From the NCBI GenBank assembly GCA_030431455.1, contig JAUIJE010000002.1, forward strand, positions 129,294 to 193,293: a DNA stretch of 64,000 bases. The letters run 5' to 3'. The stretch is from a bacterium. Its GTDB lineage: Bacteria; Myxococcota; UBA727; JAUIJE01. Position numbers and translations under genes: made by a program. The notes below the pieces were generated by a model, which was not told the origin of the DNA, did not search any database, and saw nothing but the letters and a program-made list of their open reading frames with translations. Below are positions 1 through 64,000 of the stretch, in pieces (the stretch's first letter is position 1; each line of letters begins with the position of its first letter).

Positions 1-610
1 CGCGGGCGTACGCACAGGTCTCGTAGTTGAGGGGCTGGCCGGTGGCGCCGCTGATGCCCACCCGCAGCGCGTCAAAGGGCGAGGTCCCGCGCACCGCGGG
101 CAGCGCCGAGAGGTACGCGTCGATGGTCTGGCCCCCCGGGCTCGCCGACGACGAGCGCGTACACGAGAGCGCGCCGTGGTGGGTCGAGTGTCCGCCCCCG
201 CTGATCTTGCTGGACAAGCCCAGCACCACCGCCGCGTCTGATTCCAGTGACATTCCGCTTCCGGTGTCGAGCACCGAGGCGAGGCCGGGCGCGGACGCGA
301 AGTCGGTGCCCGGGACCTCGAGCACGCTGTCGAGGCCGTTGTACTGGCCATAGAACCAACGGTTGGTGCCCACCGACTGGCCGGTGGCGGCGTCCAGGGC
401 CGCGCGGGCGTTGTCGGCGAGGAAGTTCACCGGCTCGGCACAGTTGCCCTCGAGCACGAACACGAAGCGCCGGGGCATGTCCCCGCTGGTCTGGGCCCGG
501 GCGAGCGTGGACAGCAAGGGCGACAGCAGCGCGGCCCCGGCCCCGAGGGTCAAGCCCTTGAGGACGTCGCGGCGATGAAGGCCCCCGTGGCGGGGGTTGC
601 GAACGGTCAT
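1..610 (-). CDS. DUF1552-family protein with a twin-arginine (Tat) signal. Only the N-terminal part is in the window; the C-terminus runs off the window start.
   Basis: On the minus strand an ATG at 610-608 opens a frame reading MTVRNPRHGGLHRRDVLKGLTLGAGAALLSPLLSTLARAQ, which is an RR-motif Tat signal, and it stays open to position 1. The ATG overlaps the stop of the upstream gene (ATGA), which is the usual DUF1592-DUF1552 operon arrangement in Planctomycetes and Myxococcota. Confidence 0.55.
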   Translation of the reverse strand, partial: MTVRNPRHGGLHRRDVLKGLTLGAGAALLSPLLSTLARAQTSGDMPRRFVFVLEGNCAEPVNFLADNARAALDAATGQSVGTNRWFYGQYNGLDSVLEVPGTDFASAPGLASVLDTGSGMSLESDAAVVLGLSSKISGGGHSTHHGALSCTRSSSASPGGQTIDAYLSALPAVRGTSPFDALRVGISGATGQPLNYETCAYAR

Positions 611-2865
611 GGCGCCACCTCCTCGTCGTGACGGTAGAGAAAGGCGTCGCTCTGGGCGAAGGCGCTGAGCATGTCGATGAACGATCCTTGTTCGTCGTAG
701 GCGGTCTCCATCGCGGTCAGGGTGCACGCATCGGCGGTGGTCTCGTTGCGGCCGGCGAAGAAGCGGAACGCCTGGCGGATAAAACATCGCTTGGCATGGT
801 TGGACTGGGCGAGGAGTTGGGACAGCTCCACCGCGTCCTGCACCGATGTGTTCAGCACCGGGTCGGGGGCGTTGTCGATGGTGCTCGTGCCGTCGGGAGC
901 GCCGCCATGGTCGGTGGCGCGCACGAAACCCGCGTGGTTGTAGACCTCGAACGGGTAGCCCAGCGAGTTCATTTGGCTGTGGCAGCCCATGCAGGTGACC
1001 GCGTCGGGGCCTTGTTCGACGCTCTCCACCAATCGGTCGCGGGCGGATTTGCCCGGGTCACTGGGCACGAGCTTGGCCTCGACCATCACCAGCTCAAGGT
1101 TGGGCACGTCTTCGCAGAGGAGGTTTTCGCGGATCCAATGTCCCCGGTGCACGATGCTCGCGTCGTCTTCAAAGTTGCCGCCGTGGGCCGCGAGCCAGGC
1201 GGGGTGGGTGAGCACCCCCGCGCGTTCGGCCGGGTCCATGTCCACCCAGCGGCCCGCGAAGGTATCGGGCACATTGACGTCGAGGTTGTAGGGCCGGTGC
1301 AGGTTGGTGATCGCCTTCCAGATCGAGCCCACGCAGTAGCCGTGATCACCGCAGGTGCCGGTGCATTGGCTGTCGTCGGTGCAGGCCCCGCCGTTGTTGG
1401 CCACCATGTTGGAGGGCAGACGCCAGGTGCGGGTGGTCAACAGATTGGCGAACACGTCGGTGTCGTCGATGACCACCTTGGCGATGGTGTCGTCGAGCTG
1501 CTCGTCGAGCAACGACTCGTCCGCGTAGTAGCCGGACAACAGGTTGTTGTACGAGGTGGTGACGTTGAAGTTGTTGTAGGCCGAGGTCGCGCCGGGGGTG
1601 TCCTTGAACTGGATGCGCACGTCGGTGTAGCCGAGCCACTCCCGGAAGAAGTCCACCACCCGGGAGGCGAGCCAGTATTCGCCCCGCGCGTTGCGTTTGC
1701 CGTCGAGCAGGTCGAACCGTTGCATGTCGACGCCGCCGACGTTGTTGCGCAACAGGGTGTCCATCACCGCGGGGTCGGTGATGGTGCCGTCGGCCGCGGC
1801 GGCCTTGATGTCGGGGAGGTAGCCCTCGGGGGGGGCGGTCCAGTTGGGGTGCACCGGGTGTTGGTTGTCGAACGCAAAGGTGCCCGACAAGCCCGGGGGC
1901 ACGCGGGAGATCAAGCTCGAGAGCGCCCGGGCGGTCTCCCATTCGTCCAGTCGTCGACGACCATCGGGGAGGGCCGCGCCCTTCCCGAGCTCGCTCTTGA
2001 ACAGCGCACCGGAGGTCAGCCACGCCGCCTGGGTGGTCAACGACAGGGTGTTGTCGCGTTGGGACACGTCGGTCTCGGCGGCGAGCGCGTCGGTCAAGAA
2101 CACCGCCAGCCGCGACCGTTCCTCGTCGGTGGGCGGGCGGAACAGCACCCCCTCTTCGAGGTACTTGTAGGTGTAGTAGTCAATGCACGCCGCGTCCGGT
2201 TGGGCGTCGTTCCACATGCAGTTGAGTGCATTGTCATTGTATACGGTGTAGGTGCGGACCCCGAGGTTGCCCCCGCTGCGCGCGACCCAGCCGGAGCCGG
2301 CCTCGGGCAGCACCGCGAGCAACAGGTCGAGGGTGGACTCGTCGAGGGACACGCCCTTGTCGTAGGTGGTGTACAGGTGCCGGCCGGGGGCATCGAGCGG
2401 GTTGTTGCGCACCTGGCTGCCGTACCAGGTCGGGGCGTTGGGCTTGTTGACGGTGTTGGTCCACTCCCGGCGCTCCATGCGCCGCAACCGCGCCGGTGAG
2501 CTGCCCGGGCTCCCGTCGCACACAAACAATGTGTCTTGGTTGAGCCAGTTGGGGTCCGGCTCGGGGGTCACGTCCCCGTCGCCATCGCCATCCCCGTCGC
2601 CTGACGAACCGGCGTCGACGGCTCCGCCGTCCGATGGTTCTTCCACGCCGCCGTCAGGCGGTCCGTCCCCGTCGCCGTCGCCGTCCCCGGGGCGGGCGGG
2701 GATGACGTCCCCATCGCCGTCCCCGTCGCCTGGTCCGTCCCCGTCACCGTCACCGTCACCGAGGTTGTTGACCCCGACCAGCGCGGTACAACCCCATTGC
2801 GGCCCAAAGGCCAACGTCAACCACAACCCGGTGGCGATCGCGCGCTTCACACTGACTCCCCTCAC
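607..2865 (-). CDS. Secreted or lipo-protein of the DUF1592/DUF1595/DUF1588 (PSCyt/PSD) type with a CxxCH motif and an N-terminal poly(Asp-Gly) linker.
   Basis: 752 aa ORF with a coding-like, non-low-complexity composition. N-terminus reads LTLAFGPQWGC followed by DGDGDG tracts. C-terminal region carries CMGCH, a heme-c-binding CxxCH motif typical of the Planctomycete-cytochrome-like domains found upstream of DUF1552 genes. Confidence 0.6.
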   Translation of the reverse strand: MRGVSVKRAIATGLWLTLAFGPQWGCTALVGVNNLGDGDGDGDGPGDGDGDGDVIPARPGDGDGDGDGPPDGGVEEPSDGGAVDAGSSGDGDGDGDGDVTPEPDPNWLNQDTLFVCDGSPGSSPARLRRMERREWTNTVNKPNAPTWYGSQVRNNPLDAPGRHLYTTYDKGVSLDESTLDLLLAVLPEAGSGWVARSGGNLGVRTYTVYNDNALNCMWNDAQPDAACIDYYTYKYLEEGVLFRPPTDEERSRLAVFLTDALAAETDVSQRDNTLSLTTQAAWLTSGALFKSELGKGAALPDGRRRLDEWETARALSSLISRVPPGLSGTFAFDNQHPVHPNWTAPPEGYLPDIKAAAADGTITDPAVMDTLLRNNVGGVDMQRFDLLDGKRNARGEYWLASRVVDFFREWLGYTDVRIQFKDTPGATSAYNNFNVTTSYNNLLSGYYADESLLDEQLDDTIAKVVIDDTDVFANLLTTRTWRLPSNMVANNGGACTDDSQCTGTCGDHGYCVGSIWKAITNLHRPYNLDVNVPDTFAGRWVDMDPAERAGVLTHPAWLAAHGGNFEDDASIVHRGHWIRENLLCEDVPNLELVMVEAKLVPSDPGKSARDRLVESVEQGPDAVTCMGCHSQMNSLGYPFEVYNHAGFVRATDHGGAPDGTSTIDNAPDPVLNTSVQDAVELSQLLAQSNHAKRCFIRQAFRFFAGRNETTADACTLTAMETAYDEQGSFIDMLSAFAQSDAFLYRHDEEVAP

Positions 2866-2973
2866 CTGGGCCGCCGGGCGACCCTCGGTCAGTGTACGGG
2901 ATCGCGCCGCTGGTCGTCACATCACGGGCCCGGGTGACACACCCTTTCAGCGGCCTTTCAGGCCCCGACGCGC

Positions 2974-4335
2974 TCACCAATGCGGCGGCCGGCACGTCGT
3001 CGGGCGCGGGGGGCTGCGGTCGCGCACCTGACACTCCGCTTGTTGCGACCTCGTCAACAAGAACGACGCGCGCCGCACGCTCGCCACCGCGCGTGACGGC
3101 GAAACCGGCGCGTACACGTCGACCACCGAACGCGAGGAGCGCTCCCCGCACGCCACCGCGTGGGCGATCGCGGCCCGGGTCGACCGCGCCGCACCCTCGA
3201 GCACCAAGATGGCAGAGCCCCGCGACCGCAGCGCCTCGTCGTCGAGGTCGGTGCCGCTGTGCACCCGCCACCCGGCGGCGGTCAACGCCTGTTCGACGTC
3301 GGCCCCCACCCCGGCCTCCGTCTCGCCGTGCACCACGTACACATCGACCCCGGGGCCTTGCACCGCCTGGAGCACAAAAAACCACCCCACCCCGACCAGC
3401 CCCGCGGCCGCGGCCCCGAGGAACACGCCCGGGCGCCGGCCGACCTGGGTGACTCCCGCGGGGAACAACACCGCCGCGAACGACACCAGCTTGCCCGCGC
3501 ACACAAACAGCCACACCCACAGCGACGTCAGCAAGGTCGAATAGATGTAAATCCCCGACGCGTCGTAGTTGAGCGTGGCCGGCGGCGTCTCGAACCGGAG
3601 GCCCGACAAAAACATCGCCCACGCGGTGTCGAACGAAAACCGCGCCGGGGACAAACACCCCACGAACAGCGTGTTGATGCGCCCGTCCAAAATGGGCAGA
3701 GCGACCCGGCCCGCGACGTAAATCGCCACCAACGCGATGCCGAGCGACAACACCACGTCGAGGACCAGCCAACCCAGGACCACCACCGGGTGCCGTGCGC
3801 TCACCAACCGGGTGAGCACAAACCGGCTCTCGACGAGCGAGAGGTAGTCAGGGATCCAATTGGTGATCAACGTGATCAGCCCATAGGTCACGATCAACAC
3901 CCCGGCTTGGGCCCCGAGCACCGTGCCGCCGCCGTGCAGTGACATGGGGGGCTGCCCCCCGAGCCAGAGGCCGGCCAACACCACCAGGGCGAGCAACGAC
4001 GCGAGCACCGAACGCGCGAACGACGGCAACATCAGCGCCCCCCACCGGGTCGCCACCGGGCGCACGCGAAAAATCGCGTCGAACCACTGCAAAAACGCCC
4101 CCGCCCAGCCGCGGTCCTCGGCCGGCCGGCCGGTCAACCAGCTGCCCAGCCGCCCCGCGTAGGGGGACCGCCGAAGCTGGGGGCCATGGGCGACAAAAAA
4201 CGCCCCCGCCCCGATGGTCACCGCCGCCCACACCAGCACGCCCAACACACCACTCACGCGGCACCTCCTCTCCCAGAAACGAGCAAAAACAATGATCTGG
4301 CCTGGGCGAGGCTTGACCGTTGGCCCCTTCTGCAA
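2974..4335 (-). CDS. Hypothetical multi-pass membrane protein with a C-terminal cytoplasmic alpha/beta domain (TIR- or Rossmann-like).
   Basis: 453 aa ORF with several hydrophobic helices (LLALVVLAGLWLG, VLGWLVLDVVLSLGIALVAIYVAG, LWVWLFVCAGKLVSFAAVLF), then VDVYVVHGETEAGVGADVEQALTAAGWRVHSGTDLDDEALRSRGSAILVLEGA. The C-terminal 60 aa is low-complexity, so the true 3' end or frame is uncertain. Confidence 0.4.
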   Translation of the reverse strand: MQKGPTVKPRPGQIIVFARFWERRCRVSGVLGVLVWAAVTIGAGAFFVAHGPQLRRSPYAGRLGSWLTGRPAEDRGWAGAFLQWFDAIFRVRPVATRWGALMLPSFARSVLASLLALVVLAGLWLGGQPPMSLHGGGTVLGAQAGVLIVTYGLITLITNWIPDYLSLVESRFVLTRLVSARHPVVVLGWLVLDVVLSLGIALVAIYVAGRVALPILDGRINTLFVGCLSPARFSFDTAWAMFLSGLRFETPPATLNYDASGIYIYSTLLTSLWVWLFVCAGKLVSFAAVLFPAGVTQVGRRPGVFLGAAAAGLVGVGWFFVLQAVQGPGVDVYVVHGETEAGVGADVEQALTAAGWRVHSGTDLDDEALRSRGSAILVLEGAARSTRAAIAHAVACGERSSRSVVDVYAPVSPSRAVASVRRASFLLTRSQQAECQVRDRSPPRPTTCRPPHW

Positions 4336-4408
4336 GTTTCAGACGGATTACGGATGTTTTCGTCGATGGACGCGGCAGGCTCCTTATCGTTGTTTTTGCG
4401 GAGGTCCC

Positions 4409-6136
4409 ATGACTGCCCTTTTGATCCGTCGCCTCGGTCTTTTTGTTCCCCTCGCGCTCGGGCTCGGCTGCCAGCCTGACGTGCACGAGGGGGTGATGGG
4501 CCAGCTCGGGCTCGAACACCCCGCGGCGGAGGCGCACGGCCTGGAGGTCTGTCCCGACGGCGAGACGTTGTTCGGCATCGACGTGTCCAAGTGGCAAGGC
4601 GACATCAACTGGGCCGCGGTCGCGGGCGACGGGGTCAAGTACGCCCAGATTCGGGTGTCGGACGGGCTCGCGGCCGAGGACCCGAAGTTTCAGCAGAACT
4701 GGGCCGGGGCCAAAGCCAACGGGGTGACCCGCGGGGTGTACCAGTTCTTCCGGTCCAACCAGGACCCCATCGCCCAGGCCGAGCACATGCTCGCGATCAT
4801 GGGCCCCCTCGAGCCCGGTGACCTGCCCCCGATGATCGACGTCGAGAGCACCGACGGACAGACCCCGGCCACCATCGCCACCAAGGTGGGCCAATGGATC
4901 GACCACGTCGAGGCGGTGCTCGGGGTGCAGCCGATCATCTACTCGGGCAAGTACTTCTGGCAGGACAACGTGCAGACCGAAGAGTTCGCCGGCTATCCCC
5001 TGTGGCACGCCCAGTACCCCCTGCAGAGCACGCCGGGCAACGACGACTGGATCGGCCGCTGTCCCAACATCGCCAACCAGTGGACCCAGTGGGCGTTCTG
5101 GCAATACGCCAGCACCGGGGCGGTGGCGGGCATCAACGGCAACGTCGACGTCAACCGCTTCAACGGCAATGCAGCGGCATTGGCCAACCTCACGGTGGGC
5201 GACCCGGTGTGTGGCGATGGCCTGTGCCACTTCAGCGAACAGGACGGGGTCTGCCCCGCGGACTGCCCGGTGTGCGAACCGGTGCCGGCGGCGGGCAAGA
5301 CCATCGAGGAAGATGACCTGTGTTTCTTCGGGGGCGGCAACCCCGTGTTCATTCGCGAGGTCGAAGACGCCGGCCACGGCGGAGCGATGAAGTGGACCGC
5401 GGTGTGGGTCAACGACACGCCGGCCAACTACGCGGAGTGGACGTTGATGTTCGACGAGGCGGGGCAATACGAGGTGGAGGTCTACACCGACACCGCCTAC
5501 GCCCAGTGGACGGGGGCGCCGTACCAAATCCAGCATGCAGATTCATTGGACACGGTGACGATCAACCAGACCGCCACCAGCGGTTGGCAGAGCCTGGGCA
5601 CGTTTGATTTCGCCGCCGGGGGCGAGCAATGGATCCTGCTCGGTGACAACACCCAGAACGCGGCCGAAGACGACCAACAAATCGCGTGGGACGCGGTGCG
5701 GCTCACCCGCGTGGACCTGCCGGGCGACGGCGACGGCGACGGCGATGGGGATGGGGATGGCGACGGCGATGGCGATGGCGATGGCGATGGCGACGGCGAC
5801 GGCGACGGCGATGGAGACGGCGACGGCGACGGCGATGGCGACGGCGACTGCCCGGCCGGCACCGTGGGGTGCGCCTGCGGCGAAGGCTGTGGCGAGGACT
5901 TGCTCTGCTTCAATGGCATTTGCACCGAGTTGAGCAGCGGCGACGGGGATGGCGACGGAGACGGAGATGGCGATGGGGATGGAGATGGAGATGGAGATGG
6001 AGATGGGGATGGCGACGGGGACGGAGACGACACCGAGCCGATGGCGTGTCGCTGCGTCGACGCCGGGGGCAGCCTGGTGCCGGGGCCGTTTTTGTGGGGG
6101 CTTTTGGTGTTCGTGACCCGCCGCCGCCGGCGCTGA
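4409..6136 (+). CDS. Glycoside hydrolase family 25 lysozyme (muramidase) lipoprotein with a C-terminal domain, two poly(Asp-Gly) tracts, a Cys-rich segment and a MYXO-CTERM-like sorting tail.
   Basis: ATG at 4409 is preceded by GGAGG and opens MTALLIRRLGLFVPLALGLGCQ, a lipobox. The GH25 hallmark FGIDVSKWQGDINW and the DVES motif are present. The C-terminus reads ...ACRCVDAGGSLVPGPFLWGLLVFVTRRRRR, a Cys motif plus hydrophobic stretch plus Arg-rich tail characteristic of MYXO-CTERM. Confidence 0.8.
   Translation: MTALLIRRLGLFVPLALGLGCQPDVHEGVMGQLGLEHPAAEAHGLEVCPDGETLFGIDVSKWQGDINWAAVAGDGVKYAQIRVSDGLAAEDPKFQQNWAGAKANGVTRGVYQFFRSNQDPIAQAEHMLAIMGPLEPGDLPPMIDVESTDGQTPATIATKVGQWIDHVEAVLGVQPIIYSGKYFWQDNVQTEEFAGYPLWHAQYPLQSTPGNDDWIGRCPNIANQWTQWAFWQYASTGAVAGINGNVDVNRFNGNAAALANLTVGDPVCGDGLCHFSEQDGVCPADCPVCEPVPAAGKTIEEDDLCFFGGGNPVFIREVEDAGHGGAMKWTAVWVNDTPANYAEWTLMFDEAGQYEVEVYTDTAYAQWTGAPYQIQHADSLDTVTINQTATSGWQSLGTFDFAAGGEQWILLGDNTQNAAEDDQQIAWDAVRLTRVDLPGDGDGDGDGDGDGDGDGDGDGDGDGDGDGDGDGDGDGDGDGDCPAGTVGCACGEGCGEDLLCFNGICTELSSGDGDGDGDGDGDGDGDGDGDGDGDGDGDGDDTEPMACRCVDAGGSLVPGPFLWGLLVFVTRRRRR
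5721..5848. repeat. (GACGGC)n microsatellite encoding a poly(Asp-Gly) linker. A second tract lies at 5939-6038.
   Basis: Direct hexanucleotide repeats visible in the sequence, translating to DGDGDG... inside the GH25 protein. Confidence 0.9.
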
Positions 6137-6221
6137 CCGCACCGGCCACCCGCACAAAAAGAAGACGCCGGCCCGCGCACCATGGCGCGGACCGGCGTCG
6201 TTGCGTTTTTGTCGGCGAGAC

Positions 6222-6779
6222 TCAGTCGATGAGGGTGGTCTCGGCCACCGCCGGGCCACCGGGCAGATCGGGGTTGAACACCCCGACGGTGGCGGTGACC
6301 TCTTCGGCGTCCGCCGCGCCGGTCACGGCCACGGCGAAGTTGGTGGCCCCGATGTCCGCGGTGCAGGCGGCACCGGGCATGCCGTAGGCAGAATTGGATT
6401 GGATCGCGTGGGCGTTGAGGGTGGTGCCGTCGAGGTACATGCCCACCACCCCGAGCCCGGTGCCGAGGCACCCGCCGAGCTGGATGCGGACCATCACCAG
6501 GCGCTCGCCCGGCTCGAGCTCCGCCAGCGCGTCGGTGCAAAACGCGTTGGCCCCTTGGTCCTCGCCGTCGACGCACGCGTCGGCGGTGTCGGCGTTGTCT
6601 TGGTCGACAAAAAACGCAGCCTCCGAGAAGTCGCCGGGCGCGCCCCCTTCGGCGAGCAACCGGAACGAGACGGACTCGCCGGGGGGCGGCTCGCCCCCGG
6701 TGTTGTCGACGGGAACGCAGCCCACCGCGAGCGCGGCCACGATGGAAAAGAACGGAACGATGCGGACAATCTTGGTCAT
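6222..6779 (-). CDS. Hypothetical lipoprotein.
   Basis: ATG at 6779 is preceded by AGGAGG. Signal reads MTKIVRIVPFFSIVAALAVGCVPVDN (lipobox). The longer upstream part of the ORF is low-complexity and was excluded. Confidence 0.5.
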   Translation of the reverse strand: MTKIVRIVPFFSIVAALAVGCVPVDNTGGEPPPGESVSFRLLAEGGAPGDFSEAAFFVDQDNADTADACVDGEDQGANAFCTDALAELEPGERLVMVRIQLGGCLGTGLGVVGMYLDGTTLNAHAIQSNSAYGMPGAACTADIGATNFAVAVTGAADAEEVTATVGVFNPDLPGGPAVAETTLID

Positions 6780-6885
6780 GGTGCCTCCTGGTCTCCGCGC
6801 GTTGGAAATGCCAAAAGCGGGCCAAGCCGCGGAGCGCTTGGTGTCGAACGACGGGCCCTCAAAAATCTGGTGTCGCCCCCGGAAT

Positions 6886-7668
6886 ATGCGACGCGGGGAT
6901 CGTGGCCGGGCCGCGTGGGCGATGGGTTTGCTCTGGGCCGTGGCGCTGGCGGGGCGGGCCCAGACCGCGCCCGCGCCGGACGCGCCAGCGGTCACGCCCC
7001 CGGCACCGGTGGTGGCGCCGCCCGGCCCTGACCCCGTGGGCGAGGTGGCCGCGGCCCGGCTCGAGCGGCACGGCCGGCTCACCCAAGACGCGTACGCGGC
7101 CATCGCGGGGGCGGCGGTGCTCAGCTTCGGTGGCGTGTTTTCGGGCATCACCGCCTACTCCGCGGCCGAGTCGTTGGCCGCGGGCGAAGACGTGCCCTGG
7201 TTGCTGTTCGGCATCGGGGGCGTGGCCGGGGCCGTCGGTGCATGTACATTGTTGGCCACCGGGATCGACGCCGCGCTGGTGTACGCCCTCGATCTACACG
7301 GGGCGCGCCCGCTGCGGTTTTTGGCCCCGGCCCCGCCGCCCCTCGAGACCGCAGGCGACCCGGCCGCGCGCAAGGCCCGGCGGGACGACGCCGAGATCAA
7401 ACGCTGGGTGCTGTTCGCCACCGGCCTGGCCGGGGCGGGGGTGAGCGCGGCCGCGGGGGCCGGGCTGTTGTTCGTGGTGCTCGGGACCGAGTCGCTGGGC
7501 GACAGCGGGCCGGCCCAGACCGGGGTCGCGGCTGCAGGCACATTGTTGCTGTCGGGGGCGGTGCTGCTCGCGGGCAGCGCGGTGCTCGCCCCCCTGGTGT
7601 TGCGCAGCGAAGACGACATTGTGCAGGCGGTGCTCGACGAGCGCGCGCCGGCTTCGGCCTCAGAATAG
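6886..7668 (+). CDS. Hypothetical membrane protein with an N-terminal signal or anchor.
   Basis: Starts MRRGDRGRAAWAMGLLWAVALAGRAQT and has further hydrophobic helices (VAGAVGACTLLATGIDAALVYAL; LAGAGVSAAAGAGLLFVVLG; LLLSGAVLLAGSAVLAPLVL). A start at 6922 is an alternative. Confidence 0.4.
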   Translation: MRRGDRGRAAWAMGLLWAVALAGRAQTAPAPDAPAVTPPAPVVAPPGPDPVGEVAAARLERHGRLTQDAYAAIAGAAVLSFGGVFSGITAYSAAESLAAGEDVPWLLFGIGGVAGAVGACTLLATGIDAALVYALDLHGARPLRFLAPAPPPLETAGDPAARKARRDDAEIKRWVLFATGLAGAGVSAAAGAGLLFVVLGTESLGDSGPAQTGVAAAGTLLLSGAVLLAGSAVLAPLVLRSEDDIVQAVLDERAPASASE

Positions 7669-7670
7669 GC

Positions 7671-8840
7671 TCAGGCCGCGGGCCGGCCGGAGAGCGCTCC
7701 CGGGGGGGCGAAGGTCGCGGGCTGGTTGTCGAGCACGCGTTCGATGAGACCGTTCCAGAAACGTTTGCCGCTCCAGCGGTGCAACTGGTCATAGCCGGGA
7801 ATGCGACTGCGCACGGGGGCGGTGGCGGTGAGCACCCGCTGCAGCTGGGGCAAGACATGCTGGGCGGGCCCGTCCTCGACCCCGAGGGCGTCGGCGAGCT
7901 TTTTGCCCACGAACGCGCGGCACAGCCCGTGGCGCACGTGGATCTGCATCTCGACCAGGCGGGGGTTGACCTGGACCGACCGCTCCTTGCGCGGAATCGC
8001 GAGCAGGGCCTGGGCCAGGCCGCGCGAGTCCTCGTCGGGTTCGCCCTGGGTGAGAAAAATCATCTGCTCCATGCGCCGGGCTTCGTCGACGCTGTGGGGC
8101 AACAGGTCGGGGGCCACGCCGATGACGTGACCGACCCAGCGCCACAGGGCCATGTACTCTTCCTGCTCGTCCGGTTGCATACACATTCCGCACTGCCGGA
8201 GCCCGTCGATGAGCACGCTCGAGAACAGCAGGATGGTCGCGACCTGGTCGTGTTGGTTCACCGGGAGGGCCCAGCGGTCCATGTCCCAGCCGGGCGCGTC
8301 CTGCAGCATCAGGCGCACCTTGGTGTGCATGAGCCGCACCTTCATGGTGATGGCAAAACCGTCGCCAAAGCGGTGCATGCCCCCCGGCAGGACCACGGCC
8401 TGCAAAAACCGCCCGGTCTCGTTGAGCCGGCGCGCGGCCTTTTGGGTGAGCCGGCCGGAAAACGCCAGCGGCTTGTTGCCCGCGGGCGCGGCGTACCCGT
8501 GAATCAACGACTTGAACGACAGCGCCACCGAGCCGAGCACCCCCGAGCGCAGCAGCAGCGAACCCCCGCGGTCGATCACCGCCAGGTCTTGGCCGGCCAG
8601 GGCCTGTTCGGCCTCTTGTACGAGCGCGACCAGGCTCTGGCGCGGCCGCGCCACCGCCGACAGCCCGTGGCGCAGCGCGCGGTCGAGGGTCGCGACCGCG
8701 TCGTGGGGATGCGCCTGCACAAACGCGTCCATCAACGGGTCGGAATCGTACAGCCGCGACGTCAACCGCTCGAACAGCTCGGGATAGAGCGCGCGGGCTT
8801 CTTCTCGGTGGTGCACACGGGCGGGCAGCGGGCGGGTCAT
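7671..8840 (-). CDS. MpaB/DUF2236-family oxygenase (Lcp/rubber-oxygenase-like superfamily).
   Basis: 389 aa starting at the internal ATG 8840 (MTRPLPARVHHREEARALYPELFERL). Conserved-looking core with RWALPVNQHDQ and MCMQPDEQEEYMALWRWVGHVIG. The assignment is by overall similarity, not by a catalytic motif. Confidence 0.45.
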   Translation of the reverse strand: MTRPLPARVHHREEARALYPELFERLTSRLYDSDPLMDAFVQAHPHDAVATLDRALRHGLSAVARPRQSLVALVQEAEQALAGQDLAVIDRGGSLLLRSGVLGSVALSFKSLIHGYAAPAGNKPLAFSGRLTQKAARRLNETGRFLQAVVLPGGMHRFGDGFAITMKVRLMHTKVRLMLQDAPGWDMDRWALPVNQHDQVATILLFSSVLIDGLRQCGMCMQPDEQEEYMALWRWVGHVIGVAPDLLPHSVDEARRMEQMIFLTQGEPDEDSRGLAQALLAIPRKERSVQVNPRLVEMQIHVRHGLCRAFVGKKLADALGVEDGPAQHVLPQLQRVLTATAPVRSRIPGYDQLHRWSGKRFWNGLIERVLDNQPATFAPPGALSGRPAA

Positions 8841-9055
8841 GGGCCCAGCATACCCGACCGGCGCGCGGCCCTCCGGGCTTCGTTTTCGCAAGGCCCCGCC
8901 TCGCTCAGGCCGCCGGGTCGCAGAGCGTCGGACGCGGGCCGTGTGCGGGAGCCCAGATCAGGTCCTGCCCGCGGCATGACAGGCCTCGGCGCGGGGATCG
9001 GCGTTCGACGACGTGGCCGCATGTGGTAACCCTCGGCAGCTTTTTGAGGTCCCCC

Positions 9056-10270
9056 ATGCAACGTGCGCTCGTCGTCTCCACCCTCGTTCTGCTCACCGCG
9101 GGCCACGCCTCGGCCTACAAGCTGCTCGGCGCCCCCTGGGACCCCAATCGCGGGCCGGTGCCGTACGTGATGCACCCCGACGGCAGCGATGACATCTCGG
9201 ACGGGAGCGACCTGCAGGCCATCCGCAACGCCATGGACCGCTGGACGTGTATGGAGGACGCCGCGCTGCGGTCCCGGGAGTACCCGGTGGAGCTCAACGA
9301 CCAGGGCGAGCCCACCGGGTTCAACATTTGGTGGGACGAGACCGGCCAAGAGATGATGGGCCCGTCCACCCTCGGGGTGGGCGGCGGGGACGGCGGGTCG
9401 GGGGTGGCCCGGCGGTCGGGGTTCATCATTTTCAACGGCCTCGACCACACCTGGACCAGTGACATTGGAGCCAACCCCTCGATGGTCGATGTCGAGAGCA
9501 TCGCGGTGCACGAAGGCGGGCACATGCTCGGTCTCGGCCACTCCTGCACCGACGACCAGGAGACGGACTGCCTGCCCGCCGACCAATCGGTGATGAACCC
9601 GACATATCCCGGCGGCAACGCCCAAGAGCTCAAGCAGGACGACATCGACGGCTTTTTGGCCATGTACGAAAAGACCGATCCCGCCGACAACTCCACCTGC
9701 GACGGGCCCTACCGCCACGGGGAAATCTGCGCCTGCAACGACGACTGCATCGAGGGCTTGAGCTGCGTGGCCCAGCTCGACGACACCCAGATCTGCTCCC
9801 CCGGGGGCTGCGACAGCGACAACATCGACGCCTGCGGCCCCGGCTTCAACTGCGTGCTCTCGGCCAAGCCCGACGACGAGACCCCCGCGCCCGGCACCTG
9901 CATCAAAGGCGTGAGCGGCCAAGCCGCGCCGCCGGGCACCGCGTGTGGATCCAGCGAGTTCATCTGCGGCAACCTGGACTGCACGCGCTCGGGCACCGCC
10001 GACGCCGATGTGTGCTTCAAGGGCTGCCAGGTCGACGACGACTGCGATCACGGCTACGTGTGCGCGGGCATCCTGTGTCTGCTCGACCCCGACCGGCTGT
10101 CCATCGAGTGCCCCAGCGGGGACGGGGACGGCGACGGCGATGGGGATGGCGACGGGGACGCGGACATGGGCGATGGCTGCGGCTGCACCGCCCAGGACAC
10201 CAACCAGGGCGCGCTGGCCTTCGCCGCCTTCCCGCTGCTGTGGGCGGTGGTGAGACGCCGCCGGCGCTGA
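9056..10270 (+). CDS. Matrixin/metzincin-like zinc metalloprotease with a Cys-rich C-terminal domain, poly(Asp-Gly) linker and MYXO-CTERM-like tail.
   Basis: Signal peptide MQRALVVSTLVLLTAGHASA. Zinc-binding HEGGHMLGLGHS (HExxHxxGxxH) followed by a Met-turn SVMNP. C-terminus reads GDGDGDGDGDGDGDADMGDGCGCTAQ...AFAAFPLLWAVVRRRRR. Confidence 0.8.
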   Translation: MQRALVVSTLVLLTAGHASAYKLLGAPWDPNRGPVPYVMHPDGSDDISDGSDLQAIRNAMDRWTCMEDAALRSREYPVELNDQGEPTGFNIWWDETGQEMMGPSTLGVGGGDGGSGVARRSGFIIFNGLDHTWTSDIGANPSMVDVESIAVHEGGHMLGLGHSCTDDQETDCLPADQSVMNPTYPGGNAQELKQDDIDGFLAMYEKTDPADNSTCDGPYRHGEICACNDDCIEGLSCVAQLDDTQICSPGGCDSDNIDACGPGFNCVLSAKPDDETPAPGTCIKGVSGQAAPPGTACGSSEFICGNLDCTRSGTADADVCFKGCQVDDDCDHGYVCAGILCLLDPDRLSIECPSGDGDGDGDGDGDGDADMGDGCGCTAQDTNQGALAFAAFPLLWAVVRRRRR

Positions 10271-10433
10271 GCCCGGCCCCGGCGGGTCCAGGGGTTCGGG
10301 TCGCGGCCCTTTGTGTCGTTGAGAGCGTGTACGCCGCGATCGGCCTCGGTGCGGTCCGGGACGTGGCCATGGCGAGGTTCGTCGCGGTGGCCCGCGCCGG
10401 TGGGGTCCGTGCTGAGCGCGGCCCGAGGCCCCC

Positions 10434-11594
10434 GTGGAACGACCCCGACTGCTCTTTGTCGACGACGCCCCCAGCATCCTGCACGGGCTGGAGAACGCCC
10501 TGTTCGATCGCGAGGAAGAGTGGGACCTGACCTTCCTCGACGACCCCTTCGCCGCGGCCGCCCGGGTGGAGCGCGGCGAGGTCGACATCCTGATCAGTGA
10601 CATGCGGATGCCCGGCCTCGACGGGCGCGAGCTGATGTTGCGGGCCCAAGAGCACGCGCCGGCCGCGTACCGGATCATGCTCTCGGGCACGACCGAATGG
10701 GCGTTGGCCGAAGAGACCCTGACCGTGGCCCACGAGTTTTTGTCCAAGCCCTGCGGCGACGCCGCGCTGATGCGCGCCCCCGGCCACGGGGTCGACCTCG
10801 TGACCCGGCACAGCCCCGCCGTCCGGCAGCACCTCGGCCGGCTCGCGTTGCTGCCCCCGCGGCCGGCCCTGTTCGACGAGCTCAGCTTGCTCGCGGTCCA
10901 AGACGCCTCGGCCGACCGCCTGGTCGAACTGCTCGAGCTCGACGTCGGTCTGTCCGCCAAGCTCCTGCACCTCGCCCACACCGCGTTTTTCTCCGGGGGC
11001 GGCCCCATCCACACCGTGGCCGACGCGGTGCAACACCTCGGGGTGCCGTCGGTGCGCCGGCTGGTCGAGTCCGCCGAGGCTTACGTCGCCCCGACCCCCC
11101 AAATCGCGGAAGTGATCGAATCGCTCAACGCCCACTCGGTCCAAGTGGCCGAGCGCGCGGCCGCGATCGTGCCCCCCCCGCTGCGGGCCCAAGCCCGGAC
11201 CGCGGGGCTGCTCCACGACGTCGGGGAGTTGATCATCGCCCAGGCCGCGCCCGCGCTGTACCACGCCGCGGTGCCCCACCCACACGACACCGACCCCGCG
11301 CGCCTGTCCGAGGAGCGCCGCGCGTTTGGTTTTCACCACGCCGAGCTGGGCGCGGCCCTTTTGCAGATGTGGAACATCGGGGGCGGACCGGCGGCGGTGG
11401 CCGCGCACCACCATGGCCCGGCCCGCGGTCCCGACGAGCACCGCACGGTGTTGTGGGCGGTGTACCTGGCCGCGCTCGAGCCCGGGGCCGACCCCGTGGC
11501 CGGGCCCCCAGAGGTCGCGCCGCTGGTCGACCGGTGGCGCCGGGGGGCCGCGGACGAGGCCCCGCCCGCCCCCGTGGCCGCGCCCGCGCCCTGA
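10434..11594 (+). CDS. Response regulator with a receiver (REC) domain fused to an HDOD domain.
   Basis: GTG start. The N-terminus RLLFVDDAPSILHGL...DILISDMRMPGLDG...LSKP is a canonical REC with the phospho-acceptor Asp. The C-terminal half reads like HDOD. Confidence 0.7.
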   Translation: MERPRLLFVDDAPSILHGLENALFDREEEWDLTFLDDPFAAAARVERGEVDILISDMRMPGLDGRELMLRAQEHAPAAYRIMLSGTTEWALAEETLTVAHEFLSKPCGDAALMRAPGHGVDLVTRHSPAVRQHLGRLALLPPRPALFDELSLLAVQDASADRLVELLELDVGLSAKLLHLAHTAFFSGGGPIHTVADAVQHLGVPSVRRLVESAEAYVAPTPQIAEVIESLNAHSVQVAERAAAIVPPPLRAQARTAGLLHDVGELIIAQAAPALYHAAVPHPHDTDPARLSEERRAFGFHHAELGAALLQMWNIGGGPAAVAAHHHGPARGPDEHRTVLWAVYLAALEPGADPVAGPPEVAPLVDRWRRGAADEAPPAPVAAPAP

Positions 11595-11612
11595 GCGACG
11601 TCCGTCGTGGGG

Positions 11613-11984
11613 TCAGTCCGGGGTCACGCCCAGCAGGCGCTGCACGGTGGCTTTGAGCGCCGCGGGGGTGAAGGGTTTGGTCACCCACTCGCTCACCCCA
11701 CACCGCCGTCCGCGCTGGACCAAGTCGTCGTCGGTCTCGACCGTCAACATCAAGACCGGCGGCAACACCGCGGAGATGGTCTTGCCGCACTCGGCGAGCA
11801 TGTCGAGGCCGGTCATGCCCGGCATGTTCACGTCGCAGATGACCAAGGCGATGTCAGATTCGGCGGCCAGCTTCTCCAAGCCTTCGGCGCCGTGCCGGGC
11901 CTCGACGATGGTGTAGTCCGGCAACATCCGCGCGATCGAACGGCGGATGGCGGCGGAATCGTCGACGACGAGCACCTTGTACAT
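11613..11984 (-). CDS. Single-domain CheY-like response regulator.
   Basis: 123 aa: MYKVLVVDDSAAIRRSIARML...ICDVNMPGMTGLDML...TKPF, with all receiver hallmarks (DD pair, phospho-Asp, T, K). Confidence 0.85.
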   Translation of the reverse strand: MYKVLVVDDSAAIRRSIARMLPDYTIVEARHGAEGLEKLAAESDIALVICDVNMPGMTGLDMLAECGKTISAVLPPVLMLTVETDDDLVQRGRRCGVSEWVTKPFTPAALKATVQRLLGVTPD

Positions 11985-12077
11985 CAGCCCAAGTTACCAA
12001 GATGAAGAACCGGACCGAAGTTTTGGGCTCGATCTTGATCAAACCGACGCAAGCGGTCGGCGCGGTCCCGCAGGGGG

Positions 12078-13685
12078 TCAGCGCAGCTGCAGCCCGAGGA
12101 GTTCCTGCAGCGACATGTACAAGTCGTGCCCCATGTCCGGCCCGATGCTGTTGATCTCGCCGTACTGGCCGTTCTCTTTGTAGGCGAAGGGCGGGGCCTC
12201 GTCGAACTGCGCCTTGGGGATGATGTAGCCGAGGGCATCATTGGCATTGTTGATCGCCACCACCGTCTCGTCGTCGCCGAACAGGCTGAGCAGCGCGGGG
12301 TCGATGGGCGCGTCGGGAAAGTCCCCGCCCGCGGGGCGCTCGACCAGGGAGCCCTCCGGGCCCTCCAGCCACAGCTCGGGGTAGAGCTCGCCGGGGATGG
12401 TCACGATGGTGACGTCCCCGAAGCGCAGGATGTTGAGCTCGGTGTTGATCAGCATGCCCCCGTCGCGGATGTCCTCGATGGGCAGCTCGCGCAGCCGCTC
12501 CCCCTCGACGAAAGTGCCGTCGGGCAAAAACCCGTCGCGTTCGACCAGGCCGACCTTGAGGGCCAAAACCAAGCGAAGGTTGTCCACCTGGGTGAAGTAG
12601 GACATCCGGGTGAACGACAGGGTGGGGGTCACCGACCGGCCGTCGCTGAGCGCGGCCCCGGCCAGTCCCGCGACGTTGGTGCCGATGTAGTCCGCGAGTT
12701 CGAACGTGCCCGAGGGGCAGGTCTCGTCGCCGTTTTCGTCGGGGCAGCCGGCGATGTGCAGAGGGTTCATCAGGCCGCCGAGGTTGCCCGCGGAGAACAC
12801 CGCCACCGACCCGGGGTACTGGTCCTCGAGCCCGGTGCGCAGATAATGTGGATAGTCAGAGGTGATGATGTGGTTGTCGCCCCCCAATGCTTCTGGGTGG
12901 TTGCCCCAGAAGGTCCAGGTCGCGACCGTGCCCCCGTCGTCGGCATCGAAGCGCAGGGTGGTGATGGTGGGGTCTTTGACCTCGGGGAGGCGGGAGTCGT
13001 CGATGAGGTCGGGGGCGGTGCTTTGGCCCACCGTGACCGTCACCGGCACCATGTTGTCGAGGCTGGCCTCGAGCCCGGCCACCGCCCGGGTGATGATGTG
13101 CTCGAGATAGGCGGGGTCGCGCCCGGTGGTGCCCGGGTCGGGCCCGGAGATGCCCATGGTGTCCTCGGCCTCGTGGTTGTGCGTGGCCGCGACGATGACG
13201 TGGTCGAACCCGAGGGGCTCGGCCGCGGCCCGCAACGCGTTCACGTCGGCCTGGAACACCCCGAGGGTGTCGAAGCTGACCATGCCCACCAGCATGTCCC
13301 CCTGGGCGAACACCAAGGTCCGCGCCCACAGGTCGTCGTGCACCCCGTTGGCGGCCCGGCCCATGTCGAAGCCGGCCATCCAGGCCGCGTCCCATTGGCC
13401 GTCGCCGTCCGCGTCGTCGAAGGGCTCGTCCGGGTCCTTGACCCCGTCTCCGTCGAGGTCGTCCCAGGTCTCGAAGGTCGGCGTGATCGTCTCCGCCGCC
13501 GCCCCCACCATCAACGGACCGTCCCCGCTTTCGCAGCCCTGGGCCCCCGGACACACCGCGGGGGTGGGCCGCCCGTGGTTGTCCACCATCGGCACCGTGC
13601 GCATCGCGGGCACGGTGGTGATCTGTACGTCGCCGTCACAGGCAAAGAGACCGGCGCACCCCAACAAGGCCAGCAGCTTTTTCAT
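12078..13685 (-). CDS. Secreted lipoprotein, possibly a neutral/alkaline ceramidase-family hydrolase.
   Basis: ATG at 13685 opens MKKLLALLGCAGLFAC (lipobox). ATHNHEAEDTMGISGP resembles the His-rich zinc site (xTHxHSGP) of bacterial neutral ceramidases. The family call is tentative. Confidence 0.45.
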   Translation of the reverse strand: MKKLLALLGCAGLFACDGDVQITTVPAMRTVPMVDNHGRPTPAVCPGAQGCESGDGPLMVGAAAETITPTFETWDDLDGDGVKDPDEPFDDADGDGQWDAAWMAGFDMGRAANGVHDDLWARTLVFAQGDMLVGMVSFDTLGVFQADVNALRAAAEPLGFDHVIVAATHNHEAEDTMGISGPDPGTTGRDPAYLEHIITRAVAGLEASLDNMVPVTVTVGQSTAPDLIDDSRLPEVKDPTITTLRFDADDGGTVATWTFWGNHPEALGGDNHIITSDYPHYLRTGLEDQYPGSVAVFSAGNLGGLMNPLHIAGCPDENGDETCPSGTFELADYIGTNVAGLAGAALSDGRSVTPTLSFTRMSYFTQVDNLRLVLALKVGLVERDGFLPDGTFVEGERLRELPIEDIRDGGMLINTELNILRFGDVTIVTIPGELYPELWLEGPEGSLVERPAGGDFPDAPIDPALLSLFGDDETVVAINNANDALGYIIPKAQFDEAPPFAYKENGQYGEINSIGPDMGHDLYMSLQELLGLQLR

Positions 13686-13738
13686 GCGCGTCCGATACGC
13701 CACTGCAGCGGGCCCGCCAACACCGTTGGCGCCCTTGG

Positions 13739-15286
13739 TCAACCGCCAAAGATCTCAGGGTCGTAGCCGCCGCTGCAGTGACAGGCCCCGCTCGCCTCCA
13801 CCCACACATCGCTCAAAAGCTCGGTGCCCAACGCCTCGGCGCAGCAGGTGCGGCAGTCTTCTTCCGGGTCCAGCTTCCCCTGAATCGCCGCGGGGTCGAT
13901 GTCGCCGTCCGGGCACTTCACCTCCACGCCCAAACAGTGACATTTGTCTTCCTCGAACACCGACCCCTCGAGACAACACACCTCGCAGTCGGCCACCCCC
14001 GCCGCGTCTTGGTAACAGTGCGCGGCGTTGTCGAGGATCTCCTTGGCGCTGGGGGCATCCGACCCCCCGCACATCTCCCCGCACATCGACAAAAAGAAAA
14101 AACCCACAAACGCCACGATCGACAACAACGCCTTGATCGGGGTGTTGCTGCGGCTGGACTTTTCGAAATAGTCCATGTCGATGCCGAGGGCACAGGCCAC
14201 CAACACCGCGCGCTGGTCGACGTCAAAGCGGTCGGGGTCGGCGAACTCGATGCTGAAGTTGTCCGCGTCGGTGAAGGCCTCTTGCAGCAGGCCCGCGTGC
14301 TGTTTGGTGATGGCCCCGACCTCGGTCGTGGTGCCGGGCTGGACCAAGGGAAACTTCCAGACCCGGAAAAACCCCGCCTTCACCTGGGCGAACAGTTGGC
14401 CTTTGCCGTCGACGAGGTCGTACTGCCGCGACAGCAGCGCGAACTTTTTGCGCACCGCCCCCATCGGCCGCCCGGTGGCGCTTTCGTGCACCGTGGTCTG
14501 GGGCATCCAGAACGTGAACTTCCGCTCCGCCCGCGCCTGCGGCTGGCCTTGCGGGTCCTGCAGCGAGATCGACAGCGGCCGCCGGGCCCCGAGCACCTGC
14601 CGCAGGGCCACCCCGAGCACGCCCCCGCCCTCCTCGAGGGCGTGGCCGATGCCCGCCACCCCGGCGTCGATCTCGTAGTCGTTCTTTTGTTCGATCCCGA
14701 GCAGCTCGCCGGCCTTGCGGCGCTGGCGCAGCTCGATGCGGCCCGCTTGTCCCAAAAAGCCCATCGCCCCGCCCGCGCCCGCGGGTGCGAGCGGGGTCCC
14801 GTCGTCAAACGGGTCCGCCGCCCCCCCGTGCACCTCGACGTGGGCCCCGGGACGGTCGGGGGCCGGGCCCGCGGCCCCGGCGGGGCGGGCCACCGGGGTG
14901 GGCGCGTCGAGCTCGAGCCCGGAGCCGCCGCCGGTGACGAGCATCGGCGACAGCTCGGGCACCAACCGCTCGAGGTCGCCGGCGGCAAAACACGTCAGGC
15001 CGTCGGTGAGGCACGCATGGGTCTGCACCCCCTTGAGCAAGAAGCGTCGCATGCGCTGCTGGCACACCGGGCAGGACAAGGCGCTGGGCTGGCTTTGGTC
15101 GCGGGCGAGTGCACCCAATGTAGCTGCATCGATCCCGATGTGGGCGGTGACCTGCTTGGTCGCGTCCGCGGGGCAGACGTGGCTGCCGCAGCTCTGGCAT
15201 CCCCACGCCCCGACGGGGGCGCGGTTTTGCTCCCACTGGGTGCCCTGGCAGGTTGGACACAACGGACCGCTCACGATTCCCCCCAA
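13739..15286 (-). CDS. Zinc-ribbon / scramblase-like (tubby-fold) / transmembrane / Cys-rich modular protein.
   Basis: N-terminal CPTCQG...CQSCGSHVC and CPVCQQ...HAC are two zinc ribbons. Middle FTFWMPQTTVHESATGRPMGAVRKKFALLSRQYDLVDGKGQLFAQVKAGFFRVWKFPLV resembles PF03803 scramblase. Then a TM helix LLSIVAFVGFFFLSMCG and about 100 aa with 18 Cys. Confidence 0.5.
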   Translation of the reverse strand: MGGIVSGPLCPTCQGTQWEQNRAPVGAWGCQSCGSHVCPADATKQVTAHIGIDAATLGALARDQSQPSALSCPVCQQRMRRFLLKGVQTHACLTDGLTCFAAGDLERLVPELSPMLVTGGGSGLELDAPTPVARPAGAAGPAPDRPGAHVEVHGGAADPFDDGTPLAPAGAGGAMGFLGQAGRIELRQRRKAGELLGIEQKNDYEIDAGVAGIGHALEEGGGVLGVALRQVLGARRPLSISLQDPQGQPQARAERKFTFWMPQTTVHESATGRPMGAVRKKFALLSRQYDLVDGKGQLFAQVKAGFFRVWKFPLVQPGTTTEVGAITKQHAGLLQEAFTDADNFSIEFADPDRFDVDQRAVLVACALGIDMDYFEKSSRSNTPIKALLSIVAFVGFFFLSMCGEMCGGSDAPSAKEILDNAAHCYQDAAGVADCEVCCLEGSVFEEDKCHCLGVEVKCPDGDIDPAAIQGKLDPEEDCRTCCAEALGTELLSDVWVEASGACHCSGGYDPEIFGG

Positions 15287-15346
15287 CCAGGCGACGATAG
15301 GCCGAGCCCGGGGACGGGAGCAAGACGCGGACGGCCCGCCCGGGGG

Positions 15347-18300
15347 CTATTCCCGCAACACTTCGAGGCTGTAGCGGGTGAGCTCGCCCGTCGCGCTGTG
15401 GGTGGAGCGCACCTCCACGTAAAACCCCTCCCCCGGGTTGAGGTCGGGGGGGAGCACGGTGGTGTCGATGAGGTTGTTCTCGAAGGTCGCGACCACGGTC
15501 CCGGCCAGATCGAGCACCTTGACGGTGAGGTCGTGGACATCGTGCAGGCTGCTCGCCCGCACCCGGATGGTCTCCGCGGGGTCCAAGGCGGTGGCCAGGG
15601 TCACGCGGTACACATCGGGGTCGTCGGTGTTGCTCTGTCCCTGAACAAACAGTGGCAAGCTGGCGTCCTGCGCGCCGGCGATGTCGTCGTTGGGCTCTTG
15701 TTCCGCCGGGCCGAGGTTGCGCGCCACCTCCACCGCGTAGCTGTCGGGGCGGTTGGTCGACGAAAAGCCGTCGGGCACGATGGTGAAAAAGAGCTGATCG
15801 CCCGCCGGCAAGGGGTGCACCGCCTCGGCCGCGTAGTCCTCGACGTAGAAGGTCTCGGTGCCGTCGGGCTCATAGAGCCGGAGCTGGAAATCGCCGCGCT
15901 CGAGCTCGTTGTTGAAGCGCACCGAGAGGTGTTCGTCGGGGCTGGCGGGGGCGAGGAGGTCGACGCGGTAGGTGTCGATGTTGTTGCGGTTGTCCTGCCC
16001 CACCACCCGCACCGGGGCGGCGCCGAGGTGGAGCACGTGGGCGGAGACGAAGTCATCGTTGGGCTCTTGCTCGACGTCGTCTTGCAGGGACACGGACAGC
16101 TCGTAGAGATCGGGGGCCGAGGTGCTGTTGCCCTCGACCCGGAGCCGCACCGTCTCGGTGGCGGCCAGGGGAATGAACAGCACCGCGTCCTCGTGACGGC
16201 TGGTCTTGAGCTCTTGGCCGGCGTCGTCGATCCACGCGAGGTTGAGATCGGAGACGTCGGCGTCGTTGTGCAGCCGCACCCGGAGGTTCTGCCCCGGGGC
16301 GAGGGGGGCGGGGACGTCGAGGGTGAAGACGTCGGGCTCGCCCTTGATGCTCTGGCCCACCACCCGGTAAGGAAAGCTGGTGGTGGGGATGGGGTTGGCC
16401 GCGGCCACCACGTCGTTGGGCTCGAGTTCGGTGGCGTCGGTGACCCGCTCGACGTCGACCACGTACCGGAACTCGAAGTCGTCTTCGTTGCCCTCGAAGT
16501 CGAGGAAGAACGGCCCGGGTCCGTCGTGGGCAAACAGCCGCCAACGGGTCTGGCGCCGGGTGTTCACGCTGTAGAGTTCTTCGTCGAGCAGGTCCTTGAT
16601 GCGCAGCCGGGTGGCGGCGAGGGTGTCCAAGGCCTCGATGCGCACCTCGATGTACTCCCCCGGACCGAGGGCCGGGCTCGGCTCGAGCCGGTACACGTCG
16701 TGGAGGTTGTCGAGCAGGGTGCCGGTGAAGTGGGCGGGCAAGCTCTCGATGAGCTGGGCCGCGGCCACGGTGTCGTTGGGCTCGGCGTCGAACACCGGCG
16801 GCACCGGTCCCGCCTGCACCATGAGGGTCCACTCCCGCACCGGGGGGTTGGGGGGCTCGATCGCCACCGGGGTGATCAAGAAGTACAGCTCGGCGGGGGC
16901 CGCGTCGACGATCGCCCGGAGCCGGCCGGGCTCCTCCTCGGTGGCGTCGCGGATTTCGTGCAGCCGGCCCCGGGGGTCTTTTTGGTAGAGGATAAAATCG
17001 GGCATACCCGACAAGAAGCTGGTCTGGACCTCGAGCAACAGCGGCGCGCCCACGTCGATGCGGGTCCAGCTCGTGTCCGGCACATACCGCCCCGGCGACA
17101 GGTCGTCCCCGGTGGCGGAGAAGGCCACGTCCCCGTCGAGGTCGAAGGTGCCCGCGCCGCTGGCCGAGGTCGTGGTCACGGAAAAGCCCACCCACACATC
17201 GCTCTTGTCGCGGTTGACCGCGAGCCAGCGGTAGGTGCCCGCCTCGGGGGTCACCGCGTAGGCGGTGTCCCGGTCGAGGTCGTCCCAGGTGCCGATCACC
17301 CCGCTCGGCCCCACCAAGGTCGCCTGGGGCTGGTTGAGGTCGAGCAACACCGAGGTCAGGACCTGGCCCGCGGGGGCGTCAAACGCGAACACCTGGCCGC
17401 TCAGGCCCTCGATCTCCACCCGGGGCGCGGCCAAGGTCTCGTCGAGCCCCACCGCGCCCACCTCCTGGACCGTCATCCGGCTCACATCGACATCAAACGA
17501 AATGTCGAAGCCAAGCGAGGTCTGCCAATCCACCACCACCAAGAGCGCGCCCGCGGCCGAGGCCCACGCCCCTTGCACCAGGGCGTAGACATCATCGTCC
17601 TCCTCGAGCACGACCTCCTCGAGGAACGCCCCCTCGGGGGAGAACAGCAACAGCGCCGGCACGGTGGCGACGTCCTCCGCCTCAAAGCTGAGCAGCAGCC
17701 CCGCGGGTTCGGTGGACGACAGGGCAAAGAAGTTGTCGTCGAGGCCGAGCAGCTGCCCGGAGGCGCTCACCGTCTCCCCCGCCCCCCCGGGCAACAGTTC
17801 CTGCGGGGTGGGGGGCATGACCTCCTCGACGACGCCGATGTACGCAAAGTCCGGGTCGCCGATGAGCGGGGCCGCGTCGGGGTCGGCGATGACCGCCACC
17901 GGGGCGATGGTGAGCACATAGGGCCCGTCGTAGGGGAGCACCACCTCCCGCTCGGGTTCGCTCACCACCCCGAGGCGCGAGGTCCGCACGTAGCCTTCGG
18001 GCCCCTCGAGGCGGAACGCGGGCTGGGGCAGCCCCGCGTCGAAGATCTTGATGCGCAGGTACTGCCCCGCCACCCCGTCGAACGTCCACTGGTCGATGTC
18101 CTGCTCGACCACGTCGTCCCCGTCGAGGTCCACCGGCCGGCCGATGACCCCGGTGAAGATCAGGCTGTCGCCCACCGGCTCGAGCACCAATGTCTCTGGA
18201 CTCCCCCCGTAGGCGGGGTCGTTCATGTCCGGCACGCTCTCGGTGGCGTCCGCGTCCCCGGCGAGGATGTCGTCCTCGGACAGACAAAGGCCCGCGCTCG

Positions 18301-18823
18301 CGAACAGGCCCGGTCCGCACACCACGTCCGGCGTGCACAGGTGGGTGAGCGGGTGGTAGGTGGTGCCGGTGCCGCAGTTGTCGACGGGGACGCATTCCCC
18401 GCTGGCGTCGTCGAAGGTGGTGCCCTCACCGCACTGGGTGGTGTCGAGGCAGTCGCCGGTCACGGGGTCGGGGGTGGTGCCGTCGCCGCAGGTGAACAGC
18501 GGGAGGCACTGCCCGGTGGACGGGTCGAGTTCGGTGCCTTCACCACAGGTGGCTTCGGGCACACACTCCCGTGCACTGGCATTGTAGACGGTGCCCGGGC
18601 CACAGGTGGCCAGGGGTCGACACTCCCCGGTGGCTTCGTCGAGGGAGGTGCCCGGTCCGCACACCACCGGGACCAGGGTCGAGACGCACGCCCCGTCCTC
18701 GGCCCGGGTGTCCTCGCCGCAGAGCACCCCGTCCCCCGATGGGCACGCGCCGAACAGGGCTGCGGCGGGGAGCAGCGCGGCCAGGGACAAGAGGCGGGCG
18801 GTCATGGTCTTTTGGTCGGTCAT
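15347..18823 (-). CDS. Very large secreted protein with N-terminal Myxococcus-type Cys-rich repeats (CGxGT...C) followed by multiple pre-peptidase C-terminal (PPC)-like domains.
   Basis: ATG at 18823 is preceded by GAGGAG and opens a signal peptide MTDQKTMTARLLSLAALLPAAALFGAC. Repeats of about 13 aa of the form ...CGPGT.....C..... occur. Several EPNDxxxxA modules (EPNDTVAAAQ, EPNDVVAAAN, EPNDDFVSAH, EPNDDIAGAQ) mark PPC domains. Confidence 0.7.
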   Translation of the reverse strand: MTDQKTMTARLLSLAALLPAAALFGACPSGDGVLCGEDTRAEDGACVSTLVPVVCGPGTSLDEATGECRPLATCGPGTVYNASARECVPEATCGEGTELDPSTGQCLPLFTCGDGTTPDPVTGDCLDTTQCGEGTTFDDASGECVPVDNCGTGTTYHPLTHLCTPDVVCGPGLFASAGLCLSEDDILAGDADATESVPDMNDPAYGGSPETLVLEPVGDSLIFTGVIGRPVDLDGDDVVEQDIDQWTFDGVAGQYLRIKIFDAGLPQPAFRLEGPEGYVRTSRLGVVSEPEREVVLPYDGPYVLTIAPVAVIADPDAAPLIGDPDFAYIGVVEEVMPPTPQELLPGGAGETVSASGQLLGLDDNFFALSSTEPAGLLLSFEAEDVATVPALLLFSPEGAFLEEVVLEEDDDVYALVQGAWASAAGALLVVVDWQTSLGFDISFDVDVSRMTVQEVGAVGLDETLAAPRVEIEGLSGQVFAFDAPAGQVLTSVLLDLNQPQATLVGPSGVIGTWDDLDRDTAYAVTPEAGTYRWLAVNRDKSDVWVGFSVTTTSASGAGTFDLDGDVAFSATGDDLSPGRYVPDTSWTRIDVGAPLLLEVQTSFLSGMPDFILYQKDPRGRLHEIRDATEEEPGRLRAIVDAAPAELYFLITPVAIEPPNPPVREWTLMVQAGPVPPVFDAEPNDTVAAAQLIESLPAHFTGTLLDNLHDVYRLEPSPALGPGEYIEVRIEALDTLAATRLRIKDLLDEELYSVNTRRQTRWRLFAHDGPGPFFLDFEGNEDDFEFRYVVDVERVTDATELEPNDVVAAANPIPTTSFPYRVVGQSIKGEPDVFTLDVPAPLAPGQNLRVRLHNDADVSDLNLAWIDDAGQELKTSRHEDAVLFIPLAATETVRLRVEGNSTSAPDLYELSVSLQDDVEQEPNDDFVSAHVLHLGAAPVRVVGQDNRNNIDTYRVDLLAPASPDEHLSVRFNNELERGDFQLRLYEPDGTETFYVEDYAAEAVHPLPAGDQLFFTIVPDGFSSTNRPDSYAVEVARNLGPAEQEPNDDIAGAQDASLPLFVQGQSNTDDPDVYRVTLATALDPAETIRVRASSLHDVHDLTVKVLDLAGTVVATFENNLIDTTVLPPDLNPGEGFYVEVRSTHSATGELTRYSLEVLRE

Positions 18824-18833
18824 GGCGCGCTCC

Positions 18834-21800
18834 TCAATCCAACACGTTGACGTCGAGGATGTACTCATCGGACGCGTCGCTCTCGGCCCCGTCCTGCGAA
18901 ATCTCGACGTAGTAGGTGCCCGCCCCGGGGGGCGTGATGTTGACCCACACCCGGAAGCCCTGCCCGGTGTAGAGCTCGGCGAAGCTCTCATCGCGCAGGG
19001 TCACGCGGATGTTGCTCCCGTCCGAGAGGTTCTCCATGCGCAGCCGGTAGTCTTCGGTCCCGTCGACCACGACCTCGTAGACGTCGGCGTCGCCGGGGCG
19101 GACCATGCCGTAGATCGCGCCCGGCACCACAAAGCCATTGGACGAGGCCGCGTCTTGATTAGGCTCGCGTTCGCACCGGCCGCCGGCTTGGAGCTTGAGC
19201 CGGTAGCGGTCCTGGCCGCTCCCCGCCCCGGTGACCACCACCGAGAACGGCCCGGTGCTGCCCACCGGGAGCGCGTCGACGAGAAAACTCGTCGCGCTCT
19301 CGTCCACCGCGAGCAGGTTGGCGGTGTCGGGGTCGGGACCGTCGTAGAGCCGCACGAGGTTCTGGGAGTTGTCGTCCACGTTGATCACGCTCAGGCGCAA
19401 GGAGCTGTCCTCGGACAAGGGCGCGGCCAGCGCGAAGGTCCACACGTCGTCGTCAGCGTCGGTGGCGTAACCGTACACCTCGTGGCCCAGGTCGAGGTCG
19501 ACCTCGCCCAGGTCTTCGGCGAAGCCGGTGCCGTTGGGTTCGGACTCGGTCCCCGGGCCGGTGTCGACGTCGACCTGGTACACGAATTCGCCCCCCGATG
19601 AGCCGCTCACGATCACGGTGTAGACCCCCGCGGGCAGGTCGGGCACGTGCACCACGTTGAGCTCGGCCTCGTGGTAGCCGACCACGGTGCCGTCCGCGCT
19701 CTGTACGGTGACGTCGAGGTCGTTGGCGTTTTCAAAGTTGCGCGCGGTCACCCACAAAGACTCGTCGGGGCCCAGCGAGGCGGGCAGGTCGAAGGTAAAG
19801 ACATCGTCACCGCCGCCCTCCTCGCGGTAGCCGATCACCGACGCGGGCAACGGGCCCATGTGGTCGGCGTCCGAGAGGTCGTTGTTGGGTTCGACCTCGA
19901 CCGGCACGTCGGCCACGTCGAGGGTGATGACGTAGGGGCTCTCGGTGGTGATGAACTGCCCGTACACCTCGATGTGGTACAGCCCCGGCCCGTGGTAGCT
20001 CGCCACGTAGGTGCTGGTGTTGACCCCCAGCGTGCCCGGGGCGCTGTCGGGGTCGGGGATCGACGACAGGGGCAGGAAGTTCTGGTCGAGGACGCGGACC
20101 GCGACCCCGTCGGTGATGAAGCCAAAGCCGTTGTCGCTCTCCATGTTGTCGAAGTGCACCCGCAGCGATTGGTGGGGCTCGAGCTGGTCGAGCAGCTCGA
20201 AGGAGTAGACGTCGATCTCGTCGTCGTCGATGAAGCCGCGGAACTGGGCGAGCTCGCCCCCGAGGGGGACCGCGTTTTGTTTGACGTCGTTGGGCTCGAT
20301 GTCCCGGAAGATCGGCAGCTCGTGCACGGTGGCGGTGAGCGACCAGTCGAGCAAGGCGTGGTCGTCGGCGTCGAGCTCGATGAGCAAGGGGCGGGGGTCG
20401 CGGTTGACGATGTACAGCGGCCGGTCGAGCTGGGGCCGGTGCACGCGCCGGAGCTGCACCCCGTCGATGGAATACACCGCGATGTCCGGGTCGCCGGCGA
20501 GGATGTCGAGGTCAAAGCCCAGCATCGAGGACACCGGGGCCTCGACCACCAAGAACGCACGCTCGAACCCGTCAAAGCCATAGACCAGGTCATCGCCCGC
20601 GACCGTCCCGGTGGGGTTGGCGGCGAGGTCGAGGGCCCCGAGGTCGTAGGGGGTCTGCAGGGTCATCACGATGCCCACCCCGGTGTCGTCCGCGGGGCTG
20701 TCGTTGAACACGAAGAACACATACTCACCGTTGTCGGCGAGGAAGAAGAACTCGTCGTCGTCGAGGACCAGGGCCCGGCTGCCCCCCGGCCCCACCACCT
20801 GCACGTCGGGGTTGAACAGCCCGGTGCCGTGGATGTCCACGCTCACCACCTGCCGCGCCGCGGTGGTGATGCGGTAGGCGCCGGCGGTGAAGCCGGACAC
20901 GTCGAGGGTGTCGGTGGACGAGCTGGCGTCGGGCTGCACCGCCCCGCGGTTGACCAAGGGCACGATGTGCATGTTCACGGTGATGTCGTCGACCGGCCCG
21001 GTGGAGGTGCGCCAATCGAGCACCACCGTGGCCTCCCCGAGCCCCTTGACGTACACCCCCACAAAGTCGTCCTCCTCGATGACCTGGCGCTCGGACACCA
21101 GCTGCCATTGGCTGTTGAACACCAACACCGACGGCAGCGTCTCCGCGGACACGTTCTCGAAGGTCAACAGCACCGCCGCCCCGGTGAAGGTCTCGATGCC
21201 AAAGAAGTTGTCGCTGAGGTTCTTGAGGTTGAAATCGATGCTTGTGGGATTGAGGAAGTCAGCCCCGGGGTTGTGGTTGGGCACCCCGGGGGTGGCGATC
21301 TCGGTGATGCGGATGACGTAGCCCGCCTCGGGGTCGCCCAGGGGCACCCCCGAGGTCAAAAACGCGCTCGGGACCACGGTGAGCTCGTAGCGGCCGTCCC
21401 GGGGCAAGATCACCTCCCGCTTGGCCTCGGCCTCGTAGCCCACCGATGAGCTGCGCAGGTATTCGCCCGGCCCCTCGAGGGTGAACACCGGCGCGGGCAA
21501 CCCCAAGGACAGCACCTCGATGCGGTAGTAGCCGCCGCTTTGCCCCTCGAACGCCCACACGTCCCGGTCCTGGGTCAACGTGCCGTTGCCGGCCACGTCG
21601 GCGGGCCGGCCGATGACCCCGGTGAGCACCGTCTCGCCGTCGTCCGCGAGGGTGACCATCTCGGGCGTGCCCCCGTACAAGGGGTCGTTGTGGTCGGGGG
21701 TCGACTCGACAAAGTCCGCCCCGAGGGCGAGGCCTTGGTTGGGCCCCACGCACTGCCCGTCGAACAGCACCTGGCCCGGGCCGCAGGCCAAGGTGGACTC

Positions 21801-22259
21801 GCACAGCCCGCTGTCCGGGTTGAGGGTGGCCCCGGGGGCGCAGGGAAAGTCCGCTTCGCAGTCGTCGGTGAGCGGGTTGAAGGTCGTGCCCGCGCCGCAG
21901 GTGCGCACCGGCAAACACACGTGGGTGTCGGGGTCGGCGTAGGTGCCGGGGCCACACACCACGTCGGGGGTGCAGGTGTTGGTGGCGAGGTCGAGGAACG
22001 TGCCCGGGCCACACTCGGCCTCGGGCTCGCACACCCCGCCCATGAGCACGGTGCCCTCCCCGCAGGCGGTGAGGGGCTCGCACTCGAATGTCTCTGGATT
22101 GAGCAAGGTGCCTTCGCCGCACCGGGTGTCGGTGGCGTCGGCCACGCACACCCCGTTTTGCAACGTGGTGCCCGCCCCGCAGGTGTCGACCTGCGGGCCA
22201 CACGCGCTCACCGCCACGAACACGACGCTCCACCGAAGAGCGTGGGTTGCCATCCGCAT
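18834..22259 (-). CDS. Very large secreted protein and paralogue of the downstream gene, with Cys-rich repeats plus PPC-like domains.
   Basis: 1141 aa with signal MRMATHALRWSVVFVAVSACGP, CG.GT repeats, and EPNNDLSDADHMGP / EPNGTGFAEDLG / EPNQDAASSNGF modules. The stop lies 11 nt before the next start. Confidence 0.7.
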   Translation of the reverse strand: MRMATHALRWSVVFVAVSACGPQVDTCGAGTTLQNGVCVADATDTRCGEGTLLNPETFECEPLTACGEGTVLMGGVCEPEAECGPGTFLDLATNTCTPDVVCGPGTYADPDTHVCLPVRTCGAGTTFNPLTDDCEADFPCAPGATLNPDSGLCESTLACGPGQVLFDGQCVGPNQGLALGADFVESTPDHNDPLYGGTPEMVTLADDGETVLTGVIGRPADVAGNGTLTQDRDVWAFEGQSGGYYRIEVLSLGLPAPVFTLEGPGEYLRSSSVGYEAEAKREVILPRDGRYELTVVPSAFLTSGVPLGDPEAGYVIRITEIATPGVPNHNPGADFLNPTSIDFNLKNLSDNFFGIETFTGAAVLLTFENVSAETLPSVLVFNSQWQLVSERQVIEEDDFVGVYVKGLGEATVVLDWRTSTGPVDDITVNMHIVPLVNRGAVQPDASSSTDTLDVSGFTAGAYRITTAARQVVSVDIHGTGLFNPDVQVVGPGGSRALVLDDDEFFFLADNGEYVFFVFNDSPADDTGVGIVMTLQTPYDLGALDLAANPTGTVAGDDLVYGFDGFERAFLVVEAPVSSMLGFDLDILAGDPDIAVYSIDGVQLRRVHRPQLDRPLYIVNRDPRPLLIELDADDHALLDWSLTATVHELPIFRDIEPNDVKQNAVPLGGELAQFRGFIDDDEIDVYSFELLDQLEPHQSLRVHFDNMESDNGFGFITDGVAVRVLDQNFLPLSSIPDPDSAPGTLGVNTSTYVASYHGPGLYHIEVYGQFITTESPYVITLDVADVPVEVEPNNDLSDADHMGPLPASVIGYREEGGGDDVFTFDLPASLGPDESLWVTARNFENANDLDVTVQSADGTVVGYHEAELNVVHVPDLPAGVYTVIVSGSSGGEFVYQVDVDTGPGTESEPNGTGFAEDLGEVDLDLGHEVYGYATDADDDVWTFALAAPLSEDSSLRLSVINVDDNSQNLVRLYDGPDPDTANLLAVDESATSFLVDALPVGSTGPFSVVVTGAGSGQDRYRLKLQAGGRCEREPNQDAASSNGFVVPGAIYGMVRPGDADVYEVVVDGTEDYRLRMENLSDGSNIRVTLRDESFAELYTGQGFRVWVNITPPGAGTYYVEISQDGAESDASDEYILDVNVLD

Positions 22260-22273
22260 CGCTTCGCCTCCGC

Positions 22274-25200
22274 TCAGTTGGTGATGGTCACGATGAGCTC
22301 GTAGGGGGCTTCATCCGCGAGGGACGCGCCCTGCACCCGGATGAAGTAGTCCCCGGCGGAGCCGGCCACGTGTTGCACCACTTCGTTGTCGTTGGTGCTG
22401 GTCCCGCTTTGCACCACCGACCCCCCCGGGTCGAGGATGTCCACGTCGAGGTTGCCCACCGCGTGGCTGAACAGCACGTCCGCGCGCAACGTCTCGCCCG
22501 CCCCCACGCTCACCGTGAACAGGTCGGGGTCGCCGCCGCACAGCTGCAACTCTGGATAGCTGCCAGGCGCCACCGGGTAGGCCCCCGCGGGGGTGTCGTT
22601 GGGCTCGGTCAAGTCGTCCAGGCACAGGCCCACGCACTCGTCGTCGGGGGTGTCCGAACAGTTCTGCGAGATGCCGTCGCCGCACACCTCCCGGGCGCCG
22701 GGGCGCACGGTGGAGTCGGTGTCGTCGCAGTCACCGTCGCAGGAGGTGACCTTGTCCCCGTCGAGGTCGAGGCAGCCGCCTTCGGCCCGGACCTCGAGCT
22801 CGTAGGTGCTGGTCGGTCCCGCGCTCTCGCCGGTGGCGAAGGCCGCGACCCGGACCGCGTACACCCCGGGGTTGTCGAAGGTGTACAGAATGTAGCTGTC
22901 GGTGGTGGACAGGCCCGTCTGGGGGTCGATGTTGTTGTTGTTGGTCACCAGCTGCACCCCGCTTTCGTTGTACAGGGTGAGCAGCGAGTCGAGGGGGGAG
23001 CCGTCGTCGCGCGCGTCGATGTCGAACGCGAGCTGGGTCCCGGGCACGGTGACCTCGACGCAGTACCAGTCGTGGTCGGCCGCGGCCTGGATCACCCCGC
23101 CGCGCTCGCCCGGCCACGCCACCAGCTCGCACGCGGCCTGGGGCTGGTTGACCTCGGTCTCGGCCACCGCCGGGCAGCCGTCGTCGACGTAGCCGTTGCA
23201 GTTGTTGTCCTTGCCGTCGCCGCACACCTCGGGGGCCCCGGCGTAGACGGTGCCGTCGGCGTCGTTGCAGTCCCCTTGGGCCGGGGTCTGCAGGTCGCTG
23301 TCCCCGTCGTCGTCGCACATGTCGTCGACGATGTCGTTGCAGTCGTTGTCCACCCGGTCGCAGGCTTCGAGGGGCAGAGGCCCGCACAGGCCGCAGGCGT
23401 TGGACACCCCGTCGTCGACCTCGCCGTTGCAGTCGTTGTCCGCCCCGTCACAGATCTCGGGGCCGGTGGGCCCACACTCGCCGCAGGCGTTGAGCGCCCC
23501 GTCGTCGACCAGGCCGTTGCAGTTGTTGTCGAGACCGTCACAGATTTCTTCCGGCTCGGGGGCGCAGGCCCCGCAGCTGTTCTTGACGTACTCGTCGACA
23601 AAGCCGTCGCAGTTGTTGTCCACCCCGTCACACACCTCGGGGGCCCCCGGGTAGACGTCGTCGCGGCTGTCGTCGCAGTCCCCGTCGTTGGGGGTCACGC
23701 CGTCGGTGTCGAGGTCGGTGTCGCAGTCGGTGTCCACCACGTCGTCACAGTCGTTGTCGATGTTGTCGCCGCACAGCTCCACCGGGGGGTAGCCGCAACC
23801 GCCGCAGCTGTTCTTGACCCCTTCGTCCACATCACCGTCGCAGTCATTGTCGAACCCGTCGCAGATCTCGTTGGCCGCGGGGTTGCGGGTGGGGTCGTTG
23901 TCGTCGCAGTCCCCGTCGAGGCCGCCGTATCCGTCCCCGTCGAAGTCCCCGATGCAGGTCCCGGGGTCGCTCACCCCGTCGCAGTTGTTGTCTTTGTTGT
24001 CGCAGGTCTCGGCCCGGCCGAAGTGCACCTCGGGGTCGTCGTCTTCACAGTCGCCTTCGCAGGTGCTGACCCCGTCGAGGTCGTTGTCCTCGCACACCGG
24101 GTAAAAGAGCGCCTTGGCCTTGAGCACGTAGGTGAGCCGAGAGCCGCCGGCGAGGGTGGACTCGTCGCTGACCTCGATGGCGTAGATGCCGGGCCGGGCA
24201 AAGGTGAACGACAGGTAGCTGTCCGAGTCCTCTTCAAAGTAGCTGGTCTCGGGATCGATGCCGTCGTTGTTGGTGGTGATCACGTCCCCCGGGGTCTCGA
24301 GCAGCTTGAGCCGGGAGTTGAGCAGCGAGTCGTAGGGCGGCTCCTGGGCGTCGATGTCAAACTCGATTTCGGCATTTCCAGGAACGAAGAAACAATAGAC
24401 GTCCTTGTCCTTTTTGGGGTCGATGACCCCGTCCACGGTGAACGGCAGGGTCAAGAGCGGACAGTTGCTCATGTCGTCGTTGGGCTCGGCCTCGGACTTG
24501 ATGAGCTCGGGACACTCCTCGTCCACTTCCCCGTCGCAGTTGTTGTCGTAGCCGTCGCAGGTCTCGGTCTGGCCGGGGAACACCTGGTTGTCGGCGTCGT
24601 TGCAGTCCCCGTCACAGGGGGTGAGACCGTCGCCGTCCCCGTCTTCACAGATGAGCAGCTCCAGGGCGCGGATGTGCAGCTCGTAGGTGTACTCGGGCCC
24701 GCCGTCGTCGGCGTAGAAGTGATAGGTGTCGAGCCGCACGGTGGTGGGCTCGTCGAAGCTGTAGCTCAAGAACGGGTCCGACCCGTCGCTGTAGTCGTTG
24801 TACCCGCCGGGCAGCGCTTCACCGTCCGAGCCGAACAGGCTGAGCACCCCGTCGGTGGGGGCGCCCAAGATCGCCGAGTCGATGTCGAACTCGAGCACCG
24901 TGCCCGCGGGGGCGTGAAAGCAGTAGCTGTCGATGTCCCCCGCGGGGGTGTAGGCCCCCACGACCACGATTTCGTCGTCCAGGGTCGGGGGCAGGACTAT
25001 GTCTTGGCAGTTGGCTTGGCCGCCGTTGGGCTCGACCTCGGCGACCTGGCCCCCCACGCAGCCTTCGTCGACGGCGCCGTCACAGTCGTTGTCGAGCAGG
25101 TCGCAGATCTCCACCGGCACCGGGCCGCACTCGCCGCACTGGTTGCGCACCCCTTCGTCCACCTGCCCGTCGCAGTTGTCGTCGATGTCGTTGCAGGCTT

Positions 25201-25498
25201 CGGGCTCACCGGGGTTGCGGTCGGGGTCGTTGTCGTCGCAGTCCACCGCCGCGTCGTACCCGTCGTTGTCGAGGTCGTTGTCGATGATGGTGCAGTTGCC
25301 GAGCTCACAACGGTAGCCGAAGGGGCAATCGAGGTCGCCCTCGCAGGCGAACTCATCGACGTCCTCGCCCACCTGAAAGGTGTTGCCCCCCGCGTCGGGG
25401 GTCACGCCGGAGCCCGTGCTCCCGGGACAGCCCGAGAGCACCGAGAGCGACAAAACGAACAGAGAAAAGACGAGGGGGGAAGAAGTGTTCAAACGCAT
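22274..25498 (-). CDS. Giant lipoprotein with tandem 'putative metal-binding' (MopE-like DxDxDG...CDDxD...C.DG.DNDCDG..DE) repeats and PPC-like domains.
   Basis: Lipobox MRLNTSSPLVFSLFVLSLSVLSGC. There are at least 9 copies of the Asp/Cys-rich approximately 35 aa motif, and EPNGGQANCQ / EPNDDMSNCP / EPNDTPAGAY modules. The start at 25498 shares TGATG with the upstream stop; the alternative ATG at 25513 adds MLGAV. Confidence 0.7.
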   Translation of the reverse strand: MRLNTSSPLVFSLFVLSLSVLSGCPGSTGSGVTPDAGGNTFQVGEDVDEFACEGDLDCPFGYRCELGNCTIIDNDLDNDGYDAAVDCDDNDPDRNPGEPEACNDIDDNCDGQVDEGVRNQCGECGPVPVEICDLLDNDCDGAVDEGCVGGQVAEVEPNGGQANCQDIVLPPTLDDEIVVVGAYTPAGDIDSYCFHAPAGTVLEFDIDSAILGAPTDGVLSLFGSDGEALPGGYNDYSDGSDPFLSYSFDEPTTVRLDTYHFYADDGGPEYTYELHIRALELLICEDGDGDGLTPCDGDCNDADNQVFPGQTETCDGYDNNCDGEVDEECPELIKSEAEPNDDMSNCPLLTLPFTVDGVIDPKKDKDVYCFFVPGNAEIEFDIDAQEPPYDSLLNSRLKLLETPGDVITTNNDGIDPETSYFEEDSDSYLSFTFARPGIYAIEVSDESTLAGGSRLTYVLKAKALFYPVCEDNDLDGVSTCEGDCEDDDPEVHFGRAETCDNKDNNCDGVSDPGTCIGDFDGDGYGGLDGDCDDNDPTRNPAANEICDGFDNDCDGDVDEGVKNSCGGCGYPPVELCGDNIDNDCDDVVDTDCDTDLDTDGVTPNDGDCDDSRDDVYPGAPEVCDGVDNNCDGFVDEYVKNSCGACAPEPEEICDGLDNNCNGLVDDGALNACGECGPTGPEICDGADNDCNGEVDDGVSNACGLCGPLPLEACDRVDNDCNDIVDDMCDDDGDSDLQTPAQGDCNDADGTVYAGAPEVCGDGKDNNCNGYVDDGCPAVAETEVNQPQAACELVAWPGERGGVIQAAADHDWYCVEVTVPGTQLAFDIDARDDGSPLDSLLTLYNESGVQLVTNNNNIDPQTGLSTTDSYILYTFDNPGVYAVRVAAFATGESAGPTSTYELEVRAEGGCLDLDGDKVTSCDGDCDDTDSTVRPGAREVCGDGISQNCSDTPDDECVGLCLDDLTEPNDTPAGAYPVAPGSYPELQLCGGDPDLFTVSVGAGETLRADVLFSHAVGNLDVDILDPGGSVVQSGTSTNDNEVVQHVAGSAGDYFIRVQGASLADEAPYELIVTITN

Positions 25499-28110
25499 CA
25501 CGGCACCAAGCATTCGGCGGTGTAAGAAATCTCGACGGTGGCCCCCGCGTCGGGCACGGACGTTCCGTTGAAGGAGATGGAGTTGTTCTCCTCGTTGTAT
25601 TCCCAGCCGTTGAGCTCGTCGGCGGGGATGGGCACCCCGTTGACCAGCACCACGATGGTGGCCTCGTCGGGGATGCGGGTGAGGGTGAAGCGGGTCAGGG
25701 CGCTGAACGTGCCGATGCCGATCTCCTCCATCGTCGTCGACCAGTCCGGGGTGCAGATGGATTCGAACAACCCTTCGAGAGCCAACGAAATGTCGTAGTA
25801 ACGGTCCCCGCTGCTCGCGCTGTTGCCGTTGGCGTCGCAGCCCGCGGGGGGCTCGCCCGCGATGGCCGAGGCGATCACCGCTTGGCTGTCGTAGCCCTTG
25901 GCCGAGAGCAGCCCGTCGACGTAGTCGCTGACGTCGCCCTCGGAGAAGTCATCCTCGTCGGAGACGTAGATCACCGAGAGCAGGGCGTCGGGGCGGAGAA
26001 AGCCGCCGTTGGCGGTGGAGACCAGCGGTTCGGTCACCGCCAACACCGAGGCCGCGAGGCCCTTTTCGGTGGCGCTCCCGTCGGTGCCGACGTTGACCAT
26101 GGCCACGAAGTCGCCGATGGGATCGGCGCTGGCGTCGGGCCCGATGTTGGCGATGTAGGGGGCGACGAGTTTGCCCGCGTCGGCGTCGCTCACGTCGGTG
26201 GTGACCACCCCGATGTGGTAGTCGATGTTGAGCCCGACGGTGAAGTTGATGAACGAGCTGAAGTTCTGGGCGATGGACTGTTGCTCCTGCAGCATCGATC
26301 CGGAGTTGTCGATGACGAAGAGGATGTCCACCGCCGGGGTCTGCGACTGGGTGAAGACATCGACCACGTCGGCCGCGGACAGCGCCGCGGTGGTGCCGAA
26401 CACCGCGTGACGCTCCACCGGCTCTTTGGCCCCGGTGGAGAAGACCTCGAGGTGACCGCTGTGCTGGCCGGGGCCGGGGCCCGACAACATGCGCAGCGCG
26501 AGGGGGCGCGCTTCGCCCGAGGCCAAAAAGTCGCCGGGGGAAATCGGGGTCAGGAGCTCGAAGTTGGGGTCGGTGGCGGCGGAGAACGCGGTGCTGTCGA
26601 GACGCGCGGCCACCGGGCCCACGTTGGTGAGGGTGGCTTCGAAGGTGCGCGACACGCAGCCCTCGGTGACCGTGCCGAAGTACTGCACCCCCGGGGTGAG
26701 CACCAGGTCGGCGAAGTCGCCGAAGCCGAGCAGGTCGTGTTTTTGGGTGGTGCCGTCGTCGAAGGTGACGATCAGGTCCCCGGTGGAGGGGGCGGCGGCG
26801 ATGGGGGTGTAGGAGACGGTGGCGGTGGTGGTCTCGCCCGGCAACAATGTGCCTGCAGGCGCGCCGGTGATAAGGGAAAACTCAGGGGCGGCGTCGGGCG
26901 ACAGCGCGGTGCTGGCGATGTGGCAGTCGACCATGGAGGCGTTTTCGATGGTGACGGTGACCTCTTCGGTCAAGCCCACCCCGCGGGGGGGGAAGCTCAC
27001 CGGGCTCGGGTCAAACAACAGGCCGCAGGTCGGGGTCGGGTCGGCGAACGCGACGAGGTCGACCTCGACGTCGGGCTCCTCGGCGGAGGCGAGGCTCAAG
27101 GTGCCGAGCCGGTCGCCGGCGGCGGTGGGGGCGAAGGCCACGGTGATCGCGGTGCGCGCCCCCGGGGCGAGGGTGCCGGTCGAAGGCGCGGCGGTGATGC
27201 TGTAGTCGGTGTCGAGCGCGGTGATGGTGGCGCCGGTGAAGGTGCAGTCGATTTCGCCGTTGTTGACCACCTCCGCGTCGGCGGTGGTGGTCGAGAAGTC
27301 CACGCTGCCCCGCGGGAAGGACAGGGGGGCGGGGTCGAGGGCCAGGCGGCACCGTTCGGACGGGAGGGCTTCGCCGCCGAGGACCGCGGTGAACTCGAGC
27401 ACCCCCGCGGTCACCACCGAGAACATGCCCGCCCGGGTGCCGGGGCTTTGCGGGGCGAACGTGACCTCGACGCCCACGGTCTGGCCCGCGGCCACTTCGG
27501 TGAGGCTGTCGTCGGTGATCACAAAATCGGCGTGGCCCGCGGTGAGCCGAACCGCGTCGATGGCGCACGGCCCGTTGCCCTGGTTGGTGAGGTTGATGGT
27601 GCGCGGCGCTGAGGCATAGCCGACCTCGGTGTCGTCAAAGTCGACCGGGTCGGGGGCCACGAGCAAATCGCAGGTGGTCGGCGGCGTGCCGTTGCCGGTC
27701 AAGGGTGCGGTCTCGAGCGTCTGGTCGCTGTCGGGCACGTAAAAATCCATGTTCACCGCGTAGGCGTGGGCGTCGGTGGGCCGAAACCGCACCGGCAACA
27801 AAAACCGCCCGCCCGCCGCGAGCGGGGTCTCGACCTCGGTGGCCAGCGCCGCGAACGCCTCGGCGTCGGCCTCGGCCGCCCCCTCTTGCGCGGTGAAGAC
27901 CACGTCCAGCCCGTCGATGGGGGTGCTGCCGCAGTTGATGACCTGGACCGTGCGGATGGTGGTGCTGCGCACGGTGGTGTCGCCGAAGTCGGTCTCCGCC
28001 GGCTCGACGCAGAGGTCGTAGGTGGTGTTGAGCAGGTCTTCGTCCGGGCAGCCAGCGGTCAACAGCAGCGCGGCGGCGGCGAAGAGGGGACGGGGAGGAG
28101 TCCAGGCCAT
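25498..28110 (-). CDS. Lipoprotein with repeated Ig-like (ASH / choice-of-anchor-D-like) domains and a von Willebrand factor A domain.
   Basis: MAWTPPRPLFAAAALLLTAGCPDE is a lipobox. Several approximately 100 aa repeats each carry xxDFG/V..N.G. The MIDAS-type vWA motif DILFVIDNSGSM is present. It is the first gene of a 4-gene minus-strand operon. Confidence 0.65.
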   Translation of the reverse strand: MAWTPPRPLFAAAALLLTAGCPDEDLLNTTYDLCVEPAETDFGDTTVRSTTIRTVQVINCGSTPIDGLDVVFTAQEGAAEADAEAFAALATEVETPLAAGGRFLLPVRFRPTDAHAYAVNMDFYVPDSDQTLETAPLTGNGTPPTTCDLLVAPDPVDFDDTEVGYASAPRTINLTNQGNGPCAIDAVRLTAGHADFVITDDSLTEVAAGQTVGVEVTFAPQSPGTRAGMFSVVTAGVLEFTAVLGGEALPSERCRLALDPAPLSFPRGSVDFSTTTADAEVVNNGEIDCTFTGATITALDTDYSITAAPSTGTLAPGARTAITVAFAPTAAGDRLGTLSLASAEEPDVEVDLVAFADPTPTCGLLFDPSPVSFPPRGVGLTEEVTVTIENASMVDCHIASTALSPDAAPEFSLITGAPAGTLLPGETTTATVSYTPIAAAPSTGDLIVTFDDGTTQKHDLLGFGDFADLVLTPGVQYFGTVTEGCVSRTFEATLTNVGPVAARLDSTAFSAATDPNFELLTPISPGDFLASGEARPLALRMLSGPGPGQHSGHLEVFSTGAKEPVERHAVFGTTAALSAADVVDVFTQSQTPAVDILFVIDNSGSMLQEQQSIAQNFSSFINFTVGLNIDYHIGVVTTDVSDADAGKLVAPYIANIGPDASADPIGDFVAMVNVGTDGSATEKGLAASVLAVTEPLVSTANGGFLRPDALLSVIYVSDEDDFSEGDVSDYVDGLLSAKGYDSQAVIASAIAGEPPAGCDANGNSASSGDRYYDISLALEGLFESICTPDWSTTMEEIGIGTFSALTRFTLTRIPDEATIVVLVNGVPIPADELNGWEYNEENNSISFNGTSVPDAGATVEISYTAECLVP

Positions 28111-28442
28111 GATGTGAGGTCCTTCAGCAGCAGATGCCTACAGGTCGGGCGATGTAGGATTTCGTACTCTGCTTTTCGGGCATGGCTCAAGGAAAGGGAG
28201 CTGAACTCTCCTGAAACAAATCAAACACCGTGTCATGGCCTGATTCGTCAATAGTTATAGATACTTACGAGAGCCTTTGCGCGGCTCAGATCCAGGTGCC
28301 CAGGGGGCGCCGACCGCCCAGACGCTGGCCGAGAGCGAAAGGCTTCTCGGCCGGATCGCGGGGTTGGCCCGTCGGGCGCGGGCTGCCCCGGACCCGGACA
28401 ACCCCGATGCGGGACTCGAATTGCCGGTACAGTGAGCGGACC

Positions 28443-29018
28443 ATGAACTTGGCCCCCCGCACCAAAGCGACCTACGCGCACGAGATTCAGCAAGAGATCG
28501 GCCGGCTGTCGCCGGCGGCGCGCGACCAGATCGCGGCCGCGTGCGGCCACGTCTGGCAGGACATCGAAAACAGCCTGGCCTCGACCTGGCTCGACGAAGC
28601 GACGTTCAACCAACTCACCGAAGCGCACCGGTCGGTGCTCGGCGACGCCGAGACCCGGGCCTTCTACCGGCGGGTGGGCCGCACCCTGGCCAAAAATCCG
28701 TTCTTCAAGGTCGGCCTCGATGCGGTCATCCGTTTGTCGGGCATGTCCCCGCACCCCTTGGTGCGGTTCGCCACCCACGCGCGCGCGCTGGTGGTGCGCA
28801 ACGCCGGGCAGCTCACCTACCGCCGCGAGTCGGAGACCTGCGCGGTGCTGACCATGGTCGACTTCCCGCCCAGCACCTGGCAGTCGGGGACCACCGCGAT
28901 CATGCTCGCGGGCACGTGGGAGGGCGTGGTCGACCTCGCGGGCAAAGAGCCCCTGGTCGACATCGAAGACCTCGATTTGGCGGGCGGCGCGTGCCGGTTC
29001 CGCGTCGCCTGGTCATAG
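28443..29018 (+). CDS. Small hypothetical protein, possibly the Myxococcales-restricted DUF2378/TIGR02265 family.
   Basis: 192 aa starting at ATG 28443 (MNLAPRTKATYAHEIQQEIG...). Non-repetitive, balanced composition. The upstream part of the track ORF (MSWPDSS...) crosses an AT-rich promoter-like region and was excluded. Confidence 0.45.
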   Translation: MNLAPRTKATYAHEIQQEIGRLSPAARDQIAAACGHVWQDIENSLASTWLDEATFNQLTEAHRSVLGDAETRAFYRRVGRTLAKNPFFKVGLDAVIRLSGMSPHPLVRFATHARALVVRNAGQLTYRRESETCAVLTMVDFPPSTWQSGTTAIMLAGTWEGVVDLAGKEPLVDIEDLDLAGGACRFRVAWS

Positions 29019-29186
29019 CCGTCGACGACGACGCAAGCCGGCGGCCAACACGCCCAGCCACAACGCCCAGGAACTGGCGCACGCGCCCCACCACACCCGG
29101 AGACTGGATTTCATGGACGCAGCCTAGCGCGTCGCCCGCATTGCTTCGATGACGCCGCGCGTCTACGAGGATGGCAGGAGGCCGCC

Positions 29187-30263
29187 ATGTCCCCAGCGCC
29201 GATCGTTTTTGCCCCCGTGTCCGAGCTCATCGAAGAGCTCAAAGCCGGTCGCATGATCATCCTCGTCGACGACGAGGACCGTGAAAACGAAGGCGACTTT
29301 GTGGTCGCGGCGGAGCTGATCACCCCCGCCCAGGTCGTACACATGAACCGCGAGGCGAGCGGGATCATCACCACCCCCATGCCGAAGGATTGGCTCGCCC
29401 GCCTCCAGATTCCCGCCATGGTGCAGGACAACACGGAGAACATGCGCACCGCCTTCACCGTCACCGTCGACGCCAAACAGGGCATCAGCACCGGCAGCTC
29501 CGCCCACGACCGCGTCTACACCATGCGAAGGCTCGCCGATCCCGACGCCACCGCCGACGAGTTTGTGCGCCCCGGCCACATCAACCCGCTGATCGTGCGC
29601 GAAGGCGGCGTGCTCAAACGCGCCGGCCACACCGAAGCGAGCCATGACCTGCTGCAACGCGCCGGGCTCTCCCCCGTGGCCGTGCTCTGTGAAATCATGG
29701 GCGACGACGGCGAGATGCTCCGCCTGCCCCAGCTGCGCGCCCTCGCGGACAAGCTCTCGCTCAAGCTCGGCTCGATCGCGGACGTCATCCGCCACCGGCT
29801 CATGACCGAACAGCTCGTCGAGCGGGTCGAGACCCACCCCCTCGAGACGCGATTTGGGCCGCTGTCGGTGCACACCTTTCACAGCACCGTCGACGTCGGC
29901 CGCTACACCGCGTTTGTGCACGGCACCCCGTCCGCCGACGTGCCCACCCTCGTGCGCATGCACGCGGGCAGCCTGACCGGGGACTTGCTCGGGCTGCTCT
30001 CGGGCCAGACCAAAAGCACCGTCACGGCGGCGTTCGAACGGTTGACCCAAGAGCCCGCCGGGGTCCTGCTCTACATCGAACGCGACCCGCACACCGCCAT
30101 GGACGACCGCGATTACGGCATCGGGGCGCAGATCCTGCGCGACCTCGGCCTGCAAAAGCTGCGGCTGCTCACCGACCACCCCAAACGCCGCGCGGGCCTC
30201 GAGGGCTTCGGCCTCGAGGTCACCGAGCACGTGTCCTTGCTCGGTGACGCCTCACGGGATTGA
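29187..30263 (+). CDS. ribB: 3,4-dihydroxy-2-butanone-4-phosphate synthase (RibB) fused to a GTP-cyclohydrolase-II-like C-terminal domain that lacks the zinc-binding cysteines.
   Basis: RBS GGCAGGAGG. IILVDDEDRENEGDFVVAAE and GHTEAS are DHBP-synthase signatures. The C-terminal approximately 150 aa aligns in spirit to RibA but has no CxxGxxxxxxRCxC motif, so it is likely non-catalytic. Confidence 0.75.
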   Translation: MSPAPIVFAPVSELIEELKAGRMIILVDDEDRENEGDFVVAAELITPAQVVHMNREASGIITTPMPKDWLARLQIPAMVQDNTENMRTAFTVTVDAKQGISTGSSAHDRVYTMRRLADPDATADEFVRPGHINPLIVREGGVLKRAGHTEASHDLLQRAGLSPVAVLCEIMGDDGEMLRLPQLRALADKLSLKLGSIADVIRHRLMTEQLVERVETHPLETRFGPLSVHTFHSTVDVGRYTAFVHGTPSADVPTLVRMHAGSLTGDLLGLLSGQTKSTVTAAFERLTQEPAGVLLYIERDPHTAMDDRDYGIGAQILRDLGLQKLRLLTDHPKRRAGLEGFGLEVTEHVSLLGDASRD

Positions 30264-31198
30264 GCACGTCGGTGAACGATTCCGTCGGTTTTTCGGAACC
30301 CTCCCGTTCGGTCGCTGCGTCGACGGGCTGCAACACCCTTCAACTGGACGGCGTCCGCCTCCAAGCCAGACTCGCGGGCCAAGGTCCGCCGATCCTGCTG
30401 CTGCACGGTTATCCGGAGAGCCATCTGGCTTGGCGCCACATCATCGGTGAGCTCTCCCAGGAGAACCGCGTCGTTGCCCCCGACTGGTGCGGCTGGGGGG
30501 ACTCTGAACGACGACTCGATCTCGATCATACCTTCGCAGGTGAAGTGGCCCGACTCGCCCGCTTGATCAAGCTCCTTGGCCTCGAGAGGGCGACGGTGGT
30601 GGGACACGACTACGGCGGCCTCCTCGCCCTCGGGCTCACCATCCGGCACCCGGACCTCGTGGGTCGACTGGCCCTCTTGAACACCCGCGCCCACCGTACG
30701 TTCCCCCATCTGTTTTTCCTGGCCACGGCCCTGACCTGCTGGTTGGCGCGTACGCCGCTGCTCTGGCACCTGATTCGTGTGCTTCCTCTTCGGTTTTTTC
30801 ACGAGGTGGGCTTCCGCATGTTCATGGGCCGCCAACACCTCGAGCCGGCAGCGCTCGATCACTATGTGGGGTGGCTCTCCACAGATGTGGGCAAGAGGTG
30901 GTACGCGCGGTTCTTCGCGCAGTACCAGGTGATGCCCCATGAGGAACTCAAGAAGGGGCTCCACCACATCTGCGTGCCGACCGCGGTCATCTGGGGTGAT
31001 CGCGACGCCTGGGCGCCCCCAGCCGTGGCGCGCCAACTCGCCCAGAGAATCCCTGGCGCCGAGCTCACGTGGATTCGAGGCGGCCGCCATTTCATTCTCG
31101 AAGAACATCCGACCGATGTCGTGCGAGGCATCAAGGCCCTGCTCCGTCGTGACCCCGGTTTGGCGCCCCCCCCGATGCGTGACCTGACCCGCACCTGA
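30260..31198 (+). CDS. Alpha/beta-hydrolase of the epoxide hydrolase / haloalkane dehalogenase type (Asp nucleophile).
   Basis: LLLHGYPES (HGxP oxyanion motif) and VGHDYGG (the HDxG nucleophile elbow typical of epoxide hydrolases). The TTG start at 30260 overlaps the ribB stop; a later GTG start is possible. Confidence 0.65.
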   Translation: MSTSVNDSVGFSEPSRSVAASTGCNTLQLDGVRLQARLAGQGPPILLLHGYPESHLAWRHIIGELSQENRVVAPDWCGWGDSERRLDLDHTFAGEVARLARLIKLLGLERATVVGHDYGGLLALGLTIRHPDLVGRLALLNTRAHRTFPHLFFLATALTCWLARTPLLWHLIRVLPLRFFHEVGFRMFMGRQHLEPAALDHYVGWLSTDVGKRWYARFFAQYQVMPHEELKKGLHHICVPTAVIWGDRDAWAPPAVARQLAQRIPGAELTWIRGGRHFILEEHPTDVVRGIKALLRRDPGLAPPPMRDLTRT

Positions 31199-31258
31199 CC
31201 CGCGCCGAACCACGGGGCCGGTCTTGTCACGTCCGCTGTGGCATGCTGCGTTCGCGCC

Positions 31259-32620
31259 ATGGCCGACCTGCACGTGCTCATCGTCGATGACGACCGCGCC
31301 CTGCGCCTGGCGCTGGGCAAAGCGCTGCGCCGCAAGGGCTGCACCGTGTCCGAGGCCCAAGACGGTGAAGAGGCCGTCACCCCCCTGTCCGAGGGCGAGA
31401 CCGGCGGCGCGACCATCGACGTCTGTGTGCTCGACTTGAAAATGCCGCGCCTCGACGGGCTGGGCGTGCTGCGCAAGACCGTGGGCCGCCGGGTCCCGGT
31501 GGTGGTCCTGACCGGGCACGGCTCCATCGACGACGCGGTGGAGGCCATGCGCCTCGGGGCGAACAACTTCCTCCAAAAACCCGTCGACGCCGACGAGCTG
31601 TTGCCCGTGCTGCAACAAGCCGCGGGGGAGCCCGCGGCGGCGGACCGCATCCTCGGCGAGAGCGAGGCGATGGAGACCTTCCGCGAGCAGCTCGACCGGG
31701 CCGCGCAATCCGAAGAGCCCGTGCTGCTCCTCGGCGAGACCGGGACGGGCAAAGAGCTCGCCGCGCGGCGCTTGCACGAGATGAGCAAGAACCACGCGGG
31801 CCCGTTCATCGCGTTCAACGCCGCGTGCGTGCCCCGGGAGCTGTTCGAGAGCGAGCTGTTCGGTCACAAAAAGGGCGCGTTCACCGGGGCGAGCGAAAAA
31901 CGCGAGGGGCTGTTGGCCGAGGCGGGCGGGGGCACCCTGTTCATCGACGAGATCGGTGACCTCCCGGTCGACGCCCAGGCCAAGCTGCTGCGCGCCATCG
32001 AGGAGCGCCGGTTCCGGCCCGTGGGCAGCGACGTCGAGCGGCCGTTCCGCGCGCGCTTGTGCGCGGCCACCCACCAGGCTCTGCCCAAAATGGTCGAGGA
32101 GGGCACGTTCCGGGCGGACTTGTTCTACCGGCTCGGGGTCGTGCCCTTGCGCATCCCCCCGTTGCGGGAGCGCAGCGACGACATGCTGGTGATCGCCAAG
32201 TCCTGGCTGCAGCAACTCAGCCGCGACGGCCGTACACTGACATTGTCCCCCGAGGCCGAGGCCCGCATGCGGCGCCACCCCTTCCCCGGCAACGTGCGGG
32301 AGTTGATCAACCTGATGAAGCGGGCCGCGATCTTGTCCCCCGACGACGTGATCGACGACGACGAGATCGAGCGCCTGCTCCAAGAAAACCCCTTCACGGT
32401 CTGGGCCCAGAAGCACGCTCCAGAGACATTGGAGACGGGGGCCGACGGGGAGCCCCACATGGCCGCGGGCGAGCGCGTCACCCTCGAAGAGCTGGAGAAG
32501 GCCCACATCCGGCGCCTGCTCGACGAGGTGAACAACATCTCCGAGGTCGCGCGCATCGTCGGCATCGACCGGCGCACGCTCCAGCGCAAAATGGTGGCCT
32601 GGGGCTTCCGCGACGACTGA
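31259..32620 (+). CDS. Sigma-54-dependent transcriptional activator (NtrC family: REC + AAA+ + Fis-type HTH).
   Basis: HVLIVDDDRALR...LDLKMPRLDG receiver. Walker A GETGTGKE. GAFTGA is the sigma54 contact. ESELFGH. C-terminal HTH EVNNISEVARIVGIDRRTLQRKM. Confidence 0.85.
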   Translation: MADLHVLIVDDDRALRLALGKALRRKGCTVSEAQDGEEAVTPLSEGETGGATIDVCVLDLKMPRLDGLGVLRKTVGRRVPVVVLTGHGSIDDAVEAMRLGANNFLQKPVDADELLPVLQQAAGEPAAADRILGESEAMETFREQLDRAAQSEEPVLLLGETGTGKELAARRLHEMSKNHAGPFIAFNAACVPRELFESELFGHKKGAFTGASEKREGLLAEAGGGTLFIDEIGDLPVDAQAKLLRAIEERRFRPVGSDVERPFRARLCAATHQALPKMVEEGTFRADLFYRLGVVPLRIPPLRERSDDMLVIAKSWLQQLSRDGRTLTLSPEAEARMRRHPFPGNVRELINLMKRAAILSPDDVIDDDEIERLLQENPFTVWAQKHAPETLETGADGEPHMAAGERVTLEELEKAHIRRLLDEVNNISEVARIVGIDRRTLQRKMVAWGFRDD

Positions 32621-32634
32621 CGCCGGGGCCCGGC

Positions 32635-34608
32635 TCAGGCCGGCGTGGTCACCTGTTGCAGGGCGTCGATGAGCGCATCGGGGGTAAAGGGCTTGGCCAA
32701 AAACCGCGTCGGGGCGGTGGCCTCGTCGAGCTCGAGCACCCCCCGGGCGTAGCCGCTCATCAACACCGCCGGCAAATGAGGCTGCACGTCGCGCAGGGCC
32801 TCGATGGTGCGGGTCCCGTCGAGACCGGGCATGGTCAAGTCCACCAGGGCCACGTCGAACCGGTCACGCCGGGCCAGGCGCAACGCCTCGGTCCCGTCCG
32901 GCGCCTCCGTCACCTCCATGCCCACCCGCCGCAGGGCCCGGGCGATCACCCGGCGCATGCGCGCCTCGTCGTCGACGACGAGCACGCGGAACGTGGCCGG
33001 GGGGGGGCCGCCGGGATCGACGGCCAGACCGCGCGGGGGCCAGGACGCGGCGGGGCGCTCGGCGAGCGGAAACACGCACGTCACCTCCGTGCCTTCCCCC
33101 CGGTGGCTCTCGAGCAAGATGCCCCCGCCCAGCCCGCGCACAATGCCCAGGCACGCGGGCAGGCCCAAACCCCGGCCTTCGCTCTTGGTGGTGAAAAACG
33201 GCTCAAACACGTGGCGCCGCACCCGGGGCTCGATGCCCATCCCGTTGTCCGCGACGCGCACGTACGCCACCGGCCCGGCCCCAAGCCCCTCGTGGGCCAT
33301 GTAGGCCTCGAGGCCGCTCTCGTCGAGGGTCAACACCCCGGTCTCGACCCGGATGCCCCCCGCGTTGCCGCGCAATGCCTCTGCAGCGTTGGTCACAAGG
33401 TTGACCAACAGCTGGCGCATCTGGTTGGTGTCGGTCTTGACCCAAGGTTGGCCCGGGCCCGCGGTGATGAACAATGACCCCCGGTGTTTGACCGCCATGC
33501 CCAAAAGTGACTGCATGTCCCCGACCACATCGGTGAGGTCGGTGGTGCGCAGGGCGAACTGGCCTTGGCCGGCGTAGGCCAACAACTGCTGGCACAGGTG
33601 GGCCGCGTCCATGATGTCATCTTGGACCTCGACCAACGTCTCGGCCATCTCCTCGCCGCTCAGGGCGTCCCGCGCTGCATGTACATTGCCGAGCACCCGG
33701 GCAAAGATGTTGTTGAAGTCGTGCGCCAGCCCCCCGGCCAGCGCCCCCAGGCTCTCCAGCCGCGCCGAAGCGTGCAGCTTCTCTTCCAGCTGCTGCCGGC
33801 GCTGCTCCTCGGCCCGCAGCTCGGTGACATCGTGCAAGATCGCCAGCACCTCGGTGACCGCACCCTCGTCGAGGGCAAAGGGCACGAACGACCCGTCCCA
33901 ATGTCTATGCCTCACGCCCTCGAACGAGGCGTCCACCCGGGGCTCCCCCGCGAACACCCTGTCCAGCACGTCCTGGACCCGGGGCCGATCCGCCGCCGCC
34001 ACCATCATCGGAAACGGCGTGCGCCGCGCCTCCTCGTCGGTCCAGTCGGGGGGCAGGTAGTTGTAGTACTTGACCAACCCGTCCCGGCCGAAGGTGCCCA
34101 CGATCACCGGCAAGGTCTCGAGGATGACGGCAAGCTGCGCCCCGGCGCTCATGCCCAGCGGGTGGTCGTCGCTCTCGCCGCGGGTCATGCGTTCGCCGGC
34201 GGTGAGCAGCGCGGTGACCTCCAGCGACGTGACCCGCACCCCCACCGGCCCGTCCGGGCCTTTGACCGGCTCGTAGCGCACCCGGAACACGCGCTCTTTG
34301 TCGCGCAGCCACAGCCGCGCGTCGTGCGTCGCCGACTCCCCCGCGAGGGCCCGGTCGATGTGCTCGGCGATGGTGCCCTCGAGGTCGGGGAACAAGTCCA
34401 CCGCGCGTTGGCCCACCGTCTCGCGCGCCGGCAACTCGAGCGCCCGGACCGCCGCGTCGTTGAGGAACACGATGCGTCCCGCCACGTCGAGCCCGCCGAC
34501 CAACACATCGGGGAGTTGCAGGAGGGCCCGGAGCCACGCCGCGTCGTCCTGCAGGGTCGACGCGCGAGGCTCCAGCTGCGCACCCCCCTTGCGCGTCATG
34601 CTGCCCAC
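32635..34608 (-). CDS. Hybrid sensor histidine kinase (PAS domains, HisKA, HATPase_c, C-terminal REC).
   Basis: H-box LAGGLAHDFNNIF. N-box LVTNAAEAL. G-boxes DNGMGI and GRGLGL. C-terminal receiver VLVVDDEARMRR...DLTMPGLDG...AKPF. Confidence 0.8.
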   Translation of the reverse strand: MGSMTRKGGAQLEPRASTLQDDAAWLRALLQLPDVLVGGLDVAGRIVFLNDAAVRALELPARETVGQRAVDLFPDLEGTIAEHIDRALAGESATHDARLWLRDKERVFRVRYEPVKGPDGPVGVRVTSLEVTALLTAGERMTRGESDDHPLGMSAGAQLAVILETLPVIVGTFGRDGLVKYYNYLPPDWTDEEARRTPFPMMVAAADRPRVQDVLDRVFAGEPRVDASFEGVRHRHWDGSFVPFALDEGAVTEVLAILHDVTELRAEEQRRQQLEEKLHASARLESLGALAGGLAHDFNNIFARVLGNVHAARDALSGEEMAETLVEVQDDIMDAAHLCQQLLAYAGQGQFALRTTDLTDVVGDMQSLLGMAVKHRGSLFITAGPGQPWVKTDTNQMRQLLVNLVTNAAEALRGNAGGIRVETGVLTLDESGLEAYMAHEGLGAGPVAYVRVADNGMGIEPRVRRHVFEPFFTTKSEGRGLGLPACLGIVRGLGGGILLESHRGEGTEVTCVFPLAERPAASWPPRGLAVDPGGPPPATFRVLVVDDEARMRRVIARALRRVGMEVTEAPDGTEALRLARRDRFDVALVDLTMPGLDGTRTIEALRDVQPHLPAVLMSGYARGVLELDEATAPTRFLAKPFTPDALIDALQQVTTPA

Positions 34609-34696
34609 GCGCGTATGGTGAAGCTTCCAAACGGCTTTGTCGACCGCGAAGAGGCTTGACGACCGCCGAAAAGGCCGTCAGAAATGGTGCCGCAGT

Positions 34697-34773
34697 GGTG
34701 GCTGTAGCTCAGTTGGTAGAGCACTGGATTGTGATTCCGGGAGTCGCGGGTTCAAGCCCCGTCAGCCACCCCA
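34697..34773 (+). tRNA. tRNA-His (anticodon GTG) with an encoded G-1 and CCA.
   Basis: GGTGGCTGTAGCTCAGTTGGTAGAGCACTGGATTGTGATTCCGGGAGTCGCGGGTTCAAGCCCCGTCAGCCACCCCA is a near-identical architecture to E. coli tRNA-His, with a cloverleaf, a 7-nt anticodon loop TTGTGAT and the T-arm GGTTCAAGCCC. Confidence 0.85.
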
Positions 34774-34948
34774 AACAACGTCCCGCGTGAGCGGGACGTT
34801 TTTTGTGGGGGCTGACGGGGCGCAGCCCGTCCCTCCTCGAAGAGGAGGCCAGCCACACCCAAACAACGTCCCGCGTGAGCGGGACGTTTTTTGTGGGGGC
34901 TGACGGGGCGCAGCCCGTCCCTCCTCGAAGAGGAGGCCAGCCACACCC
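34773..34948. repeat. Perfect 88-bp tandem duplication (34773-34860 and 34861-34948) immediately 3' of tRNA-His. Each unit carries an intrinsic terminator and a tRNA-3'-end-like CCAGCCACACCCAAA motif.
   Basis: The two units are identical when read side by side. A degenerate third copy (CACAACCCAAACACGTCCCGCGGAAGCGGGC) lies at about 35192-35225. Confidence 0.9.
34777..34804 (+). terminator. Rho-independent terminator, GC stem AACGTCCCGC/GCGGGACGTT with loop GTGA then T6. A second identical copy lies at 34865-34892.
   Basis: Perfect 10-bp stem plus U-tract directly after the tRNA. Confidence 0.8.
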
Positions 34949-34953
34949 AAATG

Positions 34954-34982
34954 AAAGCTCCGCTTCGGCGGAGCTTTTTTTT
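34954..34982 (+). terminator. Third rho-independent terminator, AAAGCTCCGC-TTCG-GCGGAGCTTT followed by T8.
   Basis: Perfect 10-bp stem with a tetraloop and U-tract. Confidence 0.8.
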
Positions 34983-35221
34983 GTGGGGGCGCGCCGGCGG
35001 AGCCGGCGACAGCGAGGAGGAAGCGGGCCCGCGCTTCCTCGACCAAGGCAACCGTCGCGCTCTCCCGGGGCGCCCACCCGAAGCGCCCCAACGCGAACCC
35101 GCGCCGCCGACGAGCGCCACCGGCAAGCCCATCGTCCCCGAAGGGGACGCCCGGGCCCGCAGGAGCGCACGGACCCACAGGGGCCGCCGGACACAACCCA
35201 AACACGTCCCGCGGAAGCGGG

Positions 35222-35746
35222 CTACACCAACGAAAGCTGCTCAGGCTTTTTCGGCCGCGTCCCGAGCAGCTGCCGGGCGAGGCTCGCCTCCCGCTTGAAA
35301 AAGCCCTCGGTGTGGAACGACTCGTCGAGCCCGTACACGGTGAAGTCCAGGTGGTGACACAGCTCGTGCAGCAACGTGCGCACGAACGACCGGAACGCGA
35401 CCGGGCGTTGGTGCACCGCGGTGCGCATCCAGGCGCGGATCACCGCGCGCTGGCCCTCTTCGGCTTCGTACAGGCCGTGCAGCTCGGCGTACTCGTCGTG
35501 CGGGCGGCGCGCGAGCACGCGGACGGTGACGGGCGGGGCCGCGAGCTGTTGGGTCAGGACCCGCACCAGCCGATGGCTGGCCTTCTGGGTGGCCCGCACG
35601 CTGTCCTCGTCGAGCCCCGCGGCCAAGAGCGCCAGCCAGGGCGCGGCCGCGGCCGGGTCTGGCACGTCGACGCTTGTGATCTTGTCGCTGCGCCGCACGA
35701 TGCGGCGCTCGGCCGGGCGCAGCTTTTTGTAATAGGCGAAGGCCAC
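35222..35746 (-). CDS. Putative zinc metallopeptidase (HExxH; SprT/DUF45-like).
   Basis: The C-terminal 174 aa of a longer track ORF carries LLHELCHHLDFTVYGLDESFHTEGF. The N-terminal two-thirds of the track ORF is antisense to a better-looking plus-strand gene and was trimmed to the GTG at 35746. Start and family are both uncertain. Confidence 0.35.
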   Translation of the reverse strand: MAFAYYKKLRPAERRIVRRSDKITSVDVPDPAAAAPWLALLAAGLDEDSVRATQKASHRLVRVLTQQLAAPPVTVRVLARRPHDEYAELHGLYEAEEGQRAVIRAWMRTAVHQRPVAFRSFVRTLLHELCHHLDFTVYGLDESFHTEGFFKREASLARQLLGTRPKKPEQLSLV

Positions 35747-35857
35747 GCCTGGCTTTCGCACGCGGGGCGGCGCCTGCCAATGTGACCGCGCCGACACCGG
35801 GCCTGAATCCCGCCGGGCGTCGCCGTCGTCCGAGCCCGCACAAGCCGGGAGGAACCG

Positions 35858-36493
35858 ATGCGCGTGGTGTGGTGTGGACTGTTTTTGACCTGCACAGGGA
35901 TGTTCGGCGCGGCCCCGGCCGCGGCCGAGGCGGGACCGGCCTTGTCGCTGGACAACCTCGTGCAACTCGAGCGGGTCGAGACCGCGCGGCACACCTTGCG
36001 GCGCGCGCGCATCGAACGCATCCGGGAGGTCGCCCAGCTCGGCCAGAACGAAGCCCTGCAAAAGCGCGCCGCGCGCCTCGATGCGCTCGAGGACTTGCGC
36101 CACACCGCGCGCACCGGCGCGCTCGCCCAAAAACGCAAAGAGCTGAGCGCGGGCGCCACGGTCTACGAGACCGCGCGCGACGCCCGCGAACGGGACCGCC
36201 TCCGCGCCGACCGCGTGCGCCGCCGCGCCGTGGGCATGAACTACGACGACGGCGCGGGGGAGCTGGCCGCGATCGCGGCGGTCCCCGACGCGGACGCCCG
36301 GCCGACGACCGGCACCGCCAAAGCCCACAAACGACAAAAACAAAAGACCCGCGCGCAGCCGGGCAAAAGCACCGCGCGCAAAGAGCGGGCCGCGCGCCAA
36401 GAGCGGGCCGCCCGCGAAAAGCCCGCCCCCAAAAGCGACCGCACGTCGCGCGGCAAGACCCCGGCGAAAAAGCGCAGCCGGTCCCAGCGCTGA
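35858..36493 (+). CDS. Hypothetical secreted, highly basic, coiled-coil-like protein.
   Basis: RBS GGGAGG. Signal MRVVWCGLFLTCTGMFGAAPAAAEA. The rest is rich in R/E/A/K with heptad-like spacing. Confidence 0.4.
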   Translation: MRVVWCGLFLTCTGMFGAAPAAAEAGPALSLDNLVQLERVETARHTLRRARIERIREVAQLGQNEALQKRAARLDALEDLRHTARTGALAQKRKELSAGATVYETARDARERDRLRADRVRRRAVGMNYDDGAGELAAIAAVPDADARPTTGTAKAHKRQKQKTRAQPGKSTARKERAARQERAAREKPAPKSDRTSRGKTPAKKRSRSQR

Positions 36494-36509
36494 CGCCGCG
36501 ACGCCCCGG

Positions 36510-37484
36510 TCACAGCCCGGCGATGTACAGGGACAAACGCTGCAATGTCTCTGCATCAAAGAACGGGCCGCCCTGGGGCATCCGGTTGCCGATCCCCCCG
36601 ACGTCGGCCTGGGTGCCTTCGACCTTGCGGTAGAGATAGCTGTCCGCGGGCGAGCCCGGCTCGATGTAATCGAGCAACGAGCCGTTCGAGAGCACGTCGA
36701 TCACCGCGGTGTGGTCGTCGAGCGTGAGCCCGCCCGACAGGCCCCCGCCGATGTGACAGGGGGTGCAGTTGTTGTCCAACAAGGTCTGGACCTCGACCGC
36801 GGAAAACGCCTGACAGGCCAGATCCGCGGCGCAGTCCGGGTCGTCACAGTCGACGGCGTTGTCCCCATCGTTGTCCACCCCGTCGACACAGTCTTCGACC
36901 GGCCCCGCGTCCGGCCCGTCGATGACATCGGGCAAACCCGCGTCCAACCCCGCGTCGGGCAAATCGATCACATCGGGCAAACCCGCGTCGAGGCCCGCGT
37001 CGGGCAGGTCGATCACATCGGGCAAACCCGCATCGAGTCCGTTGACCACGTCGGGCAGACCCGCGTCCAACCCCGCGTCCGGGTCGCCATCGCCGTCGCC
37101 GTCGCCGTCCCCATCTCCGTCCCCGTCCCCGTCACCGTCGCCGTCACCGTCCCCATCCCCATCGCCATCTCCGTCCCCGTCGCCATCCCCATCGCCGTCC
37201 CCGTCCCCGTCTCCGTCCCCATCGCCGTCGCCGTCGCCATCTCCGTCACCGTCGCCGTCGCCGTCGCCGTCCCCATCTCCGTCCCCGTCCCCGTCGCCGT
37301 CACCGTCGCCGTCCCCATCTCCGTCACCGTCGCCGTCGCCAAACGACACGCATTGGCCATCCAGGTTGCACACTTCGCCCGCGGCGCAATCTTCGGAGGT
37401 GGCGCACGTGCCGCACCCCAGACTGGCCACCAGCCAGATCGCCAAAGCCAGTCCCCCCAACAACCGCAGCGCGCGAATGGTCAT
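36510..37484 (-). CDS. Lipoprotein with an approximately 80-unit poly(Asp-Gly) linker, DAGLPDVID repeats and a C-terminal c-type cytochrome-like (CxxCH) domain.
   Basis: Lipobox ...WLVASLGCGTC. About 250 nt of (GACGGN)n. C-terminal NNCTPCHIGGGLSGGLTL resembles the Planctomycete cytochrome-c (PSCyt1) domain. Confidence 0.6.
   Translation of the reverse strand: MTIRALRLLGGLALAIWLVASLGCGTCATSEDCAAGEVCNLDGQCVSFGDGDGDGDGDGDGDGDGDGDGDGDGDGDGDGDGDGDGDGDGDGDGDGDGDGDGDGDGDGDGDGDGDGDGDGDGDGDGDGDGDGDGDPDAGLDAGLPDVVNGLDAGLPDVIDLPDAGLDAGLPDVIDLPDAGLDAGLPDVIDGPDAGPVEDCVDGVDNDGDNAVDCDDPDCAADLACQAFSAVEVQTLLDNNCTPCHIGGGLSGGLTLDDHTAVIDVLSNGSLLDYIEPGSPADSYLYRKVEGTQADVGGIGNRMPQGGPFFDAETLQRLSLYIAGL
37084..37340. 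repeat. Long hexanucleotide microsatellite (GNCGTC/GACGGN)n encoding poly(Asp-Gly).
   Basis: Uninterrupted ccgtcgccgtcgccatc... run visible in the sequence. Confidence 0.9.
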
Positions 37485-37740
37485 GCGTCACTCCCCCTGT
37501 TTGTCCCCCCATCGTACCCGAGGCGCGCGGTGGCTCGCCCGGGTGCCTCTCCCGCCGCCCGGCGCGGCGTGGCTGTGCCTTTTCGCCCGCGCCGACCGGT
37601 GCGCTTCACCCGGCCGTCGCGCGCCCCACACACCTTTTTCACACCGCCTATCTCCGCAGGAATGTTCGCGTTTCTGCCATCTGTGCTTGTCGGGTGGGGC
37701 TCTGCCCCGTAGGGTGCGCCAAACGATTTATGGGGACCCG

Positions 37741-38646
37741 ATGACTTTCTTCCGCTATTCGGCCGATCGCCTCCCCTACGCCCTGTTTGCGAGCTACTTC
37801 GCCCTCGACGTGGCGCTGTTTTTCACCGTCGACAACCTGTGGGCCCCGCCGATCATCTTCGTCATCGGCTTCTTCCCCAAAGCGTTCATCTGCGCGTTCA
37901 ACCACCATCACCAGCATTTGCCGACCTTCTACCAGCCGGTGCTCAACCGCTTGGCGGAGATCATGTTCGGCTTCCAGACCGGCATCGGTCCCTATGCATG
38001 GTATCTGCACCACTCGCGCGGCCACCACGAGCACTACCTCGACCAGACCAAAGACGAGTCCGCGTGGATGCGCAAAGACGGCTCGACCATGGGCGAGTTC
38101 GAGTACACCATCAACGTGGCCGCCACCGCCTACTGGCGCGCGTACAAGCGCGGCGATGACCTGCCCAAGAAGCAGGCCGCCTTCGTCGCCATGAACAGCC
38201 TGATGCTCGCCCTCGTCGTCGGCGCGTTCGTCTACAACTGGTACAACGCGCTGTTCATGGTTTTGTTGCCGATGGTGGCGTCGCTGCTCATCACGGTGTG
38301 GGTGACCTACTACCACCACCGCGGCCTCGACACCGGCGATCACTTTTCCGGCTCGTACAACATCACCACCCCGCTGTTTAACACCCTGACCGGCAACCTC
38401 GGCTACCACACCGCGCACCACTACCGCCCGGGCGTGCACTGGTCGAAGCTCCCCGAGCTGCACGAGAAGATCAAAGACAAGATCCCCGCCCACTGCTACC
38501 GCGACGGCGCGGTGCTCGGCGGGCTCGTGGCCCGCCGCCGGGCCAAAAAAGAGCGCGAGCGTCGTCGCAAAGAGCGCCGGCGCAACCCCGGCGTGGCCGC
38601 CCCGGTCGGCGCCCGCAGCGACGACAGCGAGCGCTTGGCCGCCTGA
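37741..38646 (+). CDS. Membrane fatty-acid desaturase family protein (three His boxes). Could be a sphingolipid, acyl-lipid desaturase or CrtW-type ketolase.
   Basis: NHHHQH, HSRGHHEHY and HTAHHYRP His-boxes with intervening hydrophobic helices. An RRRAKKERERRRKERRR tail follows. Confidence 0.75.
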   Translation: MTFFRYSADRLPYALFASYFALDVALFFTVDNLWAPPIIFVIGFFPKAFICAFNHHHQHLPTFYQPVLNRLAEIMFGFQTGIGPYAWYLHHSRGHHEHYLDQTKDESAWMRKDGSTMGEFEYTINVAATAYWRAYKRGDDLPKKQAAFVAMNSLMLALVVGAFVYNWYNALFMVLLPMVASLLITVWVTYYHHRGLDTGDHFSGSYNITTPLFNTLTGNLGYHTAHHYRPGVHWSKLPELHEKIKDKIPAHCYRDGAVLGGLVARRRAKKERERRRKERRRNPGVAAPVGARSDDSERLAA

Positions 38647-38671
38647 GCGCGGCTTGGGTTAGGCTTGCGGC

Positions 38672-38944
38672 ATGTGCCGCAACATCAAGACCCTGTTCAA
38701 CTTTGATCCCCCCGCCACCGACGACGAAATCATGGCCGCGTCGCTGCAGTTTGTGCGCAAGCTGAGCGGCAGCACCAAGCCGTCGCAGGTCAACGAAGAG
38801 CCGTTCAACCAGGCGGTGCAGGAGGTGTTCGTCGCCGCCCGCCGCCTGATCGATTCGCTCGAGACCAAAGCCGCGCCCAAGAACCGCGACGTCGAGGCCG
38901 AGAAGGCCAAGGAGCGCTCGCGCAAACGGTTCGGGACCGCCTAG
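38672..38944 (+). CDS. DUF2277-family small protein.
   Basis: Starts MCRNIKTLFNFDPPATDDEI, the characteristic N-terminus of DUF2277. 90 aa. Confidence 0.65.
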   Translation: MCRNIKTLFNFDPPATDDEIMAASLQFVRKLSGSTKPSQVNEEPFNQAVQEVFVAARRLIDSLETKAAPKNRDVEAEKAKERSRKRFGTA

Positions 38945-38968
38945 TCGCCCGCCCCCGCCCGCTTGGCA

Positions 38969-39406
38969 CTATTCGGTGCAGGGCGCGCCGCCCAGGGCGG
39001 CGGCGCAATCGGTGGGCGCCGCATCGCAAAAGTGTTGCCGGCAGCTCAGGTTGTCGCCCATTTCGCTGCCCTCGGCCCCGGGGGCCAACGCGTCGGCCTC
39101 GGTGAGACACGCGGCCCGGCTCTCGAGCTCATCTTCGCCCCACTTGGCGTGGTAGTCGTCGTGGCACGACAGGAACACACAGTTGCAGTAGGCGGTGGCC
39201 TCGTCGCTCACGCCCCCGTCGAGGGTGACTTCGCCCGCGTCCCCGTGCCCGTGTTCGCCGGCGTCTCCGTCGTGGTGGTGTTCGCCCGCGTCCCCGTGCT
39301 CGTGCTCGTGTTCGCCCGCGTCCGCGGGGGTCTCGCCGTCGCACGCGGGGCCGAGCAGAAGTGCGGCCGCCCACAATGTCACCGCCATCGTACGGTTCAA
39401 AAACAT
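38969..39406 (-). CDS. His-rich lipoprotein with GDAGEH(x)H metal-binding-like repeats and a Cys-containing C-terminal domain.
   Basis: Signal MAVTLWAAALLLGPAC. ETPADAGEHEHEHGDAGEHHHDGDAGEHGHGDAGE, then 7 Cys. Confidence 0.5.
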   Translation of the reverse strand: MFLNRTMAVTLWAAALLLGPACDGETPADAGEHEHEHGDAGEHHHDGDAGEHGHGDAGEVTLDGGVSDEATAYCNCVFLSCHDDYHAKWGEDELESRAACLTEADALAPGAEGSEMGDNLSCRQHFCDAAPTDCAAALGGAPCTE

Positions 39407-40358
39407 GACCCCTCCAGGGTCGTGCCCGGCTCACCCTCGTAGCCGTGGCACTTGGCATATTTGCGCAGGAAGAAGAGCCAATCGGAATAGCCCTCGTCCC
39501 CTTCCAAATCGTGAAACTTGCTGCCCCCGCCGTGTTCGATCCCGCCCAGACTTTCGTCCAGGGGCTTGAGCAGCATCAGGCTCTGCAGCGGACAGGTCTC
39601 GTCGATGTAGCCCGCCGCCACAATGTTGTTGTACGTGGTCTCGGCCGCGCCCTCGGCGTAGGCGTAGACCATCCACGGCGGGGGCTCGCCCACGGTGGAC
39701 AGGGGCGCGCCCTCGACGTGGCAGAGGTCGCAGCGGCCGTGCCAGCGCCAGATGCGGGTCTCGAAGGTGTGGACCAGGTCGGGCCCCGAGCACTCTTCAA
39801 ACTTGAACGCCGGGGGCATCCCCCCCCATCCCCCCCGGCGCCGGCGTCGTCACCGATCCCCGCGTCGGGCAGGGTCCCATCCACCGGGGCGCAGTCGCTT
39901 TGTACATCGCCGCAAGCGGTGCTGTGACATTGGGCCGCGAACTCGATCCAGGCCAAAAAGCCGTCGTACTCCTTTTGCACGCTTTGGGCGGTGATGCCCC
40001 GGTAGGGCGGCGCGTCGAAGCCGCGGGCGATGAGCTCGAGCACCTTGCTCTGTTCGGGGGCATCGAAGCGCACCATGTCACTGGCTTCGAGACAGGCCAT
40101 GGTCGCGCAGGGCGTCTCCCGCACAAACGCCGAGAGGTCGAGGCCGGAAAGGTGACAAGCGTTGCAGGACTGGACGTGGTCGCTCTCGATCAGCGGCTTG
40201 ATGCGCGTCTCGTAGAGCCCGTCGCCGGTGGCGGCGGCGCAGGCCGCGCCCGCGTCGGGTGCAGGTCCGGCGTCGGGCGGGCCCTCGCCCGCGCCGCCTG
40301 TGCAGCCGCCGCACACCCACAAGATCGCGCATGCCGCTGCGCCCCACCGTGCCATCAC
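39397..40358 (-). pseudogene. Di-heme c-type cytochrome-like lipoprotein interrupted by a frameshift in a poly-C/G tract (39821-39836). This could be a sequencing error or a phase-variable site.
   Basis: The upstream frame gives lipobox MMARWGAAACAILWVCGGC and QSCNACHLSG (CxxCH). It runs into junk after GDDAGAGG exactly at ccccccccatccccccc. The downstream frame, starting MPPAFKFEE, has CDLCHVEG (second CxxCH) and KCHGY. Removing 1 nt from the C-run fuses the two frames. Confidence 0.55.
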
Positions 40359-40409
40359 GGAGAGTATACGCCCGGGGCCGCGGCTCGGTTCGCCGGTGGG
40401 GGCCGGGGC

Positions 40410-42297
40410 TCAGGCCGCTTTTTCTTCGGGGTGGCCACCGGCGGCGCCCACCCGGGGCAAGACGATGGTGAAGGTGGTGCCTTCGCCGGGGCGGGAGTCC
40501 ACGCGCAGTTCGCCGTGGTGTTGGTCAACGACGATGGACCGGGCGATGGCCAGGCCCTGGCCGGTGCCGCGCCCCACCTCTTTGGTGGTGAAAAAGGGGT
40601 CAAAGATCTTTTGTCGGATCGCGTCCGGGATGCCGCACCCGGTGTCGGCGATGGCGATTTCGCACGCGTCGTCCCGGGTCCGGGTGGTCACGGTGATGGT
40701 GCCGCGCGTCGGGGCCGGGTCGTCGGGCGCGCGGGCGTCGGCGATGGCGTGGCCGGCGTTGACCACGATGTTGACGAACACCTGGTTGAGCTCGCTCGGC
40801 AGCCCGGGCACTTTGGGCAGGTCGGGGTCGAGGTGCAGCGCGAGGTCGGCGACGTATTTCCACGCGCTGCGCGAGATCGTGAGGGTGTTTTCCAGGGCCG
40901 CGTTGAGGTCGACGAGGGTGCGCTCTTCGCTGCCGGGATGTGAGAACGCCTTCATCGCGGACACGATTTTGGCCACCGCCGCGACCCCGGCGACGTTGGC
41001 GTCGATCGCCTTGGGCAGGCGCTGCTTGAGGGCCGGGATCTTGAGCCGGCGCGCGGCCTCGGCGGCCCGGGCCACCGCGTCGGGGGGCGCGCTCTCGTCG
41101 AGGATGGCTTCATAGGTGCGCAACGCGTCGAGGATTTTGCCCAAGCCCTTGGCCATGAAGTTGGTGTTGTTGCTGATGTACTGCATCGGGGTGTTGATTT
41201 TCGTGGGCGATGCCGGCCGCGAGTTGGCCCACCGACTCGAGCTTTTGGCCTTGCAGCCGGTCTTGTTCGAGCCGGAGACGGGTCTGTTCTTGTTGCAGCC
41301 GCTCGGTGACGTCCTCGAACAACACCAACGCAAACGCCACGGCCCCGTCGGCGTCGAAGATCGGCGCGGCGGTGGCGTGGATGGGCACGGGCCCCGCAGG
41401 ACCGATGACGTCGATGTCGTCGGCGAACTTGGTCTCGCCGCGCAGCGCGTAGGCGAGCGGGAGCTCCTCGGGCGGGTAAGGCACGCCGGGCTGCCCCCGC
41501 CGGTGCGCGTGGTATTCTTGGTCCGGGCCGCGCCACCCGTTTTCGATGGTGGGCGAGCCGGCCATGATGCGGCGCGCCTCGTCGTTGGCAAAAAAGGGCG
41601 ATCCGGTCGCGTCGACGACGAAGACCCCCGCGGGCATCTGCGCCAAGAACTGCCGCAGCTCGGTGGTGCGGTTGTCGGCCAGCTTGTGGCTCGCTTCGAG
41701 GGCGGCCTTTTGGGCGGCCAGGGTGTCGAACAGGACGACGATGCGGGAGGCCACCGTCGCGCACGCCAGGCCGCACAAGAGCACGGCGAACACGTGGCCG
41801 GACATGGTGGCGAGGTGTTCGCGGCCATGCACGACGAGGTGGGCCACCAACAGGGCGAGGGCATAGCCGACGCCCACCACCGCGCCGACCCAGAAGCGGC
41901 GGCAGCGCATCGACAACATCAGCGGCTGGCCGATGGCGTAGAGCAGGGCCCAGAGCCACCAATGTTCGAACACCCCGGCGGTGGCGACGTAGGTGTACCC
42001 GCAGGTGGGGATGGCGACGGCGGCGCGGATGAGCTCGGCTTTTTGGGGGTGCCAGCGCCGGCTCAGGGCGCTGAGCGGCAGGTTGAACACCGGCATGAAG
42101 GCGAACAACAAGACGGTCTCGAGCGTGGTGTCGCCGCGCAGCCAAAACCACACCGCGAACCCGGTGGCCAACATGCTCAAGCTGCCGAACACAAGGTCGG
42201 CAGCGTCGAGCGTGGCCGCGGCGAGCCGGTCACCTTCGCGGTTTTTCCTGACCTCGGCCGCCCCGGTTGTGGATGCGACCGAGTCGTCGAGCAGCAT
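40410..42297 (-). pseudogene. Membrane PAS-domain sensor histidine kinase, interrupted by a single-base frameshift inside its H-box (homopolymer at about 41183-41186).
   Basis: Frame A (41110-42297) reads TM helices, PAS, ...ESVGQLAAGIAHENQHP then junk. Frame B (40410-41864) continues ...INTPMQYISNNTNFMAKG... N-box NIVVNAGHAI, DTGCGIP, GRGTGQGL. The DNA reads cacgaaaatcaacacc where GIAHEINTP needs cacgaaatcaacacc, so there is one extra A. Confidence 0.6.
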
Positions 42298-42351
42298 GCG
42301 GGCCTCCGCTTGCCCATCGGCACGGAGGCACGCCCTGTGAAGAGATCCGTG

Positions 42352-42840
42352 TCAGCCCAACAGGCGGTAGTTGGGGACCTTCTGCACCACCAGGCGGTCC
42401 ATGATCGCCTGGATGTCTTTGTGGGGCTTGAGCAGCTTGCGCGTCCTGCGGCAGAGCCAGCCCCCGTCGAGCACGATGAGCGCGGCGCGTTTGCCTTTTT
42501 GGTTCTTCACCTCGTGGAACACGCGCCAGCGCATGCCGTCGTCGGAAAAACCTTCGGCCTTGAAGTTGATGGTGATGGTGTCGCGGTGGAGCACCTCGCG
42601 CAGGAAACGGATCTCCTCGCGGAAGATCACCGGGCCGAAATGCTCCTCGTCGAAGCGGGACAGATCAAACCCCTCGTGCTCGAGGTAGGTGAGCCGCACG
42701 TGGGTCGCGTAGTCGGTGTACGCCGAGTGGCGCAGGTGCTGGTTGGGGTCACAATCGGCCCACCGCACCTCAAAGGACTTCTCGAACAGCTTCGTCTCGG
42801 GCTCACGCATCGTCATCTCGTCATTTCGCACTGCAACCAT
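42352..42840 (-). CDS. Hotdog-fold acyl-CoA thioesterase (4HBT/YbgC-like).
   Basis: 162 aa. FEVRWADCDPNQHLRHSAYTDY matches the 4HBT-type N-terminal motif (conserved Asp plus H). Size and pattern are typical. Confidence 0.65.
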   Translation of the reverse strand: MVAVRNDEMTMREPETKLFEKSFEVRWADCDPNQHLRHSAYTDYATHVRLTYLEHEGFDLSRFDEEHFGPVIFREEIRFLREVLHRDTITINFKAEGFSDDGMRWRVFHEVKNQKGKRAALIVLDGGWLCRRTRKLLKPHKDIQAIMDRLVVQKVPNYRLLG

Positions 42841-43087
42841 GTCGGTCTCCTCGGGGCGTAGACCGGGTATCGCGCCTCAGCGTGGTGCGGGTCAAGGCCA
42901 ATTCCACGACGAGAAACAGTGACATTCTGGTCATGTGCGTCACCGGTTACACGGCACGCGGGGCACGGCCCGACAGGCTCGTCCGCGGTGCGCAACCTTT
43001 TGCGCGTGTCCCGGTGGTGCCGGGGCCGGCGCCGACTTTTTTTCCCGAGCTTGCTAGGCTCATCGCGTTCGCCCGAAGGAGATCTGC

Positions 43088-43927
43088 GTGTCGCGATTGC
43101 CCACCGTGCTGTTGTCTCTGCTCCTGCTCCCCGCCGCGGCCTGCCCCGGACCCGAGCCGGTCTACAACGAGGACATCGACCTCGAAGCGGTCCCGGTCCA
43201 GCCCGGCGAGCTCGCCGGGACCTGGGCGGTCAAACACGCGTTCAACACCTGGGCGGACATCCCCATCGTGGGCCGGTCCGAGGCCTGGGGCGACACCTAC
43301 CTGCTCATGGAGCGCACCTACGACGAACAAAGCGGCAGCTATGCCCAAACGCTCAAGCCGTGCTGGGGTTCGCTCGCCTCGGAGAACAACGTCTCGTACA
43401 TCCCCGACGACGGCTGGTTGAGTGTGCCCGCCCAAGCCCCGCGTGGGCTCGAGGCCCGGGACGACGATGGCTTCTATTCGGTGGACGCGCACCTCGAGCT
43501 CTGGGGCCTCGAGGGCCTCGACGACCCCTACGACGACCCCATCCCCGTCGACGAGAACGAGGCGGACGAGGCCCGCTTCGCGGACATGATCGTGGACATG
43601 GACGACGACGGCAAGGAAGGCATGACCTTGGTCGTCGAGGAAGGCTTCTACTCGGGGGAGCTCTATTTTGTGCAACGCAAGAAGCTCGACCTCGAGGGGG
43701 TGATGCAGGGACCGGACAAGGTCGTCGGGTTGCTCACCCCGTCGTTCGAGTCGTGCACCATCTCCCTCGAGACCGGGGGGCCCATCGTGCAAGGCAAGCC
43801 GCAGCACCCGCACGAAGACCCCAAGGCCAACTGGTTCGAGGAGGTCCGCTTGCCCGACGGCGCCGACTGCACCGACGTCATCGCGGCCAAAGACGACGAG
43901 CTCTTGTCGAAGTTTACGCCGTTTTAG
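43088..43927 (+). CDS. Hypothetical acidic lipoprotein.
   Basis: GTG start preceded by AAGGAG. MSRLPTVLLSLLLLPAAACPG is a lipobox. Asp/Glu-rich. Confidence 0.5.
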   Translation: MSRLPTVLLSLLLLPAAACPGPEPVYNEDIDLEAVPVQPGELAGTWAVKHAFNTWADIPIVGRSEAWGDTYLLMERTYDEQSGSYAQTLKPCWGSLASENNVSYIPDDGWLSVPAQAPRGLEARDDDGFYSVDAHLELWGLEGLDDPYDDPIPVDENEADEARFADMIVDMDDDGKEGMTLVVEEGFYSGELYFVQRKKLDLEGVMQGPDKVVGLLTPSFESCTISLETGGPIVQGKPQHPHEDPKANWFEEVRLPDGADCTDVIAAKDDELLSKFTPF

Positions 43928-44867
43928 CCGCGGTTCCTGGGCCACTGACTTTGGCGCGCAGGGCTTGCCACAAATACGCATAGGCGCGCGACACCGGGCT
44001 CTCTGGCTGCCCGCGTACGGTCGCGGCCAAGGCCCACACCCGCTCCGCCCGCGGGTCATGGGCGTCGACGTGCGCGAGCAACGCCGCGTCGTCCCGCGCC
44101 GCGTCGTAGGTCCCGCCGCTCGCCTCGGCAAAAAGCCGCGACACCCGCGTGGCCAGCGCGCGGGCCGCGTCGTCATCGGGCGCGACGCCTTTTTGGGCCA
44201 AGCCGAGCGCGTCGTCCATGAGCGCGCGCTGCGCGTCTTGCCATGATGGCAGGTCGAACCGTTCGAGCCCGGCCCAGAACGGCCGGGCCCGTTCGGCCAG
44301 TTGTTCCACAAAGCCCGCGTCGGTGACGATCTCGGTCAGCTCCAGCAACGCCTCCCATTGACCGTCGTCCAATGTATCTGGAAACTCTGACAAGAGCGCG
44401 TGCAAGATGCGGTCGAGCCAGTCGGGGTCGACGACGTCCTCGAGCCCGGCGCGCATCCGGTGCGCGAGCAGGCGCTCCTTTTCGAGGGCGTCGAGCTTGG
44501 TCAACGCCTCGAGCCGCGCGAGGGTGGCCAAGGGGTCGCGGTCCTGGGCCAACGCGGCATCGAGCGCAGACTTTTGCCTCTGCAGTTGGCGCAGCTCGAC
44601 ATCGAGCGCGGCTTGGCGCAGGCGGAGCACGTCGTGGCCGGTTTGTTCACCGTCGAGCAGGGCGCGGATGTGTTCGAGGTCGACGCCAAAGCCGCGCAAC
44701 GCGCGAATGGTGAGCAGCTTGGCCCGGTCGTCTTCGGAGTATTTGCGGTAGCCGCTCTCGGCCACGTGGCTCGGCGGCAGCAGCCCTTGGTCCGAATAGA
44801 ACCGAATGGTCTGCACCGAGACCCCGCTTCGTTTGGCCAGGGCCCCGATGCCCATCAGCGCGCCCAT
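43914..44867 (-). CDS. MerR-family transcriptional regulator with a long C-terminal effector domain.
   Basis: N-terminal HTH MGIGALAKRSGVSVQTIRFYSDQGLL...YRKYSEDD is canonical MerR. A coiled-coil dimerisation helix follows. It is divergent from a promoter with a 19-bp spacer. Confidence 0.8.
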   Translation of the reverse strand: MGALMGIGALAKRSGVSVQTIRFYSDQGLLPPSHVAESGYRKYSEDDRAKLLTIRALRGFGVDLEHIRALLDGEQTGHDVLRLRQAALDVELRQLQRQKSALDAALAQDRDPLATLARLEALTKLDALEKERLLAHRMRAGLEDVVDPDWLDRILHALLSEFPDTLDDGQWEALLELTEIVTDAGFVEQLAERARPFWAGLERFDLPSWQDAQRALMDDALGLAQKGVAPDDDAARALATRVSRLFAEASGGTYDAARDDAALLAHVDAHDPRAERVWALAATVRGQPESPVSRAYAYLWQALRAKVSGPGTAAKTA

Positions 44868-44918
44868 GCTGTCTCCCGTTTGTGCCCCGTGGCGCGGGGA
44901 GCCCGCCGTGCGTTTCGG

Positions 44919-44949
44919 TTGACTCTATAGTTACTAGAGACTTTATCAT
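44919..44949 (+). promoter_or_regulatory. MerR-type promoter: TTGACT, a 19-bp spacer containing the imperfect dyad GACTCTA-N7-TAGAGAC, then TATCAT.
   Basis: Read directly: ttgactctatagttactagagactttatcat. The 19-bp spacing is the signature of MerR-activated promoters. The -10 overlaps the first ATG of the downstream gene, so that gene is likely leaderless and starts at ATG 44957. Confidence 0.5.
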
Positions 44950-45667
44950 GTCGTTCATGCACCGGACAAGCCCCCCGGACGGCGCCGCCTGGGCCGCCCA
45001 CATCCGCGAACACGGCTACTTGCTCGTGCCCGCCCTGCTCGATGCCGCCACCCTGGCCGCGGGCCGGGCCGCGTTTGGCGAGGCCTCGTTCGCCGACCGG
45101 TCCCTCGCCGACCTGCGCGGCCAGGGTCCGTTCGAGGACTGGGCCGCCCTGCCCCCGGTGCGCGCGTGTCTGCAGGACCTGCTCGGGCCCCACCGGTTGA
45201 GCGCGCTGCGGGGCCGAAGCCCGCGCCGGGGACACGGCCAACAGGGCCTGCACATCGATGACGCGATGGCCGCGCCCCACGGCCGCTATTCCCTGATCAA
45301 CGTGTTCTTCCTGCTCGATGATGTGGACGCGGACAACGGCGGCACCCGCATCGTGCCCGGCACCCATCGACTCCACCGCGCGCCGCCCAAGGACATGGCC
45401 CAGCCGCACTCGCGCCACAAGCATGAAATCGTGCCAAGCGCGCCCGCGGGCTCGCTGTTGCTGTTCTCGTCGCACACCTGGCACAGCGGCACCACCAACC
45501 ATTCCGGTCGCGCGCGCCGCATCGTGATCAGTCAGTTTGTGCATGACCCAGGCCCCACAAGGAGAAAGAAGAATGACTCAGCCGATGAAAGAACCGCCCA
45601 CCCTCGGCCACCACAAAGGGTTCGAGGTCTACCCCATGCCGATGTTCGCGCGGCTGTCGTGCCGTGA
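44948..45667 (+). CDS. Phytanoyl-CoA dioxygenase (PhyH)-family Fe(II)/2-oxoglutarate oxygenase.
   Basis: HIDDAMAAPHGRYSLINVFFLLDDVDADNGGTRIVPGTH is an HxD...H facial-triad pattern. Start 44948 or 44957. The C-terminal tail overlaps the next gene by about 95 nt, so the 3' end is uncertain. Confidence 0.6.
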   Translation: MSFMHRTSPPDGAAWAAHIREHGYLLVPALLDAATLAAGRAAFGEASFADRSLADLRGQGPFEDWAALPPVRACLQDLLGPHRLSALRGRSPRRGHGQQGLHIDDAMAAPHGRYSLINVFFLLDDVDADNGGTRIVPGTHRLHRAPPKDMAQPHSRHKHEIVPSAPAGSLLLFSSHTWHSGTTNHSGRARRIVISQFVHDPGPTRRKKNDSADERTAHPRPPQRVRGLPHADVRAAVVP

Positions 45668-46052
45668 CATTGCCACTTCCGCGGCCTGGTACGACGAGGC
45701 TTTGGGCTTCGCCACCATGTTCGCGTCCCCCGACGGGCGGATGGCGCACCTGCGCGGGCGCAAGTACCAGGACCTGATGCTCGTGCCCGCGGGCGAGGCC
45801 GACCCGAGCCCAGCGATGATGTTGTCGTTCGATGTCGACCCGGACCTGCACGCTCTGCACAAAAAGGCCAAAGCCGCGGCGACGGTGGGCCGGTCCCATG
45901 TGGCCGACCTCGCGTCCACCCCGTGGGGCACGCTGGAGATGACCGTCACCGATCCCGACGGACACACGTTTGTCTTCACCCAGCGGGATAAAAACCCCGA
46001 GGTCACCGCGCGCATGCGGGAGCAGTTCGCGAAAGACCGCGGTGAACGCTAA
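45573..46052 (+). CDS. Glyoxalase/bleomycin-resistance/VOC-family protein.
   Basis: RBS AAGGAGAAAGAAG. 159 aa with an approximately 2x beta-alpha-beta-beta-beta pattern. MFARLSCRDIATSAAWY is a typical first strand. Confidence 0.65.
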   Translation: MTQPMKEPPTLGHHKGFEVYPMPMFARLSCRDIATSAAWYDEALGFATMFASPDGRMAHLRGRKYQDLMLVPAGEADPSPAMMLSFDVDPDLHALHKKAKAAATVGRSHVADLASTPWGTLEMTVTDPDGHTFVFTQRDKNPEVTARMREQFAKDRGER

Positions 46053-49000
46053 GGACCCGGTCGCACCACCGCGCCCGCCGGGATGTGGGCGCCGTCGTCG
46101 ACGGTGGCGCCGGTGAGCACTTGGGCCCCGGCGCCAATCACCGCGTGCGAACCGATGGTGACGTCGTCGCCGATCTGCGCGGTCTCGTGCACGACGACGT
46201 TGTCTTTGATCACGGTGCGGGCGCCCACGCGCACGTGCGGGCAGAGCACCGAGCGAAAACCGAGCACGCTGTCCTGCCCCATCTTGCAGTCCAGTGACAC
46301 ATAGGCATTGGGCTGGACCTGGACCCCGTCGGCGAGTTCGGCGCGGCCGAGCAACAGTTTGCTCTGGCCCATGAGGTGGCCGGCCACGCTCGAGCCCGCG
46401 GCGAGCAGCACCCCGCGCCCGAGGTCGAGCAAGGCCGGGTCCAAAATCCACGCGTCGGTGGCGGTGCGCACAAAATACGACGTGCGCGCGCCGAGGGCGC
46501 GCAGCGCGAGGTAGCGCAAGAGGTTGCTGCCGAGGATGGTGCGGCGCCAGAGCGGCAGGTAGAGGATGCGCTGGGCCATGAGCCGCAGGCCCCAGGCGGT
46601 GGTGGTCTTGTGCGAGAGCGCATAGAGCCCGGGCGACACCGGGGGCAACAGCCGCACCGCGGCCCCGACGAGGAAAATCAAGACCACCAAAAAGAGCAGG
46701 TAGGCCACGGGCAATAGGGCATAGCCGATCGCGCTCGGCACCAACGCGGCCAGCCACTGCCAAGCCGAGCCCGCGGCCGCGGCCGCGCCCCCCGCGGTGA
46801 CGAAAAAGAGCACAAAGAACGCGAGGTCGGTGATCACCGCGCCCTTTTCGGGCGAGGCCGTCGCCCCCTCGTCGTTGAACAGCGGACGGTCGCCGGACAG
46901 GCGCACGACCGCGGGCGCCGCGCCGGCGTCGCCGAGGTGGGCCGCGAGCTGGCGGATGGTGGGGTGGTCCCAGGCCACGGTGATGTCGATGGGCCGGCCG
47001 ATGTGTTCTTCGAGCGCGGCCACGAACTGGACCGCGGCCACCGAGTCGAGGCCAAACGTGCTGAACACCGCGTCCGGGTCCACCTCGTCCGCGGGCCGCG
47101 ACAGGCGCTCGGCCACCCACCCGATCATAAACGGCTCGAGCCCACCCGCCGCCGGGGCCGACGCGGGCCCGACCGGGGCCGGGGCGGATGCGGGCCCTGC
47201 TGGCGCCGACGCGCGGGCCTTTTTCGGCAATGTGCGCAGGTCGGCCACGGTGGCTTGGTCGAGGTCGAACCCGGCGCTGTCGAGCCCGCGGTCTTCACAC
47301 AGTTGCGCGAGGTGAATCTCGTCAAACCCGAGAGCGGACAGCGGCTGGTCCGAGGAGATCGCCGACTGTGCATAGCCAAGCTCGGCCGCCAGCCAGGCCA
47401 AGAGCCCATCGTCGGCTTCGCGCGATTTTTCCGCCGAAGGCCCGGCCGGGCGGGGGGCGTCTCGTCGGTGGGCGATGTCGAACGCCCCCTGTTCGAACTG
47501 CTCGCGCGCGGCCAAATGGCGAATCTTGCCGCTGGTGGTGCGCGGCAAGGCCACGCGGCCGACCACCGCGAGCGCGTCGGGGGCAAAGCCACAGTCTTGC
47601 AGCAGGCGCGCCGCCACCGCGTCAAAGGCGCGCCCGGCGGTGTCCGCGTCCCACTTCGCTTCGATGAGCAGCGCGGCCCGGTCTTGGTCGTCCTCGACAA
47701 ACGAAAACGCACACACCTCGGTGAAGGGCGCGCCCTGCGCTTCGAGGGCGCGGCGCGCGCTGTGCTCGACGTCTTCGGCGGCGTGGTTTTTGCCGTGCAC
47801 GATGAGCACGTTTTTTTTGCGCCCCACGATGTAGAGCTGCCCGTCACACATCGCGCCCAGGTCTCCGGTGCGCAAATAGCCGTCGCCGTGGCCGTGCACG
47901 GTGCGGCCGAAGGTCTCCGCGCTCAGCTCCGGCTTGCCATAATAGCCGCGCGCGACGTTGGGCCCCCGGTAGTAGACCTCGCCCACGGTGCCGTCGGGCA
48001 CCGGGCGTTGCTCGTCGTCGGCCACCACCAGCACGCCCCCGGGGGCGACCAGCCCCGCCGAGACCGTGGTCCCGAGCGCCAATGCGTCTTTGCTCTTGGT
48101 GCGCGCGGTGCCGGGCGGGGCCGAGGACACAAACAGCGTGGCCTCGGCCATGCCGTAGCAGGGCAAAAACACGTCCGGCCGGAGCCCGGCGGGCGCGAAC
48201 TTCTGCACAAACTGCTCGAGGGTGTCGGCCCGCACGCGCTCGGCCCCGCAGATCGCCGATTGCCACGCGGACAGGTCGAGCTTTTGTACGTCCTCGTCGG
48301 CGATGCGGTCGACGCACAACTGGTACGCGAAGTTGGGCCCGGCGGTGACGCGGGCTTTGTATTTGGCGATCGCTTCGAGCCAGCGAAACGGCCGCCGCAA
48401 AAACTGCGTCGGGGTCATGAAATAAAACCGCGCGGGCAAGAACACCGACTGCAACACCATGCCGAGCAGGCCCATGTCATGGTAGGGCGGCAACCAGCCC
48501 GCGCCCGGCCTGGGCTCTTCCCAGTCGTCGAACGAGAAGCGGGCGCACATCATGTCCTGGTTCGCAAAGGCATTGCGGTGGGTGACCATCACCCCCTTGG
48601 GCGCGCCGGTGCTGCCCGAGGTGTATTGCAAAAACGCCACGTCATCCGGCGCCGGCGGGGGCGCCACGTAGGGCGCGCCGCTTTCGTCGAGCACCACCTT
48701 GGCCATCGCGTCGAGGGCGTGGGGAAAAGTGCCCAGCTTGGCGAGGAGCGCGGCATCGAGGCTGATGGCCCCCGCGCGCGCGTCCTGGGCGATGGAGAGC
48801 GCGGGGCTTTCCGCGTCAAGCCGGCCCCCCCGCGGGGGGTAGGCGGGCACCGGGACCTTGCCCGCGAGCAAGGTCCCGAAGAAGGCCACGATGAAGTCGA
48901 TGCCCGCTTCGTGCCAGAGCAGCACCCGCTCGGCGTCAGGGGCGGCGCGGTGCAGGGCCCCCGCGACCCGGGACGCGCGGTCGAGCAATTGGGCCAAGGT

Positions 49001-49120
49001 CACGTCCTCGGCGATGTCGAGCTTGCTGTCCAAGAACGAATAGGCGACGAAGTCTGGGTGGGTCTCGGCCCGCCAGACCAAGAGTTCGGACAATGTCGCT
49101 GGACGTTCGGGCTCGGTCAT
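46049..49120 (-). CDS. Tri-functional fusion: fatty-acyl-AMP ligase (FAAL), acyl carrier protein, transmembrane segment and left-handed beta-helix (hexapeptide) acyltransferase.
   Basis: ATG 49120. FAAL motifs FLQYTSGSTGAPKGVMVTH and YRTGDLG. ACP FSTFGLDSVAAVQF (phosphopantetheinyl Ser). Three hydrophobic helices (AFFVLFFVTAGGAAAAAG...LLPVAYLLFLVVLIFLVGAAV). C-terminal hexapeptide repeats ...IKDNVVVHETAQIGDDVTIGSHAVIGAGAQVLTGATV. Confidence 0.8.
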   Translation of the reverse strand: MTEPERPATLSELLVWRAETHPDFVAYSFLDSKLDIAEDVTLAQLLDRASRVAGALHRAAPDAERVLLWHEAGIDFIVAFFGTLLAGKVPVPAYPPRGGRLDAESPALSIAQDARAGAISLDAALLAKLGTFPHALDAMAKVVLDESGAPYVAPPPAPDDVAFLQYTSGSTGAPKGVMVTHRNAFANQDMMCARFSFDDWEEPRPGAGWLPPYHDMGLLGMVLQSVFLPARFYFMTPTQFLRRPFRWLEAIAKYKARVTAGPNFAYQLCVDRIADEDVQKLDLSAWQSAICGAERVRADTLEQFVQKFAPAGLRPDVFLPCYGMAEATLFVSSAPPGTARTKSKDALALGTTVSAGLVAPGGVLVVADDEQRPVPDGTVGEVYYRGPNVARGYYGKPELSAETFGRTVHGHGDGYLRTGDLGAMCDGQLYIVGRKKNVLIVHGKNHAAEDVEHSARRALEAQGAPFTEVCAFSFVEDDQDRAALLIEAKWDADTAGRAFDAVAARLLQDCGFAPDALAVVGRVALPRTTSGKIRHLAAREQFEQGAFDIAHRRDAPRPAGPSAEKSREADDGLLAWLAAELGYAQSAISSDQPLSALGFDEIHLAQLCEDRGLDSAGFDLDQATVADLRTLPKKARASAPAGPASAPAPVGPASAPAAGGLEPFMIGWVAERLSRPADEVDPDAVFSTFGLDSVAAVQFVAALEEHIGRPIDITVAWDHPTIRQLAAHLGDAGAAPAVVRLSGDRPLFNDEGATASPEKGAVITDLAFFVLFFVTAGGAAAAAGSAWQWLAALVPSAIGYALLPVAYLLFLVVLIFLVGAAVRLLPPVSPGLYALSHKTTTAWGLRLMAQRILYLPLWRRTILGSNLLRYLALRALGARTSYFVRTATDAWILDPALLDLGRGVLLAAGSSVAGHLMGQSKLLLGRAELADGVQVQPNAYVSLDCKMGQDSVLGFRSVLCPHVRVGARTVIKDNVVVHETAQIGDDVTIGSHAVIGAGAQVLTGATVDDGAHIPAGAVVRPGP

Positions 49121-50028
49121 GCGGCGCGCGAGAGCTGCGCGTACTTGTCGAGCACCGGCGCGGCGTGCCGGGTGCGGGCAAACGCCCGGTGGGCGAGCAC
49201 CGCGCCGAGCCGCGCGGGGCGGTCGTGGTCGGGCACCCGGGGGGCGGCGTCGCGGCCGAGGTGGCGCTTGGCCACGTCGTCGGCCCAGGCCAAATACGCG
49301 CCCGCGTCGAAGAACTTCTCGAGCAGCTCGTGGGCAAAAAAGCGCGTCGCGAGGTCGCGCTCGCCGTCGGGCAAGGCCAGTGCCGACAAGTACGCAGAGT
49401 CGGTCACGATGTGTTGGGCTTCTTCCCGGCGGTGACAGGCGTGGGCGGTGAGCCAGCAGGGCTGGACCGGCTCTTTCATGTCGAGCAGCAGGTGGTGCAC
49501 CCGGACGGTGGCCTCTTCGAAAAAGAGAATGTCGAGCCACACCAAATAGTGAAAAGCGGCGGGGGGGAGCTTGTCCCCTTCGCCGAGGGCGAAGCGGCGA
49601 TTGGACAGCGTCGAGGTCGCTTGGTGCAGCCGGGCGGCCCAGTCCTCGTGCTGCTGCGCGAGCTTTTTCTGGTACCGGTTGAAGAGGGTGATGTGTTTGC
49701 CCTCTTCTTTGACCAGCGCGTCGAGGGCGATGCTCGGCCGCACGCTCGATTGTTGCTCGGCCACGAACCGCAAAATCAGCTTCTCGAGTTCGACAAACTC
49801 GCGGCACAGAAGCGTGGCTGCTCCCCATTGCAGCTCTTGGTCGGCGGCGGGCACCGCGCGGAACGGCCCCGGATCGATGCCCGCTTCGCGCAACAACACA
49901 TCGGGCACGTAGCGGCCGGGGGCATCAAACGCGTCCCAGGCCACGTCCTGTTCGAGGTCGAAGCGATAGCCGACATCCCGCGCGTCGAGGCGCTCGATGG
50001 GGGCCAGGTGGGGGTACAGACCGCTCAC
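49117..50028 (-). CDS. Putative di-iron oxygenase (AurF/ferritin-like four-helix-bundle family).
   Basis: Paired E...H motifs (EEGKHITLF; EEAQHIV; HELLEKF). Its stop overlaps the FAAL-fusion start (ATGA), so it is co-translated with it. Confidence 0.45.
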   Translation of the reverse strand: MSGLYPHLAPIERLDARDVGYRFDLEQDVAWDAFDAPGRYVPDVLLREAGIDPGPFRAVPAADQELQWGAATLLCREFVELEKLILRFVAEQQSSVRPSIALDALVKEEGKHITLFNRYQKKLAQQHEDWAARLHQATSTLSNRRFALGEGDKLPPAAFHYLVWLDILFFEEATVRVHHLLLDMKEPVQPCWLTAHACHRREEAQHIVTDSAYLSALALPDGERDLATRFFAHELLEKFFDAGAYLAWADDVAKRHLGRDAAPRVPDHDRPARLGAVLAHRAFARTRHAAPVLDKYAQLSRAA

Positions 50029-50092
50029 GCCCTCGTATATACAAGACGACCGCCGCCTCTCCTAGGCGGGGTCTTTTGTCCAGGAGCGCCGC

Positions 50093-51748
50093 GTGATCCC
50101 TCCGTCCCTTTTGCACACGCTCGGACAGGCTTCGCGCAAAAAAGAGGCCCAAGCCTTCATCCGCGATTGCGCGCAGCCGGACCTTGCCCAGCGCGCGCGG
50201 CTCGATTGGCTCCTGACCAACAACCAGGACACCGCGTTCGGCAAGCAGCACGGTTTTTCCGACATCCCTGACGCCCATGGCTATCGCGAGCGCGTGCCCC
50301 TCATGCGCCCGGCCGAGCTGCTGCCCTGGGTCGAGCGCCAAATGAAGGGCGAGCCCAACGTGCTCACCCGCGAAGACCCCGAGTACTTTGTGCGCACCAC
50401 CGGCTCGACCGGCGTGCCCAAACACGTGCCGATCACCCCCACCTACCGCACGGAGTTTCAGCGCACGGTGTTCTCGTCGGTGTGGCACATCTACCGCCGC
50501 TATCCCGCCGCGTTCAAAGGGCGCATCTTGTACTTCGTGGGCTCGCCCCAGCTCGACGTCACCGACGGGGGCGTGCCCATCGGGACCATGAGCGGCTACA
50601 ACTTTGTGAAGATGCCGGGGCTCGTGCGTGCGCTCTACGCCTGGCCGCCCGAGCTCTTTTCCGTCGCGGACCTGTCCACACGCAACTACATTGCCCTGCA
50701 CCTCGCGGCCACGTCCGGGGTCACGGTGATGGCGGGCATCTTTCCTGCCAGCGTGGTCTATCTGTTTCGCGACCTCGAAGAGCGCATCGAGCTGCTCGCC
50801 CACCACGTCAAAAAGGGCACCCTCCCTGACGAGCTCGTGCTCACCGACGCCCAGCGCGCGTTTTTTCAAAAACAGATTCGCCCCAGCAAAAAACACGGCG
50901 ACCGCCTCGCCCAAGCGGCCAAACAATCCCGGGGCGGCATCGTGCCCACCGTGCTCGACCAGCTCAAGCTCGCCTACTGCTGGACCACGTCGACGGCAGG
51001 CGCGTTTTTGCCCGAGCTGCGCGCCCACTTCGGTGACGAGATCATCATCCGCGACGCGATTTACTCGGCCTGCGAAGGGTGGTGCAACGTGCCCCTCGGC
51101 GAGCCCACCCCGGGCGGCCCCCTCGCGGTGCGGTCGCACTTTTTTGAGTTCATCCCCGAGGACAAGGCCGACGAGGACCAACCAGAGACATTGTTGGCCC
51201 AAGAGCTCGAGGTCGGCGAGCGCTACCTGATCGTGTTCTCCACCGCGGGGGGTGTCTACCGGTATCGTCTCGGGGACGTGGTCGAGGTCAGCTCGCGGTT
51301 TGAGCAGACCCCCGTCATCCACTTCGTGCGCAAGCTCGGCGCCGCCTGCAACCTGGTGGGCGAAAAACTCGAGGAGGTGCACGTGGCCCAGGCGGTGCGC
51401 GAGGTGTTCGGCGACGGGCTCACCTACTACGTGCTCGCCCCGCGCGCGGGCGACGTGCCCGGCTACGACCTTTACGTCGAGGGCGCATCCGACGGCGACT
51501 GGTCCGCGCGCACCGCCGCCATCGATGTGGCCCTCGGCAAAGCCGCCCCCGATTACGGGCGGCTCCGCCAAGGCCAAAGCCTCGGTCCGGTGCGCACCTT
51601 GGACGTGCCCGCGGGCACCTACCGCGCCGACCGGCAGCGGCTGAGCGATCTTGGCACCGCCGAGAGCCAGATCAAAACCGCGCACTTGGTCGACGACCAA
51701 GCGCGCGTGCCGGTGCTGGTCAAAGAACGCGCCGCGGTCCGCGCCTAA
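50093..51748 (+). CDS. GH3-family (auxin-responsive GH3-like) adenylate-forming acyl-acid amido synthetase.
   Basis: 551 aa. FVRTTGSTGVPKHVPIT is the ANL-superfamily P-loop. The length and the YRLGDVVEV, WSARTAAIDVAL regions fit bacterial GH3 proteins. Confidence 0.65.
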   Translation: MIPPSLLHTLGQASRKKEAQAFIRDCAQPDLAQRARLDWLLTNNQDTAFGKQHGFSDIPDAHGYRERVPLMRPAELLPWVERQMKGEPNVLTREDPEYFVRTTGSTGVPKHVPITPTYRTEFQRTVFSSVWHIYRRYPAAFKGRILYFVGSPQLDVTDGGVPIGTMSGYNFVKMPGLVRALYAWPPELFSVADLSTRNYIALHLAATSGVTVMAGIFPASVVYLFRDLEERIELLAHHVKKGTLPDELVLTDAQRAFFQKQIRPSKKHGDRLAQAAKQSRGGIVPTVLDQLKLAYCWTTSTAGAFLPELRAHFGDEIIIRDAIYSACEGWCNVPLGEPTPGGPLAVRSHFFEFIPEDKADEDQPETLLAQELEVGERYLIVFSTAGGVYRYRLGDVVEVSSRFEQTPVIHFVRKLGAACNLVGEKLEEVHVAQAVREVFGDGLTYYVLAPRAGDVPGYDLYVEGASDGDWSARTAAIDVALGKAAPDYGRLRQGQSLGPVRTLDVPAGTYRADRQRLSDLGTAESQIKTAHLVDDQARVPVLVKERAAVRA

Positions 51749-52329
51749 GGCAGCGCCGCGGCCTTGGCCTCCGCGCGGCGGAGGGCCCAGAACACAAAGC
51801 CCATGCACGCGATGAGCCCCACCACCGCGGGCACGATCACCGACGCGCCGGCATCGCCCGCGTTCTGTACGCTCCACGCGACCTTGCCGATGGCCATCAT
51901 CGCCATCACCGCGCCCCCGACGAGCTTGTTGCGTTTCCAAAACGCGAGGGCCAATAGGCCCAATGACAGCGGGGCGAGCAACGCCATGAACCCTTTGCTG
52001 AACGTCCACGTCCCGGTGAGCCAGTCCTTTTCAAACTGCAGAAACATTTTGACCTGTTCGCTCGCTTCGTCCGGCGCGGGGAACCAGAACATGCTGGTGA
52101 GGATGCCGAGCACCACCGCGGCGATGCCGGTCAGCGAACGTTTGTAGGCAAACCAGCAGAACGGAATGATGAACAGCGGCCGGATGAACCAGCTCAGCTG
52201 GTTTTCGTGCCGGGCGAACGCCCAATCAAAGAACGCCTCGCTGCTCGCCATCGCGATCACAAACCCGGCGCTCAACCCGAACAGCCCGGCGGCCACCGCG
52301 CGGTCCCGCGCCTTCTTCCTGTCGCCCAT
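51745..52329 (-). CDS. Hypothetical membrane protein (4-5 TM).
   Basis: Hydrophobic helices, W-rich (WFIRPLFIIPFCWFAY). Divergent from the TetR gene. Confidence 0.45.
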   Translation of the reverse strand: MGDRKKARDRAVAAGLFGLSAGFVIAMASSEAFFDWAFARHENQLSWFIRPLFIIPFCWFAYKRSLTGIAAVVLGILTSMFWFPAPDEASEQVKMFLQFEKDWLTGTWTFSKGFMALLAPLSLGLLALAFWKRNKLVGGAVMAMMAIGKVAWSVQNAGDAGASVIVPAVVGLIACMGFVFWALRRAEAKAAALP

Positions 52330-52464
52330 GTCCGCCTCCTGCCGGGCCAAACCGCTTGGTTTTCCGCCCGTTGTGCTCTATACCGACCATAGGTCGGTAA
52401 AGCCCTGGGGACAAGGAGATCTGCCCCCCTTGCTCAAATCCGAGACAATGCGGAGAGGACCGCG

Positions 52465-53127
52465 ATGGGACGGGTGCGCAAAAAACCGGAAGAACGCCGG
52501 GCCGAAATCGTGGACGCGGCTTTGACCCTGAGCGCGACCCGCGGGCTCCAGGACGTGAGCGTGGCCGACATCATCGCCACCGCGCAGGTGAGCAAGGGCG
52601 GCTTTTACCACCACTTCGCGTCCAAAGATGACGTGCTCCTGGCCGTGGTCGAGCGCCTCGCCGACGTGGCCCTGGCCAGCTTTGTGCTCGTGGCCCAAGA
52701 CCCCAAGCTGAGCGCCACCGAAAAGCTGCGCCGCATCCTGCACGACGGGCCCCGGCAAAAGCGCGCCGCCGTCGGTGACGAAGGGCTCGAAGCGGTGCGC
52801 CAGTCGCTCTTTTCCGACGAGGGGCTCGCGCTGCGCACGGCGTTGGTGCAGCAGACCATCAAAAAGACCGCGCCGCTTTTGCAGCGGGTGATCGACGAAG
52901 GGCGCAGCGACGGCAGCATGCCGCGCGCGGATGACGACGTGGCCCGCCGCATCTTGCTCTACGGCGCGGCCTTGACCAATGCCGCTGCGCTCGATCCGGG
53001 CGCGGACATGCGCGCGATGTTGACCGCCTACTGGCGCGACACCGCCCGGCTCTTGGGCATGGACGAGCACGCCCTCGACGACGAGGGCGCGCTCAGCGAC
53101 GCAGAGGACGCAACAGCTGCGCGATGA
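52465..53127 (+). CDS. TetR-family transcriptional regulator.
   Basis: RBS GGAGAGG. N-terminal HTH ...AEIVDAALTLSATRGLQDVSVADIIATAQVSKGGFYHHFASKDDVL. Confidence 0.85.
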   Translation: MGRVRKKPEERRAEIVDAALTLSATRGLQDVSVADIIATAQVSKGGFYHHFASKDDVLLAVVERLADVALASFVLVAQDPKLSATEKLRRILHDGPRQKRAAVGDEGLEAVRQSLFSDEGLALRTALVQQTIKKTAPLLQRVIDEGRSDGSMPRADDDVARRILLYGAALTNAAALDPGADMRAMLTAYWRDTARLLGMDEHALDDEGALSDAEDATAAR

Positions 53128-53950
53128 AGGTGCGGGGCGCAGGGTCGCTCACGCCCACGTCGAACGACCCCGTGTGCCAAGGCGCGCGCCAGGTGCCGAA
53201 CAACCGGTCCCAGACCACGAGGGCGGAGCCGAAGTTGGTGTCGGCGTGGGCGGGGTCTTTGCTGTGGTGGATGCGGTGGGACGCGGGCCCCATGAGCACG
53301 TGTTCGACCGGGCCGAGGCGAAAATCAATGTTGCTGTGATCGAGCTGGCCCACAAAGGTGTTGAGGGTGATGAACCAGAACACGACCTCGTCGGGCGCAC
53401 CCACCGCGACCAGGGGCAAAAACATGAACAGCGGCTGAAAGAACCGCTCGACCAGGTGCGAGCGCGAGGTCTTCCAGGCGCTCAAGCGGTCCACGTCGTG
53501 GTGCAGCTCGTGAAAACGCCAGAGCAGGGGCACGCGGTGGAGCAAACGGTGTTCGATGTAGCGGCCAAAGTCCGCCACCACGAAGACGAGCACCAGCTGC
53601 GCCCAAAACGGCCAGGTGAGCGGCCAGATGCCGCGGCCGGAGGTCGCGTCGAGCACCTGGCCGACGAGGAGCAGGCCCGCCCATTGGGCCACAAACGTGC
53701 CCGCCCGGGCGCCGCCCGCGGTGCCGAGCAACGCGTGGGCCGTGTCGTGCAGCATCTGACCGTCATTGCACAACCAGTCGCGGCGGTAGGGCAGCACGCG
53801 TTCGATGGCGATGAGGGTGCCGAACACCCCGAGGCTGACCACGAACAGGGCCAGGAAGGGGTCGATGAGGTCGCGCAGCCACATGGTCACGCAGGTGGCG
53901 AGCACGATGAGCACCCAAAATAGAGAATAGCGGACGACGAGACCGGCCAT
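53093..53950 (-). CDS. Fatty-acid hydroxylase / sterol-desaturase superfamily membrane di-iron enzyme.
   Basis: His boxes HRLLH, HELHH and HRIHH with 4 TM helices. Confidence 0.75.
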   Translation of the reverse strand: MAGLVVRYSLFWVLIVLATCVTMWLRDLIDPFLALFVVSLGVFGTLIAIERVLPYRRDWLCNDGQMLHDTAHALLGTAGGARAGTFVAQWAGLLLVGQVLDATSGRGIWPLTWPFWAQLVLVFVVADFGRYIEHRLLHRVPLLWRFHELHHDVDRLSAWKTSRSHLVERFFQPLFMFLPLVAVGAPDEVVFWFITLNTFVGQLDHSNIDFRLGPVEHVLMGPASHRIHHSKDPAHADTNFGSALVVWDRLFGTWRAPWHTGSFDVGVSDPAPRTFIAQLLRPLRR

Positions 53951-53953
53951 CGC

Positions 53954-55819
53954 TCAGCGCCGCAAACGGGTCAGGGCCCGGCCGAGCACCGACCGGGTGA
54001 GCACCACCCCGGCCTGCAGCCGGGTGGTGCGCTCGGGGCGCAGGGTGCCTTCGAGGTGTTTTTGCAGCGCGGCTTGGCGCTGGACCTTGCCCGACGAGGT
54101 CTTGGGGATGCTCCCGGGGGCGAGGGCCACGCAGGCGGCGTGCACCGAGAACCGTTCGTTGATCGCGGACTCGATGGCGCGACCGAGCGCGTCGTGTTCG
54201 TCCTCGGGGGTGCGGGTCTCGAAAAACACGTGCAGCTGCTCGTCCCCCGACACATTGTCGGACAGGCCCACCGCCACCGCGGTGCCTTTTTTGACCCCCG
54301 CTTGGTCGTTGACCAGGGCCTCGACCTCTTCGCCGCGGATGTTGCGGCCCCGCACCACGATGACGTTCTTCAGACGCCCGGTCACGAACAGCTCGCCCCC
54401 TTCGACAAAGCCGAGGTCGCCGGTGATGACCCAGCCGTCCTCGGTCACGGGCAGGTCCCCCGCGGTCACCGAGCTCAGCAGGTTGGGGCCGCCGGCTTGG
54501 ATGTGGCCGACCTCGCGCTCGTCGAGGATCGTGCCGTCATCGCCCACCACCCGCACCGCGGAGGTGGGCAACACCGGGCCACAGGACACGACCTCGACCC
54601 CGTCGGGATCGTCCTCCGCCACCCCCTCGTCGAGCCCGTCGCGGTTCACCCGGAGGGTACGCACCTTTTGCCCCGGCGCACACGCGCTCACCGCCACCGT
54701 GGCCTCGGCCAACCCGTAGGCGGGGGTAAACGCGTCGATGGAAAAGCCCGCGGGCCCAAACTTGTCGGCGAACTTGCGCAATGTATCTGCACAGATGAAC
54801 TCCGCGCCGTTGAGCATCATGCGCACCGAAGACAGGTCCAGGCTCTGCGCCTCCTCGTCGGAGATGCGCGCCACCGCGCGGGCGAACGCGAAGTTCGGCC
54901 CCATGGAGAACGTGGCCCGGGTCTCGGACATGGCGCGCAACCACACCATCGGATCGAGCATAAACGTCACCGGGGACATCAAGGTGAGCGGGAACTGCCC
55001 GAGCAGCGGACACATCAGCCCGCCCATCAACCCCATGTCATGGTAAAGCGGCACCCAGCACACCATCTTGTCCTCGGGCCCGACCCCGACCATGCGGCAG
55101 AGCCCATAGACATTGGCGATGACCGCCCGCTGGGAGATCTCCACCCCCTTGGGATCGGACGTCGACCCCGAGGTGAACTGCACAAACGCAATGTCGCTGG
55201 GCAAGACGTCCACCTGGGGCGTGCGCGGGGTCACCGCGTCGGCGGACAGGCCCCGCACCCAGCGCACGGTGGGCGCGGACAGCGCCACCTCCCCGAGCAC
55301 CGAGGTCAGCCGGGGGTCGGCCACGAGCATGGCCGCGTCGCAGGAGCGCGCGATGTGGCCGATGCGGGCCAAGCCTTGCTGCAGCTGGGCCAAGGCGGGC
55401 GGCGGGTAGGCGGGCACGGGCACGCCCCCGGCGAGCTGCACCCCAAAAAAGCCGATCACAAACTCGTGCGAGGTGGGCAGCACCAGCACCACGCGTTCGT
55501 GCTTTTTCAGGCCCGAAGCCCGCAGCTCGGCGGCGAAGCCGGCGGCGCGTTCGAGCAGGGCGCGGTAGCTCAGGAAGGTCTCGTCCTCGCCGTCTTCGCT
55601 GAGCACGGTGATGCCGATGTCGTCCCGCGCGCCGGCCGCGACCGCGGCCTCGAGCATGGTGGGGTGCGGCCAGCGGTCGTCGCGCGCACACACCAAACAC
55701 GCGCGGCGTCCGCGGCGATCGTCGATCAAGGGCGCGCGCTGCTCGATCCGCACGGGCGTGGGGCGGGCCGCACCCTGGGCGCGGGGCGCGGCGTCTGCGG
55801 GGGCGGAGACCGATTCCAT
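53954..55819 (-). CDS. Fatty-acyl-AMP ligase (FAAL, FadD32-like).
   Basis: FVQFTSGSTSDPKGVEISQ, YHDMGL, ITGDLG, KTSSGKVQR. The start is uncertain: ATG 55819, internal ATG 55657 (MLEAAV...) or a GTG. Confidence 0.8.
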   Translation of the reverse strand: MESVSAPADAAPRAQGAARPTPVRIEQRAPLIDDRRGRRACLVCARDDRWPHPTMLEAAVAAGARDDIGITVLSEDGEDETFLSYRALLERAAGFAAELRASGLKKHERVVLVLPTSHEFVIGFFGVQLAGGVPVPAYPPPALAQLQQGLARIGHIARSCDAAMLVADPRLTSVLGEVALSAPTVRWVRGLSADAVTPRTPQVDVLPSDIAFVQFTSGSTSDPKGVEISQRAVIANVYGLCRMVGVGPEDKMVCWVPLYHDMGLMGGLMCPLLGQFPLTLMSPVTFMLDPMVWLRAMSETRATFSMGPNFAFARAVARISDEEAQSLDLSSVRMMLNGAEFICADTLRKFADKFGPAGFSIDAFTPAYGLAEATVAVSACAPGQKVRTLRVNRDGLDEGVAEDDPDGVEVVSCGPVLPTSAVRVVGDDGTILDEREVGHIQAGGPNLLSSVTAGDLPVTEDGWVITGDLGFVEGGELFVTGRLKNVIVVRGRNIRGEEVEALVNDQAGVKKGTAVAVGLSDNVSGDEQLHVFFETRTPEDEHDALGRAIESAINERFSVHAACVALAPGSIPKTSSGKVQRQAALQKHLEGTLRPERTTRLQAGVVLTRSVLGRALTRLRR

Positions 55820-55852
55820 GGCCGGGCGAGTATAGCGACCGGGGGGGGCGGC

Positions 55853-57226
55853 TCAATGCCCTCCGTCCAGGGTGGCCAGCGCGGCCGCCAAGGCTGGGCG
55901 GAGGTCGCGTTCGTCGACGACCACATCGAGGTAGCCGTGTTGCGCGGCCTGGGCCAGGGGCGAACGCCCATCGACGGTGGCGTCCCCTTTGATCTGGTCC
56001 TGGGCGGGCTGGCCCATGCCCACCACCTGGGCGGTGGGCAGGCCGATGCGGTGCTGGGCGGAATAGGACAGCACCGTGCCCCCGCCGACGCTGCGGCGGA
56101 GGATGACGCTCACGTGCGGGACCGCAGCATCGGCGAACGCGCAGACCACGCTCGCCCCCGCGTGCAGGATGCCGCCTTGCTCCTGGTCGAGCCCCGGCAA
56201 AAAGCCGGGCACGTCGACGAGGGAGACGAGGGGCAGGCCGAAGCGGTCCGCGCGCCGGATGTGCCGCGCGAGCTTGTGCGACGCGGTCACGTCGAGGGCG
56301 CCGGCCTGGTGCAGGGACTGGTTGGCGAAGAAGGCCACGCCCCGGCCCGCGAGCCGGGCAAAGCCGACCACGAGGCTGCGGCCATAGTCCGGCTCGAACC
56401 GCACCACGCTCCCGTCGTCGAACAGCCCGGTGATGACCTTTTGCACGTCAAAGCCTTGGCGCAACGACGCGGGCACCAGGCCCCCCAAGGTCGTGGCCGG
56501 CGCCTTCGCGGCCGCGGGGGTGCGCAGGTCGATCAGGGTGCGCACAAGGGCGATGCCCGCCGCCTCGTCGTCGACCACCGCTTGCACCGCGCCGGTGTAG
56601 GCCGCGTGCATGGCCGGGCCCCCGAGCTCGTCGAGGTCGACCTGTTGCCCCCGGGCCTGGGCGGTGACGGTGGGCCCGGTCAAGAAGAGATGGCTTTGCT
56701 CGTCGACCATCACCAGCACGTCGGTGAGCACCGCGGCGTAGGCGGCGGCGCCCCCGCACAGGCCACATGCCAATGTCACTTGAGGCACGCGGTGTTTGGC
56801 CCGGGCCACCGCTTCGGTCCACTGGGGGTTGCCGAGCACCGCGGGCACCCCGTCTTTGACCCGCGCCCCCTGAGAATCCATCAGCGCGATCACCGGCCAG
56901 CCCGCGGCGGTGGCCTGCTCGACGAGGCGGGCGGTCTTCTCCGCCCCCGCGCGCGTCACCGCGCCGCGGTCCACCGTCCCGTCGTGGGCATACACCGCGA
57001 CGCGCTGGGCCCCGATGCGCCCCACGCCGCACACCACGCCCTCCCCGCCGTCGAGGTAGCGTTGCCGCTCGACGAATGTGTCTGCATCGAGCAGCGCATC
57101 GATGCGCGCCCGCGGCCCGCCCCGGCCCATCCGGGCGTGGCGGGTGCGCAACACCTCGTCGCCCGCCGCGGCGAGCTCCTGCTCGAGAGCGGCGAGGTCG
57201 GCGGCGGGATCGCGCGGCTCGCTCAC
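55853..57226 (-). CDS. Carboxyltransferase (AccD/PccB-like beta subunit of acyl-CoA carboxylase).
   Basis: Two carboxyl-transferase half-domains (…GGEGVVCGVGRIG…, …ALDVTASHKLARHIRRADRFGLPLVSLVDVPGFLPG…). The GTG start at 57226 overlaps the upstream ACP stop (GTGA). The upstream ORF extension is low-complexity. Confidence 0.7.
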   Translation of the reverse strand: MSEPRDPAADLAALEQELAAAGDEVLRTRHARMGRGGPRARIDALLDADTFVERQRYLDGGEGVVCGVGRIGAQRVAVYAHDGTVDRGAVTRAGAEKTARLVEQATAAGWPVIALMDSQGARVKDGVPAVLGNPQWTEAVARAKHRVPQVTLACGLCGGAAAYAAVLTDVLVMVDEQSHLFLTGPTVTAQARGQQVDLDELGGPAMHAAYTGAVQAVVDDEAAGIALVRTLIDLRTPAAAKAPATTLGGLVPASLRQGFDVQKVITGLFDDGSVVRFEPDYGRSLVVGFARLAGRGVAFFANQSLHQAGALDVTASHKLARHIRRADRFGLPLVSLVDVPGFLPGLDQEQGGILHAGASVVCAFADAAVPHVSVILRRSVGGGTVLSYSAQHRIGLPTAQVVGMGQPAQDQIKGDATVDGRSPLAQAAQHGYLDVVVDERDLRPALAAALATLDGGH

Positions 57227-57477
57227 GCCGCGGACTCGCTGCGCCGGGCCTGGATGAACGCCACCAGGTCCTTGACCGTGTCGAGGTCGCGGTAATCGTG
57301 CAGCTTGGCCTTGTAACCGAACCGCTTGTGCACAAAGAACACAAAGTCCACCACGTCGAGCGAGTCGAGCCGCAGGTCGCGCACAAAGGACGCCTCCGGC
57401 GTGACCTGGTCGGGCTGGGCCCGGAAGTTTTGCACCAGGATGTCGCGGACAGCGTCGAGAATCTCTTGGTCGGTCAC
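57223..57477 (-). CDS. Acyl carrier protein.
   Basis: 84 aa from GTG 57477 (GGAG 9 nt upstream). DLRLDSLDVVDFVF is the phosphopantetheine attachment motif. It is embedded as the tail of a junk track ORF. Confidence 0.65.
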   Translation of the reverse strand: MTDQEILDAVRDILVQNFRAQPDQVTPEASFVRDLRLDSLDVVDFVFFVHKRFGYKAKLHDYRDLDTVKDLVAFIQARRSESAA

Positions 57478-57491
57478 GGCGATCGGCTCCG

Positions 57492-58514
57492 TCAGGGCGC
57501 GTCCCCCACGCGCCACAAGGCTGCGGCGCAGGCGTAGCCCGCGCCCGCGGCGAGCAGTAGCACAACATCCCCGGCTTGTACGCGGCCGGCGCGGCGGGCC
57601 CGGTCGAGGGCGATCAACACCGACCCCGACGAGGTGTTGCCCACGGTCTCGATGCAGGAAAAGACTTTGTCGTCGTCGAGCCCGGCCAGCGCGGCCACCC
57701 GGCGCAGGATGCGCCCGTTGGCCTGGTGCGGGACCACCAGCGACACCGCGGCTTTGTCGACGCCCGCCCCGTCGAGGATGCGCGCGGCCGCGTCGGCCAT
57801 GCCCTCGGTGGCGGACATGTACACATCGAGCCCGTCGACCATGCGCAAATGCTGCTCGCCCGCGGCGAGGCGTTCGGCGGTGAGCGGCCGGCGCGACCCG
57901 CCGCCGACGATGCCGATCTTGTCCCGTCCCCGGCTGTCCAAAAACGCCGCGGTGGCGAGCAGGCCGCCCGCGTCCGGGCCCGGCCCGAGCAAAAGCGCGC
58001 CCGCCCCGTCCGCGAACAAGGGCGCGGTGCCCACGTCGGTCACGTCCAGCACCCGCGAACGGATGTCCGCGCCGACGACGAGCACGACTTCGCCCGCGGT
58101 GAGCACGTGGCGCGCGGCGGTGTCGAGGGCATAAAGCGACCCGGCGCAGGCGGCGGCCACGTCGTGGGCGGGGCATTCGAGGTCGAGCCCGAGGCCCGCG
58201 TGCACGAAGCTCGCGGTCGAGGGCACGGGCTGGTCGGGCGAGGTCGTGGACACGATCAACCGGTCGATGCCGGCCGCGGACAGGCCCGCGTCGTCGAGAC
58301 ACGCCTTCGCCGCGGCGATGGCCAAATCCGAGGTGGCCACGTCGTCGGGCGCGATGTGCCGCGAGACGATGCCGGTCTTTTTCACGATGTCGTCGGCGGT
58401 GGTGTCACACCCCGCGGCGATGACCGCGGCGTTGTCGCGCACAGGATCCGGCAGATGGTGCCCGGTGCCGAGGATGTGCACGCGGGGGCCCGGGGGAAAG
58501 ACAAACACGCTCAT
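57492..58514 (-). CDS. fabH: 3-oxoacyl-ACP synthase III (KAS III / FabH).
   Basis: Cys-His-Asn triad contexts AAACAGSLYAL, VVPHQANGRI and GNTSSGS. The ATG at 58514 overlaps the upstream ACP stop (ATGA). Confidence 0.85.
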   Translation of the reverse strand: MSVFVFPPGPRVHILGTGHHLPDPVRDNAAVIAAGCDTTADDIVKKTGIVSRHIAPDDVATSDLAIAAAKACLDDAGLSAAGIDRLIVSTTSPDQPVPSTASFVHAGLGLDLECPAHDVAAACAGSLYALDTAARHVLTAGEVVLVVGADIRSRVLDVTDVGTAPLFADGAGALLLGPGPDAGGLLATAAFLDSRGRDKIGIVGGGSRRPLTAERLAAGEQHLRMVDGLDVYMSATEGMADAAARILDGAGVDKAAVSLVVPHQANGRILRRVAALAGLDDDKVFSCIETVGNTSSGSVLIALDRARRAGRVQAGDVVLLLAAGAGYACAAALWRVGDAP

Positions 58515-58726
58515 GCGGTTTTGTTCACCAAGGCACAAAGTCCCTGCACCGTGAGCGGCCGGGCCGCGGCCACGTCGGCCGCGCGCAACGTCACCGCGAG
58601 ACCCTCTTCGAGGGTCTCGATGAGCACGACCTCGTCGAACGAGTCGAGCTCGAGGGGCGCGTCATCGGCCGCGGGCAATGCCACGTGGGCGCGCAACAGC
58701 TGGCGCAACGATTCAGGGGTGCTCAC
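58511..58726 (-). CDS. Second small carrier protein (ACP/PCP-like).
   Basis: 71 aa with LELDSFDEVVLIETLEE, a Ser-containing DSx motif in helix II. Confidence 0.55.
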   Translation of the reverse strand: MSTPESLRQLLRAHVALPAADDAPLELDSFDEVVLIETLEEGLAVTLRAADVAAARPLTVQGLCALVNKTA

Positions 58727-59981
58727 CGTCGGACGGTCCTTTCAGCGCGGCCAGGCGATCGACCTTGCCCGAGCCGAGTGTGGGCAGCTCACGCCAAAAA
58801 CAAAAGGCCCGCGGGCGCATCGCCCCCGAAAGCTGCGCACGCACCTTCGCGATGACTTCGTCCGGGTCGCGGCGGGTGGCGATCGCGGCCTTCACGACCT
58901 GGCCCAGCCGGGCCGACGGCATGGGCCCCACCACCGCCGCGTCGATCCCGGGCACTTGCAACAGCGCATCTTCCACCGCCACCGGCGAGACGCGCACCCC
59001 GCCGGTGTTGATCACCGCGTCAGCGCGACCCTGGATGATCACGCGGCCCTCGTCATCGATGGCACCCACATCGCCGGTGGGCAAACGCCCTTCGTGGGTC
59101 GCTACCGTGGCCACGCCCTGGCCCCACTCGATGGTGCCCGACATCGCCCCGGGGGTCATCGCCCACAACTTGCCGTCCTCGACGACCATCTCCACCCCCG
59201 GCACGGGTGGACCCACGAGTCCGGGCACATCCGTCACCCCGTCGTCGCGCCAGGTGCAGAGCCGTGGCCCGGCTTCGGTGCAGCCATATTGGGTATAGCG
59301 CGCGCTGTTCGGCATCACCGTCCGCCACCGCTTCCACAGCGCCGCGTCCACCCGCGCCCCCGCCGACGCCACCCAAGCCGGGGCGACGGCGCCGTCGTCG
59401 ATGAGGTCGAGCAACATCGGCAGCTGGGACGGCACCAACTGCACGCCATCGGGCCGCGCGGCGAGAACCCCGCGGAGCCTGAGCAGGGCGGTGCGCCCGG
59501 TGGGCGCGACAAACGTGCCCCCTGCGATGATGGTCCACAGCAACTGGCCCACCAGTCCGTAGATGTGGTGCATCGGGCTCAGCCCGGCCATTCGACCGGG
59601 CGCGGGCAATACTTTGGAAATGGCGGCTAGGTTGTGCCGCACCGAGCGCCCCGACAACACTACCTGTCGAGGGGCCCCGGTGCTCCCTGACGACGCGACC
59701 ACCAGCGCCGCGCTCGGAAAATGTTCCTGCATCAAGAGCTCGGTCGCTGCATTCGGCGCGGTCACGGTGGGGCCCGGCACGATCACCGCACGCCCTTGCC
59801 GCCACCACGAGAGACAGTGCACCAGCACCCCTGCGGGGTTGCCGTCGTCGGGCCAGGGCACATCGCGTGCGGCCCGGTGCAGCAAAGCCACGCCGGTGGT
59901 GCTTTGTTTGCCCCGCACCAGCCGTGGTCGGTCGTCGTCTTCGAGCGCCCGGGCAAACGCTTGGTACAGCGCGCGGCTCAT
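58713..59981 (-). CDS. Stand-alone adenylate-forming enzyme (AMP-dependent synthetase/ligase, DltA/OleC-like size).
   Basis: VVASSGSTGAPRQVVLS P-loop, YGCTEAG, LPTGDVG, LGSGKVDR. Confidence 0.75.
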   Translation of the reverse strand: MSRALYQAFARALEDDDRPRLVRGKQSTTGVALLHRAARDVPWPDDGNPAGVLVHCLSWWRQGRAVIVPGPTVTAPNAATELLMQEHFPSAALVVASSGSTGAPRQVVLSGRSVRHNLAAISKVLPAPGRMAGLSPMHHIYGLVGQLLWTIIAGGTFVAPTGRTALLRLRGVLAARPDGVQLVPSQLPMLLDLIDDGAVAPAWVASAGARVDAALWKRWRTVMPNSARYTQYGCTEAGPRLCTWRDDGVTDVPGLVGPPVPGVEMVVEDGKLWAMTPGAMSGTIEWGQGVATVATHEGRLPTGDVGAIDDEGRVIIQGRADAVINTGGVRVSPVAVEDALLQVPGIDAAVVGPMPSARLGQVVKAAIATRRDPDEVIAKVRAQLSGAMRPRAFCFWRELPTLGSGKVDRLAALKGPSDGEHP

Positions 59982-61009
59982 GGGCGAAGCACCATCGCGG
60001 CCCCGGTCACGCCCCCGCCCACCGCGCAGAGCAACACGCGGCCTTTGGCGTCGAGGCGCCCGTCGCGCCGGGCCTCCGAGAGCGCGTAGAGCACCCCCGC
60101 GGCGCCGATGTTGGCGTGTTGGTGCACGGTGCTGACGCGGGGAACGTGCGCGAGGGCCACGTCGGTCATGACCTGCTGCACAAACCCCGCGCTGGTCTGG
60201 TGGGGCACGACCAGGTCAATGCCGCCCGGGGCCTTTTCCCGTGCGGCGGTGATGCATTGGGCGTAGAGGCCGCGCGCGCCGTCAGCGAACGCCCCCTCGT
60301 CGCCGGCCAAGCGGTATTCGCCCGCGGCGATGGCGTCGGCGGTGGGCGGCATCGGCCCCTTGGTGCCCACCGCGTCGGACAGGCCCTGCAGCGTGGTGGC
60401 CGCGAACGCCTCGATGGTGCCGGGGCCCGGGGTGAGCACCACCGCGGCGGCCCCGTCGGCGAGGTGGAGCGCGGCGAGCTTTTTGCCGGTGGGCAACACC
60501 CGCGAAAACGTGTCGCCGGCGACGACGAGCACACGCTTCGCCCCGGCCGCGATCCACTGCGCCCCGGTGAACACCGCGAGCAGGCCCCCCGCGCACCCGC
60601 TGCGCACGTCGAAGGCACAGCCGGCCGCGCCCAGGCGATGCGCGAGCACCGAGGCGGTGGGGGTGGTGAACCGGGCCGGGCTCGACGTGGCCACGATCAA
60701 AGCGTCGAGCGCGGCGGGGTCGGTCTGGGCGTCGGCCAAGGCGGCGTCGGCCGCGCCCGCGAGCAGGTCGAGGATGGTGACGTCCGCCCGCGCGGCGTAC
60801 GGCGGGGCCACAAAATGATGCTGCACCAGCCCGTGTTCGTCCTCGAGGGACTCGGCCACAAACGCGCGGTGCTCGTCGGAGGTGCCGTGGCCGATGTGGG
60901 CGAGCAGCGCCCGGTTGTCCATCGCCACCGGGCCCAGGCAGGTGCCGAGCCCCGCGAGCTGCAGGCCGGGCACCGGGCCGAGGGCAGACAGGCGGTTCGT
61001 TGCGTTCAC
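59978..61009 (-). CDS. Second KAS III-like condensing enzyme (FabH/OleA-like thiolase fold) with a variant active-site context.
   Basis: DVRSGCAGG (Cys), VPHQTS (His), HQHANIG. Its stop overlaps the adenylase start (ATGA). Confidence 0.7.
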   Translation of the reverse strand: MNATNRLSALGPVPGLQLAGLGTCLGPVAMDNRALLAHIGHGTSDEHRAFVAESLEDEHGLVQHHFVAPPYAARADVTILDLLAGAADAALADAQTDPAALDALIVATSSPARFTTPTASVLAHRLGAAGCAFDVRSGCAGGLLAVFTGAQWIAAGAKRVLVVAGDTFSRVLPTGKKLAALHLADGAAAVVLTPGPGTIEAFAATTLQGLSDAVGTKGPMPPTADAIAAGEYRLAGDEGAFADGARGLYAQCITAAREKAPGGIDLVVPHQTSAGFVQQVMTDVALAHVPRVSTVHQHANIGAAGVLYALSEARRDGRLDAKGRVLLCAVGGGVTGAAMVLRP

Positions 61010-61101
61010 GACCGCACGGTACCACCCGATGCTCGAGTTGAGACATCCGCGCGGGGGTCGCCCGGGTGGCTCTATTCTGATCGGGTCCCATTAGCGACCT
61101 G

Positions 61102-61557
61102 TTGGCCCACCCCTGGATCGATGTCAGCGAGGCCCCGCTGTACCGGCTGACGCTGTTCAAAGCGAAAGCGCCCGAGCAAGAGTGGGAACCGCTCGTCGAG
61201 TCCTGGATGCAGACCACGCGCGACTTCTACGCCCAGCTCGACCACCCGCTGGGCTGGGTCGTCGACGCCCGGTTTGTGCCCTCGTCCCGTTCGACCTCGC
61301 AGCAGCGACACCGGCTGCGGCAACACCTCAACGACACCGCCCCGGTGATGGGCCAATGGTGCGCGGCCGCCGCGATCATCATCGACAAGGCCGCGGTGCG
61401 CGGCGTGCTCACCGCGTTGCACTGGATTTCGCCCCCCGCCTATCCACAAAAGGTTTTCGCGACCCCGGAGGAGGGCGAAGCCTGGGTTCGCCCCCGGCTC
61501 GACGCCGCGCTGGACGCGCACGGATGGGCTACTGGACGGTCCGCGCCGGTGCGCTAG
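61102..61557 (+). CDS. Hypothetical protein.
   Basis: 151 aa ORF of balanced composition between two biosynthetic operon arms. TTG start per the track, and the true start is uncertain. No recognisable motif. Confidence 0.3.
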   Translation: MAHPWIDVSEAPLYRLTLFKAKAPEQEWEPLVESWMQTTRDFYAQLDHPLGWVVDARFVPSSRSTSQQRHRLRQHLNDTAPVMGQWCAAAAIIIDKAAVRGVLTALHWISPPAYPQKVFATPEEGEAWVRPRLDAALDAHGWATGRSAPVR

Positions 61558-61566
61558 CCTCGCCCC

Positions 61567-62316
61567 ATGACCTTGTCACCCGGCGCGATGGTGGTGATCG
61601 GCGGCTCCACCGGGGCCGGTCGCGCGGTGGCGACGTCGTTCGCGAAGGCGGGGGGCACGGTCTATGCCGCCGGCCGCGACGAGGACCGGCTCGCGTCGCT
61701 GCAAAAAGAGCTCGACGACCGTGGCCAGACCTTCGCCCTCGACGTGACCACCCCGGACGCGTTTTTGTTCGTGGGCGCGCTGCCCGACGCGCCGGCGGTG
61801 ACCGGCGCGGTCTACGCCGCGGCCCACCGGTATGTGCCTGCACGCTTACACCACATGGGCGACGACGAGCTGTTGCAGGTGCTGTCCACAGATTTGCTCG
61901 GGGCCGAACGGTTCGCGCGGGCCGTCCTGCCCCGGCTCATGACCCAGCCCACGTCGAGCCTGGTGTTCGTCGGGTCGCTGGCCGCGCAGGTGGGCATGAA
62001 GGGGGGCGCGGCCTATGCCGCGGCCAAGGCCGGGCTCGAGGGGCTCGCGCGCAACCTCGCCCTCGAGTACGGCCAGTACGGCGTGCGCTGCAACGTGGTG
62101 CGGCCCGGCTTCATCGACGGGGCGCGCTTCGACGCGCGCACCGCCGACAGCGACGCCCGGCGCGAAAAGCTGCTCGCCCAGACCACCCTCGGCACGTTGG
62201 TGAGCGAACAAGACGTGGCCGACCTCGTGCTGTTTTTATGTTCGGACAAGGCCCGCGCCATCACCGGCGCGGTGGTGGACATCACCGCCGGGGCCCACCT
62301 GAACCGCCTTTGGTGA
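61567..62316 (+). CDS. Short-chain dehydrogenase/reductase (SDR; FabG/OleD-like).
   Basis: VIGGSTGAGRAVA (glycine-rich NAD(P) loop), S...YAAAK catalytic YxxxK, PGFIDG. Confidence 0.8.
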   Translation: MTLSPGAMVVIGGSTGAGRAVATSFAKAGGTVYAAGRDEDRLASLQKELDDRGQTFALDVTTPDAFLFVGALPDAPAVTGAVYAAAHRYVPARLHHMGDDELLQVLSTDLLGAERFARAVLPRLMTQPTSSLVFVGSLAAQVGMKGGAAYAAAKAGLEGLARNLALEYGQYGVRCNVVRPGFIDGARFDARTADSDARREKLLAQTTLGTLVSEQDVADLVLFLCSDKARAITGAVVDITAGAHLNRLW

Positions 62317-63433
62317 GCAGCGCGTACACCAGGTAAAAGCCCGCGCAGACCGCGGCCATGATCCCGTACACCGTTTGGGCATAGCCGGCGTACAACCCCA
62401 AAAAGAGCGGGGGCCCGACCACGGTGGCCACGTCGGTGAGCGTCCCGTACACCCCGAAGGTGGTCCCGTACCGGCCTTCGCCGGAATGGTCCGCCACCGC
62501 CTTGAGCGCGAGGGCGAACACGATGGACGCAACCAGCACATACCCCAGGAATGTCACTGCAAACGCCGCGGGCCCCGGGATCGCGTACATCGCGGCCAAC
62601 ACCCCCGCGAGGGCGAGCCCAAAGACGAGAATGGTGCGCGCGGGCCGCACCCGGTCGGCCAAAAAGCCGCCGATGCCCTGGGCCACGCCGAAGAGCACCC
62701 CCATGCCCAAAAAAAGCAGGGACACGGTGCGCGTGTCCCAGGCGAACGCGTCTTTTCCGTACACGGGCAAAAGGCCTTGAAAGGCGGTGTACGTCATCTT
62801 GTTGAAAAAGACCGGGAGCATCAGGGCCACGAGCCACACGTCGACCAGCGCGGTCTTGATGTGCGCGACCTCTTCGCGCAGCGTGGTCGGTTCTTTCACA
62901 TTGCCCTCGGGCAACCGCCGCACGAGGAGCAGGACCGAGACCAGGGCCGAGACCCCAAACGCGAGCCAGATGACAAAGCGCGGGCCGTGGCTTTCGGAAA
63001 ACGCCGCGGCCAGGCCCGGCCCGACGAGCAGCCCCGCGGTGCCCACCGCCCCGATGGTGCCCACCCGCCGCCCGGTGGTGGCCGGGTCCCCGGTGGCGAC
63101 GACCACGCCGGACGCGGGGTAGACAAGTCCCGTGGCCGCGCCTTCGAGGGTGCGCGCGATGGCGAGCACAATGGCATTGTCGGTCAAACAGAACGGCAAC
63201 AGCGACAAGGTGAACAGCACCGTGCCAATGATGAGCATGCGCCGGCCCCCGTGGCGGTCGGCGAGCACGCCCCCCGGGACCTGGGCCACGATTTTGCTCG
63301 TGGCGTAACAAAAAAGAATCATCGCCAGCGCGCCTTCGCGCCCAAACGTGTCGTCGATGAGCGCGGGCAACTGCGGGATGATCACCCCGTACCCGAGCGA
63401 CACGATGAACAAGGCGGTGGCGCACAACCACAT
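62282..63433 (-). CDS. MFS transporter.
   Basis: 12 predicted helices. The GxLaDrxGrR-like motif VPGGVLADRHGGRRM lies between TM2 and TM3. Confidence 0.8.
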   Translation of the reverse strand: MWLCATALFIVSLGYGVIIPQLPALIDDTFGREGALAMILFCYATSKIVAQVPGGVLADRHGGRRMLIIGTVLFTLSLLPFCLTDNAIVLAIARTLEGAATGLVYPASGVVVATGDPATTGRRVGTIGAVGTAGLLVGPGLAAAFSESHGPRFVIWLAFGVSALVSVLLLVRRLPEGNVKEPTTLREEVAHIKTALVDVWLVALMLPVFFNKMTYTAFQGLLPVYGKDAFAWDTRTVSLLFLGMGVLFGVAQGIGGFLADRVRPARTILVFGLALAGVLAAMYAIPGPAAFAVTFLGYVLVASIVFALALKAVADHSGEGRYGTTFGVYGTLTDVATVVGPPLFLGLYAGYAQTVYGIMAAVCAGFYLVYALLTKGGSGGPRR

Positions 63434-63477
63434 GCGCGGAGCCTACTCTTCTCCGGGCCGCACCGGGACGGGCCCAG

Positions 63478-63510
63478 CGCAAAAAAGGACGCACCGCGTG
63501 TGCGGTGCGC
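63478..63510 (-). terminator. Rho-independent terminator on the minus strand (GCGCACCGC-ACAC-GCGGTGCGC then T-run).
   Basis: Plus strand reads aaaaaaggacgcaccgcgtgtgcggtgcgc. On the minus strand this is a hairpin followed by UUUUUU, directly downstream of repeat unit A. Confidence 0.55.
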
Positions 63511-63660
63511 CCCGTCGGTGGACCAAGATTCGCGATGTCGTGCATGTTCCAGATGTAGACATCGACGGCATTCCACCGACACTGGCTCGATTGTTCGACG
63601 ACAAAAATGGAGGTGACGTAGCTACGGTGCTCTACCGGCTGAGCTACGGCGCCGCTTGCG
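63510..63660. repeat. Approximately 150-bp imperfect direct repeat (copy A). Copy B lies at 63850-64000 at the window edge. Each ends in a tRNA-5'-half-like sequence, and copy A is followed by a T-arm-like GGTTCGAGCCCC.
   Basis: The two copies share GGTGGACCAA..TCGCGATGTCGTGCA...GTAGACATCGACGGCATTCCACCG...TTCGACGACAA...CTGAGCTACGGCGCCGCTT. The reverse complement of the last block is GGCGCCGTAGCTCAGCCGGTAGAGCACC, a canonical tRNA acceptor/D-arm. No complete cloverleaf could be folded. Confidence 0.6.
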
Positions 63661-64000
63661 CGTCACCGGCGGGGCTCGAACCCGCGACCGCCGTCGTGAA
63701 TGTAGTCATTCTCCGCATTCGCCGAACGCAACAAACCAAAACAACTCCTTCGTTTCTCTCTTCGTCTTTCGTCAAAACCATCTCGGTGCGAACCCGATGT
63801 GCCGGCGCGGTCTGGCTGGCCCCCGGGGGGACGGCCCCATTGCCGCCCCCCCCTGCCGACGTGGTCGGTGGACCAAAAATCGCGATGTCGTGCACGCTGA
63901 ATGTAGACATCGACGGCATTCCACCGGCAGGACCGTGTGTTTGGTTCGACGACAAGGGCGGGGAAGACGGCGCTCTGCCTTCTGAGCTACGGCGCCGCTT

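Follow-up and report, generated by a model that had tools for sequence, protein, structure and literature searches.

Four genes of the window (the whole 64-kb stretch of DNA that was analyzed) were found to carry uninterrupted (Gly-Asp)n tracts built from the hexanucleotide GGNGAY: a GH25 lysozyme with (GD)21 and (GD)15, an M10 matrixin with (GD)7, a DUF1588/DUF1585 protein with (GD)4, (GD)4, (GD)4, and (GD)5, and a small, probable CxxCH lipoprotein with (GD)43 (Table 1). The pattern (GGNGAY)4 gave 79 matches, all within the tracts, and none in 100 dinucleotide-preserving shuffles; beyond the four genes, the sole other Gly-Asp repeat in the window was a trivial (DG)3 at positions 24626-24643. 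Pfam domains and tails flank the tracts in the same reading frame. The coding hexanucleotide repeats described in an earlier note on this DNA are thus real, although the tract placed there at 10128-10183 was slightly off and lies at 10118-10159. The count of at least five proteins came down to four, since 5721-5848 and 5939-6038 belong to two tracts of one lysozyme, and the longest repeat of about 250 nt, described as near-perfect, is perfect in its peptide but not in its DNA (81% matches over the 258-nt tract in TRF). All four tract-bearing proteins, a lysozyme and a zinc protease among them, are presumably envelope proteins of a myxobacterium; a host within the Myxococcota is suggested by the best matches, which were to metagenome-assembled genomes (MAGs) of Nannocystaceae, Kofleriaceae, and Sandaracinaceae and also to Enhygromyxa proteins.

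Table 1. Genes, Gly-Asp tracts, and associated features in the window
Feature	Position	Strand	Evidence or remarks
Gene, 752-aa DUF1588/DUF1585 (PSCyt3/PSD2) protein	607-2865	-	PF07627 66.9 bits, PF07624 50.2 bits
(GD)5, (GD)4, (GD)4, (GD)4 of the DUF1588 protein	2572-2601, 2665-2688, 2707-2730, 2737-2760	-	Pro/Gly/Val-containing spacers between
Gene, 575-aa GH25 muramidase	4409-6136	+	Pfam Glyco_hydro_25 148.4 bits, Golvesin_C 56 bits
(Gly-Asp)21, lysozyme linker segment 1	5723-5848	+	GGC 18, GGG 2, GGA 1, GAC 12, GAT 9; longest perfect run 29 nt
Six-cysteine mini-module, 30 aa, CPAGTVGCACGEGCGEDLLCFNGICTELSS, between the two lysozyme GD tracts	5849-5938	+	Sequence
(Gly-Asp)15, lysozyme linker segment 2	5939-6028	+	7 GGA, 9 GAT; longest perfect run 29 nt
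Lysozyme C-terminal sorting tail DTEPMACRCVDAGGSLVPGPFLWGLLVFVTRRRRR	6029-6133	+	Cys motif, transmembrane helix, Arg cluster
Gene, 415-aa secreted M10 matrixin-type zinc metalloprotease	9023-10270	+	Cys-rich modules, GD linker, MYXO-CTERM tail
(Gly-Asp)7, matrixin, directly upstream of its GCGC motif	10118-10159	+	
Matrixin MYXO-CTERM sorting domain GCGCTAQDTNQGALAFAAFPLLWAVVRRRRR	10172-10267	+	TIGR03901, TIGR03382
Gene, 324-aa probable lipoprotein	36510-37484	-	ORF and sequence
45-bp tandem repeat x3	36902-37037	-	TRF period 45, 86% matches; encodes DAGLPDVIDLPDAGL repeats
(Gly-Asp)43, longest tract	37083-37340	-	258 nt, 86 residues uninterrupted

The lysozyme is composed of a signal peptide with a lipobox-like Cys21, a GH25 domain (aa 57-242), a Golvesin_C domain (aa 336-434), a linker (aa 439-540), and a MYXO-CTERM-like tail. 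Its start at 4409 agrees with the N-termini of homologues, and its N-terminus, MTALLIRRLGLFVPLALGLGC, was recognized as a Sec signal peptide by inspection and homologue alignment. The score of PF01183 (148.4 bits against a gathering score of 27), the invariance of D58, D144, E146, and D247 across homologue alignments, and the fit of the structural model to Streptomyces cellosyl 1jfx (TM, 0.87; rmsd, 2.2 Å in Foldseek), along with matches to phage GH25 endolysins, predict a GH25 (Chalaropsis-type) muramidase with the expected acidic catalytic residues and barrel fold, and the family assignment of the earlier note holds. The Golvesin_C region forms a CBM6-like β-sandwich with Foldseek matches to CBM6 modules. 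In the AlphaFold2 model, pLDDT exceeded 90 over most of aa 50-440, most of aa 441-558 fell below 50 without secondary structure, and a terminal helix was placed at aa 561-574; the disordered stretch bears out the claim that the tracts encode linkers. The six-cysteine motif between the two tracts was found in none of 120 GH25 homologues, and similar motifs occurred in 9 of 92 GD-lipoproteins. Among the GH25 + Golvesin_C proteins with both landmarks (n = 84; the protein from the window and 83 homologues), the stretch ahead of the tail Cys ranged from 15 to 326 aa (median, 43) and was usually acidic, with few Lys/Arg and often with GE, GD, AD, GS, or PG dipeptides. The linker therefore appears, from these alignments, to be a feature of the whole lysozyme family.

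The matrixin begins with MVTLGSFLRSPMQRALVVSTLVLLTAGHASA/YK, likewise read as a Sec signal peptide by inspection and homologue alignment. Peptidase_M10 (PF00413) scored 41.2 bits against a cut-off of 24, and the HExxHxxGxxH motif (H163, E164, H167, G170, H173) was invariant in the 13 sequences of the orthologue alignment, as was M191, the probable Met-turn residue; these features place the protein in peptidase family M10 (metzincin), in line with its earlier assignment. At the same alignment position, orthologues of about 50% identity have about 2.5-5 GD units, and tract length among the matrixin orthologues spans about 2.5 to 7 units.

The two other proteins carry their tracts at the N-terminal end, close behind a lipoprotein-type signal peptide and not beside a MYXO-CTERM tail. 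The signal peptide of the DUF1588 protein ends in Gly-Cys and is followed by a GD-rich linker of about 75 aa; of the 22 homologues compared, 19 become alignable only from query residue 61-108 onward, and N-terminal extensions of 16-473 aa were seen among the homologues. Inspection for a PROSITE-type lipobox showed a fit for LVASLGC of the (GD)43 protein and LALGLGC of the lysozyme, but a misfit at position -2 for the non-canonical FGPQWGC of the DUF1588 protein. The (GD)43 protein consists of a signal peptide with its lipobox, a small Cys-rich module, (GD)43, DAGLPDV repeats, and a C-terminal CxxCH domain, and the DAGLPDVIDLPDAGL repeats lengthen its acidic linker. It gave a weak Cytochrome_CBB3 match in Pfam, and a DUF1588 homologue has an N-terminal CxxCH domain to which residues 162-297 aligned (E = 3e-8). 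A GDGD-rich segment was present in 91 of its 92 database matches, the named ones including Enhygromyxa salina proteins; 74 of these 91 had a hydrophobic run and a Cys within the first 50 aa, the segment beginning a median of 23 aa after that Cys.

A candidate anchor Cys adjoins the GD tracts in all four window proteins, within LGLGC and the C-terminal tail of the lysozyme, GCGC of the matrixin, LVASLGC of the (GD)43 protein, and ...QWGC of the DUF1588 protein. The lysozyme and the matrixin end, as had been described, in a Cys motif, a hydrophobic stretch, and RRRRR, directly followed by the stop codon; both tails show a tripartite architecture of motif Cys, hydrophobic helix without a spacer, and C-terminal Arg cluster, and the linkers join the hydrolase domains to these tails of MYXO-CTERM architecture. 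The matrixin exceeded the cut-offs of TIGR03901 (21.6 bits for the full protein and 28.7 for the tail alone; cut-off, 20) and TIGR03382 (19.8 and 26.9 bits; cut-off, 15.85). The lysozyme matched neither model as a full protein or as a 36-, 49-, or 95-aa tail, and the proposed TIGR03901 check thus succeeded for the matrixin tail only. With a profile built from 109 homologue tails, the lysozyme tail scored 23.3 bits and the matrixin tail 35.3 bits, while none of 2000 shuffles rose above 8.5 bits. TIGR03901 recognized 74 of the 109 lysozyme-homologue tails at E <= 0.01, and Cys547 aligned, in a set of 110 tails, with a Cys that is invariant in the 109 homologue tails and nearly invariant in another alignment. 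By these comparisons, the lysozyme tail appears to be a divergent MYXO-CTERM that lies under the curated threshold and is recognized only by the family-derived profile. No myxosortase (MrtX, CPBP family) gene was present among the ORFs scanned in the 64-kb window.

For the MYXO-CTERM pathway, Cys-dependent cleavage, lipidation, and T2SS-dependent surface display have been shown for TraA and MXAN_4924 of M. xanthus (PMC11980579), and the window enzymes share with the substrates of this MrtX system a tripartite C-terminal tail on proteins with an N-terminal signal peptide (PMC11980579). Hydrolases are established substrates (NCBIfam NF041905, NF038112, NF045638), and the system includes curated metalloprotease and phytase families, whereas neither window enzyme falls in a curated myxosortase-dependent family (NF041905, 22.5 bits; cut-off, 250), and the lysozyme tail, with its ACRC... 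motif and Pro-rich transmembrane segment, departs from the norm in lying below detection by curated models. Word searches of PMC11980579 and 10.1101/2023.06.07.544157 found no mention of a repeat linker upstream of the MYXO-CTERM motif. The layout also resembles that of GlyGly-CTERM/rhombosortase substrates (for example, VesB, a protease of Vibrio cholerae), in which a C-terminal tripartite tag keeps a secreted hydrolase on a diderm surface, although the signature motif and enzyme family differ and the parts of that literature consulted note no dipeptide-repeat stalk. At the N-terminal end, the (GD)43 protein, the DUF1588 protein, and most database GD-lipoproteins would share a layout with about half of the E. 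coli outer-membrane lipoproteins, in which disorder sets in immediately behind the lipidated +1 Cys; disorder is called critical for lipoprotein sorting in 10.1101/2021.01.05.425367. The GD tracts differ from these linkers in being far longer and more regular: they are pure, extremely negatively charged dipeptide repeats that reach 86 residues here and 102 units in one metagenome contig.

In-frame unit indels, as the earlier note had anticipated, occur in such linkers between close relatives. They were seen between homologues of 78-87% identity, in lysozyme homologue clusters, and in GD-lipoprotein clusters of at least 90% identity, where the GD linker held 10/10, 19/19, 2/2, 22/28, and 26/36 of the gap columns, these clusters being metagenome-derived and from other organisms, so that their linker indels could include assembly errors. 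The units gained or lost at this identity were GD or GDGDGDxS. Two GD-lipoprotein clusters that were 99.5-99.7% invariant showed no linker change. A scan of metagenomes for (GGNGAY)12 returned at least 120 DNA stretches with 126 tracts, and the tracts in environmental high-GC contigs reached 102 units; on contigs with GC >= 0.60, 33 of the 47 classifiable tracts lay no more than 120 aa behind a signal-plus-Cys motif, and 1 of 47 preceded a MYXO-like tail. Within about 893 kb of relatives' loci, no GD run of at least 5 units was found. The sharing of this dipeptide by four unrelated proteins of one genome is not accounted for by a generic-spacer model, and together with the lack of such runs in these relatives' loci it points to a lineage-specific mutational or selective bias.

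Among known repeat regions, the closest parallel may be the Ser-Asp R region of staphylococcal MSCRAMM proteins (ClfA, SdrC/D/E, Fbl), which likewise consists of tens of acidic X-Asp dipeptides upstream of a tripartite signal, with units differing mostly at synonymous sites. The Ser-Asp regions of NCBIfam MSCRAMM models produced alignments to the GD tracts at 7-40 bits against cut-offs of 999-2500, and membership in the ClfA/Sdr family was rejected because the matches lay only in the low-complexity repeat region and far below cut-offs. The functional layout of an R-domain, that is, a repeat upstream of a C-terminal sorting signal, synonymous-variant units, and a length that differs between relatives, was found here, and by analogy the GD tracts may work like R-domains. 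They differ in being Gly-Asp rather than Ser-Asp, with no 18-bp higher-order unit detectable here, in a presumably lipidated Cys (MYXO-CTERM or lipobox) as the anchor instead of LPXTG/sortase, and in that half of them are N-terminal. Because the host would be a diderm myxobacterium, a GD stalk, unlike that of an MSCRAMM, does not span a thick cell wall.

Contingency loci include, for example, tetranucleotide or homopolymer tracts in Haemophilus, Neisseria, and Campylobacter. Their DNA is homogeneous, and because the unit length is in most cases not divisible by three, slippage switches expression on and off. The GD tracts share with them short coding tandem repeats in surface-associated proteins and slippage as the presumed source of unit change, and the earlier note had regarded them as hypermutable microsatellites and slipped-strand hotspots; frequent length variants within populations would then adaptively tune the reach of surface enzymes. 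Hexamers that stay in frame would tolerate unit changes, the indels described above at 90% identity or more and in the lysozyme homologue clusters show that such changes occur, and exact in-register repeats of 23-44 nt inside the three longest tracts could aid misalignment; one exact internal repeat of 44 nt in (GD)43 (p = 0.007 against shuffles) indicates at least one past duplication. However, synonymous differences interrupt the tracts every 1-4 units, no tract has five or more identical consecutive units, and perfect period-6 runs did not exceed 29 nt (4.8 units) anywhere, or 23 nt within the 258-nt tract. The homogenized neighbors or recent duplicates of a contingency locus were likewise missing, the 44-nt repeat of (GD)43 being the one trace: adjacent-unit identity was 0.17-0.50 among tracts (0.19 in (GD)43), lag-1 codon identity did not differ significantly from shuffles (0.45 versus 0.45 in the longest tract, 0.70 versus 0.61, and 0.50 versus 0.40), and codon order showed no significant periodicity at any lag (family-wise p = 0.41-0.89). 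Rare codons were enriched about 3-fold, with GAT accounting for 32% of its codon family inside against 10% outside the tracts (p = 1e-10) and GGA for 15% against 4% (p = 3e-5), which puts repeat purity below the expectation from genome codon usage. Because of these short perfect runs, random codon order, and rare-codon enrichment, the tracts misfit an actively slipping microsatellite. The matrixin tract has stayed at one site through about 50% divergence with only about 2.5-7 units, the 99.5-99.7% invariant clusters lack linker change, and the analogous Ser-Asp region of Fbl was stable over 30 subcultures (PMC6533592). The hypermutability claim is not supported by these data, and we regard it as improbable. 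By analogy, synonymous scrambling alone would not exclude strain-level polymorphism, since staphylococcal Ser-Asp regions are equally scrambled and yet range from 9 to 52 repeats between strains (PMC6533592).

That the tracts are mis-assembled or artificially expanded repeats has next to no likelihood. The same organism was recovered in three independent public runs, whose short-read contigs all end inside GD tracts (5983, 10126, 10153, or 37287), so the tract lengths of the window lack a cross-check from short-read assemblies; these contigs are nevertheless 100% identical to the window and continue for 34-54 nt inside the tracts, where the synonymous pattern is the same, the reading frame is preserved through every tract from one genuine domain to the next, and comparable tracts occur in many independent metagenomes. 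Neutral low-complexity expansion, tolerated in unstructured regions as a by-product of a lineage-specific replication or repair bias, would agree with homologue linkers of 15-326 aa without fixed composition, with long pure GD runs that seem lineage-specific, and with the lack of structure in AlphaFold2. It would also be expected to produce equal non-synonymous decay, whereas 36 of the 86 codons of (GD)43 (42%) are non-majority synonyms without one interruption, the tracts hold 34 GAT and no GAR (Glu) codons, and runs of 86, 42, and 30 residues contain no Glu, Ser, or Pro, a zero count that is partly circular in that the end of the GD pattern is what sets the tract boundaries. The tracts are, moreover, not scattered but lie by an anchor Cys in 4/4 window proteins and 34 of the 47 classifiable metagenome cases, and this neutral origin seems very unlikely to us. 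The strict GD composition of the same three runs, its presence in four unrelated proteins with long runs absent from the relatives' loci, its retention at the orthologous matrixin site, and its recurrence at up to 102 units in environmental contigs could alternatively mean that Gly-Asp chemistry itself was selected, with the tracts as specific Ca2+/Mg2+-binding modules or repulsive polyanionic brushes that may hold proteins off the negatively charged outer membrane, bind mineral or prey surfaces, or respond to divalent cations in a marine habitat. The homologues use GE, AD, GS, PG, DP, non-repetitive acidic, or 15-30-aa linkers at the same position, however, and since other or very short linkers suffice there, the exact chemistry would not be needed for enzyme function. 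No cation-binding domain model matched, and the matches to MSCRAMM and TrAA12 were low-complexity and far below cut-offs. Such specific modules are, in our judgment, unlikely.

Our data are best explained by the tracts being acidic, disordered, anchor-proximal spacers that vary slowly in length and are not contingency loci, a reading that we hold to be probable. Each spacer would be an intrinsically disordered polyanion, with one negative charge per two residues, set between a globular domain and a Cys that probably serves as the lipid anchor of the protein in a membrane. In the two proteins with N-terminal tracts, this would be the +1 Cys of the lipoprotein-type signal peptide; for the lysozyme and the protease, it would be the signature Cys of the C-terminal MYXO-CTERM tail. 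We infer that the proteins are surface exposed and that the spacer keeps the catalytic domain at some distance from the membrane surface; the two enzymes may also have the predatory role suggested earlier. In-frame duplication of single hexamer units or of unit blocks probably gave rise to the tracts, whose unit number appears still to change between strains and between species, while selection would hold the peptide constant as synonymous changes scramble the DNA. Such selection on the peptide is suggested by the long pure runs despite the synonyms and by the matrixin tract kept at about 50% identity. A constant peptide, scrambled DNA, and unit gain and loss together evoke slowly varying repeats whose length differs between strains and species, by analogy with the staphylococcal Ser-Asp stalks. 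Taken together, the observation in the earlier note was partly confirmed and its interpretation partly supported.

Beyond this, we tentatively raise the rather doubtful possibility that long, codon-scrambled poly(Gly-Asp) represents a distinct, so far undescribed class of polyanionic tethers in Myxococcota, especially in marine Nannocystineae-like lineages, in which GD chemistry is selected and length is strain-variable. If true, Gly-Asp tethers would adjoin a lipid-anchored Cys at either end of envelope proteins, and a cation-responsive or charge-repelled brush would keep lytic enzymes off the producer's own envelope. Short-read protein catalogues would also contain systematically too few GD-tract proteins, given that assemblies break within such repeats. 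Tract length would then be a heritable between-strain variable that determines the distance at which surface-tethered predatory hydrolases act.

Period-6 arrays were located by Tandem Repeats Finder (TRF) at 2579-2601, 2663-2761, 5723-5848, 5948-6027, 10117-10165, and 37083-37340 of the window, and six-frame translation of the window rendered them as uninterrupted Gly-Asp runs encoded by (GGNGAY)n hexamers (GD tracts). All 79 matches to (GGNGAY)4 in the window fell within these tracts, compared with none in 100 dinucleotide-preserving shuffles, so the hexanucleotide repeats encoding Asp-Gly linkers that an earlier note had described are real. The note's tally of at least five proteins falls to four genes, because two of the intervals it listed are parts of a single lysozyme gene; its phrase "near-perfect repeat" holds for the unbroken GD peptide but not for the DNA, in which the longest perfect period-6 run in any tract was 29 nt (23 nt in the 258-nt tract). 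Gene limits were set by ORF listing and a GC3 screen. Readings in other frames (Ser-Pro, Arg-Arg, or Val-Ala) were rejected, since only the GD frame ran on into Pfam domains and showed a gene-like GC3 pattern. The tRNA and Rfam scans returned no match related to the GD tracts.

Features of the window and of contigs matching it (window coordinates)
Feature	Position	Strand	Description
DUF1588/DUF1585 protein (DUF1588 protein)	607-2865	-	752 aa; Pfam
(GD)4, (GD)4, (GD)4, (GD)5	between 2572 and 2760	-	DUF1588 protein; six-frame translation
GH25 muramidase (lysozyme)	4409-6136	+	575 aa; Pfam Glyco_hydro_25 148 bits, Golvesin_C 56 bits
Lysozyme signal-peptide site	4409-4471		
(GD)21	5723-5848	+	lysozyme; six-frame translation
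Six-cysteine mini-module	5849-5938		30 aa (CPAGTVGCACGEGCGEDLLCFNGIC...), between the two lysozyme GD tracts
(GD)15	5939-6028	+	lysozyme; six-frame translation
Lysozyme tail site	6029-6133		
M10 protease (matrixin)	9023-10270	+	415 aa; Peptidase_M10 41 bits
(GD)7	10118-10159	+	matrixin; six-frame translation
Run of very large ORFs	13739-28137	-	probably secreted proteins
Scramblase-domain region	13739-15346	-	
MopE-type ORF	22274-25948	-	10 putative metal-binding motifs (PF11617), PPC domain
90-bp repeat	23321-23545		
tRNA-His	34698-34773	+	with following repeat, 34698-34990 overall
88-bp tandem repeat	34763-34990		2.6 copies
Terminator-like sites	34777, 34865, 34953		
(GD)43 protein (probable lipoprotein)	36510-37484	-	324 aa; signal peptide, small Cys-rich module, (GD)43, three DAGLPDV-type repeats, C-terminal CxxCH domain
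45-bp repeat	36902-37037		the three DAGLPDV-type repeats
(GD)43	37083-37340	-	(GD)43 protein; six-frame translation
Small His-rich protein	38969-39406	-	TRF arrays at 39211-39337
Lipid and secondary-metabolism genes	49117-63442		
Contigs L080-L084	5983-10153, 10126-21984, 10504-13819, 37287-48646, 37287-44596		100% identity

In all four proteins, the GD tract adjoins a cysteine that is likely to be a lipid-anchoring site. In the (GD)43 and DUF1588 proteins, the tracts lie a short distance downstream of a signal peptide whose last residues are Gly-Cys (LVASLGC and FGPQWGC, respectively), and those of the lysozyme and the matrixin lie just upstream of a C-terminal tail composed of a Cys motif, a hydrophobic helix, and RRRRR. 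These two tails had been called MYXO-CTERM-like, after a sorting signal whose pathway has been worked out in Myxococcus xanthus (PMC11980579). The matrixin tail belongs to this family, scoring above threshold against both TIGR03901 (21.6 bits for the full protein and 28.7 bits for the tail alone; cut-off, 20) and TIGR03382 (19.8 and 26.9 bits, respectively; cut-off, 15.85), whereas the lysozyme tail, scanned in four forms, matched neither model and lies near the family by way of its homologues. Among the tails of its GH25 + Golvesin_C homologues, 74 of 109 matched TIGR03901 at E ≤ 0.01, and Cys547 of the lysozyme stands in the sole invariant column of the tail alignment. A profile built from these 109 tails, with the query left out, gave the lysozyme tail 23.3 bits (2000 composition-matched shuffles, ≤8.5 bits) and the unrelated matrixin tail 35.3 bits. 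Because of the homologue matches, the invariant cysteine, and the profile score, the lysozyme tail was treated as a putative divergent MYXO-CTERM that fails the curated threshold. Pfam scans of the window ORFs found no gene of the CPBP (myxosortase) family within the 64-kb window. The lysozyme N-terminus carries a lipobox-like LALGLGC. In the GH25 + Golvesin_C family, an N-terminal signal peptide ending in [AGS]-Cys was present in 74 of 120 proteins and a C-terminal MYXO-CTERM tail was also common; since the two co-occur, these enzymes may be lipid-anchored at both ends.

Acidic residues D58, D144, E146, and D247 of the lysozyme were invariant in homologue alignments, and its AlphaFold2 model (53 sequences as input; pLDDT > 90 over most of residues 50-440) resembled Streptomyces cellosyl (1jfx; TM, 0.87) and phage GH25 endolysins, with a second domain similar to CBM6-type carbohydrate-binding modules. 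Residues 441-558 were modeled without confident structure (mostly pLDDT < 50), followed by a predicted helix at 561-574. The six-cysteine mini-module between its GD tracts occurred in 0 of 120 homologues; 9 of the 92 GD-lipoproteins have similar CxC...C...C...C motifs, as does the (GD)43 protein downstream of its lipobox. In the matrixin, HExxHxxGxxH and M191, the probable Met-turn, were invariant in 13 orthologues. Residues 162-297 of the (GD)43 protein (CxxCH domain and DAGL repeats) aligned (E = 3e-8) to the N-terminal domain of a 58%-identical homologue of the DUF1588 protein, in which that domain is fused to DUF1588/DUF1585. The (GD)43 and DUF1588 proteins, which both have N-terminal tracts and are encoded 34 kb from each other, resemble a single architecture split in two.

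The tracts had also been described as hypermutable microsatellites, and their DNA does not bear this out. All differences within the tracts were synonymous third-position changes (GGC 50, GGG 31, GGA 14, GGT 8, GAC 69, and GAT 34). When Gly and Asp codons were shuffled within each tract, the neighboring-unit identity of (GD)43 (0.45) equaled the null (0.45), and the three long tracts showed no significant periodicity at lags up to 16 units after correction (family-wise p = 0.41, 0.69, and 0.89); higher-order periods of 18 and 42 nt reported by TRF were rejected on this test. The order of synonymous codons in the tracts is indistinguishable from random. Rare codons were overrepresented relative to the other window genes (GAT, 32% vs 10%, p = 1e-10; GGA, 15% vs 4%, p = 3e-5), so that repeat purity is below that expected from genome codon usage alone. 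The only trace of duplication was in (GD)43, where a 44-nt stretch is repeated exactly (p = 0.007 vs shuffles). Tracts at contingency loci are homogeneous, and the features of the tract DNA are the opposite. The uninterrupted peptide runs of 86, 42, and 30 residues, together with the lack of Glu codons alongside 34 GAT, suggest that selection acts on the tract peptide, although the count of zero amino acid changes is partly circular because the tract ends were defined by the GD pattern itself. Such a codon-scrambled, perfect peptide repeat is a natural instance of a strategy for stabilizing synthetic repeat genes.

Exact-sequence look-ups of the matrixin, the (GD)43 protein, and the lysozyme (4214 start) returned no record. 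Their neighboring genes are on record, in contigs of three public runs (ERR3420974, ERR3428548, and SRR24442552) that are 100% identical to the window, and the GD-bearing proteins are missing because these short-read contigs end within the tracts: four of the five contigs L080-L084 start or end within one (break points at 5983, 10126, 10153, and 37287). Copy number is therefore not readable from short-read assemblies, and GD-tract genes are probably missing, truncated, or otherwise under-represented in metagenome and short-read protein catalogues, a practical warning for such assemblies. A search of genome contigs gave no close relative among the matches listed; the best of these had 50% identity, in segments spanning most of the query. 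The far end of L080, as implied by its full extent, falls in the 90-bp repeat, which arises from the MopE-type motifs of an ORF in the run of very large ORFs; another large ORF of this run carries ASH/HYDIN-type Ig domains. Directly after the tRNA-His gene comes the 88-bp tandem repeat. Its units each begin with a near-copy of the 3' end of the tRNA (CAGCCACaCCCA) and include an intrinsic-terminator hairpin, so that three terminator-like sites follow one another; the array may have been left by integration at the tRNA or may be a duplicated terminator. The small protein with a hydrophobic signal-like N-terminus and a His-rich acidic repeat (GEHEHEHGDAGEHHHDGDAGEHGHGDAGE) had no Pfam match and may bind metal. 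Unrelated to the GD finding, the lipid and secondary-metabolism region encodes two KAS III-type synthases, a carboxyltransferase, an AMP-binding enzyme, a fatty-acid hydroxylase, a GH3-family (auxin-amido-synthetase-type) adenylating enzyme, a TetR regulator, and an MFS transporter.

Comparison among relatives indicated that linker length varies. At the matching alignment position, the five matrixin orthologues closest to the window protein (48-55% identity) carry GD tracts of about 2.5 to 5 units (7 here), and more distant orthologues have Pro/Glu/Asp-rich segments or almost nothing. Both landmarks were present in 84 GH25 + Golvesin_C proteins (the window protein and 83 homologues), and in these the segment from the last domain to the tail cysteine measured 15-326 aa (median, 43) and was usually acidic, nearly without Lys/Arg, and often composed of GE, GD, AD, GS, or PG dipeptides. 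Unit indels in this linker separated pairs at 78-87% identity, and a repeat-containing lysozyme linker (PVTPTD/PVTPDE units) had three length alleles within one cluster. In clusters of other GD-lipoproteins (≥90% identity), indels were concentrated in the linker and came in steps of a single GD unit or a single GDGDGDxS block. In a cluster whose other columns were 98.9% invariant, all 10 gap columns lay in the linker, and the counts for other clusters were 19/19, 2/2, 22/28, and 26/36. Two clusters that were 99.5-99.7% invariant showed no linker length change. Some of the metagenome-derived differences may be assembly errors. From these orthologue, pair, and cluster comparisons, the time scale of linker length change is that of strain and species divergence; the linkers change length faster than indels arise in the sequence around them, and nothing suggests within-clone switching.

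A search with the (GD)43 protein retrieved, besides one lysozyme homologue, 92 further proteins, several named from Enhygromyxa, bearing unrelated Pfam domains (phosphatase, glycoside hydrolase, CAP, and sulfatase-modifying-factor types). A GDGD-rich segment, typically (GD)3-5 broken up by Pro, Ser, or Thr, was present in 91 of the 92 and started a median of 23 residues after the signal-peptide cysteine (n = 74 with such a Cys). A metagenome scan for (GGNGAY)12 yielded at least 120 stretches with at least 126 tracts, reaching 102 units among the matches listed; 61 tracts were in contigs with a GC of 0.60 or more. Among the matches listed, 41 of these 61 were scrambled (adjacent-unit identity < 0.7), and the classifiable ones (n = 47) included 33 located no more than 120 residues downstream of a signal-plus-Cys motif and 1 preceding a MYXO-like tail. 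The longest among the matches listed, an uninterrupted (GD)102 of 612 nt (positions 1654-2265 of contig Ga0209021_1007887, L138; 64% GC), comprises seven different hexamer variants with an adjacent-unit identity of 0.26 and lies downstream of a lipoprotein-signal-like sequence (...FLLNACGGGGGDS). Homologues of the DUF1588 protein carry N-terminal extensions of 16-473 residues ahead of the conserved region, with lineage-specific acidic repeats (e.g., GE, AD, DT, or DAGLDAG). Across 957 kb of high-GC sequence surveyed (56 loci, the 64-kb window included), dipeptide runs of 5 or more units were almost absent outside the window, and none of GD occurred in about 893 kb from other high-GC relatives. 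Very long pure GD runs are thus a trait of particular lineages, and the notion that they are common to all Myxococcota was rejected; the GD-tract feature is nonetheless widespread, as the metagenome scan showed.

Collectively, in the best-supported interpretation, the tracts form disordered polyanionic spacers that separate a lipid-anchored cysteine from a folded domain; on this view the peptide is conserved, the underlying DNA is scrambled, and the length varies slowly. Such spacers would act by a stand-off mechanism, with the enzymes presumably surface-exposed and perhaps serving in prey lysis. True hypermutability, in which tract length would switch readily, is disfavored by the impurity of the repeats and the lack of homogenized neighboring units, and dismissal of the tracts as neutral junk fits poorly with a conserved peptide that adjoins anchor cysteines. 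An assembly artefact is likewise disfavored, since contigs from three independent data sets match the window exactly as far as they extend into the tracts. A dedicated role for the Gly-Asp chemistry, in cation binding or as a charge brush, agrees with the strict GD composition and lineage-specific use, although homologues manage with other linkers.

For these anchored spacers, the closest analogue in function and layout is the Ser-Asp R region of the ClfA, Sdr, and Fbl adhesins, likewise an acidic dipeptide stalk directly before a sorting signal and synonymously heterogeneous. Staphylococcal Ser-Asp regions comprise many synonymous variants of an 18-bp unit and range from 9 to 52 repeats between strains while remaining stable on subculture (PMC6533592). 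The GD proteins, however, have no homology to these adhesins; matches to MSCRAMM_Sdr/Clf, ser_rich_anae_1, and TrAA12 were rejected as low-complexity and far below cut-offs. The N-terminal cases fit outer-membrane lipoproteins with disordered N-terminal linkers, a known class (bioRxiv 10.1101/2021.01.05.425367). Searching the literature for Gly-Asp, GD, or DG repeats brought up unrelated uses only (fission-yeast dg repeats and the OmpK36 GD insertion), a term search of two MYXO-CTERM papers (PMC11980579; 10.1101/2023.06.07.544157) found linkers unmentioned, and the literature searched held no description of Gly-Asp linkers in myxobacteria, which is not proof of novelty. The placement of GD beside the anchor is apparently a tidy, undescribed sequence rule and not a new mechanism; the sorting system, the enzyme families, and the disordered-linker idea are already established, and current understanding is not overturned. 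If our reading is right, an acidic dipeptide run beside the cysteine of a lipobox or MYXO-CTERM tail would mark Myxococcota envelope proteins as lipid-tethered and stand-off, the GH25 muramidase and the M10 protease would be two candidate surface-tethered prey-lysing enzymes, and the Gram-positive Ser-Asp stalk principle would extend to diderm predators and to both protein termini.

Follow-up and report, generated by a model that had tools for sequence, protein, structure and literature searches.

Organization of the four-gene block

The window analysed here is a stretch of 64,000 nucleotides, and its minus strand contains four consecutive genes, named P1 to P4 in reading order and together called the cassette (Table 1). 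A sequence-only reading of the window had described them as a single operon, and the four genes do form one tight block, with an overlap of 1 nt and gaps of 14 and 10 nt. GC3 is 0.87–0.93 in P1–P4, which is the coding signature of a host genome with 69% GC, and orthologs of each of the four are known elsewhere.

The maximal ORFs run from 25498 to 28110 (P1), 22274 to 25513 (P2, 1079 aa), 18834 to 22259 (P3) and 15347 to 18991 (P4, 1214 aa). The sizes first given for P1 and P3 (870 and 1141 aa) stand, while the starts of the other two genes were corrected, from 1079 to 1074 aa for P2 and from 1214 to 1158 aa for P4. The P4 start at 18823 was adopted because the 1214-aa ORF would reach 158 nt into the upstream P3 gene. 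This start is an ATG located 10 nt past the P3 stop, is preceded by GAGGAG and matches the public gene calls. The earlier statement that all overlaps and gaps are 15 nt or less holds only with this start, not with the 1214-aa ORF. For P2, the most likely start is 25498, within a TGATG overlapping the P1 stop, and the ATG at 25513 is an upstream alternative; the P1/P2 junction is a 4-nt overlap in four further loci (L003, L004, L016 and L017).

Shine-Dalgarno-like sequences are present in both spacers (P2-P3 and P3-P4), and no terminator-like site was found at any P1–P4 gene junction. A sigma-70 promoter scan over 11400–28400 gave 0 sites, and no convincing sigma-54 -24/-12 element was seen by eye upstream of P1. 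Judged from the sequence, P1–P4 are probably expressed as one translationally coupled transcript.

Table 1. Genes, junctions and protein features of the cassette (positions in the window)
Feature	Position	Strand	Remark
P1 gene	25498..28110	minus	870 aa, ORF
P2 gene	22274..25498	minus	1074 aa
P3 gene	18834..22259	minus	1141 aa, ORF
P4 gene	15347..18823	minus	1158 aa; start from gene calls and junction sequence
P1 stop / P2 start overlap, TGATG	25496..25500	minus	1-nt overlap
P2-P3 spacer	22260..22273	minus	14 nt, GGAGG inside
P3-P4 spacer	18824..18833	minus	10 nt; GAGGAG overlapping P3 stop
P1 signal peptide and lipobox LLLTAG-C21	28048..28110	minus	read from sequence; lipobox in 3/3 P1 orthologs examined
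P1 residues 29-570, five Ig-like (choice-of-anchor D / ASH-type) domains	26401..28026	minus	purpose-built HMM
P1 residues 580-870, predicted integrin-betaI-type vWA inserted in small beta domain (hybrid-like)	25501..26373	minus	AF2, Foldseek
P1 MIDAS motif D601-N-S603-G-S605-M606	26293..26310	minus	homolog conservation
P3 residues 27-170, eight ~19-aa repeats C-G-x-G-T-x(7-9)-C	21750..22181	minus	predicted disulfide-stapled beta-hairpins
P3 residues 653-1141, four PPC/CBD-like domains opening with E-x-E-P-N-(D)	18837..20301	minus	purpose-built HMM

Export signals and composition

P1 and P2 had been read as lipoproteins, and P3 and P4 as ordinary secreted proteins. That division has to be given up, as all four products have a lipobox, with the Cys in LTAG-C21 (P1), LSG-C (P2), VSA-C20 (P3) and FGA-C27 (P4). 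All 30 P3/P4 homologs conserve the lipobox Cys, each of the 12 orthologs examined (L003–L005) has a lipobox, and Lys is absent from position +2. The net charges of the cassette proteins range from -90 to -213. Conserved Cys pairs and this extreme acidity fit an extracytoplasmic location, and P1–P4 would be anchored in the outer membrane or located on the surface, as far as such sequence features can tell. Pfam and NCBIfam profile searches found no catalytic domain in P1–P4. This agrees with the first description of the products as non-enzymatic exported envelope proteins with no protease domain.

Ig-like stalk and MIDAS head of P1

The five Ig-like domains of P1 were placed by the purpose-built HMM at residues 29-117, 141-248, 248-356, 356-464 and 468-558, and each of the first four contains one Cys pair. 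NCBIfam choice_anch_D matches P1 in 4 stretches (1e-39), and Pfam ASH and HYDIN-type Ig matches were also found.

The presence of a vWA domain, proposed earlier, was borne out in P1 by conserved MIDAS residues, an AF2 model and a fold match to integrin betaI. Across 121 homologs, D, S and M of the MIDAS motif are invariant and the second S is nearly invariant; further MIDAS residues are T638/D639 and S717-D718-E719-x-D721. In the AF2 model of the head (pLDDT 91.4, pTM 0.83), strands and helices alternate, with strand 22-28 ahead of the vWA and strands 248-306 after it, i.e. a beta domain split by the vWA. The best 50 Foldseek PDB matches of the head are all integrin beta chains (E ~1e-9 to 5e-8; TMq 0.38–0.53; ~350 aligned columns over betaI and hybrid domain; identity 10–16%). 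The P1 head is thus predicted to be a vWA/MIDAS fold of integrin-betaI type.

Searches of PDB sequences were weak, with nothing at E<=1 for full P1 by phmmer and only integrin beta-1 for the P1-head profile (E 0.9, not significant), and therefore the integrin link needed structure prediction and fold search. The P1 of the window is also below the Pfam cut-offs for VWA_2 (16.1 bits; cut-off 27) and VWA (13.5 bits; cut-off 23.8), while its ortholog in L004 is above the former (29.3 bits). P1 matches the Bdellovibrio MIDAS adhesin model NF052240 at 50.9–55.6 bits over model positions 56-115 of 378 (equivalog cut-off 700). It is not an ortholog of CglD, because residues 576-656 reach only 30.6 bits against the 400-bit cut-off of NF033765, aligned to model positions 626-709 near the CglD MIDAS site; the full-length CglD architecture with TSP3/COMP-like repeats is not matched. 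At least 695 P1-head homologs were found, mostly small lipoproteins, the short ones opening with a lipobox. Among the family members tested, 34 of 34 match the Bdellovibrio MIDAS adhesin model and 31 of 34 the CglD model. For the short homologs, no conserved partnership with PPC or MopE-motif proteins was seen.

Repeats and PPC-like domains of P2

MopE-type repeats had been expected in this block and were indeed detected in P2, where PF11617 (‘Cu-binding_MopE’) matches 10 stretches (E 2e-81, 268 bits; cut-off 27); P2 orthologs contain 9–10. P2 also matches Pfam PPC (48.2 bits; cut-off 25.9), and the purpose-built HMM places four PPC-like domains at residues 158-275, 341-454, 784-898 and 969-1073. 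The net charge of P2 is about -213. A T9SS sorting domain was considered for P2 and P3 and rejected: the matches are below cut-off and placed on PPC-like beta-sandwiches.

Hairpin repeats and collagenase-type domains of P3 and P4

P4 is a full-length paralog of P3 (30% identity over ~1150 aa, E 5e-124), and each of them has a run of eight predicted disulfide-hairpin repeats ahead of about eight jelly-roll beta-sandwich domains. In the P3 repeats, 16 of 16 Cys are invariant in 30 homologs, and the hairpins are seen in the predicted model (pTM 0.76 over 1141 residues). Myxococcus Cys-rich repeats, as first proposed, were not recovered: TIGR02232 gave nothing at E<=10 on the P3/P4 N-terminal regions or P2, and PF13948 (DUF4215) reached 16.8 and 20.8 bits, under its cut-off of 27. 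Matches of CBM_14 (35 bits) and TIL (25.6 bits) to the P4 N-terminus are short, repeated and limited to parts of the profiles, and were judged to reflect the Cys pattern and not a chitin-binding or inhibitor domain.

The multiple PPC domains of the first description were confirmed. In addition to P2, Pfam PPC matches P3 (27.0 bits; cut-off 25.9), and 12 PPC-like domains were counted across P2–P4 with the purpose-built HMM. P4 has no Pfam PPC match and is detected by the cassette PPC profile (1e-34 to 1e-38). The last four domains of P3 and P4 are closest to the collagen-binding domains (CBDs) of ColG/ColH, and the P3/P4 profile matches ColG s3a-s3b (E 8e-11); in this match the EPND linkers align to the ColG N-terminal linkers. 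E-P-N and the downstream Asp are invariant or nearly so, and the P3/P4 domains keep the second Asp cluster of ColG type (D-x-x-D) only in part. ColG CBDs are a subclass of PPC domains in which Ca2+ restructures the inter-domain linker and affinity is gained (PMC4356367). By fold and predicted Ca-linker motif, the P3/P4 domains would belong to this ColG/ColH CBD subclass.

Conservation of the cassette

The order P1-P2-P3-P4, with similar sizes, was found in eight loci of uncultured Myxococcota with unrelated flanks. With an alignment narrower than the 30-sequence one as query, only 4 loci were found among GTDB species representatives. P1 orthologs in L003–L005 show 45–50% identity, and P2 orthologs 53–59%. 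Both P3 and P4 copies are retained, because their orthologs form separate, distinct lineages. The P3/P4 family is very rare: a search of 1.84 billion representatives gave 198 matches at E<=1e-3, of which 42 reached E<=1e-30. No vWA partner was seen for the more distant P3 relatives. All cassette homologs are annotated as ‘hypothetical’ or by domain name only.

Two genes downstream had been noted as neighbours of the block. The scramblase family assignment of the first is sound (PF03803, E 4e-30; zinc ribbon weak), while the ceramidase-like gene stays under the cut-off (30.7 bits vs 32.1). The implied link of both to the cassette fails, as they are absent beside it at the other loci with the downstream flank covered; these genes are outside the conserved unit. 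No link between the cassette and Agl-Glt gliding genes was seen.

Proposed function and alternatives

In our analysis, adhesion appears as the best-supported role of the cassette. Cell-surface adhesion had also been suggested at first sight, and it agrees with the P1 head, which is of the MIDAS adhesin kind (CglD and Bd0875 are shown adhesins), and with the P3/P4 domains, whose nearest relatives are collagenase binding domains. We propose with moderate confidence that the cassette is a self-contained four-gene module whose outer-membrane lipoproteins jointly form a calcium-dependent adhesion device. Adhesion is assigned here at the level of class, because PPC and jelly-roll domains serve quite generally for binding or spacing. 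Calcium binding by the cassette proteins is suggested by their motifs, and synteny by itself suggests that the four products may associate physically.

In such a device, P1 would be the ligand-engaging subunit, a five-Ig-domain stalk bearing a MIDAS head that may bind an acidic ligand residue via a metal ion, in the manner of integrin beta, CglD and Bd0875. P2 would serve as a disulfide-knotted Asp-rich spacer, probably Ca-loaded, with four PPC-like domains. P3 and P4 would be a conserved non-redundant paralog pair, with about 8 jelly rolls each on eight-disulfide-hairpin stalks. The P3/P4 linkers carry the ColG Ca-site motif, so calcium would stiffen this array and let it bind a polymeric or fibrous partner multivalently.

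A bolder form of this proposal, which we regard as unlikely, is a ‘split’ bacterial integrin-like adhesion complex, in which CglD-like parts are divided over four obligately co-assembling lipoproteins. A P3/P4 heterodimer would then supply beta-sandwich supports comparable to the legs of integrin alpha, the P1 MIDAS would engage either a ligand outside the complex or an acidic loop in P2–P4, and calcium and force would switch the assembly between states. If true, Myxococcota would possess a multi-subunit adhesion machine that has so far gone unrecognised.

The acidic Ca-binding lipoproteins might also build a structural coat or matrix scaffold, i.e. an S-layer-like or ECM-like lattice with no specific external ligand. 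Four similar-sized products from a tight block suggest a fixed stoichiometry, the net charges (-90 to -213) would suit a coat, the P3 pTM of 0.76 suggests fixed inter-domain packing and not beads on a string, and the PDB holds no structural analog of the whole protein. However, the fully conserved P1 MIDAS points to ligand engagement, and the characterised relatives are adhesins (PMC11003981). The rarity of the family is unusual for a main envelope layer, though lineage-specific coats exist, and no self-assembly motif was identified in the cassette proteins, so we consider a coat improbable.

Capture of substrate for feeding comes next, with the CBD/PPC arrays tethering a protein or polysaccharide polymer (collagen-like fibres, prey envelope) for enzymes encoded elsewhere. 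Among solved structures, the ColG/ColH collagen-binding domains are nearest to the P3/P4 domains, PPC domains usually serve secreted hydrolases (PMC4356367), and twelve PPC-like domains over P2–P4 would mean high avidity. Across the eight loci, however, a hydrolase is neither in the cassette nor consistently adjoining it. We judge this role decidedly unlikely, and it overlaps the adhesion hypothesis and is not exclusive of it.

Outer-membrane lipoproteins mostly face the periplasm by default, surface exposure is not provable from the P1–P4 sequences, and no dedicated surface-export partner is encoded inside the cassette; all this would suit a periplasm-facing complex with an envelope-internal role (tethering, envelope organisation). 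We find it highly improbable, as the four products add up to ~4,200 residues, built of disulfide-rich extracellular modules of Ca type, and the characterised relatives CglB, CglD and Bd0875 are placed on the surface (bioRxiv 10.1101/2023.10.19.562135; PMC11003981; PMC9946355).

Scavenging of copper or another metal as in MopE/CorA, an earlier suggestion that the PF11617 match and a phmmer match of P2 to MopE (2vov, E 9.5e-5) might favour, is barely credible, since the alignment is confined to the N-terminal Cys/Asp motif of MopE (residues 6-58) and leaves out the copper site, PF11617 is without specificity for MopE/CorA (PMC6189053), and P2 has 174 Asp but just 7 His, 4 Met and 2 Trp over 1079 residues.

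Returning to the adhesion device, the cassette permanently links a MIDAS head to three giant partner lipoproteins of collagenase-type binding domains, and divergent uncultured Myxococcota have kept this arrangement whole. Should P1–P4 assemble, the bacterial integrin-like repertoire would no longer consist of single adhesins only but would include a multi-subunit device stiffened by calcium. P3 and P4 would define a new protein family: 1.84 billion representative proteins include ~200 relatives, and our searches turned up no name for any of them. Two annotation traps are also illustrated: a PF11617 match does not mean copper binding, since this profile covers a short Cys/Asp motif only, and PPC-type domains act as binding or spacer modules even where no protease accompanies them.

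Comparison with known systems

The MIDAS/vWA lipoproteins CglB, CglD and Bd0875 are emerging integrin-like adhesins in gliding and predation of predatory bacteria. To our knowledge, all characterised MIDAS/vWA lipoprotein adhesins are single proteins. Such adhesins are an already known kind, and it is the four-gene form with giant partners that is new.

Bd0875/Bd1483 (NF052240) and P1 are both lipoproteins with a MIDAS/vWA within a small beta domain of N- and C-terminal strands, and D-x-S-x-S plus a later acidic residue is common to both. Bd0875/Bd1483 are described with this split beta domain and the inserted MIDAS; the adhesive function of Bd0875 was shown experimentally, and a MIDAS point mutant lost function (PMC11003981). 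The Bd0875 model gives P1 51–56 bits against the cut-off of 700, with ~60 residues matched. Unlike Bd0875/Bd1483, P1 has five Ig-like domains between lipid anchor and head, and it is encoded with three giant partner lipoproteins, whereas the Bd0875 passages of that source mention none.

The Myxococcus xanthus lipoprotein CglD is a gliding adhesin of beta-integrin-like type that is exposed on the cell surface (bioRxiv 10.1101/2023.10.19.562135), and like P1 it has a betaI-type vWA/MIDAS head. In CglD and the cassette alike, one functional unit brings together a Cys-rich stalk and Asp-rich repeats of Ca-binding type. CglD carries its Ca-binding, Cys-rich and vWA parts on a single polypeptide, while in the cassette comparable parts are distributed over four genes.

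In the integrin beta headpiece, betaI is inserted in the hybrid domain, and the fold match predicts the same for the P1 head; the motif D-I-L-F-V-I-D-N-S-G-S-M of P1 corresponds to D-L-Y-Y-L-M-D-L-S-Y-S-M in integrin beta-1. Integrin beta also contains PSI, four I-EGF, a transmembrane helix and a cytoplasmic tail. P1 has none of these and is lipid-anchored, ending at residue 870 with the beta domain and no C-terminal hydrophobic segment. No integrin alpha-type partner was found, as FG-GAP/propeller matches are absent in all cassette proteins.

The short N-terminal Cys/Asp motif of the methanotroph surface proteins MopE/CorA, as seen in MopE, occurs tenfold in P2, while their copper-binding core has no counterpart there. 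Finally, the CBDs of ColG/ColH (s3a, s3b, s3) and the P3/P4 domains share the tandem arrangement and E-x-E-P-N-D at the Ca-binding linkers, which in P3/P4 are predicted. ColG/ColH have an M9 peptidase and PKD modules, which P3 and P4 do not contain; unlike ColG/ColH, P3 and P4 are lipoproteins whose four CBD-like domains come after a Cys-hairpin stalk and four other jelly rolls.

Gene structure and export signals

The cassette (15347-28110) consists of four minus-strand genes, named P1 to P4 in transcription order. The sequence-only reading had proposed four consecutive genes, and this part stands: third-position GC is 0.87–0.93 in all four frames, as is typical of coding sequence in this genome of 69% GC, and orthologs of all four exist elsewhere, indicating that P1-P4 are real genes. 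Two starts were corrected. At 1214 aa, the P4 ORF would run 158 nt into the upstream gene, while an ATG at 18823, 10 nt past the P3 stop and with GAGGAG ahead, gives 1158 aa; the start of P2 is most likely the ATG overlapping the P1 stop (TGATG), giving 1074 aa. Independent gene calls have the same two sizes. With these starts P1 and P2 overlap by 1 nt, P2 and P3 are separated by 14 nt containing GGAGG, and the P3-P4 gap is 10 nt. Terminator-like hairpins were sought at the cassette junctions and found at none.

A lipobox ends all four signal peptides (LLLTAG-C21 in P1, VLSG-C in P2, AVSA-C20 in P3 and LFGA-C27 in P4) and is present in 12 of 12 orthologs from three other loci; none of these proteins has Lys at +2. 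The lipobox Cys is invariant across 30 aligned P3/P4 homologs. The earlier view that only two of the products are lipoproteins and the other two ordinary secreted proteins is therefore wrong. By analogy with CglB, CglD and Bd0875, P1-P4 would be anchored in the outer membrane and exposed at the surface.

Features of the window and loci carrying the cassette
Feature	Position	Strand	Details
P1 ORF	25498-28110	-	870 aa
P2 ORF	22274-25513	-	1079 aa
P3 ORF	18834-22259	-	1141 aa
P4 ORF, maximal	15347-18991	-	1214 aa
P3 beta-sandwich region	18837-21722	-	residues 180-1141
Scramblase-family gene	13739-15286	-	PF03803, E 4e-30
Ceramidase-like lipoprotein gene	12078-13742	-	PF04734, 30.7 bits (cut-off 32.1)
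CheY-like gene	11613-11984	-	single-domain response regulator
Cassette locus, window			P1-P2-P3-P4
Cassette loci, L003 and L004			P1-P2-P3-P4; two contigs from one metagenome
Cassette locus, L005/L008			P1-P2-P3-P4; uncultured Myxococcales MAG
Cassette locus, JGI contig (142 kb)			P1-P2-P3-P4
Cassette locus, L017			P1-P2-P3-P4
Incomplete locus, L007			P2-P3-P4; 'Deltaproteobacteria' MAG
Incomplete locus, L016			P1-P2-P3; RBG_16_71_12

Distribution of the cassette

The tightly packed lipoprotein genes are kept as a strict four-gene unit, which recurs with product sizes of 857–882, 1065–1080, 1136–1293 and 1118–1219 aa for P1 to P4, respectively, and with different flanking genes at every locus. 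The carriers are uncultured, and no homolog found for any cassette protein has a functional name. When the central, family-specific part of P3 (residues 170–650) was searched exhaustively against 1.84 billion representatives, 198 proteins passed E≤1e-3, and 42 of them E≤1e-30; relatives more remote than these cassette members are found with no vWA partner. A 3.8-kb contig (L009) binned as 'uncultured Enterobacteriaceae' holds a P3/P4 relative (28% identity), and this label is most likely a binning error.

Domain composition of the four products

In P1, an Ig stalk bears a MIDAS head that is betaI/hybrid-like. Four choice-of-anchor D domains (NCBIfam, 1e-39) and ASH/HYDIN-type Ig domains (Pfam) were matched, and an HMM made from internal repeats finds five Ig-like domains in residues 29–570, the first four with one Cys pair. 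The C-terminal 290 residues contain a complete MIDAS motif (D601-x-S603-x-S605, T638/D639, D718/D721) and match Pfam VWA models below threshold only. Over 60–80 residues they match the NCBIfam models of the Bdellovibrio MIDAS adhesin and CglD far under both equivalog cut-offs, so P1 is an ortholog of neither Bd0875/Bd1483 nor CglD. A search with this module only gave at least 695 proteins, mostly Myxococcota lipoproteins of 330–545 aa; the usual short homolog comprises a lipobox, the module and at most two Ig domains, in varied genomic contexts. In 121 homologs every MIDAS residue is invariant or almost so, and all 34 family members tested match the Bdellovibrio model (31 match CglD). The AF2 model is confident (pLDDT 91.4, pTM 0.83) and places the vWA within a small beta domain of one N-terminal and five C-terminal strands. 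In Foldseek against PDB the best 50 matches are integrin beta chains only, in alignments of about 350 columns that span the betaI and hybrid domains (E ~1e-9 to 5e-8, TMq 0.38–0.53).

One short homolog, the 432-aa MIDAS lipoprotein P0244 (L014, 10001-16910), lies upstream of five unannotated genes and of a MotA/ExbB and MotB/OmpA pair; this layout may link the adhesin family to a proton-driven motor.

P2 contains ten PF11617 repeats (Pfam, E 2e-81) and a PPC match of 48 bits, in agreement with the sequence-only reading, and a profile from E-P-N-anchored cassette segments finds four PPC-like domains. Its net charge is about -213, and its composition (67 Cys, 174 Asp) makes calcium-type binding and disulfide knotting a reasonable expectation. 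Copper scavenging is unsupported, since His, Met and Trp are few (7, 4 and 2) and the sole PDB sequence match, MopE residues 6–58 (E 9.5e-5), covers the N-terminal Cys/Asp motif of MopE, not its copper site.

P3 and P4 are full-length paralogs (30% identity across about 1150 residues, E 5e-124). P3 orthologs at other loci are 37–45% identical to P3 versus about 30% to P4, and P4 orthologs the reverse; the duplication is therefore older than the cassette's spread, and the two copies are both retained. The lipobox is followed by eight repeats, each about 19 residues long (C-G-x-G-T-x7-9-C), predicted as beta-hairpins in the P3 model, with all 16 Cys invariant in the 30-homolog alignment. They are not the Myxococcus Cys-rich family named earlier: TIGR02232 gave no match at E≤10, and DUF4215 stays below threshold. 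The P3 model (AF2; pLDDT 85.3, pTM 0.76) continues with about eight beta-sandwich domains to its end, and such a pTM for 1141 residues suggests that these sandwiches are packed compactly in fixed positions and not strung flexibly. E-x-E-P-N-(D) opens each of the last four domains of P3 and likewise four in P4; the four PPC-like domains of P2 open with a variant of it (one with V for P). The cassette thus has twelve PPC/CBD-like domains and further jelly rolls on disulfide-hairpin stalks. Foldseek also matched CUB domains to the P3 model; matches extend over about 220 residues at most, and the architecture as a whole is therefore without a solved analog. The Ca-ligand positions of the ColG s3b linker fit the aligned sequence; of the ColG Ca-site clusters, the first is conserved and the second partly.

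Genes beside the cassette

The scramblase-family, ceramidase-like and CheY-like genes lie 3' of P4, likewise on the minus strand. The first two had been noticed earlier and are present in the window, but they do not belong to the conserved unit: none of the three is found at the other loci whose sequence extends downstream of the cassette. Since the gap is 60–84 nt and without a terminator, the trio may be co-transcribed with the cassette in the window. The scramblase-family protein has N-terminal CxxC zinc-ribbon-like motifs and a Cys-rich C-terminal tail beyond a hydrophobic segment; its neighbour's sub-threshold match is to neutral/alkaline ceramidase, which suggests a local lipid-remodelling pair.

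A response regulator-HDOD gene (10434-11594, +) converges with the CheY-like gene, and an NtrC-type sigma-54 activator (31238-32620, +) and a PAS-histidine kinase-receiver hybrid (32635-34677, -) are also found; L003 and L017 likewise have signalling genes beside the cassette. Elsewhere in the window are a protein joining a GH25 lysozyme domain to a Golvesin C-terminal domain (4163-6136, +), possibly a secreted muramidase, a full three-domain GH3-family protein of the acyl-acid amido synthetase type (50066-51748, +), best known from plants, and a PSCyt3/PSD2 (DUF1588/DUF1585) protein (607-2916, -), typical of Planctomycetes-type multi-domain proteins, whose domain family is also represented near the cassette in L004.

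Function and comparison with known systems

As proposed earlier, no protease domain is present, and catalytic domains are absent from all four products. Motifs and acidity point to Ca2+ binding, and synteny with the retained paralog pair suggests that the four products associate and act in adhesion. A Ca-dependent adhesion module is the reading we lean towards, by somewhat better than an even chance. A structural coat or matrix is unlikely, and capture of polymers for feeding slightly more so; a periplasm-facing envelope complex, opposite to the predicted surface exposure, is improbable. The earlier claim of an adhesion or metal-scavenging complex survives in its first half; metal scavenging is very improbable given the composition of P2 and its MopE match. 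The proposed adhesion module is of interest for work on myxobacterial and predatory-bacterial adhesion, its function being inferred at class level.

The likeness of P2 to MopE is confined to that N-terminal motif. The CBDs of ColG are a subclass of PPC; on binding Ca2+, the linker between domains is converted from a helix into a strand, and affinity rises (PMC4356367); P3 and P4 share such CBD/PPC-type modules, while the peptidase is absent from them. The P1 head is like the integrin beta headpiece only in its fold, every other integrin feature being absent from P1. Adhesins of the MIDAS lipoprotein kind are already known; the fixed tie of such a head to three giant lipoproteins made of CBD arrays is undescribed as far as our searches show, and so is the P3/P4 family. 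The head architecture agrees with what is described for CglD, a beta-integrin-like lipoprotein exposed at the surface (bioRxiv 10.1101/2023.10.19.562135), and in Bd0875 the MIDAS mutation D66A causes a defect in prey invasion (PMC11003981). The heads of Bd0875/Bd1483 and CglD are related to that of P1, which is predicted to work likewise.

Follow-up and report, generated by a model that had tools for sequence, protein, structure and literature searches.

tRNA-linked repeats (TLRs) lie in tRNA or rRNA operons as one to five units, each of which ends in 18-19 bp that repeat the upstream gene's 3' end exactly (PMC8144298, citing Rudd 1999). One described example is the 178-bp repeat of tyrT-tyrV (Egan & Landy 1978 and Rudd 1999, as cited in PMC8144298). 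In Escherichia coli (NC_000913), this repeat is present in 3.14 copies behind the tRNA genes, and each unit contains a direct copy of the final 19 nt of tRNA-Tyr, together with an inverted 10-mer from the T-stem and acceptor 3' strand and a T-arm 9-mer. A related arrangement is found at the 3' ends of the E. coli rrnA, rrnB and rrnD operons, where the 5S rRNA gene is followed by the operon's T1 terminator, a TLR unit encoding the small RNA rrA, rrB or rrF, and the T2 terminator (PMC8144298). These units are made by read-through, co-transcribed, and processed at the repeated 3' end; RNase E has been proposed to cut there, and processing has been proposed for the TLR class as a whole (PMC8144298).

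The locus described here lies in a 64-kb stretch of DNA (the window) from a Myxococcota-like high-GC bacterium, whereas the host of the tyrT TLR is an enterobacterium. Like a TLR, the array lies immediately downstream of a stable-RNA gene, in this case tRNA-His, and with a perfect pair, a longer diverged unit and a decayed remnant it stays within the range of one to five units. In contrast to the 18-19 identical bp of the E. coli repeats, however, the copied tRNA 3' end comprises 13 nt interrupted by an inserted A. The best explanation, to which a probability of roughly two in three can be attached, is that this is a lineage-specific array resembling the E. coli TLRs and derived from local duplication of the tRNA-His trailer.

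Organisation of the tRNA-His array

The tRNA gene, the array and their neighbours are arranged as follows.

34637-34675, plus strand: 19-bp tandem repeat in two copies, 5' of tRNA-His (TRF, sequence)
34698-34773, plus strand: tRNA-His(GTG) (ARAGORN; Rfam RF00005, 65.7 bits)
34777-34804, plus strand: predicted terminator T1, copy 1, with a 10-bp stem AACGTCCCGC/GCGGGACGTT, a GTGA (GNRA) loop and T6 (hairpin scan)
34805-34849, plus strand: body of unit 1, a reverse-complement remnant of the tRNA-His 3' half (BLAST, alignment, fold)
34850-34863, plus strand: end of unit 1, repeating the tRNA 3' end and trailer in direct orientation, CAGCCAC[A]CCCAAA (sequence, alignment)
34865-34892, plus strand: predicted terminator T1, copy 2, with the same sequence as copy 1 (self-comparison, hairpin scan)
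34893-34951, plus strand: body and end of unit 2, 100% identical to unit 1 (self-comparison, TRF)
34953-34984, plus strand: predicted terminator T3, with an 11-bp stem, a TTCG (UUCG) loop and T8 (hairpin scan, alignment to T1)
34985-35201, plus strand: unit 3, an older and longer paralogue of about 250 bp (self-comparison, BLAST, alignment)
35203-35250, plus strand: decayed T1' (ACGTCCCGC-GGAA-GCGGG, without a T tract), then a T3 remnant, ACACCAAC plus GAAAGC..GCTTTTT (self-comparison, alignment)
35222-35797, minus strand: convergent gene for a hypothetical HExxH protein, 3' of the array (stop codon 35222-35224)

Both G-1 (34697) and the CCA of tRNA-His are encoded. Each copy of the upstream 19-bp repeat contains a -35-like hexamer (TTGTCG and TTGACG), and from its sequence this repeat is the probable promoter region of a monocistronic tRNA-His unit, although a strict sigma-70 scan detected no promoter either upstream of tRNA-His or in the units. 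Codon-position GC bias is absent throughout the 610-bp spacer (34610-35220), which is therefore non-coding, and the ORFs that cross the units were rejected as coding sequences on the same ground. The HExxH gene lies outside the array, 450 bp from tRNA-His and in the opposite direction. Its product is possibly WLM-like by sequence, as one homologue (P0098) carries PF08325, but the window's own protein had no Pfam match.

A first, sequence-only reading of this locus had described tRNA-His followed by a perfect 88-bp tandem duplication, and this was borne out by ARAGORN, Rfam, self-comparison and TRF. The two 88-bp units (34770-34857 and 34858-34945) are 100% identical, consistent with the recent and local duplication then proposed, and begin 1 nt past the tRNA-His CCA on the same strand. 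TRF reported a period of 88, 2.2 copies, 99% matches and a score of 371, and the number of chance matches to a 35-mer of the unit expected from shuffles is 0. The repeat register begins at 34763, within tRNA-His, because the last 11-13 nt of the tRNA are themselves the first copy of the unit-end repeat.

Within a unit, the terminator comes first, followed by the tRNA 3' half in inverted orientation and then, in direct orientation, by the tRNA's final 13 nt and trailer. The resemblance of the unit end to the tRNA 3' end, also part of the first reading, reflects derivation from the tRNA: CAGCCACACCCAAA matches the tRNA sequence CAGCCAC-CCCAAA at 13/13 nt, with one inserted A, and similarity stops upstream of CAGCC. 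In the body of unit 1, GGGGGCTGACGGGGC is complementary to GCCCCGTCAGCCACC and is followed by an inverted T-arm-like hairpin (ACGGG-GCGCAG-CCCGT) and then by a second hairpin (CCTCCTC-GAA-GAGGAGG). The inverted copy was detected by BLAST on the minus strand (69 nt, 75% identity, E = 3.8e-9); aligned to the tRNA 3' half, it is 69% identical over 52 alignment columns, with an exact inverted match of 12 nt. The end of unit 1 is predicted to pair with GGGGGCTG, where the unit body begins, and so to close a Y-shaped fold in imitation of an acceptor stem.

Similarity continues beyond the perfect pair. Unit 3, of which 73 nt align to the 88-bp unit at 67% identity, opens with GTGGGGGC and a pair of hairpins, contains an inverted T-arm piece near 35095-35108, and terminates in ...GGACACAACCCAAA, a degenerate copy of the tRNA 3' end. 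The degenerate fourth copy that had been noticed near 35192 is indeed present, as a copy of the unit core at 35179-35221 that is 74% identical over 43 nt. The array thus has a gradient of age, from units 1 and 2 (100%) through unit 3 (about 65-80%) to the decayed remnants.

An independent assembly of short reads also bears on the number of units. A Logan contig (L067, run ERR3428548) is identical to window positions 34922-37112 and starts exactly 30 nt (k-1, with k = 31) before the junction of unit and T3 (34952). Such a break corresponds to a branch in the assembly graph, at which CCCAAA is followed by either C or T, and supports the presence of at least two tandem units.

In comparison with the tyrT TLR, both are tandem arrays directly 3' of a tRNA gene in which the units end in the tRNA 3' end plus a common trailer, and both have direct and inverted pieces of the tRNA 3' end in every unit, and hence the same composition. 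However, the tyrT units are 178 bp long, are 95% identical to each other, and hold the small ORF tpr and the annotated small RNA gene rttR, whereas the units described here are 88 bp long and non-coding, and each has a strong predicted intrinsic terminator, which the tyrT units lack. Termination at tyrT in E. coli is Rho-dependent. Similarly, the order of elements at the rrn 3' ends (stable-RNA gene, first terminator, a unit that repeats the 3' end of the gene, second terminator) recurs here, but with a tandem pair of units behind a tRNA gene instead of a single unit behind a 5S rRNA gene. Additionally, Hfq and CsrA bind the E. coli rrn units, and these are conserved throughout Enterobacterales, whereas here no conservation was found and there are no GGA motifs in loops.

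Terminator hairpins and the proposed duplication route

Three stacked intrinsic terminators had been proposed, and hairpins followed by 6-8 T are present at all three sites (34777-34800, 34865-34888 and 34953-34978). Both copies of T1 and T3 combine a GC-rich stem-loop with a U tract, as is characteristic of intrinsic terminators, and are predicted to be good ones; the T1 stem contains 7 GC pairs in 10 bp. These hairpins make up three of the approximately eight strong predicted terminators in the window. In this respect the locus is like the dual terminators found behind highly transcribed stable-RNA genes, in which strong hairpins are arranged in series between convergent genes, except that here the hairpins are paralogues from unit duplication and not unrelated hairpins. 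A palindrome is also centred on T1, one arm being the tRNA 3' half and the other its inverted counterpart (31-nt arms, 90% complementary).

T1 and T3 are homologous. Of the 10 stem pairs, three have changed at both positions and none at a single position, and the loop has been swapped from GNRA to UUCG. In the comparison of the two, 92% of cells pair; with the partner slid, the figure is 36-51%. The compensatory changes and the tetraloop swap indicate that the third terminator has remained intact despite divergence, with the qualification that the compensatory count comes from only three distinct hairpins and was reached in 24 of 500 shuffles.

Palindromes can also 'self-correct' through template switching, for which selection is not needed; this counts against reading selection from compensatory changes.

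From these paralogues, we infer a route of duplication in three steps. In the first, an inverted duplication about the terminator hairpin would have placed a second tRNA 3' half beyond T1, either by fold-back or template switching at the hairpin or by way of a convergent tRNA copy that has since decayed. In the second, several rounds of tandem duplication would have acted on a segment that begins within the acceptor 3' strand (CAGCCAC...) and includes both the terminator and the inverted copy; such a start explains why the tRNA's final 13 nt, with the trailer, recur at the end of every unit. In the third, three ages of repeat would remain, with the decayed T1' and T3' as the oldest, T3 and unit 3 as intermediate, and the perfect 88-bp units as the product of the latest event, which may have been slippage or unequal crossing-over between direct repeats of 14 nt and longer.

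The array would serve mainly as a set of stacked terminators, with termination in vivo predicted from the hairpins. The three intact hairpins may act as Rho-independent terminators in series for a strongly expressed tRNA gene, ending its transcription ahead of the convergent HExxH gene, which would otherwise be read antisense, and so insulating that gene. On the minus strand, T1' lies directly after the HExxH stop codon, and the partly symmetrical A/T flanks of the hairpins may also halt the convergent transcript. In any read-through RNA, each unit would fold into a Y shape. The acceptor end is reproduced in the closing helix and 3' tail of this fold, so tRNA 3'-processing nucleases could cut there, as has been proposed for the E. 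coli TLRs, and such processing would leave discrete species of 60-90 nt ending just past CAGCCACACCCA.

Alternative origins and functions

The same fold raises the alternative that each unit encodes a functional small RNA or a tRNA-like RNA, which we consider unlikely. Read-through of T1 would yield 88-nt RNAs, each a Y-shaped body with a terminator, which tRNA 3' processing would release and which would have a regulatory role. There is precedent in RrA, RrB and RrF, which derive from TLRs through read-through of a first terminator (PMC8144298), and RttR is annotated inside the tyrT TLR. The acceptor-stem mimic and the identical trailer could be a processing signal, and the unit with its terminator has a predicted fold of -50 kcal/mol (z = -4.9). 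However, this fold follows automatically from having direct and inverted copies of one sequence, and the Y-shaped body alone is only marginally beyond shuffles (z = -2.3). T1 is predicted to be a strong terminator, and low read-through is therefore expected; moreover, no promoter-like site was found in the scan. Sub-threshold likeness to rsmX (32 bits against a gathering threshold of 56, E = 0.0015) and to istR was detected in Rfam, but no family reached its threshold and there was no second tRNA-like match at E <= 1. The sequence is not kept in unit 3, nor is it conserved in the other genomes, metagenomes and viruses searched. An rsmX-like CsrA sponge was rejected from the same Rfam score and from the position of the GGA motifs, which lie within the stem and not in loops. 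A more specific form, in which the units would be the myxobacterial counterpart of the E. coli TLR small RNAs, with the acceptor mimic recruiting 3' nucleases and the level of the Y-shaped RNA reporting tRNA-His transcription, is a somewhat longer shot still.

A tRNA pseudogene was rejected on either strand. On the minus strand the unit is collinear with a tRNA (acceptor, hairpin, T-arm-like hairpin, acceptor), yet no tRNA model detects it, and no second tRNA was found by ARAGORN, or by Rfam at E <= 1 on both strands of 33500-36500. The unit is more simply an inverted partial duplication.

Direct repeats of a tRNA 3' end had also been taken as the footprint of integration at an att site. Under this reading, one or more elements integrated at the T-stem/acceptor junction and lost most of their DNA, leaving 74-bp remnants, one of which was tandemly duplicated; the expected attP would comprise the tRNA-His 3' end, T1 and GTGGGGGCTGACGGGG. 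As in displaced tDNA (attR/attL), catalogued in Islander (PMC4383910; Williams 2002), direct repeats of the tRNA 3' end (here 13-14 nt) lie in the right orientation downstream of an intact gene. They start exactly at the T-stem/acceptor junction, the known crossover subsite 'J' (PMC4383910), and displaced fragments damaged near the discriminator base are known (PMC4383910), which is where the inserted A lies. Additionally, tRNA-His 3' halves act as att sites elsewhere: a viral scan with the tRNA 3' 26-mer retrieved two full tRNA-His genes and, in viral contigs L073 and L074, two classical partial att fragments.

Several observations nevertheless argue against att scars, and make this reading quite improbable. 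The viral att fragments extend about 50 nt from the anticodon loop, in contrast to 13-14 nt here. Islander candidates span 2-200 kb and contain an integrase (PMC4383910), whereas the array has an 88-bp period with 74 bp between repeats, and no island is present at tRNA-His in the window. The absence of a nearby integrase, already remarked on in the first reading, was confirmed with Pfam, which identified no integrase, transposase or other mobile-element gene among about 47 ORFs across the 64-kb window. The window has no further copy of the tRNA 3'-end 23-mer at up to three mismatches. BLAST of the whole locus against phages and plasmids gave matches confined to the tRNA, leaving the unit without a viral or plasmid match, and a viral scan with a unit-specific 17-mer gave only chance-looking matches in coding-type sequence. 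Furthermore, the 74 bp are themselves inverted tRNA-derived sequence plus a terminator homologous to the 'host' T3, so that the repeated block takes in the host trailer and terminator beyond the tRNA part. Integration also does not generate the inverted tRNA 3' half present in every unit, and a separate duplication step would still be needed for the perfect 88-bp tandem.

It is very improbable that the unit is a dispersed palindrome of the REP/REPIN or MITE type that expanded by chance beside the tRNA. Local tandem expansion of such elements occurs, and the unit is hairpin-rich, intergenic and, at about 90 bp, similar in length to REPINs, but both of its ends are clearly tRNA-derived. A search of the genome for further copies had been suggested as the test; the search covered the window and public collections of other genomes, and turned up no dispersed copies there. 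No other copy was found in the 64 kb even at low stringency, the best outside match (E = 0.08) being in coding sequence. Matches to TTTTTGTGGGGG at 6089 and 6149 were dismissed as chance, as they lie within or beside a coding C-terminus and an unrelated terminator. The pattern CCCAAAN{18,30}TTTTTGTGGGGGC gave 62 single matches in unrelated taxa over 185,579 representative genomes, none of them the window's own, against about 57 expected by chance under uniform base composition; none of six of these loci that were inspected adjoins a tRNA. In metagenomes, a 35-mer from the tRNA 3' half had no matches. With a 26-mer, 92 tRNA-His loci from many taxa were retrieved; in the 600 bp downstream of these, neither a direct CAGCCAC.?CCCA nor an inverted GGCTGACGG occurred.

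The same locus was also sought in related genomes through the genes on either side. Via the HExxH gene none was found, the next-best homologues beyond the copy in the window's own genome being 55-64% identical, and none of the six homologues with examined contigs adjoins tRNA-His. The upstream kinase had no close orthologue beyond the same genome's copy. The history of duplication, and any selection, are therefore read from paralogues within one locus.

Finally, perfect short tandem duplications can come from mis-assembly or polishing errors, but false doubling of one unit is extremely unlikely, as the k = 31 break requires two different sequences after the unit end in the reads of ERR3428548, though that run may be the very data behind the genome assembly.

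Meaning for tRNA-linked repeats

To our knowledge, tRNA-linked repeats have been reported almost exclusively from E. coli and its relatives. No function is known for TLRs, save for the three members in rRNA operons (PMC8144298). The tRNA-His array, read as a TLR-like product of local duplication, is a second, independent case in a distant high-GC lineage, with the same composition of direct and inverted 3'-end copies between stacked terminators. For annotation, it indicates that an att site should be called from short repeats of a tRNA 3' end beside a tRNA gene only where there is also an island or an integrase.

The array itself is lineage-specific, and its physiological weight is probably small. 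If the units were indeed counterparts of the TLR small RNAs, the combination of direct and inverted 3'-end copies would be a general functional signature of TLRs across distant phyla, and would point to a mechanism for the class. More broadly, the array suggests that the TLR architecture arises repeatedly; it may be formed by hairpin-centred duplication at tRNA trailers, and may be retained for better termination or processing.

Composition of the tRNA-His repeat array

The sole tRNA gene of the window by ARAGORN is tRNA-His(GTG) at 34698-34773 (+), which scores 65.7 bits in Rfam, where no other family exceeds threshold across the 64 kb; both G-1 (34697) and CCA are gene-encoded. It is followed by two 88-bp tandem units (units 1 and 2), a longer diverged paralogue (unit 3), and intact terminator hairpins denoted T1 (two copies) and T3.

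Features of the tRNA-His locus
32635-34608 (-), hybrid histidine kinase gene, upstream of tRNA-His
34770-34857, unit 1, 100% identical to unit 2 (alignment D2)
34777-34800, terminator-like hairpin T1, copy 1, then 6-8 T
34858-34945, unit 2, 100% identical to unit 1 (D2)
34865-34888, terminator-like hairpin T1, copy 2, then 6-8 T
34953-34978, terminator-like hairpin T3, then 6-8 T
34985-35201, unit 3, start like the 88-bp unit: GTGGGGGC, two hairpins, GCCCG..CTTCCTCGA (alignment D3)
35222-35797 (-), HExxH hypothetical gene, downstream and convergent

The sequence-only reading had described two identical 88-bp units ending in a mimic of the tRNA 3' end, and both observations hold. TRF reports an array of period 88 (2.2 copies, 99% matches) whose start, 34763, falls within the tRNA: the unit end, CAGCCACACCCAAA, has its first copy in the last bases of the tRNA itself (CAGCCAC-CCCAAA). 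Codon-position GC bias is present in the genes on either side and absent from the spacer at 34610-35220, which is therefore non-coding.

The units also carry an inverted tRNA copy. A long palindrome is centred on T1, with 34756-34786 pairing with 34791-34821 (31-nt arms, 90% complementary; alignment I2), and the first 68 nt of the unit match the reverse complement of 34735-34803 at 75% (E = 3.8e-9). An explicit alignment places the reverse-complemented unit body after T1 in collinear order with the tRNA 3' half: the match begins in the anticodon-stem region, passes along the T arm and acceptor end, and reaches the trailer, at ~69% over 52 columns and with an exact 12-base stretch, GCCCCGTCAGCC. 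Each unit comprises T1, this inverted remnant and, in direct orientation, the final 13 nt of the tRNA with an AAA trailer. The predicted fold is a Y shape whose closing helix copies the acceptor stem; since the inverted and direct copies derive from one sequence and so complement each other, this fold is a by-product of unit composition. The unit body alone has a fold z of -2.3.

Just 5' of tRNA-His, a 19-bp repeat occurs twice (34637-34675) with a -35-like hexamer in each copy (TTGTCG, TTGACG). A promoter or UP region may have been duplicated here, in which case local tandem duplications would lie at both ends of the tRNA gene. An independent short-read contig carrying the kinase (identical to window 29255-34733) ends within the anticodon region, which suggests identical tRNA-His k-mers elsewhere in the sample, from a second copy or another organism. 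On the other side, the mechanical ORF at 35222-36559 (-; 445 aa) is mostly spurious, and the real gene is its C-terminal ~180-190 aa; the product has an HELCHH motif, is called at 179 and 191 aa in public copies (P0001, P0121), and is possibly WLM-like. Short tandem repeats lie in or near ORFs past this gene, at 36372-36415 (18 bp x2.4) and 36903-37000 (45 bp x2.2).

Divergence of units and terminators

Beyond the end of unit 3, ACAACCCAAA, lies T1', a decayed remnant that keeps the T1 stem but has GGAA as its loop and lacks the T tract; after it lies a short T3-like remnant (alignment D7). The degenerate fourth copy proposed near 35192 was recovered at 35179-35221, with 74% identity over 43 nt (alignment D1). 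Copies in the array thus fall into three age classes, from perfect through about 65-80% identical to decayed, among which the perfect pair would be the latest event, in agreement with the very recent duplication first proposed.

The three stacked intrinsic terminators noted previously were confirmed as terminator-like hairpins with T tracts, and make up 3 of roughly 8 strong terminators in our own scan of the whole window. However, the third is not a different terminator as had been stated, as T3 is homologous to T1 by alignment. The two hairpins share seven of ten stem pairs; the other three differ on both sides (C-G to A-U, U-A to C-G, and C-G to U-A), with no change confined to one side, and the loop is GUGA (GNRA) in T1 and UUCG in T3. 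This two-sided count was reached in 24/500 shuffles, a weak statistic from few sequences. T3 retains a perfect 11-bp stem and U8 tract amid a unit 3 that is down to ~67% identity, which points either to selection for the hairpin or to self-correction of the palindrome.

Alternative origins of the array

The tRNA-end repeats had been read as the footprint of integrase-mediated insertion. Their orientation is correct for an att scar, and their start coincides with a known crossover subsite, the T-stem/acceptor junction (PMC4383910). However, the defining tests fail because integrase and island are both absent, and neither the inverted copy nor the homology of the 'element' terminator T1 to the 'host' terminator T3 is explained. 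The lack of a nearby integrase noted at first sight extends to the whole window: among ~47 ORFs compared with Pfam, no integrase, recombinase, transposase or phage gene was found. Among these ORFs are genes for riboflavin synthesis, for two-component proteins (NtrC-type and others), for fatty-acid desaturase and hydroxylase, for NRPS-like and KAS III enzymes, and for MerR and TetR regulators. No further tRNA 3'-end copy (23-mer, up to 3 mismatches) was found elsewhere in the 64 kb, and against phages and plasmids the tRNA was the only part of the locus to match. Viral contigs with the tRNA 26-mer include two classical att-type fragments of ~50 nt, from anticodon loop to CCA, which show how integrase footprints at tRNA-His appear, in contrast to the 13-nt repeats of the window. 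These fragments (L073 67-92 and L074 5425-5450, IMG/VR) are partial tRNA-His 3' halves lacking the 5' half, at prophage ends from AT-rich hosts.

It is unlikely that the units are functional small RNA genes. An E. coli precedent exists and there is a weak, sub-threshold Rfam resemblance to rsmX (32 bits against 56), but the scan found no promoter, the genomes, metagenomes and viruses searched showed no conservation of the units, and their fold follows automatically from composition. A REP/MITE element is unsupported within the window, with no further copy of the 88-bp unit elsewhere in the 64 kb, and keeps a low probability genome-wide. Finally, a short-read contig from run ERR3428548, identical to window 34922-37112, starts exactly 30 nt (k-1 for a k=31 assembler) 5' of the unit 2/T3 junction; the reads therefore hold two different continuations after the unit end, which supports at least two tandem units and makes an assembly artefact unlikely.

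Elsewhere in the window, the ORF at 4214-6136 encodes a GH25 lysozyme with Golvesin_C. Within the region 5940-6200, the C-terminal part of this ORF includes an Asp-Gly repeat stretch, (GAT/GAC GGN)n, closing with a Cys-containing hydrophobic tail, and a bidirectional terminator with a 15-bp stem lies 3' of it (~6164-6200). A large ORF at 22274-25513 (-) has 10 MopE-type putative Cu-binding motifs and a PPC domain, and adjoins an Ig-like-repeat (HYDIN/ASH) protein at 25498-28110.

Relation to tRNA-linked repeats

According to PMC8144298 (citing Egan & Landy 1978 and Rudd 1999), E. coli has 22 tRNA-linked repeats (TLRs) at ten loci, with 1-5 per locus. Each directly follows a tRNA or rRNA gene and repeats 18-19 bp of that gene's 3' end, without mismatch, at its own 3' end. 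In rrnA/B/D, the order is given as 5S - T1 - TLR - T2, with the TLR transcribed via T1 read-through and an RNase E cut proposed at the repeated end. In NC_000913, a 178-bp unit (x3.1, 95% identity) follows tyrT-tyrV, under annotated rttR and tpr. Throughout this array (region 1286700-1287240), each unit repeats the final 19 nt of tRNA-Tyr in direct orientation, together with ATCCTTCCCC, a 10-mer from the T-stem/acceptor strand in inverted orientation, and AAGGTTCGA, a 9-mer from the T arm in direct orientation; the passages of PMC8144298 consulted make no mention of the inverted copy. The window units share this direct and inverted 3'-end-copy composition. However, every window unit has a strong intrinsic terminator, and the array is not a TLR by the strict E. 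coli definition, because its repeat is 13 nt with one inserted base rather than 18-19 identical bp.

Given the matched architecture, the tRNA-His locus is most likely a TLR-like array made by local duplication, a variant of the E. coli architecture in a distant phylum, with neighbouring homologues pointing to Myxococcota. The terminator hairpin would first have been the centre of an inverted duplication, followed by repeated tandem duplication of a segment starting inside the acceptor 3' strand, ending with the perfect 88-bp pair.

The tRNA 35-mer had zero metagenomic matches, and the 26-mer identified 92 metagenomic tRNA-His loci from many taxa. None of the 92 has a direct or inverted 3'-end copy within 600 bp downstream; the arrangement is therefore unusual and lineage-specific. 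Additionally, the conserved terminator-flank pattern gave chance-level single hits only in a representative-genome collection not including the window's genome, and flanking-gene homologues are distant (up to 64% and 42% identity), with none of those whose contigs were examined adjoining tRNA-His.

Most likely, the array would serve as a stack of terminators that separates a strongly transcribed tRNA gene from a convergent protein gene, and mimicry of a processing signal in read-through transcripts is a possible secondary role. It is improbable that a direct plus an inverted 3'-end copy serves generally as a processing signal, with TLRs functioning as read-through sRNAs. Overall, the array illustrates tRNA-trailer evolution, and cautions against taking short repeats of a tRNA end for att sites.
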